Shown in pieces: positions 1 to 64,000 of a stretch of DNA of 64,000 nt (its first letter is position 1; the number at the start of each line of letters is the position of its first letter). Both the position numbers and the translations under genes were made by a program. The notes under the pieces were generated by a model, which saw only the letters and a program-made list of their open reading frames with translations, ran no database searches and was not told the origin of the DNA. Origin of the DNA: Octopus sinensis (taxonomy: Eukaryota). The stretch is from the NCBI RefSeq assembly GCF_006345805.1, contig NW_021835992.1, positions 62,001-126,000 of the forward strand, given 5' to 3'.

Positions 1-2116
1 ACCAGAAAGCAATGTCAGGGTGCGAAAGAGCAGGCACTTATTAATCAATGCCTGAACAAGGAATATGGAAACAGTCTGTACTCTGCTTGGGTGGATGTAA
101 AGAAAGCCTTTGACTCGGTTGATCACCAATTTTTATTCCACATATTGGACAGCTCTGGAATTCCACTCTGGATTATTAACTTTGTGAAAAGTATAGTCAA
201 GAAGTGGAAAGTAAATCTACATCTTGATGGAAGGAAAATTGGTTCAGTAAAGCTAACCCGAGGAATTTTACAAGGAGATTCATTATCCCCATTGCTATTT
301 GTTATGGTAATGGATCCCCTAAGCAGGATCCTGAACTCTAAATTCCCCAAATTGCAAATTAATCAGGAGGATCTAAATATGTTGACATATTCTACCAATC
401 ACCTATTTTTTATTGACGATCTAAAGATATTTGCTCTTAAAGAGGACAGTGTTATTAAAATGATGGAAGCTGTTAAAGAATTTTTTGACATCGTTGGCCT
501 GGAGATGAACTCTGAAAAATCGGCCTCTAATGTCAAATCTTTATCATGCTGTGAGACTTTGGAAGGAATCAATGGATATCGCTATTTGGGCGTATTTGAA
601 GATGGAGGAAGTAATGTCCTCAAGAATAAAGTTATGAATTCAATAATGGAGAATGTAAAAAAAAGAATAACTATGTTGTCAAAAACAAAATTGAATTCGG
701 TGAACTTATTCTATGCCATAAATGAATATGCATTGTCCCTATATAATTATTATATTGGGCTAATTAATATTGAGCCATATGAATTTGATGACATTGATAA
801 ACAAATACGTCGACTGCTCATGACACTCAAGTTACATCTCCAGCCTGCAAATAAAGAAAGGCTGTATTTAGACCGCAAAACTTTTGGAAGAGGACTTGCC
901 TCTATCTCGTTCAAGAGCGAATTAATACTCATGCAATTCCTTAAAAGCTTGGAAAAACAGTCGGCTGTGTGTTTGCGAAGGTCGGGGATTCTGCGAGTTA
1001 TTAAAACAAAGAAATGGCATTTGGCTACAATCGCAGGATTTCTTACCTCTAAATACGCTATTGCTGACACAGAAAGCATAGATATTAATTCTCTCAAAGA
1101 CATTCAGAAAAAATATTTGCTAAACAAAATAAAGTCCAACTCACTACACTCTGTTATGTTCAAATGCCTGGATGAATCAAATGTCGATCTTTCTACTTCC
1201 TCAGAATGGTTAGCCAAAGGAAATAATGGCCCCCGAAGTGAAGCATTATACTGCCTTCTGCAAGATAGAAATTTGTTTTTTGCAAACACGAGGCCGTTAT
1301 GCAATCATTGTAAAAAAAGTAAACAAACTGTTGATCATCTGGCCACTCAGTGTGGTAAAATGCTCAATAGCGATTATCTCCGAAGACATGACGAGGTGGT
1401 TAAATGTGTCCATCTTCATATTTGTCGAATGTATGGAATCAAAAAGAACAGGAAATTAAAGACTCATTCAGTTCAGTCGATATTGTCAACTCAAAATGTA
1501 GAAATTAGAGTTGACACGTCAATTATAACAGAAAATAAAGTCAACTTCAATAAACCGGATATCTTTGTTTATGACAAGATTAAAAAGGAAATAACCTTAA
1601 TCGAGGTGGGCATAACATCTCAGGACCGCTTAAAACAAGTGGAAGTTGAGAAACTTCACAAATATGATTTCCTTGCAAATGAACTATCACTACTCTACGA
1701 ATGCCAAGTTAAAATTATTCTCGTGGTTCTGACCTGGGATGGTGTTGTCACAAGATGCTTCAAAAATTATATGGATAAACTATATATTGAAAAATCTACA
1801 ATGACATACATCCAATCGGTTGTGCTCAAAAGGACGCTAGAGAGCATGATAATTGAACACAAGCATGGAATGAAGATAACTGGCGAGGAATATGCCTCTG
1901 CGACCGATCAACTAGTAGAAATGGCATGCCGCCAGGACACTCCATTCAAAGATAAAAGACGCACAACAACTGACGCAGAGATAGAGAATGAAGAGGAACA
2001 AGCAGCAGACTCTTCTCCTAAAAGGAGAAGAGAGACTACCAATCAGGATTGAAAGGCCTAATTAAATATTTTAACCTTAATTAAATTTTGGTTTCGTAAA
2101 TAAACATTGACTGGTG
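1..2116 (+). mobile_element. R4-like non-LTR retrotransposon (RT + CCHC knuckle + restriction-like endonuclease), copy A, cut by window start
   Basis: ORF 91-2052 has RT motifs (DVKKAFDSV, QGDSLSP, FIDD), knuckle CNHC..DHLATQC, RHD.V and the RLE motif KPDI..LIEVGIT..KLHKY. Its translation is identical to that of 5301-7262 (period 5210 bp). It ends at the ttaccgattggt site, 2117-2128. Confidence 0.93.
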
Positions 2117-2344
2117 TTACCGATTGGTTGCTGTTTTCTCTACAGCAACTGAATTTAAGATTTTTTGCATATATTTTTGTGCAATATTTTCACATAATAT
2201 TTAAATTTGAAGAATTGTAAAAAAGCTAGCTAAATCTTTTTAAGCGATATCACATATTTTATCAAATTAGATAATTCTAAATCTATACCTGTTGTTTTAT
2301 TGACATTTTTGTATAGAATTTCGAAATTAATAAAATTTTTAAAA

Positions 2345-3290
2345 TTAATAGAGAATTAAAAAGTTTTTAAATGTTAAAGAAAGATTTTCGAAATCCGGTA
2401 ACAAAATTAAAATTTTTGAGATTAATTTTTTCCGTGAAATGCAATTTTTTTCTAATAATGCAAGATATTTGAATAGTATAGGCTCACAATCATTCACCTC
2501 GTCTGAATCTAAGAATATCATTAAAAATTTACAAAATTTGAAAAATAAAATAATTTTTAAATAGCAATATTCTTCTTTCGTAATATGTAAATCAGTAATA
2601 GCTTGATACAATTCTTTAAACTGTTTCAGTATGCTTAAGATCGGTCCATTGTTACAATTCATATTAACGTGAGTTTGTGGGAAAGAATTTTTCGAAATTT
2701 GACTAAAACAGCAGTTAGAAAAATGGAAATGAAAATAATTCTTGGAGACCTTTTCGACTCCTAAAAATAATTTTAAATATGATCCCACAATCTGGGCGAT
2801 CAGATTTTCATTTTGAACCAAAATTTCAATCCATTTTCTGGTCAAATTTAGAAAACAATTTTTTTAATTTGGCTTACAGAAGTTTTCATTAAAAAGCAAT
2901 TTAAACAGTTGAAGTCGAAATATTTCTAACAATTTCACGAATAAGTCAACCTGCAGTTCAGTTTCGTACGTAATAAACTGGCTTGGAAATATCTGTGTCT
3001 CATAAGATATTGAAAATGTATTTTTAATTTCTAAAGTTAATAAATTGAATAACCTTTTTTTGTCATTCCCATGTCTAAACATTTTTTTAGCCTACAAAAT
3101 CTGCAATTATTCCTTGTTTTGTATGTTAAAATACAATTTCCTTCAAATCTGCAAAAGAACATAGATTTATTGTTCATGTATCTTCTAATAATAAATTATA
3201 CAAGAATATACTGAAAAAAATTTTTGCACCCGTGACAACTTCGGACAGAATAGTTTGTTCCATTAGCTCTGGCTCCACAAATTTTACTTG
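2345..3290 (-). pseudogene. Nuclear receptor copy 1 (DBD+LBD), start codon and first Cys deleted
   Basis: Same sequence as copy 2 but lacks the segment equivalent to 8499-8583. Zinc finger 2 CRFEGNC..RNNCRFCRLKKCLDMGM and LBD helices (ITKEEYCYLKII, KILILLPDF) are present. Confidence 0.72.
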
Positions 3291-3702
3291 AAAAAAATAT
3301 GCTATTATATATTGTTTGATAATGATATCATAGATGGCTGACAATATTTGATATTGTATCTAATCAGATTAAAAATGTAGTTTCACTTCTCAAAAATCAG
3401 AAGAAAACGAAATAATTGATAAAAATATTTTACTAACTAAGTTTATCACAAATTGATGTTTGAGCACTTAGCTTCTTAGCAAATGAAATTAAAATTATTT
3501 TGATGTCTATTTTCTCAATTTAGTTTGATTGAACTTTGTCATTTTAAATGCGTGGAAAGTCTTTTTAGTCTCACGTTTAGGGTAAATAAATATGAGACTT
3601 TGCTAAGAGATCAGACAGATTGAATTCCAGTTTTACAGTTATATTTGTTGATTCTAGAAATACTATAACCGATTATTTATATTATTAATATTACCGATTG
3701 GT

Positions 3703-6700
3703 AAAAAAGAATTTTGTTGTTGTGGTGTTGTGCATGTCCGTTTTTATCAATAACAAGAAAACGAATCCCATGGGCCTTTCTGCAGAATCAAATAATAAAA
3801 ACAGTATAGTGGATGCAGGAGTGTTGTCTCTGGGGCTGGATAACGGCACAAGAACTAATATTAACAATAACCCTACAGTTGGAAGTCGTGCTGCACCAAC
3901 TAACTTTCATTCCATGTCCGCCATTATTAAGGATGTCAAGTGTGTCTCTGAGACTGAATGGGTGTCTCAGGTGTTCTATGCTATCAAAGAAAGATTTGGA
4001 AGGATGCCTAGAGGTGGCTGGGATCTCATTCTGAAAAAGTTCAATGAAAAATACTTAAAGTGCTCAAGTCTATATCAACTAAAAAAAATGGTCAAACCAC
4101 TAAATGGGAATCAAAATGTAGGGAAAAGAGGCGATTGTAGTGAAGGAAAATCTAACATGAATATTGAAATTTCTAACTTCAAGAATTGTCTTGAAGAACT
4201 CAAAGTCCAACTCGAAAGAATCAAATCTATTCCTAGAGAGTCTCGAAAACCTACCCCAAAAATCCAAAAAATAGAGTGAAAACTAATATTCTGTCTGGAT
4301 TGAATTCTGCAATTTATCGTATTACAGAAGATAATCCTCCACAAAATATGGATCAGATTACAGACATATTATATGCTGCACAGTGTGCTTATTTGGCCTT
4401 AACTATAAGACCAAAAACAAAAAGCACATGGTTGGAAAACACAGAAAACAAAATTTGGAAATTAGCAGCTGAAATTAAATTAGTGAATTCCTTTTCGAGA
4501 CAAGCATTACCTCAATCTGAAAAGAAAAATGTAATGGATATTCTTTGCCGCTACGGGTATAAAAAATCTAAAAAGGGAGAGCTAATGAGAATTGAGGCCT
4601 TAATGAATGACCTAATCAGAATTAAAGAGAAACAAATATCCATTTATAACTCGAGGAAAGAGTTCCGAAAAGACAATGCGTGCTTCGAATTAAACCGTAG
4701 AAGGTTTTACCGAAACTTATCGTCGAATAATGAAATAACCTTATATGGCTTTGATGATGATGACTGCTTGTTATTCTGGGAGAACGTCTGGAGAAAGAAA
4801 AATATGGATCACGTTTCGTATAATTGTGTGGATGTGAGGTCTACCGGTGGTGAACCTATGGAACCTCAATTCACAAATGAGTTGGTTAAAGATATGCTCA
4901 AATATGCGCCTGATTGGAAGGCGTGCGGATGCGATGGAACATATAACTTTTTCATCAAGAAAATAAATCATTACATGAATTCTTGTGTAATGAAGTAATC
5001 CGGATAATCAAGGGTGAGTACATGCCCGAGAGTTGGTTTTACACAGGATTAACTTACTTGATTCCAAAAAAGGATGATTGTGAGAATCCAAAGGATTTAC
5101 GTCCTATAACGTGTATGCCAACTTTGTACAAGCTTGTAACGAAGTGTGTGAATGTTAAACTCTCTGATTTTGTGGATGGATTTGGGCTGATTTCAGACAA
5201 TCAACTTGGAACCAGAAAGCAATGTCAGGGTGCGAAAGAGCAGGCACTTATTAATCAATGCCTGAACAAGGAATATGGAAACAGTCTGTACTCTGCTTGG
5301 GTGGATGTAAAGAAAGCCTTTGACTCGGTTGATCACCAATTTTTATTCCACATATTGGACAGCTCTGGAATTCCACTCTGGATTATTAACTTTGTGAAAA
5401 GTATAGTCAAGAAGTGGAAAGTAAATCTACATCTTGATGGAAGGAAAATTGGTTCAGTAAAGCTAACCCGAGGAATTTTACAAGGAGATTCATTATCCCC
5501 ATTGCTATTTGTTATGGTAATGGATCCCCTAAGCAGGATCCTGAACTCTAAATTCCCCAAATTGCAAATTAATCAGGAGGATCTAAATATGTTGACATAT
5601 TCTACCAATCACCTATTTTTTATTGACGATCTAAAGATATTTGCTCTTAAAGAGGACAGTGTTATTAAAATGATGGAAGCTGTTAAAGAATTTTTTGACA
5701 TCGTTGGCCTGGAGATGAACTCTGAAAAATCGGCCTCTAATGTCAAATCTTTATCATGCTGTGAGACTTTGGAAGGAATCAATGGATATCGCTATTTGGG
5801 CGTATTTGAAGATGGAGGAAGTAATGTCCTCAAGAATAAAGTTATGAATTCAATAATGGAGAATGTAAAAAAAAGAATAACTATGTTGTCAAAAACAAAA
5901 TTGAATTCGGTGAACTTATTCTATGCCATAAATGAATATGCATTGTCCCTATATAATTATTATATTGGGCTAATTAATATTGAGCCATATGAATTTGATG
6001 ACATTGATAAACAAATACGTCGACTGCTCATGACACTCAAGTTACATCTCCAGCCTGCAAATAAAGAAAGGCTGTATTTAGACCGCAAAACTTTTGGAAG
6101 AGGACTTGCCTCTATCTCGTTCAAGAGCGAATTAATACTCATGCAATTCCTTAAAAGCTTGGAAAAACAGTCGGCTGTGTGTTTGCGAAGGTCGGGGATT
6201 CTGCGAGTTATTAAAACAAAGAAATGGCATTTGGCTACAATCGCAGGATTTCTTACCTCTAAATACGCTATTGCTGACACAGAAAGCATAGATATTAATT
6301 CTCTCAAAGACATTCAGAAAAAATATTTGCTAAACAAAATAAAGTCCAACTCACTACACTCTGTTATGTTCAAATGCCTGGATGAATCAAATGTCGATCT
6401 TTCTACTTCCTCAGAATGGTTAGCCAAAGGAAATAATGGCCCCCGAAGTGAAGCATTATACTGCCTTCTGCAAGATAGAAATTTGTTTTTTGCAAACACG
6501 AGGCCGTTATGCAATCATTGTAAAAAAAGTAAACAAACTGTTGATCATCTGGCCACTCAGTGTGGTAAAATGCTCAATAGCGATTATCTCCGAAGACATG
6601 ACGAGGTGGTTAAATGTGTCCATCTTCATATTTGTCGAATGTATGGAATCAAAAAGAACAGGAAATTAAAGACTCATTCAGTTCAGTCGATATTGTCAAC

Positions 6701-7326
6701 TCAAAATGTAGAAATTAGAGTTGACACGTCAATTATAACAGAAAATAAAGTCAACTTCAATAAACCGGATATCTTTGTTTATGACAAGATTAAAAAGGAA
6801 ATAACCTTAATCGAGGTGGGCATAACATCTCAGGACCGCTTAAAACAAGTGGAAGTTGAGAAACTTCACAAATATGATTTCCTTGCAAATGAACTATCAC
6901 TACTCTACGAATGCCAAGTTAAAATTATTCTCGTGGTTCTGACCTGGGATGGTGTTGTCACAAGATGCTTCAAAAATTATATGGATAAACTATATATTGA
7001 AAAATCTACAATGACATACATCCAATCGGTTGTGCTCAAAAGGACGCTAGAGAGCATGATAATTGAACACAAGCATGGAATGAAGATAACTGGCGAGGAA
7101 TATGCCTCTGCGACCGATCAACTAGTAGAAATGGCATGCCGCCAGGACACTCCATTCAAAGATAAAAGACGCACAACAACTGACGCAGAGATAGAGAATG
7201 AAGAGGAACAAGCAGCAGACTCTTCTCCTAAAAGGAGAAGAGAGACTACCAATCAGGATTGAAAGGCCTAATTAAATATTTTAACCTTAATTAAATTTTG
7301 GTTTCGTAAATAAACATTGACTGGTG
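3703..7326 (+). mobile_element. Full-length R4-like RT/RLE retrotransposon, copy B, with 12-bp target-site duplication
   Basis: Flanked by ttaccgattggt at 3691-3702 and 7327-7338; the uninterrupted site is at 8989-9000. Three overlapping ORFs (3698-4279, 4276-4998, 4983-7262) join into one polyprotein by single-base shifts at A-rich runs. Confidence 0.93.
3734..7262 (+). CDS. RT-zinc knuckle-RLE polyprotein (~1170 aa if two single-base shifts are corrected)
   Basis: APDWKACGCDG, LRPITCMPTLYK, QLG, KAFDSV, QGDSLSP, FIDD, CCHC, PD..E..K motifs. Colinear with the second family member at 43584-46656. Confidence 0.85.
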
Positions 7327-7555
7327 TTACCGATTGGTTGCTGTTTTCTCTACAGCAACTGAATTTAAGATTTTTTGCATATATTTTTTGTGCAATATTT
7401 TCACATAATATTTAAATTTGAAGAATTGTAAAAAAGCTAGCTAAATCTTTTTAAGCGATATCACATATTTTATCAAATTAGATAATTCTAAATCTATACC
7501 TGTTGTTTTATTGACATTTTTGTATAGAATTTCGAAATTAATAAAATTTTTAAAA

Positions 7556-8508
7556 TTAATAGAGAATTAAAAAGTTTTTAAATGTTAAAGAAAGATTTTC
7601 GAAATCCGGTAACAAAATTAAAATTTTTGAGATTAATTTTTTCCGTGAAATGCAATTTTTTTCTAATAATGCAAGATATTTGAATAGTATAGGCTCACAA
7701 TCATTCACCTCGTCTGAATCTAAGAATATCATTAAAAATTTACAAATTTTGAAAAATAAATAATTTTTAAATAGCAATATTCTTCTTTCGTACTATGTAA
7801 ATCAGTAATAGCTTGATACAATTCTTTAAACTGTTTCAGTATGCTTAAGATCGGTCCATTGTTACAATTCATATTAACGTGAGTTTGTGGGAAAGAATTT
7901 TTCGAAATTTGACTCAAACAGCAGTTAGAAAAATGGAAATGAAAATAATTCTTGGAGACCTTTTCGACGTCCTAAAAATAATTTTAAATATGATCCCACA
8001 ATCTGGGCGATCAGATTTTCATTTTGAACCAAAATTTCAATCCATTTTCTGGTCAAATTTAGAAAACAATTTTTTTTAATTTGGCTTACAGAAGTTTTCA
8101 TTAAAAAGCAATTTAAACAGTTGAAGTCGAAATATTTCTAACAATTTCACGAATAAGTCAACCTGCAGTTCAGTTTCGTACGTAATAAACTGGCTTGGAA
8201 ATATCTGTGTCTCATAAGATATTGAAAATGTATTTTTAATTTCTAAAGTTAATAAATTGAATAACCTTTTTTTGTCATTCCCATGTCTAAACATTTTTTT
8301 AGCCTACAAAATCTGCAATTATTCCTTGTTTTGTATGTTAAAATACAATTTCCTTCAAATCTGCAAAAGAACATAGATTTATTGTTCATGTATCTTCTAA
8401 TAATAAATTATACAAGAATATACTGAAAAAATTTTTGCACCCGTGACAACTTCGGACAGAATAGTTTGTTCCATTAGCTCTGGCTCCACAAATTTTACAT
8501 GAATTCAT
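7556..8508 (-). CDS. Compact nuclear hormone receptor, copy 2 (two C4 zinc fingers + LBD), mini-introns
   Basis: Manual translation: MNSCKICGARANGTNYSVRSCHGCKNFF(R)RYMNNKSMFFCRFEGNCILTYKTRNNCRFCRLKKCLDMGMTKK, then LBD-like helices. The first donor site appears one G short, so this is either a sequence error or a lesion. Confidence 0.8.
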
Positions 8509-9215
8509 TTTGATTATAGAGCACATTAAATTAAATTTATTTATAGACGAATATTATTAGAATTTGTTGAAATGAATCTCGATTTGAAAAAAATATGCTA
8601 TTATATATTGTTTGATAATGATATCATAGATGGCTGACAATATTTGATATTGTATCTAATCAGATTAAAAATGTAGTTTCACTTCTCAAAAATCAGAAGA
8701 AAACGAAATAATTGATAAAAATATTTTACTAACTAAGTTTATCACAAATTGAAAGTTTGAGCACTTAGCTTCTTAGCAAATGAAATTAAAATTATTTTGA
8801 TGTCTATTTTCTCAATTTAGTTTGATTGAACTTTGTCGTTTTAAATACGTGGAAAGTCTTTTTAGTCTCACGTTTAGGGTAAATAAATATGAGACTTTGC
8901 TAAGAGATCAGACAGATTGAATTCCAGTTTTACAGTTATATTTGTTGATTCTAGAAATACTATAACCGATTATTTATATCTATTAATATTACCGATTGGT
9001 TGCTGTTTTCTCTACAGCAACTGAATTTAAGATTTTTTGCATATATTTTTGTGCAATATTTTCACATAATATTTAAATTTAAAGAATTGTAAAAAAGCTA
9101 GCTAAATCTTTTTAAGCGATATCACATATTTTATCAAATTAGATAATTCTAAATCTATACCTGTTGTTTTATTGACATTTTTGTATAGAATTTCGAAATT
9201 AATAAATTTTTAAAA

Positions 9216-9877
9216 TTAATAGAGAATTAAAAAGTTTTTAAATGTTAAAGAAAGATTTTCGAAATCCGGTAACAAAATTAAAATTTTTGAGATTAATTTT
9301 TTCCGTGAAATGCAATTTTTTTCTAATAATGCAAGATATTTGAATAGTATAGGCTCACAATCATTCACCTCGTCTGAATCTAAGAATATCATTAAAAATT
9401 TACAAAATTTGAAAAATAAAATAATTTTTAAATAGCAATATTCTTCTTTCGTAATATGTAAATCAGTAATAGCTTGATACAATTCTTTAAACTGTTTCAG
9501 TATGCTTAAGATCGGTCCATTGTTACAATTCATATTAACGTGAGTTTGTGGGAAAGAATTTTCGAAATTTGACTCAAACAGCAGTTAGAAAAATGGAAAT
9601 GAAAATAATTCTTGGAGACCTTTTCGACGTCCTAAAAATAATTTTAAATATGATCCCACAATCTGGGCGATCAGATTTTCATTTTGAACCAAAATTTCAA
9701 TCCATTTTCTGGTCAAATTTAGAAAACAATTTTTTTTAATTTGGCTTACAGAAGTTTTCATTAAAAAGCAATTTAAACAGTTGAAGTCGAAATATTTCTA
9801 ACAATTTCACGAATAAGTCAACCTGCAGTTCAGTTTCGTACGTAATAAACTGGCTTGGAAATATCTGTACCTCATAA
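9216..9877 (-). pseudogene. Nuclear receptor copy 3, LBD part only
   Basis: ORF 9216-9533 matches the LBD of the other copies. The upstream part is replaced by unrelated hAT-like sequence. Confidence 0.7.
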
Positions 9878-10215
9878 CTTATGATGTTATCATTTTTAAA
9901 TTTTCTATCCTTCTCCAACATCATTTGAAGCATAGAAAAACTTCTTTCAATGGAAATAGTTGTTGCTGGACATTTCCATAATATCGAACAAATTTCTGAA
10001 CAATTATCAATCTTAGCAGTATAAATTTCTTTTAATCGATTTTTATCTATTCTTTTACGGAAATATTTAGATATTCCACATGGATCATCCCCAAAATTTA
10101 TCACAATAATAAATTTAACGGCATTCTCAATGGTAAAAACAGTTTCTTGGCATTGATGTAATCCATCTAATATGTCACTATAACATGATTTTATCAATGC
10201 AAGGTTTCTTTCCAA
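9878..10215 (-). mobile_element. hAT-like transposase C-terminal fragment
   Basis: CPATTISIERSFSML..LEKDR resembles the hAT dimerization-domain motif P.TS..ERSFS. Confidence 0.5.
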
Positions 10216-10352
10216 ATTAATTGAATCTAAAGCAGTTTTTTTACTTTATCCAAGACAGGGGTGCGCAAGTGCGGCCGTGAGTCGATGAATGTGCGGCCGT
10301 GGGCACAATTAGGTCATCGAGCAACTAATCTTAATAATAAAATGGTATGGTG

Positions 10353-10392
10353 TGTGTCTGTCTGTCTGTCTGTGTGTCTGTCTGTCTGTCTG
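10353..10392. repeat. (GTCT)n microsatellite near the Helitron 5' end
   Basis: gtgtgtgtctgtctgtctgtctgtgtgtctgtctgtctgtctgt. Confidence 0.9.
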
Positions 10393-10569
10393 TGCACACC
10401 CACATTCAAATTGTTACAAACCAGATCAAATTGTCAAAACCTTCCCTTTTGTAGTTATTCGATAATGAGGCACAATAAAGGTTGATATCCTCTAAGAACC
10501 TTCCTGTCAAAAAATTTTAATAAGAAAGAATATCCTCGATGATGAGGTCCCCCAAAACCTTCAAGTCAA

Positions 10570-11410
10570 TTTTCTGCGTTTTGTTAAAATGAACAACAAG
10601 AAAGTCCTCGACTCACATGATGTGGTCCCCCAAAACCTTCAAGCCAAAAAATTAAAAAAAATTATTTTCTGCGTTTTGTTAAAATGAACAACAAGAAAGT
10701 CCTCGACTCACATGATGTGGTCCCCCAAAACTTTCAAGCCAAAAAATTAAAAAAAATTATTTTCTGCGTTTTTGTTAAAATGAACAACAAGAAAGTCCTC
10801 GACTCACATGATGTGGTCCCCCAAAACCTTCAAGCCAAAAAATTAAAAAAAATTATTTGCTGCGTTTTTGTTAAAATGAACAACAAGAAAGTCCTCGACT
10901 CACATGATGTGGTCCCCCAAAACCTTCAAGCCAAAAAATTAAAAAAATTATTTTCTGCGTTTTTGTTAAAATGAACAACAAGAAAGTCCTCGACTCACAT
11001 GATGTGGTCCCCCAAAACCTTCAAGCCAAAAAATTAAAAAAATTATTTTCTGCGTTTTTGTTAAAATGAACAACAAGAAAGTCCTCGACTCACATGATGT
11101 GGTCCCCCAAAACCTTCAAGCCAAAAAATTAAAAAAAAATTATTTTCTGCGTTTTTGTTAAAATGAACAACAAGAAAGTCCTCGACTCACATGATGTGGT
11201 CCCTCAAAACCTTCAAGCCAAAAAATTTAAAAAAATTATTTTCTGCGTTTTTGTTAAATGAACAACAAGAAAGTCCTCGACTCACATGATGTGGTCCCCC
11301 AAACCTTCAAGCCCAAAAATTAAAAAAAAATATTTTCTGCGTTTTTGTTAAAATGAACGACAAGAAAGTCCTCGACTCACATGATGAGGTCCTCCACAAC
11401 CTTCAAGCCT
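10570..11410. repeat. Tandem array, nine copies of a 95-97 bp unit
   Basis: The atgaac(a/g)acaagaaagtcctcgactcacatgatg unit starts at about 10589, 10684, 10780, 10876, 10971, 11066, 11163, 11258 and 11353. Differences are mostly homopolymer lengths. Confidence 0.95.
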
Positions 11411-12119
11411 CGTGAGGCCATTAATTAGCTTAGCTATCTTTTTTCGATGACATAAATTCTTTTTGTTAAATTTTCGTTAAAAAAATAAAATAAAAGCTCT
11501 AATTGTTATCGACCATGAATAGACTGTGCAATTATCAGATTTTGAAAACCACTAAAAAGGAAAAAGCAAAAATTATTAGAGATTTACATAATTGATTCTT
11601 TTTAACTGCCGAAACTGACAAATTCGATTATGCTACTGTTTAGATTTCTTAAAAGATAGAGGCAAATAAAATTTAAATTAGTCATGTAAATTTCAATTTG
11701 CCTATATTTAAATCTCCTTGATTTAACAGGCTTTAATTTTTTTCCTTATAATACTACAAAGATGAAGCTGATTATCATTTTCTTTACCGAAACAGACAAG
11801 TTCGATTATGCTAAAGTTTCAATTCCTTTAAACATAGAGGCAATTAAGTATAATGGCTTTGATTGGATAATACACTTTACATAAATTTCACTAAATAAAT
11901 TTACGTAGAAAATTTAATATAAATTACTGATTCGCGTTTACAAAATCATAAGAATGTCCTATAAAGAGAGATCTGAGAATGTTAACAAACAAGAGAATAT
12001 GAACCATATAACAAAAAAAGAGAAACGAGGGAAGATGTGCTTAAATGGTGAGGGAACTTAGACAACAGCTGAACAAGGTCAGGACTGCTGTTAGACTCAA
12101 CTACGGGTAATAGAATTAT

Positions 12120-12925
12120 GCATTCTAGGTTAATTGTTTGGGATGAATGTACGATGGCTCATAAAGGCGCATTCAAGCAGTTGACCGAACATATAGAGAT
12201 ATCAAGAATTGTAGCGACCATTTGTTTGAAGGAGCATTAGTTGTATTGGCAGGTGATTTTAGACAGACGCTGCCAATTATTCAAAGAGGGACGCCTGCGG
12301 ATGAATGAATGCCTGCCTCAAATCGTCATATTTGTGGACACACGTGAAAAAGGTAAGCTTAGATGTAAATGTACATGCACATTTACAAGGCGTTAATAGC
12401 ATATTCCCACAAATCCTTCTAGATATTGGAAATGGGGCAATCACTTCAGAAATGCACGACCAGAAAATTAGGCTACCGGAAGAATTATGTATTTTCGTAG
12501 AAACAGCAGAAGAATTATTGAATGCCGTCTATTCCGAACTATCTGAACACTACGTGAATTTCGACTGGCTGCGTGAACGAGCTATATTAGCTCCACTTAA
12601 TGATGAGGTACTTAATATAAATTTAGATTTATTAATGAAAATCCCTGGCAGAGAAAGAATATATAAATCGGTCGACGTTATTATGGACCATGAAAGGGCC
12701 TGCGATAGATTTAAGAGACTACAATTTCCGCTGAAGATAAGTTTTGCTATGACAATAAACAAGGCCCAGGGACAGTCTTTAAAGGTAGTAGGCTTATTTT
12801 TAGAGAACGAGTGCTTTTCACATGGCCAGCTGTATGTGGGGTGCTCAAGGGTAGGTAGAAGAGAAATTTATTTATATTTGCCAAGGATGGACGGACTGCA
12901 AACATCGTTTATCCACAGGCCTTAG
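12120..12925 (+). pseudogene. Helitron Pif1-type helicase, degenerate and internally deleted
   Basis: [67 protein letters not shown]. Confidence 0.88.
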
Positions 12926-14328
12926 AATAAGGTTATATCAAAGCAGTCGCATTTATATATCTACATAAATTTATAGTTATTTAAGGAAACTGCGAGCGTA
13001 GCGAGCAGGGCCTCCGCAGGAGCTAGCTCGCAGTGAGCGAAGCGAACTGCTGAGCTAGTCTTAAATATAATGCTCATAGTGTTAATTAATCAAGAAAAAC
13101 CCTAAATAATAATTAAAAATATTCATATTAAATAAAATTCTATTTTTATATAATGGTTAACCTTTATAAAAATAATTATCATAAACGGCTTTATTTATAT
13201 ATGTCATTACCTGCTAAAAGACGACGTTTTTTGAATGAAGAAAAAAGAAAATTTAATATCAACTGGGAAAGTGAATACTTCGTAGTCGAAACAGACAACA
13301 ATAGCATGCAATGCTTATTGTGCCATGAGATTGTGAAAACTATAAAACGGGACAATGCTAAACAACATTTTCAAAGACATTTAGACCACCTAGTTGTCAA
13401 GTCCAAGTGTTCAAGAGAAGATTCCGTCGAAAATTTAAACAAAAAAATGTTTAAAAACTTTTTTAAATGAGGCAAATGCAAGAGTTGAAGCATCCTTTCG
13501 AGTTGCTCATATCCTTGAATCTGCTGGAAAACCTTTTTCAGACGGCGAACTTGTGAAAAAATGTATCATGGAATCAGTTAAATGCATTGATCCCGACAAG
13601 GAGCATAACTTTGAAGCAATTCCACTTTCACGTGACACAATTCAGCGCCGACAGTTTCATATTGCCGAGCATCTTAATCTATCACTCCTACAAAATTAAA
13701 TTCTCAAACTACGTTATTTTCACTTGATTGATGAGTCGAATGATATATGTAATTCTGATCATATTTATTCGTACTCTATCCTTCGATTTAAAATACATGA
13801 GGATTTTCTATCCATAAGGTCACTACCTGGAAATTTACGGGGTCAAGATATATTTGAAATAGTTAAACAATGTTGTTTGGAATTCAAATTGGACATGACA
13901 TGTCTCATCATTGATTGATCTCATTGATGACAAAATAATTAATTATGACGATCTTACACCAAATACATTTAATACTATATTCGATTATATTTTGAAACAA
14001 TTTGAAGAGCGATTTAACGAATTTAAAAAAATTGAATTCAAACTTCAATTAACTGCAGCACCACATACTGTTTTCGATTGAGAATGCGCCATTGGAATTT
14101 CAAATGAATTATTTAAATTAAAAAATGATTTAATTGATAAATAAATTTAATGAAAGCGAAGATTTGTTGAATGTATGGAAATCAGCGACAGATTATCCAA
14201 ATTACGTGAAATGGCAAAAAATATTCTCGTTTTATTCGGAAGCACATATTTATGTGAATCTACATTTTCCAAAATGAAATATTTAAAAAGTCAATATAGA
14301 TCTCGGATAACGGATGCACACTTAGTAT

Positions 14329-14625
14329 GTGATGGATCTCTCGAAAAGCAAAAATCTTTATTACCTGGGAGCAAACCGTCAACTGTCGTGGCTCGTACGC
14401 AGATCATATAGCAAATCAGAGAAAGAGGAGTGTGAGGATCCTCAAAGCTTAACCAGGTTCCATCTGGATCCGGAAACGTACATCTACGTATACAAAACGT
14501 GTGTGCAGCCAGTCCTCACATATGGCTACGAAGACTGGTACGGTACGGAACAGAGTGACTACCTGATCGAACAGTTGGAAAAGACAAGACTTTTCGCTAT
14601 GAAATTGGCTTACGGAGTTTTGCAA
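14329..14625 (+). mobile_element. 3' fragment of the Jockey-like LINE seen at 19.5-22.8 kb
   Basis: Near-identical to about 22313-22600 (gtgatggatctctcgaaaag...ttggcttacggag). Confidence 0.85.
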
Positions 14626-14769
14626 ACAAAAATTTAATTTGCTTTTGATTATGGAGTTCCGGATTTCTGTTATTAATGAATGTCCACCCTTAAGTAAAAA
14701 TACACAATATTCAGGCACATCCGTTATGTCTAAACATACAAACCACACAAAAACAACTCAAAAGCACGT

Positions 14770-15040
14770 GTTCGTGTAACCCGTCCTCTCTCACAGGGAA
14801 GGTGAATTGTGGTCACTGCTTGAGTCCACGTGACCATTTTGGCTGTCTCGAAAGGGAGGTAACTCAAAGAAGTCTTCTCCTATGTCCACCAGACAGACTC
14901 GTCTCCGTTCCCCTCCGACAAGTCAAAAACATGAACGGACTCCGTTTCGGACGACGCTACCAAATATTTCTCGCAAAATGTCGATGACGTCATATTTACA
15001 TTTCTATCACTTAAATTTACCCACCATGTCTGAATAGTCC
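14770..15040 (-). pseudogene. WIPI/ATG18-like beta-propeller fragment
   Basis: KYLVASSETESVHVFDL and TSLSYLPFETAKMV..AVTTIHLP resemble WIPI2 (FLSASSNTETVHIFKL ... STSYLP ... AFATVRLP, recalled from memory). An in-frame TAG is present. Confidence 0.55.
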
Positions 15041-15098
15041 TCCTACAAACTAAAAAAAAGTGTGTTCTTGGCTGGATCATAAACTTAGATAACAACCC

Positions 15099-15320
15099 CC
15101 TGTCGGCTCAATCACGGAGAAATCACCGTGATGCTAAAAACTGCCAAATAATCACGGGAGTGGGAGAAATTAACAATTCCAATACTTTCCTCAAAACAGA
15201 CGAATTTTTGAGGTCATTTTTGCCCACGCGGAGGACAGTGAGGTGATTCTTGGTCCCTGAAAAGGCAATCCAAGAAAAACAAATCGCCAGGGCATCCTCA
15301 CATGATTAAGCATCGACAGG
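15099..15320. mobile_element. Small MITE-like element with ~20-bp imperfect terminal inverted repeats
   Basis: cctgtcggctcaatcacg at left versus catgattaagcatcgacagg at right. No clean TSD. Confidence 0.45.
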
Positions 15321-16338
15321 AGATAATCCTATTTATAAATGAAATTTAAAGAATTATCTAGATACCTAAATATTTTAATATAATTGTTATATATTTTTAA
15401 TGCAATTTGTATTAATTAAATAAATAAAATTTCTAATTATTTCACGTGATTATTTTTCTTGTTATTCGTTCCGTTTTTGTATCGTTTTCCTAAATGATGT
15501 TATAAAACGGAAACAAAAAATTTTGGTTTCTACGCGGTATGTTTCCTCATGTCGTAGTTCTTGCCAAATACATTTCTTAATTATGTTCTACTTATAAATA
15601 TTAAAATTTTCAAAAATATTCGAATATTTCCAGTTCTTAAGCAAAGGCTATTCATATCCAGTGATATTAGTAAGGATTATTTTAAACTTTTCGTGCTATG
15701 AGTAGACTTTTTGAATTTTTTAATTCCAGTGGTGTTAGTTTGTTCTATTAGGATAGTGATCCGATTCATTAGTTATGTTCTTCCTGTATGTGACATCGTT
15801 TTTATTAACTGTATAGCTTGGCTCTTGACAGTTTCTCTCACTACAAGTAATTGACAGATTGGCTATAGATTTAACTACGCGAGAAATTAAATTAGCACCA
15901 AGTTTGCTGTTCGACTGAAACAGTATGACGATTTTAGCCATATTGTCGTAGATTTACCTAATGAAAGCTTTCATGTCGATTTGTTTGATCTTAAAAGCTT
16001 TAAAGTTTATTAGTCATTATTGTAGATTTAAGAAGCAGCTGAATGATCGAGATTCTGCTGGTAACTTTCTCGGTTTCGGGTTTGCTTTTACTTATGCCAG
16101 AATCTCCGATTGAGTTTGAGAGTGACTTACCATCGACATTTTATCACACACGGATTCCAAATATGAATTGATTTCGGATGAAATGTCGAGCTTTTTAGCG
16201 TTTAATCAGCTGCATTACAATAAAAAGAAAAATTATAAGACAAAAGAAACTAATGGACGTTCTAATTCGGAGTTATAGTAATTAGCTTTCTTGTTCTCTT
16301 TTTTGCTCTTGAAAATATTAAATACTGTAGTTAGAAAC

Positions 16339-16431
16339 AACCCTCGCGAGTTCAACCGGGTCTTTGAGCGTATCTCAATAGCCGTTCTTAGGGGGAATAG
16401 TTTCTCAATTCTCTCTGCGGATAGTCTCTGA
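16339..16431 (+). mobile_element. CRE-like retroelement extreme 3' fragment
   Basis: NPREFNRVFERISIAVLRGNSFSIL matches the end of the 60840-62726 ORF (QRILLAVMRGNSCSL). Confidence 0.7.
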
Positions 16432-16609
16432 TCGCCTTTTGTTTCGTTTATTTCAATTACCATTCTAATAAATGGCTAAACATTAAAAAAATTGTTGCAA
16501 ACTATTTTAAATTGAGTTATTCATAGTGCAATAATTGGAAATTCAACAATTTTTTTTTAAATTTATAATAGCATTTTTAAGCATCTATATTTTTTTAGGA
16601 CAATCTTCG

Positions 16610-17262
16610 TCTCTTATGCCCAACTATTATAGTCGGTACATAGAGGTCCTCGTCCACTCGTATTCCTGATTCAGAAGAATCCTTCGGTTGACACTCAATC
16701 ACTGCTTGCTCCTCTTCGGGAACCGATATTCCATGTCTTGTCTCCACCTACATACTCTCCAATGTTTTTCTTAAAACGAGTGTTTGGATATATGCCTTCA
16801 CTCTGTCTTCCACTGCGATAGAATCCAGATGACTTTTGAAGAATCTTGAGACAATTCCATCCCATGTAAGTACAACAGGAATTATCTTCACTTTAGCCCG
16901 ATGAATCACCCCTAATTCATTTGCCAAAAAATCATATTTGTGGAACTTTTCCACTTCAACTTGCTTTAGGCAATTTTGTGAAGTAATCCCAACTTCAATG
17001 AGTGTAATTGTATTCTTTATCTTGTCATGGACAAAAATATCTGGTTTATTGTTTGAAACAGCCGTATCCGTAGGAATAGTTGTGTCCAGTCGAATTTCCA
17101 CAACTTCATTGGCGACAACAGATTGAACTGAGTGAATTTTTAATTTCTTCGTTTTTCTTATCCCGTATTGGCAGCATAAATGCAAATGTAGACATTTGAC
17201 AACTTCATTATGCCGTCTTAGGTAAGAGCTGTTCAGCATTCGTCAACATCTGGTAGCAATTG
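16610..17262 (-). mobile_element. R4-like RLE retroelement, 5'-truncated 3' fragment
   Basis: ORF 16748-17239: RRHNEVVKCLH..NKPDIF..LIEVGITSQ..KFHKYDFLANELG. Confidence 0.9.
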
Positions 17263-17709
17263 GAAATTCATATTAAATAATTAATTTATTGAAAAGTCAT
17301 GGAACAAAATCAAATTAATATTTAGCTGCATTCTTTTTTGCGTTAGTCATACTTCTTCCAATCTTGTTTGTATTTTAGAAAAAAATAAACTTTTTGAAAT
17401 TATAAATGTAGTAATATTTTCCCATTCTTCATAGCAAAATTTTTTATAATTTTTCAATTCATGAATGTTTTTCAATTTTTTTAACTAACTTTTATTTTTA
17501 AAATTTCAATAAATGTTCGATTAAACCAAGATCTGGCAATTGGCTTGGTCATTTCAAAACTTATTTCTTCGTAGTCATTCAACAGTCATTTTTGATTATG
17601 TTTTAGATCGTTGTCATGGTTGAATGTCCATTGTTGTGTCAAATTTATTTAGTGATCGAACGTAACAGACATTTTTCTAGGATTTTGCAATACTTGATCA
17701 AATATATTA

Positions 17710-18720
17710 TGTCACAGTCCGAATATAAAATACACGCCGATATAATTACATTTCTTTAATTTACTGAAATTAAAAATTTACACAACAAAATGTTTAATTA
17801 TTATTAAAATATGATTTTTAATGTAAAATTCATTAACCTTTTTTACTAATTTATATAAACAACAAAACCACACTCAATTTACGCAGTTAACTTATACGTT
17901 TGAATATTGTTTCCATTTTAGGTTATCCTAATAAAATTTTCATATAAAATTTATCGTTAATTTAAATAAAAATTATTTTTTATATGGATTTATGAAAATT
18001 AATCAATTTTAGCTAATCGAGAAATATGAATTCGTGTGAACCGCTCACCGTCCTCCTTTTTCGATAACATAGAGATCATTCTTCGCTCCGACAACAATAT
18101 ACTTATTAACATCAAGTCCATCGTACAGCGGATACTGCCGAACATTGGCATCGTTGTCCTGATCTAAAAATTAATTTGACGATTGAGACCTTAAAAGCAC
18201 AGTCGTTCCGACATTGATATTTTCTTCGTGTATCTGTCCCTACATCTCCTTGCAATGATGGCGTAATCGGAGGCTTCGTAGACATAATTTTTTCGACTAA
18301 AGAATATTTACTAAAAGGAGTTATTATCTGACAGAAAGCACAATTCGAAATCACCTTAGAGATTCTTCTCTATTCAATCCATAATAGAGATTTCTTAATT
18401 TCGAAAAAAGCCGGTCCTCTCCAAAGTGGGTTATAGTTATGTTCCGCCTAAATTTTATTTATTAAGTTGGACCTCAACGCACTTAAGCTTAATTCGATTT
18501 CATCTTCACAGAAAAAACGCAATTAAGCCCATTTTTTCGAAAATATGTTTTTCCATTTTCAAAATGAGAAAGTTCTTTTCCCAATTTTGTGAGCCTGTAT
18601 CGCTCATGCCGCCTCGATTGACGATTATATCAAAGTTGGAGTCTTTTCATTTCTTTGATTTGTCCAGTGTTTCCTTAAATAATCTCACTACAACGCATGT
18701 TTCACGCTTTTTTAAATAAA
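17710..18720 (-). mobile_element. Degenerate Ginger/Gypsy-integrase-like DNA transposon
   Basis: Zinc-binding segment (GEDRLFSKLRNLYYGLN..VISNCAFCQ) and C-terminal DQDNDANVRQYPLYD homologous to 29440-29679. Terminus TGTCACAGTCC at 17710. Confidence 0.55.
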
Positions 18721-19248
18721 AAATAATAATGGTGATTCTACTAAAATAAATAATCAATTATGTTTTTTTTCATACTAATATCTTATTGCAGAAAAAATCC
18801 ATATTTTTTGATAGTCTCATCATTTTTTCCATATCAAATTTGGAACTTGATCAAATAATTATTCTATTCATTACAAATATTTCACCGAAGCCTTTTGATG
18901 AAAGCAGCTCCTCATTATGATATTTCCTCCCTAGTGCTTTATGGTGGTTATGGGTGTATTTTTGGTATGTGTATTTTTGGTTATATATTTTTGAGGCCCG
19001 CCGTGATAGATACATAGCCGATCTCATTGACTTAGGAGATATTCGGAAATAAACGATTCAAATTCATGGGTATTACCATTGTTTATTTTAGTCTTGTCAT
19101 CATTGATTCGTTTTCAAAGTATGCAGTTGTTGAATTATCTAAAACTAAGAGCAGAAAAAAAATATCTAGTCTCTTCAGAAATATTTTCTATCTATATTAA
19201 TAAAAAAGTTTAACTAAATTTTAAAAATTCTCTAAGTTAAGAGATACC

Positions 19249-19276
19249 GCGGCCGTAGGCCGCATAGGGGACTAGT
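19249..19276 (+). mobile_element. Second Helitron 3' terminus
   Basis: Hairpin gcggcc-gta-ggccgc followed 8 nt later by CTAG|T. Confidence 0.6.
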
Positions 19277-19499
19277 TAAATTTTTATATCAAACACTTGT
19301 GGGTTAGAATAGTTTTTTATTGACAGTTTTTAAGATTTGATTTTTAAAATATTAGAGTTTAAAATCATTTAAATAAAAATATAATGTTTATTTATATATT
19401 TGCCCTTTAGAAAAATTGTAAGCATGGTGCGTTTTGTTTCTGGGTTGTGAATCCGTTTTACCTGGTACAAAAATCCCAAGAGGCAATGCTATCGATGTT

Positions 19500-22400
19500 A
19501 CAAATTTGGACACATCTCGTTATACTGTAAAGAGACAGTGCGCTGTTTGTTGTGTGGTGATGCACACGATCGCACCCAATGTACGATCGTAACACACGTC
19601 AAACTCCCGTGCATCAACTGCGGATCACATGGACACCGGGCGAACTGGTTGGGCTGTCCGGTGGCGAAACAATCGACAAAGAAGAAACTGGAAGTGACTC
19701 CCACTAAGAGAAATCGTGTAAATGCAATACAAATGTCTGGATACCAATGTCTTGGTCGAAGAAGAAGTTACTTAATCCGAAATGCGATATTGGTGTTCAA
19801 ACTGACGTTATCGTCAAGAACTTGATCGAATCCGGAAGTCAGACCTGCTTCATTAACACGGGAATTCAAACGGACCCATGCCCAGAAACAAACCCGCCGC
19901 CCGAAGGCGAGAGAGCAGTGAGAGAAATGAAGAAACTGCAGTAGCAAAATCTGGAGTTCAGCTGCCAAGCCCTGAAGCCCGGCTGGAGGACGATGGGACG
20001 CCTCCAGAGCCGGCTGAAACCGGTGGCAAACGGAAAGCAGGCAGACCCCCTTTACCGAAAAAGGTGGCGCTCCCACGGGAGGTCAGCCACCAATGTCGGA
20101 AGGATTCCTTGCTCTGACAATTCTAAATGCCCGCTCGCTTGCGAGACGGGCATCGGAGCTGAGGCTCCTGCTGGCCACAGCGAAGTCTCACATATTGATT
20201 ATCAATGAGACTAAGCTGAAGGAAGCTACGAGGGTGGAATTCGAAGGCTATAAGTCTATTAATATACCATGGAAAATAAAATCAGTGGCGGGGACAGGAA
20301 CCTCAGTCTACTACAGGGCGAACCTTAAGGTAAGAAACATCAGAATTGTGGAGGAGTCACTCTGTGAACTTATTGTGCTCGAGCTGCACACGACTGCTGG
20401 CTGGCTAACCGTCGGGGGATGTACTCAAAGTCGCTAAGGCGCTATTCAAACGTTATTGGGACGTTCTTTGAGGAAAATTGCCTGTCAATCCTAGCAGGAG
20501 ATCTTAATGCCAAAAATGTGAGTTATGGATGTGAAACTACGAATATGGATGGAACTGTCCTTGAGGACTTGGCCAGTAGCTTGGGTTTTTCGGTCTTTAC
20601 ATCGGAAGAACTGAATCATTATGCAGACAGAGGCAGGGCTGATCGCTTGGGTCTCTTTCTATGCTCGGCATCAATTAGTCCTTATGTTACATACCGAGGT
20701 TGGAAGCGGACATTGGCTCTGACCACGTGCCGCAAACGATGTTGATAAAGATGACTATGAATGTTACGGAGGACTTGTTCATTGGTTACAACCTCGTGAA
20801 CATGAACTGGAGTTTTATTCGAATCATATATGCGGGATTCTCTTCGAAATGTCGTGTCCAGCCTCTGAGAAGCAGAGAATATTGACAATCTCGATGATCA
20901 CCTTAGATCGTCAATCATAAAATTCCTGGATGTTTATCCATTAAAAATGTATGGAACCCAAAGGAACGCAAAAGCGGATGAATTCGAAACTTGTCACTCT
21001 GATCAGAACGAAAGGTACCCTGGAAAATCGCAGGAGAAGAGTCGGTTGAGTCAATCAAATGCCGCCTGAAATTGGAGATCGACAAGATAAAATTCTACTA
21101 TTGCAAAAATGGCCAAGACTGAGGTCGAAAGTAAATGGAGGTCTGAATGCAGAAAAACTGGATAAGCGAAACCCTAATTTCTGGAAAGCATATCAACGCC
21201 TTACCAGAAATGATGCAAAAGGATTTGAAATTTCACTAAAAAGAACCAGACGGGAAAATATCTCCTCTGATCGTATCCCGGAAGTACTCAGGAACCAACT
21301 TAGTCAGGTTCAAGAGGTCGAATCTACCGTTCCACGAGGGACTTATGACCGAATTGTGAAGAAGCTTGGCTCTTCGCAATTATCGGAGGGACCATTATGT
21401 GGGGCAATAACAGGAAGAGGTTGAAAGGGCAATTGCTGGGTTGAAGAACAAGGCGCCTGGCTTCGACTACATCCCTCCGAAGTTGTTAAAGAAGGCCCTG
21501 AAATCTTGATACGAGCAGCTTGACTATGTTGTTCACGCCAGCTGGACGTTCGGACACCTTCCATCGGCGGTGTGGAAGCATACGATTGTTCGAATGATTC
21601 CAAATCTGGTAAATCGACACTGCTGGCACAGAACTACCGGCCAATTAGCCTCATTTGTGCTTTCTCTAAGACAATGGAAAAGATTGTCTTTAACAGACTC
21701 TCTGGTCATATAGAATCACAAAATTTGCTTTTACCTGAACAATGGGGATTTCGTGGAGGAAGATCCACAGGGGACTGCCTCAGGGAGTTAGAGCCAATTA
21801 TCCCGTGCTGACAGAAAGAAGCATGGCTCATGGCTAATGTGGTGTGTCTGGATCTGGCCAAAGCCTTCGATAGCGTGTGGCACCTGGGCCTACTCTCCAG
21901 AATCCATGACATCGGAGCCGGGATAAAGACCTATCGATGGCTGGAGAGCTTCTTGTCAGGAAGACAATCATTTGTCCGCTGTGGAAACCGCCTATCGGGG
22001 TGTGTGGAAACTTAGAAGGGGAGTCCCGCAGGGATCTATCTTGAGTCCACTTCTGTTCAACCTCTTCTTGGCGGACATTCCTCTGCCGTCGACACGTACT
22101 GGCAAGCTCGTTATCTATGCTGACGATATCCTGGTCATGGATACCTCGAAAAGGATATCGCAGTCCTGGAGACGACTGAAATCATACATTGCAACGCTAA
22201 AGATGTGGACTATAGAGAAGGGTTTGACCCTAGCATCGGAGAAGAGCACCATTTCATGGTTGCGGAGGGGAGTCGCTATGCGGAGTCTTGTGCATATGCG
22301 ATGAGTAGCTATGTGATGGATCTCTCGAAAAGAAAAAAAATCTTTCTTACCTGGGAGCAACCATTAACTGTCGTGGCTCGTACGTAGAGCATATAGCAAA

Positions 22401-22810
22401 TCAGAGAAAGAGGAGTGTGAGGATCCTCAAAAGCTTAACCAGGTTCCATCTGGATCCGGAAACGTACATCTACGTATACAAAACGTGTGTGCAGCCAGTC
22501 CTCACATATGGCTACGAGGGCTGGTACGGAGGAGAGTGACTACCTGATCGAACAGTTGGAAAAGACAAGACGTTTCGCTATGAAATTGGCTTACGGAGTA
22601 CAACTTGACGGAAGGCTAAAAGACTCACAAGAATCCTCTGTGCCCACGATCCGGATGGTCTTGGAGAATTGTCGTCAAACATGACTAGTATTGGGGATAC
22701 GCATGGAAAGAGACACTTCGGTGCCTTGTTTTTATCTCCCCGCCGATGTTTTTCTTCCTTGTTTTTCTTTTTCTTTTCGCTCAATAAACACTATTCTATT
22801 CTATTTTACA
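19500..22810 (+). mobile_element. Jockey/I-group LINE (ORF1 zinc knuckles, APE endonuclease, RT), heavily frameshifted
   Basis: CLLCGDAH..CINCGSHGHRANWLGCP; LNARSL..INETKL; AGDLNAK; YRPISLIC; LDLAKAFDSVWH; GVPQGSILSPLLFN; YADD. Confidence 0.88.
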
Positions 22811-22937
22811 CAAAAATCAAATAAAATTACTTATTTAAAATTTAAAAAGCACTTTGAAAGGGTATGTTGGTTTTGTGAGCAATGATAAAATCAGAAACAG
22901 CTCAAGAAATTATTTAAACATGGTCTAATTTATTGTA

Positions 22938-24234
22938 CAGTCCGACCCCCAAATGGGGCACCAAGTGCCCAAAAATGCGCGGGGTGCCCCAAAACAGGGG
23001 TTGTTATTTTTTTTAAAAATTAAACCATTAATAAAACATCAAAAAACATTTTTACTAAAATATTCAGTATTTCTTTTTATTTGTAGAGTTTTGTCTATAT
23101 TGTTCGTCAATTTCAGCCGAAAATCAAAAAAATCTCGGAGCATACTTGGTGCAACATTAAATTTTTTCTTCTAAATTGTTAAGCAGATCTTTGTTTTTGC
23201 TACGACATTTTCACTATTTTCGGTTTCTGAATCTGTATCATAAACATTATTGTTCATGTCTTCGCATTCTCCATCAATTGTTTCGTTAACAACTTGATCT
23301 AAATGTCATCTGTTGTTAGACAGTTTTTTGTTGCATAAGAATCACGGTTCCTGTCGATTTTCTTCCAACAATTAACAATACTTTTAGCATCTATTTCTCC
23401 CATCCTTAGAAGAACAGTGAGTCTTTCTTTTCCCTTGTTTAAAACCAAACACGGTTCGCCTTGTTCAACAAAATGATTTTTGAGGAGTTCTTTATAAAAA
23501 GCGCAGTTTCATCAACATTTAAATATATTCTCAGGTCCATATTTAATACTTTTGGTCATATTTTTCAAAATAATTTTTCACATAAGATAAATCACATGAA
23601 GCTTTTTTCCCACATATTGACTTGAATTGAAGTTCATGCCGCAATTTAAATCTTATCAAGCCACCCATTGGAAGCTTTAAAAGAAGTAAATCCAATTTTT
23701 GAAGCTGTTACTAACAGGCAATTTTTTTTCAAATAGGGCCTGAAATCGGGAATTTTATCTACGTAGTCTTTGAAATATTTCAAAGACTTGATCATCAAAT
23801 TTATCTTTATCGGCTTTAAATGTGTCATATTCCTCAGAAATAGTATTGCCTGTGTGTTGCAAGGAAAGGTACAATATTTCGTTTTATTCTGATATTGTTC
23901 CTTTACTTGTGTTGTACTTTTTCATTAGTTGCCTCTCAGATAAATTTTTCTTCAAAATTTCTTTAGCAATCTTCAATTTAGTTTCGTAATCCATAACCAC
24001 AACAATAAAAATATAAATGAAAATAAAACAAAAAATAATTAATTTATTTAATTTTATTTTATTTTTAATTCCTTATAAATGATTTTATGGTGCCCCAAAA
24101 ATTCCATAATTTTTATCGATTTTTTTTTTTTCTGCCAAATGTACTTTTGGAATAAAGTGCCCCAAATTGCGGGGGGTGCCCCAAAATCCGAGGGTGCCCC
24201 ACCCCTGGGGTCTGCCCCATTTGGGGTCGGACTG
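22938..24234 (-). mobile_element. pogo/Tigger-like DNA transposon, internally deleted
   Basis: TIR cagtccgacccc(c)aaatggggca at both ends with TA TSD. Remnants FKASNGWLDK, ENIF.VDETALF, KGKERLTVL. Confidence 0.85.
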
Positions 24235-24499
24235 TATAACTATTTTCAGGATAAAATAAAACGATTTATACAATTTTTTGTGTGGTCCTTCCAAAAACCG
24301 GGTCCGCTCTAAAACCGGTGACACATAATTTTTGTACTTAGTTATACACATCTTAAAAATTTAATTTTTTATTTTTTAATGTGTGCCGTGGATTATTTTT
24401 TACGATTAGTGTACCGCGAGAATTATTTTTTGAAAAGTTCCGGTCTAACGCTTTTGAAATGTAGTTATCTCGTCGGGACGCCTCCGTCGCTTCGCCTGC

Positions 24500-24980
24500 G
24501 ACAAACTTGCTCTAGACTGAAAGGGTAACATGGAGACTATATTCTTCAAAAAATATTTCTTTTCATAAAACTCAATATTATCAAAAACGCCAGTAAATGA
24601 AGTGAGCAGAGAACTAATCTAAAAGGGCATAGCGAACACTTTTCTTTCAGGGAAAACAAGTCCCTGGTTAGTTGCGCCACCTCCGTCGACTCTTTTTCTG
24701 TGACAATGCTACCCAAGACTTGCAGGAACCCGGGTACCGCCAGTGCTCAGGCCGAAGAGTTAGAAGAGACGAAATACCTATGTATTTAGGACTCTATTGA
24801 GTTTGCCCCCTTGCCTTCGAAACCTCAGGAATCGTCGGCAAGACTGCGACTCAATTTCTCATTGACATTGAGAATTTCCTCAAAAACAAACGACCCGAGG
24901 GAGACGAGCTGGCTTTTTCAGCGAATCTCAGTAGCTGTTTTCCACAGAAACTGTCATTCAATACGCAGTGCAGCGTAGTT
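24500..24980 (+). mobile_element. Degenerate CRE-like RLE fragment
   Basis: PGTASAQAEELEETKY..EFAPLAFETSGIVGKTATQFL parallels AGSRANKAELSKCRKY..FWPIVVETSGVFG of the 628-aa ORF. Confidence 0.6.
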
Positions 24981-25109
24981 GAGCTGAAACTTAGGCTTTT
25001 GACTACTCTTTCAGCCACCTACCCTAGCTAGCATCTAACCTTTTCCTAATATAAATTGTCGAGTTGAAAAGGAATATATATGTGATCAACGGTGATTAAG
25101 GATCAAGGT

Positions 25110-25432
25110 GTCTAAACCGATTCCTCTCGGGACCGACAGAATTCTGTTATATAGAAGAGGCCAGCATATTGGAAAATCCATTAAATTTAATTATAACGAA
25201 AAAATGACACAGTAAAATTAGAAATATTTCAATAAGGATTGCCTTGTATTGAGATAAAAGAAAATTCAAGTTGGGAGCATAAAATAAGGTCAGGATCCAG
25301 AATAGAGGAGATCCGGTATATCGAAGATGAAATAACAGTGATTGTCAATGAGGTGAATCTGGGCTAGAAGTTTAGTTCTGTTTTTAAGGGAATTCCGGTA
25401 TACCAAGAAGTCGGTTTAGAGAGGTTTGACTG
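25110..25432. mobile_element. Possible pogo-type MITE remnant
   Basis: Right end gtcggtttagagaggtttgactg|ta; partial complementary tctaaaccga near 25110. Confidence 0.35.
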
Positions 25433-27534
25433 TAATTATTCTCAATCTATCTAGTGAAACCTATATAGCAGAGCTTCCGGATTTGTTTTGAATTTGCACC
25501 CCAAAAATTTTAAATTAAACATTCAAGATGATTGTTGATTTTTTAAATATTTTTATCAAAAAACAAGTCGGAATCAATAGCAATTTGATTCAGTGTTAGA
25601 AAATTGGCAAAATTATAGTCTTGAATACGGCGAGTCCACAAAAAAAGTTTATTCCTAAAAACACTTAGATTGTCAGAAGCATTAATAATGCTTAACTGGT
25701 TCAATAATTACCTTCGTAAAACCATAATTTATTCAAATTGCAACATTTCAGAAGAAATCAAATAATTTTTGATTTCTAAAAGTAAAAAGATAGCTAAGCT
25801 AATTAAAGGCCTTACGAGACACCCGGCCAGCCTCGCGAATGGCGAAGCCGTTCTCTCGGATCACAGCAATAAACCATAATTAACATAACTTCTTTCCAAA
25901 TACCGCGAGTTTTTTAATAATATATTTTGAGAAATATATTAAATTTTTAAAATCAATCTTGAACCTCCTAAAAATTTCCTCCACTTCCAATCGGAAAACA
26001 CTTATCTATAGAGAGAAGCAACAGCAGGTCAAAAAAACGACTCAAAATGAGAAGCAAAAAAATGTAGGACTGAAACTCTAAATGGCTATGAGCTAGTGTT
26101 ATTAGCAAAAATTAGATCTCAATCTTGTGAATCCTTATAATGCTTTTGGTGTTGGACTGTGAAAGTTCTTTCTGCTGTAATTATTTATGACCTCATTTCT
26201 AGAGAATTTACCTTTCTGTCGTTTGGGACAAACGATTTAATTCAATATATTTTTGCAACTAATCGAAATCATTAAGACATTTATTCCTTTTATAATTCAT
26301 CTCACTCAAATATTATTCGAATGATCCGCCATATTGGTGAAGAAGGGGTTTAATAAGACATTTCCATTTGCTTATGTGGAGAAATGGCAGCAGGTCTCCT
26401 AATGATTCATATTTTTTTAGGCTTAAAAGTTAGAAGTTTTTTTGTCCTCCACGGTTTCTTTCAACAGTTAAGGAGATGTCAAAACGCCTCACTTTGCAGG
26501 GTGGCAAGATCAAGTAGATCATATCTTGAAACTAGAAAAATGTATCGAAGTTAAGTCATACTTGTTAGAAAGATATGAAAAACTCATTTCTAAAATCTCA
26601 TGATGTCTTCTGCAGTAAAAAAAACAATTTCTATATGGATTGAGCCGCCGCATCCTATTTAGTCGGTTGCGATAAGACTTAATGGTCATCATTCATGGTC
26701 ATTTGCTTTTATTTGAAGTTGAAACTGAAAAGAATTAAAGAAAAGAATCAAATAAACTTCCAATTGTTTCATCTACATTTTCTAATAAAGATCCGGCAAT
26801 TTTAAGTTTCATTTCACACATTTGAATTTCCGTCTCTTAAAACAGATCGTTTTGTCTGAACTTTTCGATCGCTTTGTTTTATCTAAATATTAGTGCGTTG
26901 AGCTTGTGACTAAAGCCTATTCATTTGAAATATCAATTAAAGATGTGCCACGTCTTTATGTTCCTGATTATTTACCACGCTGAGCGAAATGCGATCATTT
27001 AAAAGATTGAAAAAAAACCATGGAAAAGCATTTAAGTGCAACAGTAAAACCACTGCTCCCTTCTTCGGATCTAGATAAATTCATAGCGGTAATTACATCG
27101 CCCGTAAATTCGTGGCGAAATGAATTAATTGCTGTTTCTTTGTATCATTTATTTTGATGGAACAACTGTTTGCTCACCTGACACTTGATAATCTCGATGA
27201 AAATCATGAATTGTTCGCAGCCAGAATCATGACTTGTAGCCAGGTTGACTGTAGACTATTTTTGTATGTTGGAATTCGAATGCCGTGGGTTGTATTCCGA
27301 AAGAAGCAAGTTTCCAGCTGGGGTCAAGTCTTGTCATTGTTCCCAACCGTGAGGCGACGAGTGCATCTGGCACGATACAGATGTAGAAAGGGGACCTCCT
27401 ACCTCCTTTGATCACATTACCAATTAAAAAATCTTTATTATGTAAAACCCTCCCGGAAACAAATGACGTGCGGTGAGCGACGGTAGGAGACTGACAAATG
27501 GGAACTGGGTACACCAGATATTCCCCACCTCTCT

Positions 27535-27730
27535 TTGGATACGAAAGGCTGTATTGGATATTTGGAGGCTAATGCTGATCAGTACGGACAGTTCCTTCTT
27601 TCATCATCAAAGCTGAATGAAAATCAAATTAGAGGATGGGTTGATTGTCACCCTACGATAACATTACGTGATTTACAAAATAAATTTTTTTCAGAACAAA
27701 ATTTAGCCATCAACAAAAGCACTGTTCATC
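27535..27730 (+). mobile_element. Tc1/IS630-like transposase HTH fragment
   Basis: WVDCHPTITLRDLQNKF..INKSTVHRCLK. Confidence 0.5.
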
Positions 27731-27890
27731 GATGTTTAAAACCAGGACCTCCAAGACAGTTAAGACTGCTCCAATTGAACATAAATGGAATCTCTCGAAA
27801 ATCCTTCGAAGTGAACTCATTCCTCTTAACACATAGTATCGACATTGCACTGTTCCAAGAGACGAGGCTCTCTCCATGTAAACCATAATA
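27730..27890 (+). mobile_element. LINE APE endonuclease N-terminal fragment
   Basis: LRLLQLNINGIS..IDIALFQETRL. Confidence 0.7.
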
Positions 27891-27959
27891 TTCAGATCGA
27901 ATATTATCCCCTAAAGTACGGGAGTTCAGCAAGGCGACCCCCTAGGTCCCCTTCTCTTT

Positions 27960-28357
27960 GCCTTGGAATAAATGGGATAGCTCGGTCGGTTTCCTCCGAA
28001 CTGAATAGTTGGTATCTGGACGATGCCACTATTGGCGGCTCAGAGACAATTTTCAAAGACGCTTTATCGTTGGCACTTGCACTTCTGAAGATTGGACTGA
28101 AGATTAACCTCACCAAATCCGAATTAGTCAGCCTCAACCTTCCTTATAAACGCCTTGACGACCTATCATCGTCCCTCCGCACTGGTCTTGGCCAAGTACG
28201 CACGACTGATGTAAATGATCTCCAGATCCTCGGATCCCCCATCCTGCCGACCGCTATTAAGAGTGATCTTCTTACTAAACATTCCACGCAAACTGGTTTG
28301 CTGGACCTCCTCACGATTTTGGACAGGCAGGTCGACTTGCTCCTCGCGAGAAAATAA
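27960..28357 (+). mobile_element. CRE-like RT fragment
   Basis: LNSWYLDDATIGG..IGLKINLTKSE..LQILGSPI, colinear with the 628-aa ORF (LNIWYLDDCTIGG). Confidence 0.8.
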
Positions 28358-28610
28358 GTAAGAAGGATGTGTTTCCGATCGGACCCGCAGTTTCCAAATC
28401 AAAACATACCATAGGAATAGTTTTTTAATTATTAATGCTGGTCTGTATCGAAAAAGAGCTGTGTCTGAAAGGGTCCGTGGAAATTGTTGCATTCCCGACC
28501 TTCTGAACAAGGTTCTTAATTGCTCCTTTAATGCTTTCAGGAATTGACTCGTCTTCGATTGATATCTGTTACTGATAGATTTTATTTAATCCTTTTTTGA
28601 TTCTTCGTTA

Positions 28611-29914
28611 TTTTAAATAGATTTCTTGTTAATAGATGTCAAAGTTGTCATTCAATTATTAAAAAGAATTGTTTACGAATACAATAATTCTAAACATGAC
28701 ACTACGAAGCATATTCCATTTAACATTTTTATCGGAGTGGGATATGAAAAAAAACTAGATGATTACATTATGCAGTCTTTATTAGCTTTTACTGGTAATT
28801 ATAAAATTATTTTACGATAAAGAGAAAATGAATACGGAGAAGTAGATTTTGTGTATCAAGAAAGCGAAGAAGTAAATAAAATGCAAGAAGACGTACTTAA
28901 CAATTTGGAAAGTGCGGGGGAAAAATGAAAAAAAGGAGAAGATGGAGATTTGATGAAGAGGAAATATCAGTTGGAGATTACGCACTTTTACGGATGGATA
29001 AAGATATAAATGAAAACACAAGAAAATATCCTCTGTATGACCAGATAGATACATCTGCATACAGAGTGATAAAACAGGACGGAGGCACATTAGTTTAGAA
29101 AATGAAGAGGGGGAATTATTGAAATTTTAAATAGATTTCTTGTAATAGATGTCAAAGTTGTCATTCAATTATTAAAAGAATGTTTACGAATACAATAATT
29201 CTAAAACAGACACTACGAAGCATATTCCATTTACATTTTTATCGGAGTGGGGATATGAAAAAAAAACTAGATGATTGCATTATGCAGTCTTGGGGATTAG
29301 CTTTTACTGGTAATTATAAAAATTATTTTCGATAAAGAGAAAATGAATACGAAGAAGTAGATTTTGTGTATCAAGAAAGCGAAGAAGTAAATAAAATGCA
29401 AGAAGACGTACTTAACAATTTGGAAAGTGCGGGGGAAAAATGAAAAAAAGGAGAAGATGGAGATTTGATGAAGAGGAAATATCAGTTGGAGATTACGCAC
29501 TTTTACGGATGGATAAAGATATAAATGAAAACACAAGAAAATATCCTCTGTATGACCAGATAGATACATCTGCATACAGAGTGATAAAACAGGACGGAGG
29601 CACATTAGATTTAGAAAATGAAGAGGGGGAAATTATTGAAAAAGTACATTTTAGTTGGCTAAGAAAATTAAAAAAATAATTATTAATATTTTGAAATTGT
29701 TTCTAAATAAAAAAAATCAAGTTAATCGATAAAACGCTATGTCGGGTCAAAAATGCGTTATGTTTGTTTTTTGTGGGGGAATAATATGAACTTTTATCCA
29801 AAAAAGACATAAAAAACACAAATATGGTATAATTGGAGTAAGGTATATCTATTTAGTTATTTTTTATTTATTTTTATAAATTTTTAAAAAGTGACTCACG
29901 TCTGGACTGTGACA
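28611..29914 (+). mobile_element. Ginger-like integrase 3' region with a 514-bp internal tandem duplication
   Basis: IVYEYNNSKHDTTKHIPF (end of the rve core) and ISVGDYALL. The block at 28611 repeats at 29125. Terminus ggactgtgaca at 29914. Confidence 0.6.
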
Positions 29915-30442
29915 ATAGATAAACAAAGATGGAGTAAAAAAATTCAAAAAGGTATAAAAACAATATAAAAATGTCAAAATAATAAAAGAGATTGACTTTG
30001 AAGGAATAAAATCAGAATAAATGATACAAAAAATAAAATTTCAAATTCTGAAATCAGGAAATGAAAGTTCATAATGATTCATTCCTTAAAAATCAAATTA
30101 AATAAGAATGTAAAAAAGTACAAATAAAATACTAACAAAGTATGACAACCACGTGTATCAACGTGTTATAATTTATTAGGATTACCTTGAAAAATAGGTT
30201 AACCATAGTGTAATAATTTTAATAAATATGAATTTTATTTATATTTTCGAGAAACTCTACCAATTCACTAATCTAACATTCTATTATATCGAGTCGCAAG
30301 ATGGACCACCGATTGAGTCACAAACTCTTCATATCTAATCGTTGCATTAAAAAACTAACCATAGTTTTAGTCAAAGATTTATATTGTGGATAATTTAAAA
30401 AATAATAACAAAATTGTATTTAAATAATAATATAATAGAAAA

Positions 30443-31941
30443 ATGCGTTCTCGTCGTAGTGGGGCAAAAGCAGTAAATGGAAGGCCAGTAAAGTCTGTCT
30501 CTCCTGGCCGAGAAATGAGATTAGAAGAACGTAAAGAACTGAGTGATCTGAACAGTCGACTGGCTACATTAATAGAACACAACCGTGGACTGGATGTATG
30601 ACTGAGTATGTGAGTTGTAGAGAGAAGGAGGCCGTAAAATGTACGAAGAGGAGTTGAAGGATGTCCGCAGTCTATTGGACAAAATATCCAACGAGAAAGC
30701 GGAGGTGGAAATAGAGAGGGGCCGACTAATGTCCGAGGCAGAAGACCTACGAGAAAAGTAAGAATAAAATGACATTCCAGACTGGAGGCGAGTGAGTGTG
30801 ATGTGTCCAGACTAAGGAAGCTAAATGGAAGTCTGAGTACTCAATTAGGCCACAAGACTGCCCAAATAGAGACCCTCTCATTAGCCCTGGAAGAGGCATG
30901 TGAAGATATGAACAAATTAAAACGTGACTTGGAGAATGGAGAGAAGCAATTGAATGTAGCACGTAGTCAGTTGGAGAGGGAGACATTGGGGAGAATAGAG
31001 GCAGAGAACTCTCTCCAAACAATGAGAGAGACAGCCGTGTTTGACAGATCAGTGAGGAGTGGGGAAGGAATATACGAGGATATGCGAGATCAGTTGGATG
31101 ATGATATGTGTCTTGTTATGAGTAGAATGGAAGGAATACACCAAACTAAGGCATATTTGTACACTCATGGGTTAGATTGATGCACTCAGAAAGGAATTGG
31201 ATGTTCGGAAACAACAAGTGAGTTCATTGACTGACCAAATGACCACTCTCACTGCACGTTTAAAGGAAAGGAATCAAGAAATTGAGAAATATATTCGACA
31301 GATTAGTCAATTAGAGAAAACATTGCTCGACAAGCAGGTGGAGATGGATGAGGCCAGTCTTGCACATACCACACATATTGGGAGGACTGAACAACTCCTT
31401 TCTCACCTTACTGCCACTCTGGATAATACTCTCGATGAACATCACGACTTGTTTGCAGCCAAAGTCCGGCTGGATACGGAAATCGGGGCTTACCGTACTC
31501 TCATGGAGAAGGAGGAGACGAGACTTGAGTTGGATGGGCCACGGAAGAGGAGACGAGATTCCCTCTGCTCTCTTTCTACGGGGGATGTCCGTATTGTACA
31601 TCAGTCTGATGATACTGTCAAACTCCACAACACTGCCGACACTGTAATCACATTTCTCATTCTAGACTGTCGATGTGTCAGCCTGGCTGCTTACTCAGAC
31701 TGTACTCTCACAACAAGTGTCCTTTCTCTTTCCCCCTCAGACTACACTCCCTCCCCAAGGATATTGTAATATATATAGTCCTGACTCCACTCATGATTCA
31801 CAACATCTCTCCTTTGCACTACAATATCCCTGGTTGGCTGGACATCCTTCTATTATTCGATTGTTTGATGCCAATAACGTGCAAGTCGCCAAACGTTACT
31901 TCACTACTCCAGTCAAGCAATCAGCGTGTCTTTTAATGTAG
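30443..31941 (+). CDS. LMN: Nuclear lamin (B-type; about 467 aa spliced)
   Basis: SP head site, ELSDLNSRL, LDTEIGAYRTLMEKEETRL, NLS PRKRRR, Ig-like tail domain and C-terminal CaaX CLLM. Introns 30596-30620, 30758-30780, 31151-31175 (GC-AG) and 31644-31665. Confidence 0.93.
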
Positions 31942-32038
31942 TAGTCTTACTTGATTCTTTTCTTTTTCCATTATTTGTTTTGTATTTTCTTGTTATTAAA
32001 TATTTGTAATAAATATTGTCACGTTAAGTATTGTTGTG

Positions 32039-32259
32039 ATGGATGCCCCTGCTGCATTAGGACAGGTGATGAGTAAGTAATATAGAAGGTGACCAAAGTA
32101 CTGGGAAGAGTAGGCTCGCAGGGTCAGTGCACTCAAGTGCGAGTCACTCTTATGAACACGGCCCATCGGAGTATAATCAGGAATGTCAAGGGCCCTGTGC
32201 GTGTGGGAGACGTGATTGCTCTCATGGAGTGTGAGAGAGAAACCAAGAGGCTCTATTAA
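32039..32259 (+). CDS. RPS28: 40S ribosomal protein S28
   Basis: [44 protein letters not shown]. Intron 32066-32088 (23 nt). One extra base in gggccc (~32160), probably a sequencing error. Confidence 0.93.
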
Positions 32260-33162
32260 CTGTTCCTTTTCTGTGTTTGTGAATAATTAGTCCTTGTTTG
32301 TGTATCCACTATAATATGACTTAGACCAAAATATTATAAATTCGAATAGGTAGTATTTATCCACCTGTTTACTTTATACGTCCAACACGGTAGAGGAGTA
32401 CCCCACTAAGTAGGCATAATGAGGACTCATTTTTCATATAATGTAAAAGGCATTTGATTTTGAAATGGGGAGGCATTGATGAATCAATTTAAGTCTTGAG
32501 AGTCTAGTTTGGTGTACATCTCCTGTGTCTTCATCACATATTGGCCTACCAAGACTGACGGATTAGACTAGCAAAAGAATCTGTTATTCCATTTCTACCA
32601 ATTCCCATTCGACGTTGCGATCATTGAGAAATTGGTTTAGAGTTTATTGAAATAGACTCCTTTATTACCACGCCTTTGCTAGTCATTGAAGAATTTTAGC
32701 GGGGTGTAATTGAAGTGAAATGTTTGTGGAATGAATAAAGAACGGTTAGTACTCCAGGAAACCTGCCATTTCTATAAGACAGTCTTCCGACTTTCCAAAG
32801 AGGTTTGAAATGAGCGTGCTGAACATACGGAAATGATTGACGGAATTAATGAGGAAATATGTCCAAACTTATTAATTATTCCATTACACAACATTTCCCT
32901 ATCCTAACCCTAAAAGAATTATCACCAACTCTGTCTATAAGTGACTCCCACTTCAAATCTCTAATATGCCTGAAATAGTTCTAGGAGACATATGACTTTC
33001 GTGGACAGAATGTGGCAAGAATAGACGTCGGGGGGTCCAGTCTGGTATGACATGTGTCACTGGGGGATGACAGGTCTGGAAGGGGGAGAAATACACCTGT
33101 TTGTCAATAATGAGATGCACAGCCTGTCACTAAAGATCAATAGTAAATGAAATATTAAAAAA

Positions 33163-33879
33163 TCATTGTTTAGTACTAAAATAATTTGGTGGATCCCCCA
33201 GAAAGAACATATCCCCTTCGTTGGTGTTGAAAAAAAGATTGTGATTAGTGGGTATCTCCTCTAAGTGGTCAAGTTTGTCCCTTTTTGCTTTTTGTCGTCG
33301 ATTACAAAACCACACACGGACAACATCCTTGTCGAGATTGAGACTGCTGGCAATTCTACGGAGAGTGTTGGACACAGGTTTAGGATTTTGGAAGAAATAC
33401 TTTTCGAGGGCATATTTGAGAGAATTGTCAATGGGTGTTCTCTTTTTGCGTTTCTGTGAATGTGTGTGTTTTTCAGGAATGCAGTTGTCCATTGTGTCTC
33501 TGGTTATTTCATCCACCCATTTCTCCAAGAGGGGCTTCAACTTGCACATGTTCTTGGTGGACAGTTGGAGTGACTCAAAACGACACACAGTCGTCTGAGA
33601 CAAATAACTCCCATAAAGATTCCCCAATGCGTTCCCCACGTCTGCTTGTGTGTGTCCATTCCGCATTCGAATTTGCTTAAACTTTTTGGCAAATTCGACC
33701 AGTTCTTCCGAACTGACAGCCTCCTTGGGTTGTTCTTCCTTGTCTTTGACGAAATACGACCTGAACAGATCCTCGTCTGAATAGACGTAGGAACCCCACA
33801 TTTCGTTATAGGGTTCCCACATGTAGTAGTCTGGCTGATACATCACCAAGTTGTTATTCGGATAGTCGTTAAAGTCCAT
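33163..33879 (-). CDS. POU3F: POU-domain transcription factor, class III-like, intronless
   Basis: POU-specific TQADVGNALG..SQTTVCRFESLQLS.KNMCKLKPLL and homeodomain KRKKRT..VVRVWFCNRRQK. Confidence 0.9.
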   Translation of the reverse strand: MDFNDYPNNNLVMYQPDYYMWEPYNEMWGSYVYSDEDLFRSYFVKDKEEQPKEAVSSEELVEFAKKFKQIRMRNGHTQADVGNALGNLYGSYLSQTTVCRFESLQLSTKNMCKLKPLLEKWVDEITRDTMDNCIPEKHTHSQKRKKRTPIDNSLKYALEKYFFQNPKPVSNTLRRIASSLNLDKDVVRVWFCNRRQKAKRDKLDHLEEIPTNHNLFFNTNEGDMFFLGDPPNYFSTKQ

Positions 33880-33972
33880 TTAAAAACTGAATGATCGGCC
33901 ATATATATACCATCGATATTGCCGGCCAATACATCCGGACATGAAACACTTCCGTCATTTATTTTAATATCC

Positions 33973-35294
33973 ATGGACACGCAATGTCATACTTGTACTG
34001 ATGCCACTAATCTTTTTAGAGAAAACATTCGAAGGCAGCCATTCCACTACCCAGTTCACCAGACAGTTCACCAGTCACTCCAACAAAGAGTCCAATTTGA
34101 GACAAGGCGGAGACAGAGGTTGTCTTATCATCTGACAAAAGACACTACCAAGAGAAAATCCGCCAGCAACAGGCTGACGAAGAAGAATACAGAAGAAAAG
34201 TCTTGGCAGAGAGACACCAACGCTTCCAAGAAATCACAGAAAAGTACCAAAGGGGAACATATGTGAAAAGGAGACCACAAACGTATTCCCCCAAACTGAG
34301 TAGCCCCATGTTGATGTTTTTTAGTGACGTACTGCCGACCAAGTTCTCAGCGACCAGCCATCAAAGAAAGCAGTCGCCAATAAATGTTAATTGTAGACAA
34401 ATCCTCGAAATACCACGTACAGCGAGTACATTCCGCCCCTTCCTTGAATCAACAGCAACAAATACAGGACGAAGTGACAAATAAAAACACTCTAAACGAA
34501 GAGGATATGCCTCGACTAACCACGTTTTCTCGGAGTCCATTGAGCAAAATTATTTACTCCCAGCAACTACTGCCGATTGCCTATCAACCCTCCCTCAATA
34601 AACCACCAGAACACAACACATCTGACAAAACAGTCAAAGGAGGTCACAACATTTCCGACAATTCGTTTCTGAGTGGATGCATTGAAAAGAAATGTCAAAA
34701 AGCGAAGGAATGTTTAAAAGACACGAAAGGAATACTAAAAACGTGTCCTCCCATGTCTTGCCAACAAAGACAGTGAGATTCGCTGATCAAATCGAATCAA
34801 ATAATTCGGAACGTCCTGAGACGACAGACACAAGTTGTACTTGCAGTAATCAGCAGCCTCAGGTAACAAATGGAGAGTCCCCATCCAAATCAACGGTAAT
34901 ATTCACACTGAATTGCCGTCGCGGAATATTTACCTCTCCAATAGACCAAGTTCCACATACTCAGGGACCCCCAGATCCCACCAAATTTCAAAAACGGCGC
35001 AGATTCCCGTCCCAGCCAAATCTGGTAGTATTCCAAAGCATGCCCGGATGCGTGTGAATTTACTGCCTAGTATGATTGGGGTATGATTTGGTAGCACTCG
35101 ACAGCATTGCTCTGTTCAATGCAGCCGAGAGATACGTCACCTACGACAACCTGTCACTTAGTCTGGTCAATAAACTTGTCAACGACGCAGTGTGCACTCG
35201 CCGACGTCCCCCTTCAGTGCTGTCGATAGAAGAAAACCGTCTGCTGAACTCTTTAGAGAGACTTGACAAAAAATTGTCTCGACTGATAACATAA
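33973..35294 (+). CDS. CEP126 (KIAA1377)-like centrosomal coiled-coil protein, several mini-introns
   Basis: Spliced ETRRRQRHYQEKIRQQQADEEEYRRKVLAERHQRFQEITEKYQR and C-terminal SVLSIEENRLLNSLERLDKKL resemble the two conserved CEP126 blocks (recalled, not searched). Confidence 0.55.
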
Positions 35295-35342
35295 CCAAAT
35301 TTTGTATATTAAACAAAACCATAAAGAAACCAAGAGAGAGTG

Positions 35343-36957
35343 TTACTTAAGTAGTTTGTATTCGAGATGCATATGGTTGATGGGCGAAAGTCCATGACAA
35401 GCGCGGAATAGGTTGAGAAGGCAGGCCCTTTGAGGGAAAAGTGCGTTGACAAGTGGACTGTTTTGTGGGACGAGAGGAGCCTTGAAGAAGAAACTGAGTG
35501 CGGAGGCAATGGAGTTGAAGGGACGTTGACCGATGTGAATGCGTGAAAGAAGTTCAGCACAGAGAACAATGTCGAGCATGATTGGTGCGGCCAAGAGTGA
35601 GTCCTCACACGTGTTGTACACGGCGATGGTGTTGAGGCCTCCCAACATGAGACGACTGATGTACTCGTCCATGGCCCGTTTAGAGTCGCCGACAAAAGGA
35701 GCGTATTTGATGACAACCTAAGAATATGAAGAGGACATTACTAGATGGTCAGGTTTGTCGGCTGGAGTGGAGTAGAGAATGTCATTGGAGTGAACCATGT
35801 CGTCGATCACGTTACTTTTGGATATCTCCTTGGAACGGAATTGCTGAGGGGCGTTCAAGTTATATCCGTCGTTGTTGCCCAAATGGTTGTAGCTTACGAC
35901 TGATTTGAGATGAAGTCCACAGGACACGAGAAAGTCTGCGAGGACTGATTTTAGTCGAGTCTGTCCGGTCTTAAGATCATCTCCGGCAATGGACACTCCA
36001 CGACTCTCAGCCAACTGAATGAGGCCGGGAACGAACGTGTTTTGTGGAGAACAGTTGACAAATGTGCACTAAAGTAAAAGTGAGGGACAACCCCCTCGAG
36101 CACACTGGCCACTCCGTACAATGTGGAGGACGAGATTTCGGTTTCATTGGCTCGGATGGAGGCCTCCAACTCTTCCCATGTCGCGTTGAGTCCTTCTTTC
36201 ACCTCACAGAATCGTTCCGTGTTTGCTGTCCACATAACCACAACCTTCTCCAGTTGATTCATACGCTTGAAATCGCGAATGTCCTGTCTTAGTTGTTCCA
36301 CCAATTGCTCTTTCTTTCCCTCAAGCACATTGTCTGCCCTCGATGATTGATTCCCCGCCACAAAGTCAGGCACAAATGCTGCCTTCAGGGGTTCCATTTT
36401 ACTCATCATCGGTCTTAGCTGTTCCTGCAGATCCCAGTCCAACACTTTTGCTCTCTCCGCCGCCTCTCCCAGGTTTGCCTTCGAAATATCCCATCCTACA
36501 CTCCCCCACTCTCAATACCTCCCAACACCAAGTCTCCCGGCTCCACCATCGGCAACATGTTTTTTACCCCCACATACCATTCCTCGTTCTCCAGTTGGCC
36601 CACGTAGCATGTCCCCGACTGAGTGAACGACCCCCTCAACTCCGCATCCACTTGTCCATCCTTCGTCCGGAAACTCAGTTTGTGTTTGTTCGCCAGGATT
36701 GCCGCTGTCAGGGTTGACCCATTGTTGCCTCCCCATCCTGCCATCATCAGTCCCAGACGGGGAACTCTGGTGTCTGTCACGAACACATATTCCTCCTCTT
36801 CTCGCTTCACCACGAACGAGTCTTGTTCTGCCCTCACTACTGACCGGTCGTATGCATATCTACGCCTTCACTCATTCACACTCACCTTGCCTCTATCCGG
36901 TCTCCAAAATACTTTACTCTTGGATCATTCACTCGGAAACCGCACTCTCTCTATCAT
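35343..36957 (-). CDS. ISYNA1: Inositol-3-phosphate synthase
   Basis: [68 protein letters not shown]. Multiple ~20-26 nt introns and one apparent extra base near the start. Confidence 0.95.
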
Positions 36958-37293
36958 ATATTAACACCACATTTACGTTTCGTCCGTTCATTTTACGATA
37001 AAGCTCGCTTCATCGCATTATATGCTAATTTTTTTCTAGAATTTTCCCGTCATTCCAACACATTCTATTGCCCCCTTAATCCCCCCCCCACTAATCCCCC
37101 TTAGGAAACGAGTAGGAATGCTATTCCCATTAGAAACAACTCTCACGTAGACCACAAGTATTTTAATCAGATACTCAGACTACAATCAATGTGGGCTGGT
37201 CGACACACCTTCTTATCTGCCTACTTAAATGACTATATAAATGGTTTTCCTATGTGAATGGAGTGTTATGTTATGTGTTATATTAGTACTGGA

Positions 37294-38008
37294 TTAGGAT
37301 GCGTTAGTGGGAGAGGCAGGAGGAGAAATTATGTCTCTGTTCTCGGCGATAAAAACACAACCAGAAGTGCAGCTTTGCCTCATTTCCACATATTTCTTTC
37401 CGCACTCTGTCATCATAAGAAATGTCTCCCCACCCGAATTGTACCACTCATTGCACATTTCCACAGACGTCCACTGGTTTATTACCACGAACGACGGACT
37501 CCATAGCCCACGCAGTACCTCGATCTGTTCACTCGCCACGAGATTGTCCCCAGAGTTCTCCCTTATGTTGGTAACGTAGTCCCCCGATAGACTTTCCAAG
37601 TACCGTGTGTCCTCACCCAATAATAAATCCTGCACTTCAAAGGCTGGTTTGTCTAGGAATGGATAAGTGGAGAAGTGACCTCTCTTCGGTGTGCAGAGAG
37701 TGGGAACGAGAATTATGTCCACGCCAGACAGCCAGTCTTGCTGTCGGACGTTAGGCTCACTCTGATACCAAAAAACAGCATCTCGGGAAGAGCGGAAGTA
37801 AAGCATTCCTAAAGAATATGTCTGACTGTAGTTCTCCACTCCGATGATCTACATTCTACATAACATCTACCTCTGGACACAGCGCAGTCTCTGATCCATT
37901 GTAGTTTTTCAATATGCTCTTTCCTCGCTTAATCGTGTTCCGGTATGAACGAAAGTCGTTTACATTGTATCTTATTATTATCAAAGCTCCAGTCGTGTTG
38001 TCACTCAT
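37294..38008 (-). CDS. Tandem DUF1330-like (dimeric alpha/beta barrel) protein
   Basis: Second half NSGDNLVASEQIEVLRGLWSPSFVVINQWTSVEMCNEWYNS matches the DUF1330 pattern (GG.FL....EVLEG.W.P..VV..F.S...A..WYNS). The first half is a weaker repeat ending FRSSRDAVFWYQS. Introns 37849-37870 and 37407-37433. Confidence 0.65.
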
Positions 38009-38952
38009 TTCTGCTATGGTAACTATTCTTGTATTTCAATCATTCTTAAGGCAAATAATTCCCCACCGTTTAAATTACCTACTTTATTGACACACATTTT
38101 TCTCAAATAGGTCAAATGTCTCTCAAAGAATACAATAAGCATTTTAATTGACTGTAATTCGCTTGCTAATCGAACATCTCGAACATGACTACGAAGTGAA
38201 TATATCTCAGGTCATACTTTTCTTTCTTTGAAACACAAAGATTTCATGAAAAATGTTTCATTTGTAATCTTTGACTAAAAATAGACGATCTCGCAAATTG
38301 ATGTAATAAGATTTTTCATTAGAAGGCACACGGGACTGTGAGGTGTATTCAGATCAATAAATTACAAAAAGAACATCATAAATTGGAACCAAAAATGATG
38401 ATTATCATTTTACTATCTCATCGGAGACCCACTGTCTTCAAGATTCTACACTTATATGAAAATTCCTAATGAAACATTGGGATTAAATTCTAAAATTCTT
38501 CCAAGTGTTTATTGAAGATAAAAAAACAGCACTCATTATATTCAGAACTCAATTAATTAGATCATCCCGGAATCCTCTCATTCTTTTTCGCTAAAGACGG
38601 GACTTGTATAAGGACTGTGCAGTTTCTTATTACAGGTGTTGTCAAATGGTTTCAAATTAATCCGAAGAATGTCCATCAGTAGGATCTTCATCTCCGGTTG
38701 TGTGAAGGCTCTCGGCTGTGTTGATGACATGTGAATGTACTTGCTTTTGTAAACAAAGTTGAATGGGAGAAAAAACAATTTAACTAGATCGAATGAAAAG
38801 ACATACAAGTTATACTTGATTATATTTAAATGTACATTGTGTAAATAAAATGTATTAATATTAGGACACCACAGTGATTGAACTGGTTTGATTTTTAAAC
38901 TGCATTAATTTAAACCATGCCCCATGTGGGCGGAATACTGTAATATACACAG

Positions 38953-39718
38953 ATGGACAACAAAACACAGTTGGCTGCATCCAGCACTACATCCAGCAGT
39001 GGAGGTGGGTCGAAGGGGCCGGTGAACGTGTTCAGTTCAACCGAAACAAGGAAAGCAAAGAAGAAGGGAAATATAGTCAAAATAGCCCCATGTCACTCAA
39101 GAGGAGGCATCCCCACTCGAGCAGTGGTATCGACTGCAGACAAGTCTTCCCACGTGATAATCAAGTCCTCTGTAGAGTGAGGTGGATTACTTTATAGATC
39201 TCGGATGACGAGTTCAAGTCCTCCACACACAAGCCATGTAACTGCTCCAAATCTCGGTGTCTTAAACTGTAGGAATATATAATATTGCCAGCTACTGCGA
39301 GTGCTTTGCCAATGGGGCGTGTTGCTACAACTGTAATTGTGTGGGCTGCCACAACACGGAGGGACACTCCGCGGAGAGAGCCACTGCCATCAAAATCCTC
39401 CTTTCTCGCAACCCGACTGCCTTCGCCCCCAAGATTGGTACTCTCTATTTCCTACTCAGACGACCGATCACACCAAAAGGGCTGCAACTGCAAGAGGTCG
39501 GCCTGTCTAAAGAACTACTGCGAGTGCTATGGAGTACTCCCCCTCCTCACTCTCAGGCGGGCATTCCCTGCTCTCTCCTCTGTCGGTGTGAAGGGTGCCG
39601 TAATTGTGACAGCCAATACAATCGACGCAGACGGGGAACACACTCGCTTAGGGAATTCGAACACTACATTCACACACGTCTGTCATTCCCTATATTTGTA
39701 GTACGACACGACCACTAA
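38953..39718 (+). CDS. LIN54: LIN54/tesmin family CXC-domain protein (MuvB/DREAM DNA-binding subunit)
   Basis: [21 protein letters not shown], linker [28 protein letters not shown]. Four 22-26 nt introns. Confidence 0.92.
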
Positions 39719-39766
39719 CACTATTCTTAATACACTCCTCTCTCATATATATATTAATCACATAAG

Positions 39767-40245
39767 TCATTCCACATTCTCGGGAAAGTAATCTACAATA
39801 TTAAAGGGAATAACCAGTCCTGGGTTTGAGGAGTATTCTTCTTTGTATTCTGAGACTGTCCTACACATCAACACACTAACACTCACATTGGCTCGACTCA
39901 GTCCACCACGGGGGGTTTGAGTGGCAGACGACCATCCATTCCTCCATCCATCCACGCATGGCAAAGGACAGGACAGGAGCATGCCCGTCTGTGCTTGTGT
40001 CGACCAGTCACCTGAGTAAAGTCGCATGCAGTGACCTCGAAATCTGAGGAGATGGCCGAGATGACTTTGTTGGCCTCGGATAGACTGACATCGAGGAGAG
40101 ACACGTCATTGATAGAGATCAGTCTCATGTCCTTCCGGAGTCGTCCATCTCTGCCAATTACCCCGTGGTCGTCGATGTGGTCAACAAATATGCCCCCGTT
40201 TATCCCCTTGGCCACCCTCACTCCCACGTACTCATCTCCACTCAT
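39767..40245 (-). CDS. PDZ-domain protein, probably 5'-partial
   Basis: YVGVRV..GGIFVDHID..GVIGRDGRL..MRLISINDVSL..VSLSEA.KVI is a PDZ fold, Dishevelled-like in places but not diagnostic. Confidence 0.7.
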
Positions 40246-40267
40246 CTGAAGACGAAAATTCTAAATG

Positions 40268-40350
40268 TTCTCGAACCAGTCGGTCTAAACAGGTAAAACG
40301 GGATGACTACCTTTTTATTTCGCAATAGAAAATGCCTCATCTGGGATGCT
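40268..40350 (+). mobile_element. Degenerate CRE-like RLE fragment at the edge of the gene island
   Basis: LEPVGLNR..GMTTF.FRNRKCLIWDATFTET parallels LEPKGLDR..GSTLF..GRPLVWDSTCVDT. Confidence 0.5.
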
Positions 40351-40834
40351 ACGTTTACAGAAACTTGGTTAATGAGTAATTGAGAAAATTAGCTTAATTA
40401 GCAAAAAGGAATGTTAATAAGTAATGTCGTGATAAACTTTTCATTAATTTTCTAAGTGTTCTAACTGGCCTCGTTGGCTGAAGAGTTTGCAACGATGTTG
40501 GATTAAGACCTTCGAAGTTTCAACTCCGAAGGATTCAGCTTTCAGGCTGGGGGTCAAGTAATGTCAAACTGTCTTTCATCTGTGCTTTGAGTGATGGCGA
40601 GGGCTGACCTATCCATGTGAGGCAGGTCATCATTTCCAGAGATTTATCAGACATTTCAGGCCTCATTTAGTCGAAGGGTTCAAATCCAAAACATAATGAT
40701 TTCATAATAATTGATACTTCTAATTTTCTAATAAAATACATTAATTAACTTTCTAAAGAGTGTATGGAATTTCAACGTTTCTGAGTTCTCTTATATTTGC
40801 CAAAATAAACCGAGAATCAGTGAAAAGGCCCAGA

Positions 40835-41569
40835 ATGGAGGTACGCGTTCAAATCGAGAAATCAACTCCAACTATCAAACCAAAAAGTTTTTTCAACAAA
40901 ACAGACGAAGCTGTCGAGTTAAATTCGATTTTAAAGGACTTTGATGACTTTCCTCATAAGTAGACTTGTATGAAAATAAGATCACTGAGTTTTTGTCATC
41001 AACATCAAGAGAACAGAAGCAGGATGTTTGTGAGGAATATGCAAGGCTTTACAACAAAGTATGTTTACCTAGTTTCACTAAAAGGACCTCCTGTTTGAAT
41101 TTACCTCGAATATGCCTAACCATTATGCAGAACTGGCTGTGGCACTGACTACGTCCAAAGTTCTGCTGACTGTAAACGCAATCAAAGCAGCCACCAAAGT
41201 TGAATAAGTGATTTCAGCAAACAAAAGTGGACTTGCACTGTTAATTAGCTTAGCCCACAAAAAAGATTTGAGGAATCTAATTGATGGAAAAACCAGTGGA
41301 ATCCTCAAAGACGTCCTCTTGGCCCTCATTGATGTCAAAATCATTGACCAATAAGGTAGAGAAAGGAACAATTGAACCCAGAACTGAAAAGGAGATTTGT
41401 GTTGACCAACAACTCATCGTGGACCGACCTCTTGCCTAACAGCAAGCCAGGAAATCGCAGGAATTGCTCGAATCTCATCATCATATTAATATCACCCCTT
41501 TTTTCCTGGACGGATTTATTTACCAGAATAGATACCAGTCGGCGGCTTTTCTCCAAGAATATAACCATG
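40835..41569 (+). pseudogene. Divergent annexin-like gene, truncated by the Tc1 insertion
   Basis: TPTIKPKSFFN..EAVELNSILK, TSREQKQDVCEEYARLYNKDLL..YAELAVAL and DLRNLIDGKTSGILKDVLLAL follow annexin repeats 1-2. The sequence stops in repeat 3 at the TA of the transposon. Confidence 0.6.
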
Positions 41570-41571
41570 TA

Positions 41572-43029
41572 CAGTGCTGGTAGAAAAAAACCGGTTTTGC
41601 AGTTACTAACTTTTTTTGGCAGATAGCATTTATTTTTTTTAACTGAATCGAACTCTTTGTAGTTGATTAGATTTATATTTTTTTTATTTATAAAAAATTT
41701 CATTAATCGTTTACAATTCGGATGATTTAAATTTTAGCGTGTGAATAAAAAACCGGTTTTCATTATTGAGTGATATTTTAGTTGTTGAATTTTTAGTTTT
41801 ATAAGCAAATGTTAAATAAAATAATTAAAGGGAAGATTCTTGCTCTTTATGAGTTAAATTGGACGATAAAAGATATTGCAGATCATCTAAATACTCCAAA
41901 ATCGACAATCGGAGATTTTCTTCGAAAATTCAAAAAATATGGAACTATTGATAGGATTCCTGGTTCTGGGCGTCCTAAAAAGCTTCAAAAAACAGACGTT
42001 GAAATTTTATTGCATCTTGTTGAGTGCGATCCAAAAAAATCTTCTAACACGTTGAGGAATGAAATAAATCATTTAACTGGTAAGAGTGTCTGTAGAAAGA
42101 CAATTGGAAATTACTTAAATTCCAATTTTCTCTTCGGAAGAGTATGTCAACGCAAACCGTTGCTTTCGAAGAAAAACATAATAAAAAGATATGAATTGTC
42201 AAAAATTTTTATTCGGATGAACAATGACGCATGGAAAACTATTATTTCTCTGATGAAGCATCTTTTCAGATTTTTCCTACTAAAAAAAGGCAATACAGTT
42301 ATCGAAAAAAAAGTTCACGTTATGAATTGAGCCATACTACGCCGACAGTAAAATTTGGTGGAGGCAGTGTTATGGTTTGGGGCTGTATCTCCTATCAAGG
42401 AGTGGGCAATTAGTTTTTGTTAATGGAACCCTCAATTCCGCTAAATATATAAATGTTTTAACGAATAATTTGTTCGTTTCGGCGCGAAAAATGGAACTAA
42501 ATCGGTTCACTTTCCAACAAGATTTGGCTCCCTGCCATCAATCTGCATTGACAACCAAGTTTTTTGAAGAAAATAAAATTCCAATTCTTGATTGGGCTCC
42601 GCAATCTCCAGACATGAACCCAATGGAACATGTTTGGAGCATGATGAAGCAGAAGTATTCTTTAGATCCTGCAAAAAATAAACTGGATCTGGAAGTCAAA
42701 TTAACAAAAATTTGGAACGAATTGCCGTCTGAAAGTATTCAGAAGTTAATTGATAGCATGCCTAAAAGGTCATACGAGCTATTTATTAATCGAGGATACC
42801 ACACAACATATTAACTGTTGATTTGTTAACTCTTTTTGTTAAAACCGGTTTTTTATTCACATGCAAAAATTTAAATTTTTAAAATTTCGGCCGATTATTG
42901 AAATTTTTAAAAGTAAAAAAGATTATATATAATCAACTTCAAACTCTTTATTTTCATTTAGAAAATTAATAGCTATCCGCCAAAAAAAGTTAGTAACTGC
43001 CCAAAACCGGTTTTTTTCTACCAGCACTG
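41572..43029 (+). mobile_element. Tc1-family DD34E DNA transposon, full length (1458 bp)
   Basis: TIR cagtgctggtagaaaaaaaccggtttt at both ends, TA TSD at 41570-41571 and 43030-43031, inner repeats near 41745 and 42845. Confidence 0.93.
41809..42814 (+). CDS. Tc1 transposase (two frameshifts)
   Basis: HTH with GRPKK; FSDEASF; GGGSVMVWGC; QQDLAPCH...SPDMNPMEHVW with 34 residues between D and E. Confidence 0.88.
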
Positions 43030-43049
43030 TATGTCCTGTCTGTCACTTT

Positions 43050-46000
43050 AGTTAACTAGCGAAGTTTCAACTAGAACTCATTAATTTACAACATGATATA
43101 GAACTGACGGCATTGTTCAAAAATGCGTCCATTAGTAATTTTTACGAATTAATTCCTCAAGAAAAATTCAAAAATATAACACACAATGCATATATGAATC
43201 TACATATTTATGCGAATCAATATTTAGTAAAATGAAAAATATAAAAATATATTATTCTCTCTTATTCTAATTTCTAATTCTTGTTGTTACGTGCATGTTT
43301 GTTCTACTGGGTTTAATGAAACATTTCCAATGGACCTATCTACGGAAGATAATTAAAGAGAAACCAATAATAACGTAGATCGGGTGGTCCATGGGCAGCT
43401 TGGAACGCAAGAATCTGATATTCCCCCTCCAAATTCGGTTGTCGCAAACGGATTGTCCTGCTAATCTGTTAACTCTACGGGCTATCATCGATCAAGTAAC
43501 GCAGGTGGACATGATCAATGGGCGAATGAAGTGGTAACGTTTCTCGAGCAAGATTCAAAAGAATACCACGTGGTGGATGGCCTATGATTACTCAGGCTTT
43601 TAACGAAAAGTTCCTCACGTCCAAATCTGTGGCGAATGTGAAGAGTCTGGCTAAGATGACGAGAACAAAGTTTAACTCTCCAATGGATCAAGAAAAGAAT
43701 CACAAGATGGAAATCTCTAATTTTAGAGATTGCTCAATTGAATTTTCTTACCAAATAGAGCAAGTAAAATCTATCTCTAGAAAAAAACGAAAGCCGACCA
43801 AAAAAGTCCCATATCAACTACTTAAAAAAGAAATATTGTCTGGAATAAATGCAGTGATTAATGAATATATAAAGACCAACCCTCCTGTCAATTTGAATGA
43901 TATCATCGATATCGTTTATGCTGCACAGCTGACATACCAAACTCTCACAAAATACTCTCCTAAGAATAACAACTGGAAAGGAATTATGGAAGCAAAACTA
44001 ATTAAACTTAAAGAACAATACGAACAGACTAATGATCAAAAAGGAAGCTTGAAGTTTGATATTGCAACGAGGGATATGCTGAGTGAATATGGATATCGAA
44101 AGGCAAAGAAAGGAGAACTTGGAAGAATTTATGCTTGCATTGGAGACGAAATAAAGATTGTTGAGAAGAAACTTCGACTCCATGATGCAAGAAAAGAATT
44201 TCGGAGACAGAATTGGTTCTTTGAACTGAATCGGCGTTGTTTCTATCGCAGTTTAAATGATGAAAGAAAGAGTGCAGAGTTTATGTTTAATAACAGTGAA
44301 TGTCTATCATATTGGAAAAAAATATGGAGTAGAAATGAGAAGAGCGATAATGTGTTACATATTAACAAGAGAGTGACATGGGCAGAGGATACATTTGCAG
44401 AGTTTAGTAAAGAAAGCATCCTTGAAACAATTAAACAACTCCCAAACTGGAGAGCTAGCGGTTGTGATGGGGTGTATAATTTCTTTCTAAAAAATGGCCT
44501 CAATCCATGATCACTTGTGTGAAGAACTAGTCAAGATAATCCATGGTGAATACACACCGGATGAGTGGTTCTACACTGGAATCACATATCTCATCCCAAA
44601 GAAAGATATTTGTCAAGGACTTAAAGATTTGAGACCAATTACTTGTATGTCTAACCTATATAAGCTTGCAACGAAATGGGGCATATAATCTGATTGCCGA
44701 TAATCAATTGGGAACTCGGCGAATATGTCAAGGGGCAAAGGAACAAGCAATTCTTAACCGGTGCATTCACAAGCAAAACGGAAATAATTTGTTTTCTACC
44801 TGGATTGATGTAAAGAAAGCGTTCAATTCGGTAGATCACGACTTTCTGTTCCAGGTGCTTGAAAACTCCGGACTCCCTAGCTGGATTGTGAATTTTGTGA
44901 AGAACCTTGTAACGAAGTGGAGAATAAAGCTAATTCTGAATCATAATGAAATCGGAGAGGTAAAATTGGAAAGAGGAATACTCCAGGGTGATTCCTTGTC
45001 ACCTCAAATCTTTGCCCTGGTGATGGATCCTCTTAGTAGAATTCTGAATGTTAAGTACCCAAAAGTGATGATTGATAACCAAGATCAGGGTTGTATTACA
45101 TATACAACAAATCACTTACTGTTTATGGATGATCTAAAAATATTTTACAAAAAGAAGATACAATGATGAATATGATGAATGGGGTAAATAATTTCTTTGA
45201 AGCTGTCGGACTGGAAAAAAATGTCGAAAAGTCTGCAACTAATCTGGCAAACCTTGGGTCTGAAGCTAAATTGCTTAATGGGGTGGAAGGTTACAGATAC
45301 CTTGGAGTGTTAGAAGATAGAAGAAGCGATGTATTGAAAAGCGAAGTATTGAAGGCACTCTTTGGGGAACTAAAAAAGAGGATCGACAATCTTTCGAAGA
45401 CCAAACTAAACTCGTGTAAATTATTTAAAGCCATAAATGAACACGCATTATCCCTCTATAACTATTATATTGGGCTTGTCGACATTGAGCCACTTGAGTT
45501 TGAACAAATTGACAAAAATGTACGCAGCATCCTTGTACATCATCGAATTCATTTGAAGCCTGCAAACAAGGAAAGGCTTTACCTCCCAAGAGATCAATTT
45601 GGAAGAGGACTTGTATCCATTACTCATAAAAATGAACGGATATTACTTCAATTCCTCCGTGATCTTGAAACAAAATCTCGTTACTGCATAAGAAAAGAAG
45701 GGATTCTGCGGGTCATTAATTCAAAGAGAACACATTTGGCCACAATTGCTGAATACCTCAAGCGCAAATACAACATCCAAGATATTGGAAGTCTTGATTT
45801 GAACATGCTGAGAGAATTGCAGAAGAACAGCTTAATTGAGCAAATAATGAAAAAACCATTACATGCAATTCTCTTTGATTGTTTGAATGATTCCAATGTT
45901 GACGTTGCAGAATCTTCTCATTTGTTATTACATGGAAATAACTCACCAAGATCCGAGGCTTTGCTATGCTTTATACAGGAACGTAATCTATTTTTCGACA

Positions 46001-46953
46001 ATGTTGGGGCAATTTGCAGTCACTGTAACTCTTCTAAAAAGACTGTTGACCACTTAGCAACTAGGTGTGGTCGAATGCTGAATAGTGACTACTTACGACG
46101 ACACAACGAAGTAATGAAATGTGTACATCTACATCTATGCAGGGAGTATGGAATCAAGAAATCTAAGAAATTGAAAACCCACTCTGTTCAATCAGTGGTT
46201 GCGAATAACTCTGTGGAGATTCGTGTTGACACGACAATTAATACGGATACGAAGGTTGAGAATAACAAGCCGGATATCTTTGTACTTGACAAAATGAGGA
46301 ACACAATCACGCTTATAGAGATTGGAATCACCTCTCAAAAAAAATTGAAGCAAGTTGAAGTGGAAAAGCTCCACAAGTACGACCTGCTTGCCAGTGAACT
46401 GGGATTAATCCACAAAGCCAAGGTAACCATAGTACCATTGGTACTAACGTGGGATGGTGTTGTGAGTAAATACTATAAACATCACTGCGATACTATTGGT
46501 TTGGAAGAACTTACACGAGCTTACATTCAATCGGTAGTTATCAGAAAAACATTGGAGAGTATGCGTGTAGAACACAAATTTGGAATGATCCCGCCAGAAG
46601 AATGCCAAACGACTCGTTTTACAAATGGAACAACGGAAGAGAGACTCAAGAAGTGAGGCCATTGAGTCGAACTTGAGAACGACCACAGAAGAAGCCAACC
46701 CTGTGAGATGGATGAGTGTGCCCATCGAAGAGATTGGCTTTAGCTCAAAGAGGAGGAGAATCGAATAAGAGGACGCATTAATTAGTTCAATTGATAAATA
46801 ATTAGTCTTAATATTATCTCTTATTCTCTTTTTTTTCCATTAAAAATTTATCTTAAAAAAAAATAAAAATATATAAAATATTTTTTGTGCGGCCCGCGAA
46901 GCTAATCTTAATTATCAATTTGGCCCTTGAGCTAAAAAGGTTGAGAACCCCTG
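43050..46953 (+). mobile_element. 3' part of a second Buster/SPIN-like hAT element, interrupted by the retroelement
   Basis: LELINLQHDIEL..NFYELIPQEKF..TYLCESIFSKMK before the insertion. Subterminal gcggcccgcg and terminal gagaacccctg after it. Confidence 0.7.
43269..46816 (+). mobile_element. Second R4-like RT/RLE retrotransposon family, near full length, 11-bp TSD
   Basis: ORFs 43584-44510, 44494-45166 and 45163-46656 are colinear with copy B. tctcttattct at 43258-43268 and 46817-46827. Confidence 0.9.
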
Positions 46954-46989
46954 ATCTAAAGGTTGTAATGTTTGTGATATTTAGATTAT

Positions 46990-47653
46990 TTTTTCTCCAA
47001 TCAACAATTATCTGGATCCCAATCAACTGAGTCAAATGATTGGTAGGATCTCCCCAATTCAAGCACTTGTGGTTAATCAAAATTCTTTTCGGTCTTCAAA
47101 AATAGAAAGGTCTTTTGGTTTGATTTAAATATAGAGATCTGGTAGTAATATTTATACATTTCTTAAACCTGGCCAATCTTTTTCGATAAAAATCGAAACT
47201 AAGCTTCCTGCGCAGATTCATTTTGCAGTAATTTACTTATTTTGTACATAAATTAGCTTGAACAAGCCATTGAAAATAAAGAGATCCAGAGACTAACATA
47301 TCACCTGTTTTCGTTGAGATAGCTCATAACAATCCTGGTTGCACTCTGAAAGTATGATTTGGGTTTATTTCGTGATGTAGGAATGTGATGGATTTGACTT
47401 GAGAAGTCCTTTTAAGCCGTTTTTAGATGCAAAATTTGGACGAAAATCTGCCCTGAGAAGGCTCGATATAGCAGGATTCCAAGTCCATCCTACCGGTGAT
47501 CCGAATAAATTTTATGTCGCAAATGCAAAAAACAGAGATTATTCATCATTCAGTGAATTGACTTTCAGTGAAAATTGTTCATTTCTAAACATGACTTCGG
47601 ATAATCTCAACATGCTGTCTAAATTAGCTGAAATATTTGGTTATGATGAGTAA
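46990..47653 (+). CDS. Unidentified gene (3' part) with mini-introns
   Basis: GT-AG segments of about 25-30 nt join exons ending PVFVEIAHNNPGCTLK|ECDGFDLRSPFKPF..GYDE*. Family not recognised. Confidence 0.45.
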
Positions 47654-47751
47654 AAGTTTTTGTATTTTGTAATAGATCTTCATTCTATAGTTTATAGAAA
47701 ATTTAAGGATAATTTTATCAACTGAGATAATGTTTCCGTTTTAGTGTTATA

Positions 47752-49620
47752 CAGTCGGTGCCCAAAAACAGGGGTTTAATAAAAACAGAGATTTTTAAAC
47801 ATCAAAAATCAATTTAGAAAAATAATCAGTTAATTTATCCCCAGTTTTCCTTTTACTTCTTACATTTTTCATAAAATTAATTCGAAAATTGTAAAATTCT
47901 TTGAGCATTTCAGGAGATCTCTAGAATTGTTTATCGTTTTCTAAACCTTTGTTATAAATATTATTGACGAATTCGTCATTTTCCCCATTCAATGTTTCGT
48001 TTACGGCATTGTTGATTAATTCTTCTCTAATGCTATCTTCAATTCTTACGGAATCACGAATCTTTTCAATTTAATTCCAACAATTAAATATTAAACTTGG
48101 ATTAACTTTTTCCCAGCTTTTAGAAATTAGCAGAATTACCTGACAAAGGTTTATTTTGTTTATCGACCGTTTGAGTAATAATTTGAGTAATAACCTTTAA
48201 AGATCTTGATTATTCCCATATCCAATGGCTGCAAATACGGTGTTGTATTTTTTGGCAAAAATAAAACTCAATATTTGAGCATTCAATAGTTTTATGACAT
48301 CCCGCATTATCAAGCAAAAAAATAAAAAAAAATCTTTATTAACAAAAAACCCCGAGATAAAATAGTTAACTAAACTAATCCGACGACCCGTCCGCATCTG
48401 AAGTCTGGAGACCAGCCTCTTCTGCTTCTGGTCGAAGGAATAGCTCTGTGAGAGCATTTTCCAGCCGATAATTCTGCCCATGTGGCATTAGGGGGCTGGA
48501 TCTGCGCGCATCAACAGATGCACTCTCTAGAGTTCTCTTCAGGACAGTGGACTGCATATAGGCCTGAATGTACCTATCGACTCCCAACTGCCTGAGATAA
48601 CCCTTGTGGTACTTAGATACAATTCCTTCCCATGTCATCACGCAAGGAATGACAAGGACCTTGCATCTGTGCATCAACCCAAGCTCGTTTGCAAGAAGGT
48701 CGTACTTACGCTTCTTTTCCACTTCCACCGTGGTCAAACGATCTAGACATGTGATGCCAACTTCTATGATAGAAATCTCGCCAGAGACCTTATCTTGTAC
48801 CACAATGTCCGGCTTATTGTGCTGGACAAGTATCGAGGTGTGAATACTAGTATCCACTTTAATGCATACTCTGGCATTCTCGACCACAGACTGCACCTTA
48901 TGAGTTCGCAACTTTCTGGAACGTCTAATCCCATACTTATTGCACAGCATTAAGTGTAAACTACGTACAACCTCGTTATGCCTCCACGTATAGTCGTGGT
49001 AAAGCACAATACCGCATTTTGTGGCTATGTAATCTACGGACAGGCACCTCAATTTACAATGAGGACAGACCTTAGATCGATTCCAGAAAAAGTTTCGATC
49101 TTGCAGATAGGTAAATAATCCTTCGGATCGAGGGGAATTATTTCCATATCTTAGCCAAGTCGTTGACGACTTACGTCAAGCAATATTAATACTTTTCTGT
49201 TGATTGTATAAAATCTTTCATTTACTGAGTCAACCAGCTCATAAAAATATTTCCAGTCATCCATGCATTTTTAGAGGATGAGTATGAAATTCCAAAATCT
49301 TTCACATTGAAAGTTTTGAGACATCGAGGGTTTTTAAATTTTCCAACAATTAATGGCTCAAGTTTTTCTCCCATAGAATTGCAACAAAGAAATACGGTGA
49401 CTCTTTCTTTTCCCTGTTTCAATCTTTAATTTTGTTTCGTAGTTTATAACCATTGACAACAAAAAAATGTAAATAAACGTGTAAATTTAATTGTTAATAA
49501 AATTTAATTTTATTTACTTATAATTTCATTCCCCACAATTTTATAGTGCCCCAAAATTTCCGTATTTTTTATCGATTTTTCATTTTACTCTGCCAAAATG
49601 TTGGCCAAAAAAAAGTTACC
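47752..49620 (-). mobile_element. pogo/Tigger-like transposon remnant, interrupted by an RLE retroelement
   Basis: KQGKERVTVFLCCNSMGEKLEPLIVGKFKNPRC..AWMT, LLDNAGC, LQPLDMGIIK. End ta|cagtcggtgccc at 47752. Confidence 0.8.
48338..49209 (-). mobile_element. 5'-truncated R4-like RLE retroelement (third subfamily), possible 9-bp TSD
   Basis: ORF 48375-49052 (RHNEVVR..NKPDIV..IIEVGIT..KKRKYDLLANELG). aaaatcttt at about 48329 and 49210. Confidence 0.85.
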
Positions 49621-49789
49621 AAAATCTTATTGATAGAATATATTAAGTTTGATTAGATTAATATTATGTTCCTCCACTTAATTGGCGAAACTGAAAGGTT
49701 TCATGAAGGCCGTTAGACTTGATTTCAATTACAAATCGGTGACTAAAACCCTTGTGTGTGATGATCTAGTCAAAGCCTTGAAGAAAAAG

Positions 49790-50030
49790 AAGAATATAAG
49801 TCTCATGGTGTGGTCGAGAGTCGGTGTGTGAGAACTCGAAGGTAGGTATTAAGGTGGATACTCTAATACGCATCTTGATTGTTGTCCACCACAAAAAACC
49901 CGACATTGTGGTCCTCTATAAGGTCACCGGTAAAGGTCGATTGAAATACACCTTCTTAGATGTCTATAGAGTTAGAGAAGAGGGAAAAGGAAAAGAGGTG
50001 TGTGTAGTGCTATCCCTTGTTTACTCATAA
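49790..50030 (+). mobile_element. Degenerate R4-like RLE fragment
   Basis: IKVDTLI..HHKKPDIVVL. Confidence 0.55.
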
Positions 50031-50084
50031 TACTCAGTACTTAGTTAGGCAAGTAAATAGTTTATTAGTTTCTTTGTATTAATA

Positions 50085-50667
50085 TTATGAATCTGGAATA
50101 AACTTAATAAGGTTTGTTATTGAGGAATCATTTATAGCTCCCTCCAAAAATTCTTCTAAACTTATCAGCCCATTTTATCTTTGTCTAGCTTTTCGAAAAT
50201 ATAATTTGCATGATCAGATGGAGTTCTGTCACTATTTTGTGAGTTATCTAGTAATTCATATACGGACTAAAAAATTAGAAAACAAATACTTTAAAAATAT
50301 TTTCTACTTCAATTTTGTTTATTGAACCATCTTTATCAAGATCATATAGACTGAAAACCCAGCGTAACTTTTGTTCAGGATCTTCGGATCCCGAATAATA
50401 TAATGCTAAAACAAATTCTGTGAAGTCAATTGTCCCATCATTGTTTTTGTCAATAACTTTGAAAACATAATTTGCAAATTTTGTTGGATTTCCATTAGGA
50501 AAAACATCTTTATACATGGCAGTAAAAGATTCGATTGTTAATTTATTATTGGGACAGCTAAAAATAAAAACTTCGTAAAAATCTTTAATTTCTTTTTCTG
50601 AAAACGAAGTTAGATCGCATAATTCATTTAAAACTTTTAAATTCAATGTTGATTTCTTGTTACCCAT
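50085..50667 (-). CDS. Neuronal calcium sensor (NCS-1/hippocalcin/recoverin family), N-myristoylated EF-hand protein
   Basis: MGNKKS myristoylation motif, CP EF1, DKNNDGTIDFTEF, DLDKDGSINKIE, DKDKNGLISLEEF. One 23-nt intron and one missing A in the last exon. Confidence 0.88.
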
Positions 50668-52937
50668 TATCAAATTTAGTGATTAATAGAATGGTTAAAT
50701 ATTAATTGCAATTAAGATTTAATTCATAAAATACAAGTTAATCTAATCATTATTTATTCTATTTTTCACGTCTATGATTATCGATTCATTTATATTCATT
50801 AATATACATAAAAAAGTTGAAATTAAATAAACTAATATTTGAAGATCAAACAAAAAATAAAAATTAAATCCTAATTATTATTTCTTTTCGCTTTAGGAAA
50901 AATACATTGTTTTCCGGCCATGATCAATATCTCTTCTCTTTAGGAAACCAACTTCTTTCGAAATTTAATTGACATACTCGGTTATTTTCTTGGAGCGATA
51001 GGAATATTTGTTGACTTTACAATTTTATTGTTGTCCGTCTTAATCCAATGTCAGTATAATTAAAACTATCATGACGTTCATAAAAAAATATTTCTAATAA
51101 AAGCAAGCTATTTTGTAAAGAAATATTCAATTTGAAAGGTAAGAAACTAATTCAATGTTTTCATTGGATATTATAATTTGATGTTCATAGATGAGTAAAA
51201 ATACTAATCCCCAGTTTTTAACCTTGAAATTTTCGGTTTCATTTGATTTAATTTATTTTCACACCGTATTGAACTTACTATTGCGAAATCTCAGCCTAGT
51301 TTTAGCTGATAAAAGAATAGGTACATGAAAAAGAGTTGGTAAATTCATTTGTTTGTATTGTTTAATTAATGACTTAGAGCTACCACAACCCTAAGTAAAT
51401 TAATGTAAATTTTTTAAAAATTCACTAAAACTATTTGTGATGCAATAAAACCAAAAAACTGTCACAACTTACACACACAAAATATTAAAAAACCACCAAT
51501 AATCAATTAAATTTTGAACCTGATTAATTTTTGATTCCTATTACAAATTCATATTCATCAGTATTAATCATTTAATAGTAAAAATGTACTAACTCTATCT
51601 GGATATATCAGAATCATGATGGTTGTTTTATAAACATAGAATCCAAAAAAATTAAACCTAATTAATTTAGAAAATGTGTAATATTGCTGCTATTGTGCGA
51701 TTAAGAAAAATTTTTTAATAGCACTTGAAAAATGTCCATGACCGCTAAAAAGACGGTTAAGAGTGTTTAAAGGTATACGATCTATAGAGCAGATTCTCAA
51801 TTTTTGTTCATGTTAGATATTTTGTCGCTTTGAAATTTATCGCCCCCTGGTCACTACAATTTAAAAAATTTTTTAATTGTACCTAATTGGTTGTTTTTGT
51901 ACATAACTCAAAAATCAAAATATAAAATTAAAATCAAATGTAAAAAATGAATTTTGATTAAAAAATTATTACTGAGACATTGATATTGATGTTTACTCGC
52001 TTAAATATTCTATTCGGGTTTAATCTGCTCAAACTTTGGAAATATCGCCTCTATAACACAATTCCAGTCTATTTTTTCACATTGGTATTATGATTACAAA
52101 ACTAAAATCCACTTAACCAAATGTGCGTAGGGAATGTCAATAGTAATTACTCATTTCCTTCATAATTTGGAAAATTCATTTGTAGATCTTTTTGATTGCC
52201 ACCAAAATTTATATATAGATAACATCTGTTGAAATCTGTGAATATATTCTTTCATTATATTTAAATTCAATTATCTCTTTGGATTGTTTTGTTCATATCC
52301 TTCTGGCAACTATGAAAACGAGATAATCATCCATGCTTCAAATTCCAAATCAAACAATCTTGAATCTAAGAGATATATCCGATTCTAGTTCCGTCAAATG
52401 TTGCAAGTCAAAATATTTTGACTAACTATTTATTATCTCAAAGTTGTGAAATTTTTCCAAACTGATTTGAAAAATTATGTCGATAAACCAATAATTTTTT
52501 CAAAATGTTTCATTATTCTTTGCAATCAATAATGTGACAAAATTCCTTGAAGAAGATAGTTATTTCATTAATTTTGAGTCTAAATTATTAGATTGCCATT
52601 AAAAATATTCTAATTAAACAATTTTAATAAATATAAATTTATTTTTTTAATCTTCATTTAGCCTGGTATCATGACTGGGTTTCTCCACGGAAATCCTTTG
52701 GAAATGGAACCAAAGAAATATCTGTTATTATCGCATTGTGCTACAAAATATCGCCCCCTTGTACAAAAATTTTCGCCCTAAGGGACGATTTAAAAGGTTA
52801 GAAACCTGTATAGGAATGGTGGAGTAAATTGATCTAGTCAATCTATAGTTGAAATATAATTACATTTTTTGCTAAAATATTAAAATTTAATCATTAATAA
52901 TAAGGAATAAATTTTAAAGTATTTAGGCTGGAAAAAA

Positions 52938-53660
52938 TTAACAAAAATTTGGTCTTTCTTCCAAAATATTCTTAAAGTGGGCAAACAAATCATAAAAAAT
53001 CTGAATATTATCATTGAAACAAACTTTCTGATAATCTCTATTTCCATCAATTCTAAACAGTAAACCCATTTCGTCATAGAGATCCAAAATTGGTGATGTT
53101 GAGTTACAAAAAGTCTTAACTCTTAATAATAAGATTTTGTGAATAACCTTTTATCAAAGATTTCTATTTCGAAATCACTCCGATTCCTTTCCAAACAACG
53201 TTGATAACAAATCTATTAGTATTTATTCCAAATAGTACATCAAATGGACAATCCAAACAAATGACACTTTTTAAAATAACTTGTTGTCCCATTATTCTAT
53301 TCCACCCATCATAGTTGTCACGATTTCGTGGGAAGCCATCAATTATAAAATTTTTGCAAGATGATTTTTCCATTTTCTTCAATTTGTTATAACAAAAAAC
53401 GTTTTTTATTAAACTGCAGGTTATTTCCACTGGGAGTAATATAGAGTTTCTGACGTTGTATTTGATAGTTTCGTAAAATTCTGAATTTGGACAATTAAGC
53501 TCATCTCGTATCAACGAACCGGCCGAAATGTGTTCACAGTCAAAATGCTAGTTAATTTACACATTTTAATCGTTACCTTAGCCAATAGATTGCACTGAGT
53601 TCCCTTTCCTGAACATAATGGTCCAAGAAAAAATACGATATTTTTTTTGATATCGGACAT
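52938..53660 (-). CDS. CMPK1: UMP-CMP kinase-like (adenylate kinase family), divergent
   Basis: IVFFLGPLCSGKGTQC..HISAGSLIRDE..PVEIT..FIIDGFPRN. Introns of 24-29 nt. Confidence 0.82.
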
Positions 53661-54461
53661 TTTGAAATTAGAAAATTTATTTATTTACGAATATTTGAAG
53701 AAAAAATTAACAATTTTTTATGATTTTAATAATACTAAAAAAATACAGATTTACTCTTTTGGAAAAAATAAGCCTGAGATATTCCCCCCATCTGCTGATC
53801 AAGACTACTTCAAAACTTCCCTGTCGTGCTGGCAAAGAAGTTATCGGATTAAGAAACATCTGTCTTTATGATTTTGTTATTTCTGAATCCCCGATGTGAC
53901 CTTTGCTCTTATGGCAAATTCGTAAGACTTTGAAGTTCTTACTACACGCATAACAAAAGTGGAGTTCAATGTCGCCTTCTTTCTTTTGATAAAATTTTTT
54001 TATCCCAAATCTTATTTTTCTTTACCGCCCACTCCCTGCTATCAGTCTGAAAACTGTTATCGGCTTTTGAAATAATTGTGTCCTGCTTGTTGACAATGAT
54101 TTTAAACATTTTTATTTATTTAGAAAACGTTTAATGGGAGAACTTCCCAATCCAGAACGATACATCAGTTTTCACAGCTGTGTTGACCTCTCCGTACTTT
54201 GTTATTTTTCATCTATGGCAGCTTCTTGAATCTCATAACTTTGTTTCCTTCCCTTGCTCTGACAGTCTTAGTTGGTTTGGTCTTCGTCCGCGAATTCAAA
54301 GCGTTCAGAGAAAATAAAAATCGGTTCGGTTTGAAAAATGAGGCCACATAGTTGTGTTTGTTGCGGGACTATTGACGCAAACTGTCTCCATTTTTCACAT
54401 ACAAACAAAGTGGTGGAAACAGATGCCAGTTTGTACCAATTGATGTAATCATGGAAAATTT

Positions 54462-54533
54462 AGCCCCCAGAGGGAATCGAACCCCCGACCCTTGGTTTAC
54501 AAGACCAATGCTCTACCTCTGAGCTATAAGGGC
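54462..54533 (-). tRNA. trnT-UGU: tRNA-Thr(UGU)
   Basis: GCCCTTATAGCTCAGAGGTAGAGCATTGGTCTTGTAAACCAAGGGTCGGGGGTTCGATTCCCTCTGGGGGCT folds as a cloverleaf with anticodon TGT. Confidence 0.95.
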
Positions 54534-54739
54534 ATTTTTTGGATTATAGTACTTTAAAAAAATTTTCAAATTGAATATTCTTTAATTGTACAAACAGATA
54601 ACAAAATATGAAAATGTACAAAATAAAAGGAAAACTAGCAATTAAATAAATAATTATTATAATAAGATTGATTTTTGAAATTTAAAAATCGCTGTATAAT
54701 AAAACTTCTTTAAGTTAGAAATGCTAAAAATCAAGAAAT

Positions 54740-54954
54740 ACAGTGCATTATCTCACTTTCATATATTTGCCCCGATCGCAGTGGAGACGTCGGGAGTCCT
54801 GGGTCTCAGAACTAAAAAATTCCTTATTAAACTGGGGGATTTGGCAAGCAGAAGGAGAAATGATCATCGGGAACGGACATGGCTTTTCCAACGCATATCA
54901 ATAGCCATCTTGCGTGGGAATTGTCATTCCATCTTATCCTCTGCTGCTAATTAA
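54740..54954 (+). mobile_element. CRE-like retroelement 3' fragment
   Basis: FAPIAVETSGVLG..LFQRISIAILRGNCHSIL. Confidence 0.8.
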
Positions 54955-57157
54955 ATACTAAATAATTAAATAGAATAAAATGATATTAAGAAAAAAAAAT
55001 TTCAAGTTAACTTTCCCACATTAGACTCCAATTATGGGTTTAAGTGCAAAGAATACTTTATTTTTTCGATTGCCACCGATAAACAATGAAGGTAAAAATC
55101 AATTAAGAATAAGGAAAGCATAACTCTGAGGAAGTTGTTGAATTCCTGAGATAAATGCTGGAAAGAGTCAATCTTTCTTAATTCAACAGATGATTTTGAG
55201 ATAAGAATCTCTCATGACAGTCACTATACTTATCATAGGACTCATACAGTTTCCAGCAGTCTAACAAGATTTTTCTGCGTGAATATCTCTTTTATTTATT
55301 ATTATTTTTTCCTCTCCCAGCCAATGTCTTATTAAAGTTATTTCTTTATCATGGCGAGAACGTGTCCGTGTAGATAGCGTTCCGTACGGGTGATCAGAAT
55401 GGTTGTGCCATAAGACAGATGCACCAGATAGGCGATTTTTGTATTCCTTTATGGTAGCCTCGATACTTCAGTCCTTCCTGACACTTTTGAGAGCAATTCT
55501 TAAGGTCAAACTTGACAGTCACCGTGGAGACAAGTGTGACTGAAGTGGAAGAATTCGCGCGCTGCATGTAAAACAGTTTCGGAGCTGTTGCCTATTCTCA
55601 CGCCCAGTTGCGGAAACTAGAAATCACATTCCTTGCAAAAGCTTTGGTTGCGACCAAGTGGAGGTAATACCTGACGGCAATCGGAAGAATATCATCCTGA
55701 ATTCAAGAAGGTATACAGAGAAAAGGAGATCGCAGACAAAGGAGGGATGTTTCCGGTCAGAATCCGGATGATCAGAGTGGTGATGGCCGAAACAAAGAGA
55801 GTTTCCGACTTCGGTGGGGAGTGTGAAATTCTTATTAGTTATTATTTTTTTAGTGTACTAATCTCTATTTAATTCAAAAATCATCCATAAATGTTTACTA
55901 AAATGATTGATTCAATAAAAATTAAACTATTCGTAATTTCTTTATGGAAGCTGATTTAATATCAGAAATATGTATTTGAAAAATTAGTTTTTAGAATTTC
56001 AATTTTTATCTGAATTAAAAGCTAATTTTTGATCTTTAATACAGATTAGACTAATAATCTTTTCTTTCCCTTTTCTAACAAATAAAATAATTTTATCGAA
56101 GACATTTACAGTCTTAGTACATAATTAATTGTGCTGTTTGATGAAAGGTTAAAGTCGAAATAAATCTTAAATAAAGAATAACTTTAAGTGATTTTTTTGT
56201 TTTAGAATAGCTAAAGTGCAAATTATTTTTAAAACTCAATAAGCGTAAATTTTTTATGAATCAAATAAATAAAGTTTGCTGTCTGGACATGCTGCTTTCT
56301 TCTCTTTATAACCAATCTGGCACAAAATCATTAACATTATGAAATGCTCGGTATAATAACCAAGTCATTAAATTAAGTGTTCAAATTGAATTTAATTTTA
56401 TAGGATACACAATTATTACTTTTGGAAAATGATTTTTTGCCGAAATTAAAAAACATATGTCTTCTATAATTGCCCTGTCATTATAAATTTTTGAAAGGCA
56501 AACGCCGTTTAAAAAAATAATATTGATTTTTTTGATCATATTCAGAGAAAATGCCGACTTATTGCTTTGAAGAGTTCTTTCGGACAATTATCTCTTTATT
56601 TTAATTTTTTCAAATCGAATTAAAAAATAAAAGAATGATTTTAAATTAACAAAAAATGTCATGTGAACTATTCTTTCATTTCCGAATAATTATTTTTTTA
56701 ATTCTAAAATCGAAGTAATTATTCCATCGAGAGGATTATTTTGTATTAATCTTCAAATTATTCAATTGTTTCTCGACTACCAAGTTATCAAAGCTCGAGC
56801 TAATCGACCATTAATATAAAATTTTAATCTTTTTGAAAACCGTCTTCTATGATTTTGAGGAAAGATATGGTCAAAAATGACAAAATCTGACAGAAGTTTA
56901 ATCATTTACTTATTTTAATTTATTTGATGGAAATTTTATTTCAACGGAGTGTATATTTATTGTTTTTTATGTGTCGGTTTATGCAGACACATTTTTAATT
57001 TAACAAAAGCTTTGCGCTGACGTTAAATACTATAAATGATATTTTTCCGTTAAAACCACAAATTATGAGCTACAGTTCTAACTATTGTCAAGTCACCCCC
57101 GTTTCAAAAAAAATTTTTAATGGCTACAGTAATTTTAAATTATCTCAAAATAATCAA

Positions 57158-58650
57158 ATGTTATGTGGTATTCAAACGGAATTTAGGTTCTAATATTTAT
57201 TTTAAAAATATTTTTAGTAAATCCAGAGAATCAAAAGAAATTGTGAATTCTGAAAATTACCGTAATGAAGGGTCTCCGTTCATGGTAATGTGTAAATTAT
57301 ATAGTGCCAAAACAATATAAGTTTATTTAGATATTGATAAAATGAATTAATTACTATATTAATTTAATAGGAACAGTATCATGTCACGCACCTGCATTAA
57401 AAACGCAGGTGTTATAGGCTGAGGGTTACTTGAGATTTTTTATATTCAAAAAACTGAATTTAATTTTGTTTAGGTGAATGGAATGGATCAACGGTCAGTT
57501 CGAACTATTAACATCTCGCCAGATGACTGTAATCAATTTTACCCGAATCATTATCCATTTTATTACCAGGTTTTTATACATAATTATGGTGGTAGCCTTC
57601 ATATGATCATAGTCGTCAATTTGGTCACCCTGCAGTGGATGCTCTCGAAATACCATCCACGTAAACTCACTAGCTATAATAATAGAACTTGTTATTCCGG
57701 GATTTATGATTTTGAAGTTTCATTTTCACAACCCGAAAAAGAAACGAAATCTACGAATTGGACAGTAAAATATTTTATTCCTAATTTGAATAGTATTCAA
57801 AATTGAATCATAAAGTCTACGTACGTCCATTTTGTCAATGTCCTGTGAGATTTTGTTGTAATTCTTCCACACCGAGTGGATTTGTTATTCGAGGAATGGC
57901 AGTTTATATGAAACCTGAACACGTTAAAGAAGTTGTAACAAGATGCCCAAACCACGCTTCTTCAGATCACAGTAATAATCGTGTTATATAAAAACTAAAG
58001 GTCACATAGCCCCATCTCATTTAGTTCGGTGTAGTGATAGAAATGCATTTTACTCTGACGATAATAAGAGAGAGAGTGTTATTGTCCCTTTTTCAACTCC
58101 CCAGCGTATCTTTGGAATATATAATCTTGCAGCGGGCTGCAAATGGTTAACATTTTTGTACCAATTCATGTGCTACGGGTCATGCACAGGCGGACTTAAC
58201 CGTAGGCCAATACAATTAGTCTTCACATTAGAAAACGAGTATTTAAAATTTTAAAAATTACTTAAAGGTCTTTTGCTGTGGTTGGAAGGAAGGTTGCGGA
58301 AGTGAGAATATGTGCATGCCCTGGTAGAGATCGGAGATCTGATGAAAAAACATCGAGTTTTTCCGAAAATAAAAAAAGAAAAAAATATACACAATCATCT
58401 TCAAAAATGCCAAAAAAATCTTTAAATTTTGATAAAAATGACCAGTATAATTTAAACGTAATTCTCGACGAATTATTATTTAGGTTCAAGGAGAGGGCAA
58501 TTTTCAATTACTCAAGACCATTCGAGATTACCTTTACTTTGTTTCAAATTCAAATATGGACGGGGACCAGAATTACATAGAGAAAATAAAAAGTCCATTA
58601 GAGTAATAACTTATTTTTATTTTATTAAATTAAATGAGATAATTGCATAA
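57158..58650 (+). CDS. TP53: p53/p63/p73-family transcription factor (DBD + oligomerization domain)
   Basis: Spliced: [106 protein letters not shown]. About ten introns, mostly 20-31 nt. Start codon uncertain. Confidence 0.93.
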
Positions 58651-59126
58651 AAGTAGTTCCTGTCATTAACTTATATTAAATGCATTATTGAAATTTATAA
58701 GACTCATATTTTTCAGTCCATCCATAACGACAGACAAAGAGGTTTAATGGATTAGAAATTTTAATTCACACTGTGTCAAAAATTTCCATAAAATAATAAT
58801 TCATTGATTGACTTGATAAATATATGAATTGATTTATTGATTTTAAATAATCAACAACTTAGACTGACGAACGCAAAAATTTCAATAAAAAACATTTATA
58901 TTAGTATTTTTCAACTTAAAAAATCATAAATAGATTTACAAAGAAAAACCAAACCTAAAGAATTAATAAGATCTTTATAAATCATTAAATAACATTTAAA
59001 AAGTCACGGTCGTCAAAATGTAGCTATATAATAAGTATTCAACAAAATTTAAAATTAATATATACAACACATTTTTCAAAATCATTTTAATAATGTCAGC
59101 CCAATAAAAAAGAGCATAATTCAAAA

Positions 59127-59229
59127 AGAGCTGGCACTTCCAGCGCGTCTCGGTTTTAAATCTTCGCGGGAACTGCCTCTCTATTCGAGCGCATAGTCGT
59201 AGGACTGACCCTCAAGTCGGTGACACTCT
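59127..59229 (+). ncRNA. Candidate structured small RNA A (unassigned)
   Basis: GC-rich island in AT-rich DNA with a terminal stem, flanking T-runs and a motif shared with candidate B. Strand uncertain. Confidence 0.3.
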
Positions 59230-59491
59230 AGATATTTTCTTTTTTCTCATAATAAAACTAAAAATAAAAAAATTGCAAAATAATCTTTTAAATGTATAAA
59301 ATATTGTAGAAATAACTTGTAAAAGTAATTTAATAATTTTGTAAATATTATTTATGAACAAAACAATAAAAAATAAACAGATGAGTAGCTTTGATTATAA
59401 AAAAAACATTAATAAAAGCAAATAAAAAATAAAACTTTTTATATTCTTATAAATAATTCGTCCTAAATATATTATGCCTGATGCAAAAAAC

Positions 59492-59632
59492 GAGCACCAC
59501 TTCCACTGTCAAAAGAAATCTTAATGTGGGTTTCGAAAAATGCTGAGGTTGTTTGTAGATGCGCTACGTTCGATTCGAAATTAAAGTGCGTCATGTGAGG
59601 TGCTCAATGCAGGTTGGCATACCTGCGTTTTT
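59492..59632 (+). ncRNA. Candidate structured small RNA B (unassigned)
   Basis: Terminal stem GAGCAC/GTGCTC, internal B-box-like GTTCGATTC, 3' hairpin gcaggt/acctgc followed by a T-run. Confidence 0.35.
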
Positions 59633-59749
59633 TTACCGTTATTCATTTAACTTTTATGATAAACTCGGGAGCACAGGAAAGAGGAATAGTAATCGTCTTA
59701 TTTATTAAAATTATATACAAAATATTTATTAATCTGCAGATTGAGTGTC

Positions 59750-60690
59750 TCTTATCAGCTATTAAAAAGAAAACTTTCCATTCAAAATTATTCGAATCAC
59801 TTGATAATGAGACTTTCTATATACAGACATCCTCAAAATTGATTGTAAAAGGAAATATTTCCCCTAAATCTGAAGCCATGTTCTTCCTTCTGCAGGACAG
59901 AAATATTTTCTCCCGCAAGCTTGGTTCGAAATGCCCACATAGCAAATCTTCTAATAAGACAGTCGACCATTTGGCAACTTGATGCAATAGAATGCTTAAT
60001 TCCGATTATACAGGCGACATAACGAAATTGTTAAATGCGTACACATGCACCTATGCAGAAAATTTGGATTCAAAAAATCAAAAAGGTTAGACTCACGCTA
60101 TCCAAAGCGTAATTACCAATGATCGTGCTGAACTACGAGTTGACACTACTATCCCTACCGAATCAAAAATTCAATATAACAAGCCGGACATTTTCCTATA
60201 CGACAAAAAATTAAGCTAGATATGGCTAATAGAGATTGGAGTTACGTGTGTGGATAATTTAAAAGCAGTTGAAGTTGAAAAACTTCATAAATATGATATC
60301 CTGGCAAGTGAATTAGAAATCATTTACAAAGCCAAAGTCAAAATACTTCCGATTGTCATTACCTGGGATGCAATCACCTCCAAGTATTTTAAAATATACA
60401 TGGATTGGCATTAAAGACAGTGTTCTGGCATACATCCAAACGATTGCATTAAAGAAGACGTTAGAAGGAATGTTCGTAGAATATAAACATGGTTTCGAAG
60501 AGATAATTACTAAAGCATTGATTCTCAACAAAGATTATGCAGTGTGGAACATTCACCAAATGGGAGCTATCTCGATGAAGAGGAGACATGATGAGGTGAC
60601 AAAAAACGAATACTCTGAGGAAGGACAAAATAATAGCAAGAGGATCACGAAGGTGATGCTGTTCAGGGAGGCCCAAGACCAGTAAATTGA
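59750..60690 (+). mobile_element. Degenerate R4-like RLE 3' fragment
   Basis: KGNISPKSEAMFFLLQDRN..KTVDHLAT..NKPDIF..IEIGVT..KLHKYDILASEL. Confidence 0.85.
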
Positions 60691-60708
60691 AAATTTTAAT
60701 TAATCTAA

Positions 60709-62748
60709 CTTTGTAACCTATTTCTCCGTGGGGACATATCCGAGCATGCCAGACTGCTCTTCTTCTCTGCGAACCTGTCTGCTTTGGGAAGAAAGACGGC
60801 GGCATCAGACCTATTGCCGTCGGGAACGTTTTTCGTCGCTTGTTTGCAAAGGTCGGATGCAAGCTTGTAATTCCTTCTATTAGCGACGAACTCCAGCCCA
60901 TTCAGTTGGGTGTGGGGGTACCTGGTGGGTGCGAGGCCTCGGTCCACGCTGCCCGGTGTTTCATTGAATCGGCTCGTCTCTCAGAGCGGCCCCAGTTATT
61001 ATTAAAATTGGATGTGAAGAACGCTTTCAATTCGCTCAATAGAAAGCATCTTCTTGAGGTTTGCAAGGCCAGAATTCCTTCTCTGCTGCCCTTCATTTTT
61101 CTTTCTTATGGTAACCCGACCCTCTTGGTTGCTGGCGATTCTTTCATTTCGTCTTCCTGTGGCGTACAGCAAGGCGATCCTTTGGGTCCTTTATTATTTG
61201 CCCTCTCGGTGGACTTTGTCGCCCGCAGGATTGCGTCCCCTCTTAATATTTGGTATTTGGACGACTGTACTATTGGTGGTCCGCCCGACATTTTGCTAAA
61301 CGACTTGCAATCTCTACTCCCGGCGTTGTCATCTATTGGTCTTGAAATCAATTCTCTAAAATCTGAAATCGTTAATCTTAACGTCGAAGACCTCACCTTC
61401 GAAGACCTTTTTGCCCAGTTTCGTGGCCTCTTGCCCGATCTGAGGCAGACCTCTTATTCTGAACTTGAAATCCTGGGTGCCCCGATCCACCACCAATCGG
61501 TCTCTCGTATTCTCGATTCCAAGAGAAATGCTCTTGCTTCTCTTTGTGATAAACTTGTGGACATCGATCCCCATCCCGCTTTTTTTATCCTCAAAAACTT
61601 TCTTTTGATTCCGAGGATCAATTATGTCCTAAGGAGTTCCTGTTGCTTTTCTGTTCCCTCTGCTTTGGAGTCTTTTGACGCTCTGGTGCGTTCTTCAGCC
61701 GAGATTATTTTTAACGTCAAGTTCGATGATGTCGGTTGGCGTCAGGCCAAACTTCCTGTTCCTTTTGGTGGGCTTGGGCTCCGCTCGGCTCTCGACATTT
61801 CTCTTCCCGCTTTCCTTTCATCGTCTTCAGGATTGTATCTTCTTGTCCATAAGATTCTTGAAAAATCGCCCGGATCTCGTTTGGACTCTGATATTAATTC
61901 TGCACTTTTGCTTTGGAAGGAAAAAGGGCTTGAGTTCCCTTCTGATAGGTCCCTCCAACGTGAATGGGATAAAATTCTTAGTAAGCATCATGCGGACTCG
62001 TTGGAGGCTCTCCTGAACCAGCACAGACTGGCTTGTTACCGTGCCAGCCGCCAACCGCATTCTGGCTCTTGGCTTAACTGCCTTCCTTCGACCCATTCGG
62101 ACACCTGTCTTGACTCCGACGCCCTCCGTTTTGGCATTTGCCTCCGCCTCGGACTTCCGATCTGTAGTCCCCACCCCTGCCGGTGCGGATCTACTATGGA
62201 CGTATACGGGCTCCATGCCCTCTCCTGCAAGAAAAGCGCGGGTCGTATTCCACGCCATTCGGCGATTAACAGAATCATTCTCGACTCACTCGAAAAGGCC
62301 GGCTACCCTTCTGTCCTTGAGCCTAAGGGTCTCGACCGTGGTGACGGGAAAAGGCCGGACGGCTCTACGTTGTTCTCGTTTTATTCTGGGAGACCTTTGG
62401 TCTGGGATTCCACTTGTGTGGATACCTTCTCAAAGTCTTTCATCAACGAATCGGCCTCTCTTGCTGGGTCTCGTGCTAATAAGGCTGAGCTTTCGAAGTG
62501 CCGGAAATATCAGTCTTTGATGGATGACTTTTGGTTTTGGCCAATCGTTGTCGAGACTTCCGGCGTCTTTGGCTCCGGGACCCTCACTTCCCTAAAGAAA
62601 TTGGGACATCTTTGTTCTTCGCGGTCCAAGGACCCTAGGGAATTTACTTTCCTCATTCAGAGGATCCTGCTGGCTGTCATGCGTGGCAACAGCTGTTCCC
62701 TCCGTCTCGCTGGGAGAATTTATTAGTTTGTTGACTTTACTTAGTCAG
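60709..62748 (+). mobile_element. CRE-like non-LTR retrotransposon (RT + zinc finger + RLE), 5'-truncated, 11-bp TSD
   Basis: KKDGGIRPIAVG, KLDVKNAFNS, GVQQGDPLGP, WYLDD, CRCG..HALSC, RH..IN, DGKRPDG. aattaatctaa at 60698-60708 and 62749-62759. Confidence 0.92.
60840..62726 (+). CDS. CRE-like RT-RLE protein (open 628-aa frame)
   Basis: Uninterrupted ORF from the middle of the RT domain to the RLE C-terminus. Confidence 0.88.
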   Translation: MFAKVGCKLVIPSISDELQPIQLGVGVPGGCEASVHAARCFIESARLSERPQLLLKLDVKNAFNSLNRKHLLEVCKARIPSLLPFIFLSYGNPTLLVAGDSFISSSCGVQQGDPLGPLLFALSVDFVARRIASPLNIWYLDDCTIGGPPDILLNDLQSLLPALSSIGLEINSLKSEIVNLNVEDLTFEDLFAQFRGLLPDLRQTSYSELEILGAPIHHQSVSRILDSKRNALASLCDKLVDIDPHPAFFILKNFLLIPRINYVLRSSCCFSVPSALESFDALVRSSAEIIFNVKFDDVGWRQAKLPVPFGGLGLRSALDISLPAFLSSSSGLYLLVHKILEKSPGSRLDSDINSALLLWKEKGLEFPSDRSLQREWDKILSKHHADSLEALLNQHRLACYRASRQPHSGSWLNCLPSTHSDTCLDSDALRFGICLRLGLPICSPHPCRCGSTMDVYGLHALSCKKSAGRIPRHSAINRIILDSLEKAGYPSVLEPKGLDRGDGKRPDGSTLFSFYSGRPLVWDSTCVDTFSKSFINESASLAGSRANKAELSKCRKYQSLMDDFWFWPIVVETSGVFGSGTLTSLKKLGHLCSSRSKDPREFTFLIQRILLAVMRGNSCSLRLAGRIY

Positions 62749-62927
62749 AATTAATCTAATCTATTAAAGGCGATTGTCATCTAACTTTTAATTCACGCTT
62801 TAATGATTAACATAAAATGATTGTGTATAAATAATCTTAAAAACTTTTAGTTTTAAATTGCTATTTTAAATTTGCACGTTTACTTTCTCGTTGGCTGTTT
62901 GTTTTGTAGTATTTAATTGTAGACGAA

Positions 62928-63602
62928 ATGCTAAGATTACAACGAAGATTGGCAGCCGACATACTTAAATGTGGGAAAAAACGTGTTTGGTTGGATTCAA
63001 ACGAGACACAGCACATATCTAGTGCCAACTCAAGTATATCTCTAAAATATATCCCACTAGGACAAAGTGTTCGAAAAATGATAAAAAACGGAATAATTTT
63101 CCGCAAGCCCGTAAAAGTTCAATCACGTGCCCGAATACGTATAAAACTGGAGGCCAGAAGGAAGGGTCGCCACACTGGAATTGGGAAGAGGAGAGGCACT
63201 GCAAACGCTCGAATGCCTCAGAAACGTCTGTGGATTAACAGAATTCGGATTCAACGTCGTCTTCTGAAAAGCTACAGGGAAAGTGGGAAAATCGACCGTC
63301 ACACGTATTGCCAATTATTTGAATGTCCAGATATCATCGAATATATCTGAAATGTAAGGGAAATACATTTAAGAGTAAGAGGACGCTCATGGAATATATT
63401 CATAAGAATCAGTCAGAACAAAAGAGACTCAAAGAAATGAGGTGGACAGTTGTTATTTATTGGTAGTGATTTGGCTGATGCAAAGAGGAAGAATGTGAAG
63501 GATAAGAGGCTGAGGATGCAGACTAAGAAAATGGAGGAGTCAGGAAAATTGAAGGCTCAAGATGTCCAAATGGATGTGGATGTTCCTGCCCTTATTAGAT
63601 AA
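62928..63602 (+). CDS. RPL19: 60S ribosomal protein L19
   Basis: [58 protein letters not shown]. Introns 63034-63060, 63305-63330 and 63442-63466. Confidence 0.96.
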
Positions 63603-64000
63603 TTATTTTTACTGGTCTTTAATTTTTTCATTGCTTTTATTTTGGTGATTTAAGCATATGATGTGAAATATTGAGTTTTACTGAAAGGTTATTTTAAAAT
63701 TATGAGTTAGTAAATTTTAAATTGAGTTGCTGAACTATTGTCTATTATCCGCATAGAGTACGAGCCAAGGACTATTTGTGTAAAATATTTTCCGAATAAA
63801 TACAATTGCGACTTCAACCATTGAATATTTCAAAAATGAGTCGATAACAACTAAAATTTAATAATTCAAATTTTTCTATATGACAACTTGGATGCATAGA
63901 CCTTTGAGTTTATTGATTAAATAAAAAATCTACTGGTTAATAACAACATATTTCCTGTCTAAAGTTAAAAAATAATATTTTACTGTTGAATTTAGAGGGA

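Follow-up and report, generated by a model that had tools for sequence, protein, structure and literature searches.

A very divergent, short nuclear receptor (NR) gene, probably of a dicyemid-like animal, was found in a 64,000-nt stretch of DNA (VCDQ01002782.1:62001-126000 of the Octopus sinensis assembly GCA_006345805.1; hereafter, the window), where it is present as three very recent local duplicates that are most likely decaying pseudogenes. The NR identity, the gene structure, the lesions, and the relationships of the copies (A, B, and C) were read directly from the DNA. The first-pass annotation had taken the locus as an NR gene with an atypical, His-containing P-box, and this reading is borne out.

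Copy B lies on the minus strand at 7556..8508, with the ATG at 8508-8506, the stop codon TAA at 7558-7556, and exons at 8508-8424, 8396-8266, 8242-8163, 8137-7744, and 7719-7556. Read from 8508, the minus strand encodes MNSCKICGARANGTNYSVRSCHGCKNFF and, after a short gap, ...RYMNNKSMFFCRFEGNCILTYKTRNNCRFCRLKKCLDMGMTKK; downstream of the second finger, helical, Leu/Ile-rich ORF pieces continue until the TAA. With the lesions corrected, the copy B exons total 855 nt (284 codons plus stop), and the protein merged from the copies is 284 aa, with a frame that is uninterrupted over 855 nt. A motif scan of all six frames found NR-type zinc fingers only at this locus and at a paralogous site near 3100. 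All eight Cys are present (C-x2-C-x13-C-x2-C ... C-x5-C-x9-C-x2-C), and the gene retains the P-box Lys, the Arg that follows FF, and RxxCRxKKC in the second finger. The raw exon ORFs matched Pfam zf-C4 at E=6e-8 and 3e-10. In the HMMER check on the spliced model that the first-pass annotation had proposed, the DNA-binding domain (DBD), which is intact only in the merge of copies A and B, scored 79.6 bits (PF00105, E=2.4e-22) against a cut-off of 21.1 bits; with these E values, the motifs are far beyond chance. The gene is thus a member of the nuclear receptor superfamily by its C4 double zinc-finger DBD. The P-box reads CHGCKN (TGT CAC GGG TGC AAA AAT) at 8448-8431 and again at 3237-3220 in copy A, and the D-box reads CRFEGNC at 8365-8345 and again at 3153-3133, all on the minus strand and both as first annotated. 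The His codon (CAC, 8445-8443) is identical in copies A and B, which speaks against the read error that had been considered for it.

Four GT-AG introns of 27, 23, 25, and 24 nt were recognized, all on the minus strand. Intron 1 (8397..8423, 27 nt, GTATATTC...TTATTAG) separates the two zinc fingers. The donor TTCAG|TATATTC, earlier reported to lack a G, is an artefact; the true donor is CA|GTATATTC, and the intron is an ordinary 27-nt GT-AG intron. In copy A, where the same intron lies at 3185-3211, splicing yields CKNFFQRYMNNKSMFFC (spliced product CKNFFQRYMNNKSMFFCRFEGNC) with the canonical 11 residues from FF to the next Cys. The T run ahead of the donor is T7 in copy A (3214-3220) and T6 in copy B (8426-8431), and it is only because of this T6 that the 27-nt intron is out of frame in copy B. 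A 17-nt GT-AG intron that would restore the copy B frame was rejected, being shorter than every intron seen and adding three residues to the inter-finger linker. Intron 2 (8243..8265, 23 nt, GT-AG) is immediately 3' of the DBD (…GMTKK|EIKN…); when it is left unspliced, the reading terminates after GYSIY. Intron 3 (8138..8162, 25 nt, GT-AG) is the sole canonical junction joining the two open frames on either side and was also found in copies A and C. Intron 4 (7720..7743, 24 nt, GTAAAT...TCTTAG) is in frame and without a stop, and it is the weakest call among the four; its removal raised the Pfam score of the ligand-binding domain (LBD) from 22.1 to 25.3 bits.

The gene is reduced at both ends. 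In copy B, the Met stands three residues ahead of the first zinc-finger Cys (MNSC), as had been claimed; an in-frame ATG is located six codons further upstream, and the N-terminus would still be just 9 aa with it. The NR gene therefore has essentially no A/B domain, for which there is a precedent in the Panagrellus receptor P0003, beginning MQCAVCG. For the C-terminal part, the HMMER check against Hormone_recep (PF00104) that was proposed along with that for zf-C4 came out above the cut-off, at 25.3 bits against 23.5 bits for the merged protein, but the match is marginal and covers profile positions 113-206 only. The nearly absent hinge of the first-pass annotation was not confirmed, as the ~130 residues from the DBD to the Pfam-recognizable part of the LBD match nothing. 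Within the recognizable part, EYCYLKIILFF was aligned by phmmer to EYAYLKAIIFF of HNF4A (helix 7/8 stretch), and the protein terminus (…KNFLILY*) falls nine residues past the helix-10/11-like LLPDFENLSLTF. A C-terminal AF-2 helix (helix 12) was not found, nor was a GT donor ahead of the stop codon. Because the stop is preceded by no donor and followed after 44 nt by an AATAAA (7507..7512, minus strand), the AF-2 helix is taken to be absent. Helix 12 is also missing from some true NRs. An exhaustive HMMER search with the copy A LBD ORF of 1.84 billion representative proteins gave zero matches, and an exact-product look-up of the copy A ORF gave no record. AlphaFold, run on the same LBD ORF as a single sequence without an alignment, returned an all-helical model with pLDDT 51; a Foldseek search of the PDB with this model yielded no match at E<=0.001, which is uninformative rather than negative given how the model was made. 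The LBD thus appears degenerate, probably ending right after helix 10/11, and its assignment as an LBD is marginal.

Self-comparison of the window resolved three units, each starting with TTACCGATTGGT and 98.8-99.7% identical to each other: unit A at 2117-3690, unit B at 7327-8988, and unit C from 8989, with homology ending at 9877. The three receptor copies that were first counted exist as three units; the DBD is present in A and B only, an ATG in B only, and none of them is intact. With T7, the DBD of copy A (2345..3290, minus strand) is in frame. This copy has lost its ATG to an 85-bp deletion (junction 3287/3288), which also converts the first Cys to Ser, and no in-frame ATG occurs between the deletion site and the upstream stop. 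Copy A is also frameshifted at an A7 run (2859-2865) where B and C have A8, and its LBD part is a single open ORF of 166 codons (2845-2345). Copy B has three frameshifts in total: the T6 run at 8426..8431, with which canonical splicing gives ...CKNFFKDT*; an extra C at 7969, which is common to copy C, is not in a homopolymer, and leads to an in-frame stop 15 codons on; and the loss of one T near 7757. These lesions shift the segment encoding ...ILKQFKELYQAITDLH.TKEEYCYLKII out of frame. GT-AG introns that would bypass the stop which the extra C introduces into B and C were tried and rejected, as each would delete the only Pfam-recognizable LBD segment. Copy C (9216..9877, minus strand) consists of the LBD part only, without a DBD; it has the same extra C as B and lacks one A 66 nt later, leaving one in-frame TAA.

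All three copies together carry five frameshifting 1-nt indels in ~855 nt of coding sequence. Over ~1.57 kb, copies A and B differ by eight indels and six substitutions in a neutral-looking pattern; seven of these indels are of 1 nt, and five of the seven are within homopolymer runs. All four introns are kept, and each copy as assembled has at least two disabling lesions, as in an unprocessed (duplicated) pseudogene. Each lesion is found either in a single copy or in the pair B and C alone. Since the lesions are private and the merged frame is open at a local GC of roughly 30% (26-33% in 2-kb bins over the copies), the parent gene was very probably functional shortly before the duplications. 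The lineage-specific expansion proposed in the first-pass annotation therefore holds as a recent local amplification and not as three working paralogues, each copy being disabled as assembled. That the present copies no longer make a full receptor is the best-supported reading.

The units are associated with a LINE retrotransposon (RVT_1; 3703..7326, plus strand), which separates copies A and B and has TTACCGATTGGT on either side, at 3691 and at 7327. Its 3' part is present a second time at 1-2116, ahead of unit A, so that the same LINE 3' junction is found in two adjacent units. The flanking TTACCGATTGGT is a 12-bp duplication, and the unit junctions are at 2117, 3691, 7327, and 8989. An exact-product look-up of the LINE ORF2 gave no record. 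Over the 2116 nt of their LINE parts, units A and B show no difference (100% identity), whereas their NR parts differ at 14 sites. This contrast is not predicted by simple duplication and could be a sign of assembly or polishing effects; its possible causes include a site-specific element, gene conversion, and a polishing artefact. The NR gene was most likely duplicated locally and very recently, partly along with an inserted LINE. A hairpin (GTTGCTGT-N6-ACAGCAAC, 7337-7358) lies just past the LINE 3' end, ~200 nt downstream of the NR stop codon, and also starts units A and C. Beyond the units, about ten tandem copies of a 95-96-bp repeat were seen at 10436-11486 (94-97% identical in the better-conserved stretch 10569-11409), adjoined by a (GACA)n-like microsatellite at ~10340-10400. 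Remains of mobile elements were seen at 12305-12925, 41809-42814, 14323-14618 / 22306-22599, 43584-46656, and 60840-62726. They comprise a helicase-like ORF without a Pfam match that is possibly Helitron-derived, a Tc1/mariner transposase whose inverted ends (41570-41760 and 42841-43031) are 81% identical, and several more LINE/RT copies, of which some have broken frames.

The assembly is PacBio-based, and polishing with short reads cannot be relied on in near-identical tandem repeats; since homopolymers hold five of the seven 1-nt indels that distinguish A from B, some of the frameshifts may be errors. Error is an unlikely explanation for the extra C, the 85-bp deletion, or the six substitutions. 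The merge of the copies is a perfect ORF with canonical introns, the majority of the small indels fall in A/T runs, and an AATAAA follows the stop; together with the absence of differences in the LINE against 14 in the NR parts, which hints at assembly effects, this would fit at least one copy (most likely B) being a functional minimal NR in a live lineage-specific expansion, with the frameshifts as assembly or polishing errors. We regard this as possible but doubtful, because three independent errors would have to fall within 950 bp of copy B, neither the 85-bp deletion in A nor the extra C at 7969, which C has too, is an error of the homopolymer kind, the six substitutions mean that the copies genuinely differ, and the unique genes of the contig have no frameshifts. 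The sequence is not generally error-ridden, as shown by the intact unique genes for RPL19 and a 238-aa POU protein on the contig. The more specific proposal of a working, dicyemid-specific NR of 284 aa, without A/B and AF-2, binding a half-site other than AGGTCA or AGAACA, and tandemly amplifying in one of the most reduced animal genomes, with all frameshifts as assembly errors, is rather improbable.

Copy C is joined to a mobile-element fragment. A hAT-transposase C-terminal dimerization-like ORF (9878..10245, minus strand; …CPATTISIERSFSMLQMMLEKDRKF…) runs in frame into its LBD part; the match to PF05699 (E=5.6e-4, 20.1 bits) is just below the cut-off of 21.4 bits, and no further transposase ORF was found upstream of the fragment. 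It is very improbable that the functional product is this chimera of a hAT-derived domain and an NR LBD-like tail, with A and B as by-products: the hAT-like ORF does enter the LBD part in frame and with the same 25-nt intron, but there is an in-frame TAA within the LBD part, the hAT piece is a 125-aa C-terminal fragment below the Pfam cut-off, and its upstream transposase ORF is missing. Recent duplicates of a parent receptor that are now decaying remain the preferred reading.

For the parent receptor, the closest parallel in the P-box is the nematode NHR-97 family. A word-indexed homology search with the 284-aa merged protein returned three nematode NRs only, via the CHGCK word, and the two best database matches, found through the same word, are NHR-97 family members. 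The CHGCK core, first annotated as non-canonical, is invariant in this family and therefore not new to the superfamily: 43 of the 43 DBD-bearing members retrieved read CHGCKC, spanning Caenorhabditis, Haemonchus, Necator, Toxocara, Steinernema, Bursaphelenchus, Strongyloides, and Globodera. NHR-97 (C. elegans nhr-97, CBR-NHR-97) shares this core with the present gene, and the D-boxes are similar (CRFEGRC in Necator NHR-97, P0135, and CRFDG[RK]C in other strongylids vs CRFEGNC here). Identity is 42%, over the DBD only. NHR-97 has CHGCKC-FFWR, a first-finger loop of 14 residues, an N-terminal extension, and a normal LBD in ~440 aa in total, whereas the present gene has FFQR, a 13-residue loop, and no similarity in the LBD. 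Membership in NHR-97 was therefore rejected on FFWR, the 14-residue loop, and the LBD, only the CHGCK core being common to both, and the shared His is most simply explained as convergent. CHGCKN followed by FFQR was absent from all sequences retrieved, which are not a systematic survey. A literature search gave no relevant paper on CHGCK and mentioned nhr-97 only incidentally.

Across the DBD, ~74 residues can be aligned with no gap to the solved HNF4A, GCNF, and VDR domains, and identity between the first Cys and GM is 46-51%. HNF4A is the best PDB match overall, and GCNF and VDR are equal to it on the DBD alone (GCNF 76.5, VDR 71.7, HNF4A 71.6 bits); as these scores are too close, no subfamily (NR2A-like, NR6-like, or unplaced) can be assigned. 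The HNF4 (NR2A) D-box, CRFSRQC, shares its CRF start with the present gene, and the short LBD stretch aligned above also matches HNF4A. The CDGCKG P-box that defines HNF4/NR2A is replaced by CHGCKN: HNF4, GCNF, and VDR have CDGCKG or CEGCKG and an R or K after FF, where the present gene has Q. Unlike them, it lacks an AF-2 helix and an A/B domain, and its LBD is otherwise unrecognizable. P-boxes of atypical sequence are common among the divergent NRs of fast-evolving spiralian parasites, for instance CEPCKV, CEACKAFFQQ, and CDSCRA in Platyhelminthes (PMC8363021). The platyhelminth divergent NRs and the nematode supnr expansions are lineage-specific, fast-evolving, and locally duplicated, like the present gene; they differ from it in being intact annotated genes, whereas every copy here is disrupted.

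NR DBDs bind hexameric half-sites, and the first discriminating residue of the P-box is Glu, Asp, or Gly in the known classes. With His at this position and Asn at the last, the half-site preference of the parent receptor may differ. Judged from these residues, a new DNA specificity due to the His may reasonably be expected, as had been proposed; the question is moot if the copies are pseudogenes. The parent protein would presumably have bound AGGTCA-like half-sites via the His/Asn P-box, possibly with altered specificity, and since it would have had no A/B domain and no AF-2, it may have acted independently of ligand, for example as a constitutive factor or a passive repressor.

The contig itself does not resemble octopus DNA. 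At least eight cellular genes are present in 64 kb among many LINEs, the window is LINE-rich with a GC content of ~35%, and introns are 21-27 nt in all genes inspected. The RPL19 gene (62928-63700, plus strand; three canonical GT-AG introns of 27, 26, and 25 nt) encodes a protein only 58-63% identical to RPL19 of any animal, with no named cephalopod RPL19 among the 120 matches listed; it is also a handy internal standard for intron size and sequence accuracy of the contig. The 238-aa POU gene (33163-33879) reads intact, and its protein matches VCDQ01002782.1 exactly, which fixes where the window lies on this contig. Published data give close parallels in dicyemids, which inhabit octopus renal sacs. 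In Dicyema japonicum, sampled from O. sinensis, GC is 36.7%, repeats make up 49% with LINE ORF2 abundant among them, and introns average 38 bp (PMC6736024); in Dicyema sp., the median intron is 27 bp and two thirds of introns are <30 bp (PMC6543705). The traits of a Dicyema-like genome (ultra-short introns, ~37% GC, LINE richness, divergent proteins, and O. sinensis as host) are thus all represented. As host, intron size, composition, and protein divergence match the published dicyemid genome descriptions, we infer that the contig is dicyemid parasite DNA within the octopus assembly. D. japonicum has eight zf-C4 and four Hormone_recep genes (Table S5, PMC6736024), so that Dicyemida, with only ~8 NRs, stand in contrast to the expansions in platyhelminths and nematodes. 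Among the papers searched, none describes the D. japonicum NR genes individually, and none mentions contigs of dicyemid origin in the O. sinensis assembly.

A second contig bears on this origin. A cluster mate of the POU protein, XP_029655559.1 (239 aa), carries the record name [quoted passage not shown] and is encoded on VCDQ01012509.1, which is collinear with 30350-38047 of the window at 87-92% identity; the collinear genes in VCDQ01012509.1:107505-128224 (L002) are those for POU, inositol-phosphate synthase, and an intermediate-filament protein. This contig is either a second haplotype or a second dicyemid species. No homologue of the NR or of the hAT piece was found in L002, and ZBED5/FAM200-like hAT-derived genes were seen at 18873-20422 of it. 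A genuine O. sinensis gene, that is, a cephalopod lineage-specific NR, is hardly credible: the contig does belong to GCA_006345805.1, and the POU cluster mate has an O. sinensis name in RefSeq, but introns of 21-27 nt in all genes checked and at least eight cellular genes in 64 kb are atypical for octopus and typical for dicyemids, RPL19 is ~60% identical to that of every animal with no named cephalopod among the matches listed, and part of the window recurs at 87-92% identity on a second contig of the same assembly.

With a dicyemid source preferred, at least two contigs of the O. sinensis reference, 374 kb and 294 kb long, appear to consist of parasite DNA. Cephalopod comparative genomics can be misled by this, because the POU cluster mate on the second contig bears an octopus name in RefSeq and UniProt. 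The His P-box would be a second, probably independent, occurrence, which would make the specificity conferred by His vs Asp/Glu a worthwhile question. For the nuclear receptors, the gain is modest, an undescribed, highly reduced receptor type from Dicyemida, and the presence of parasite DNA in a host assembly is the larger practical consequence.
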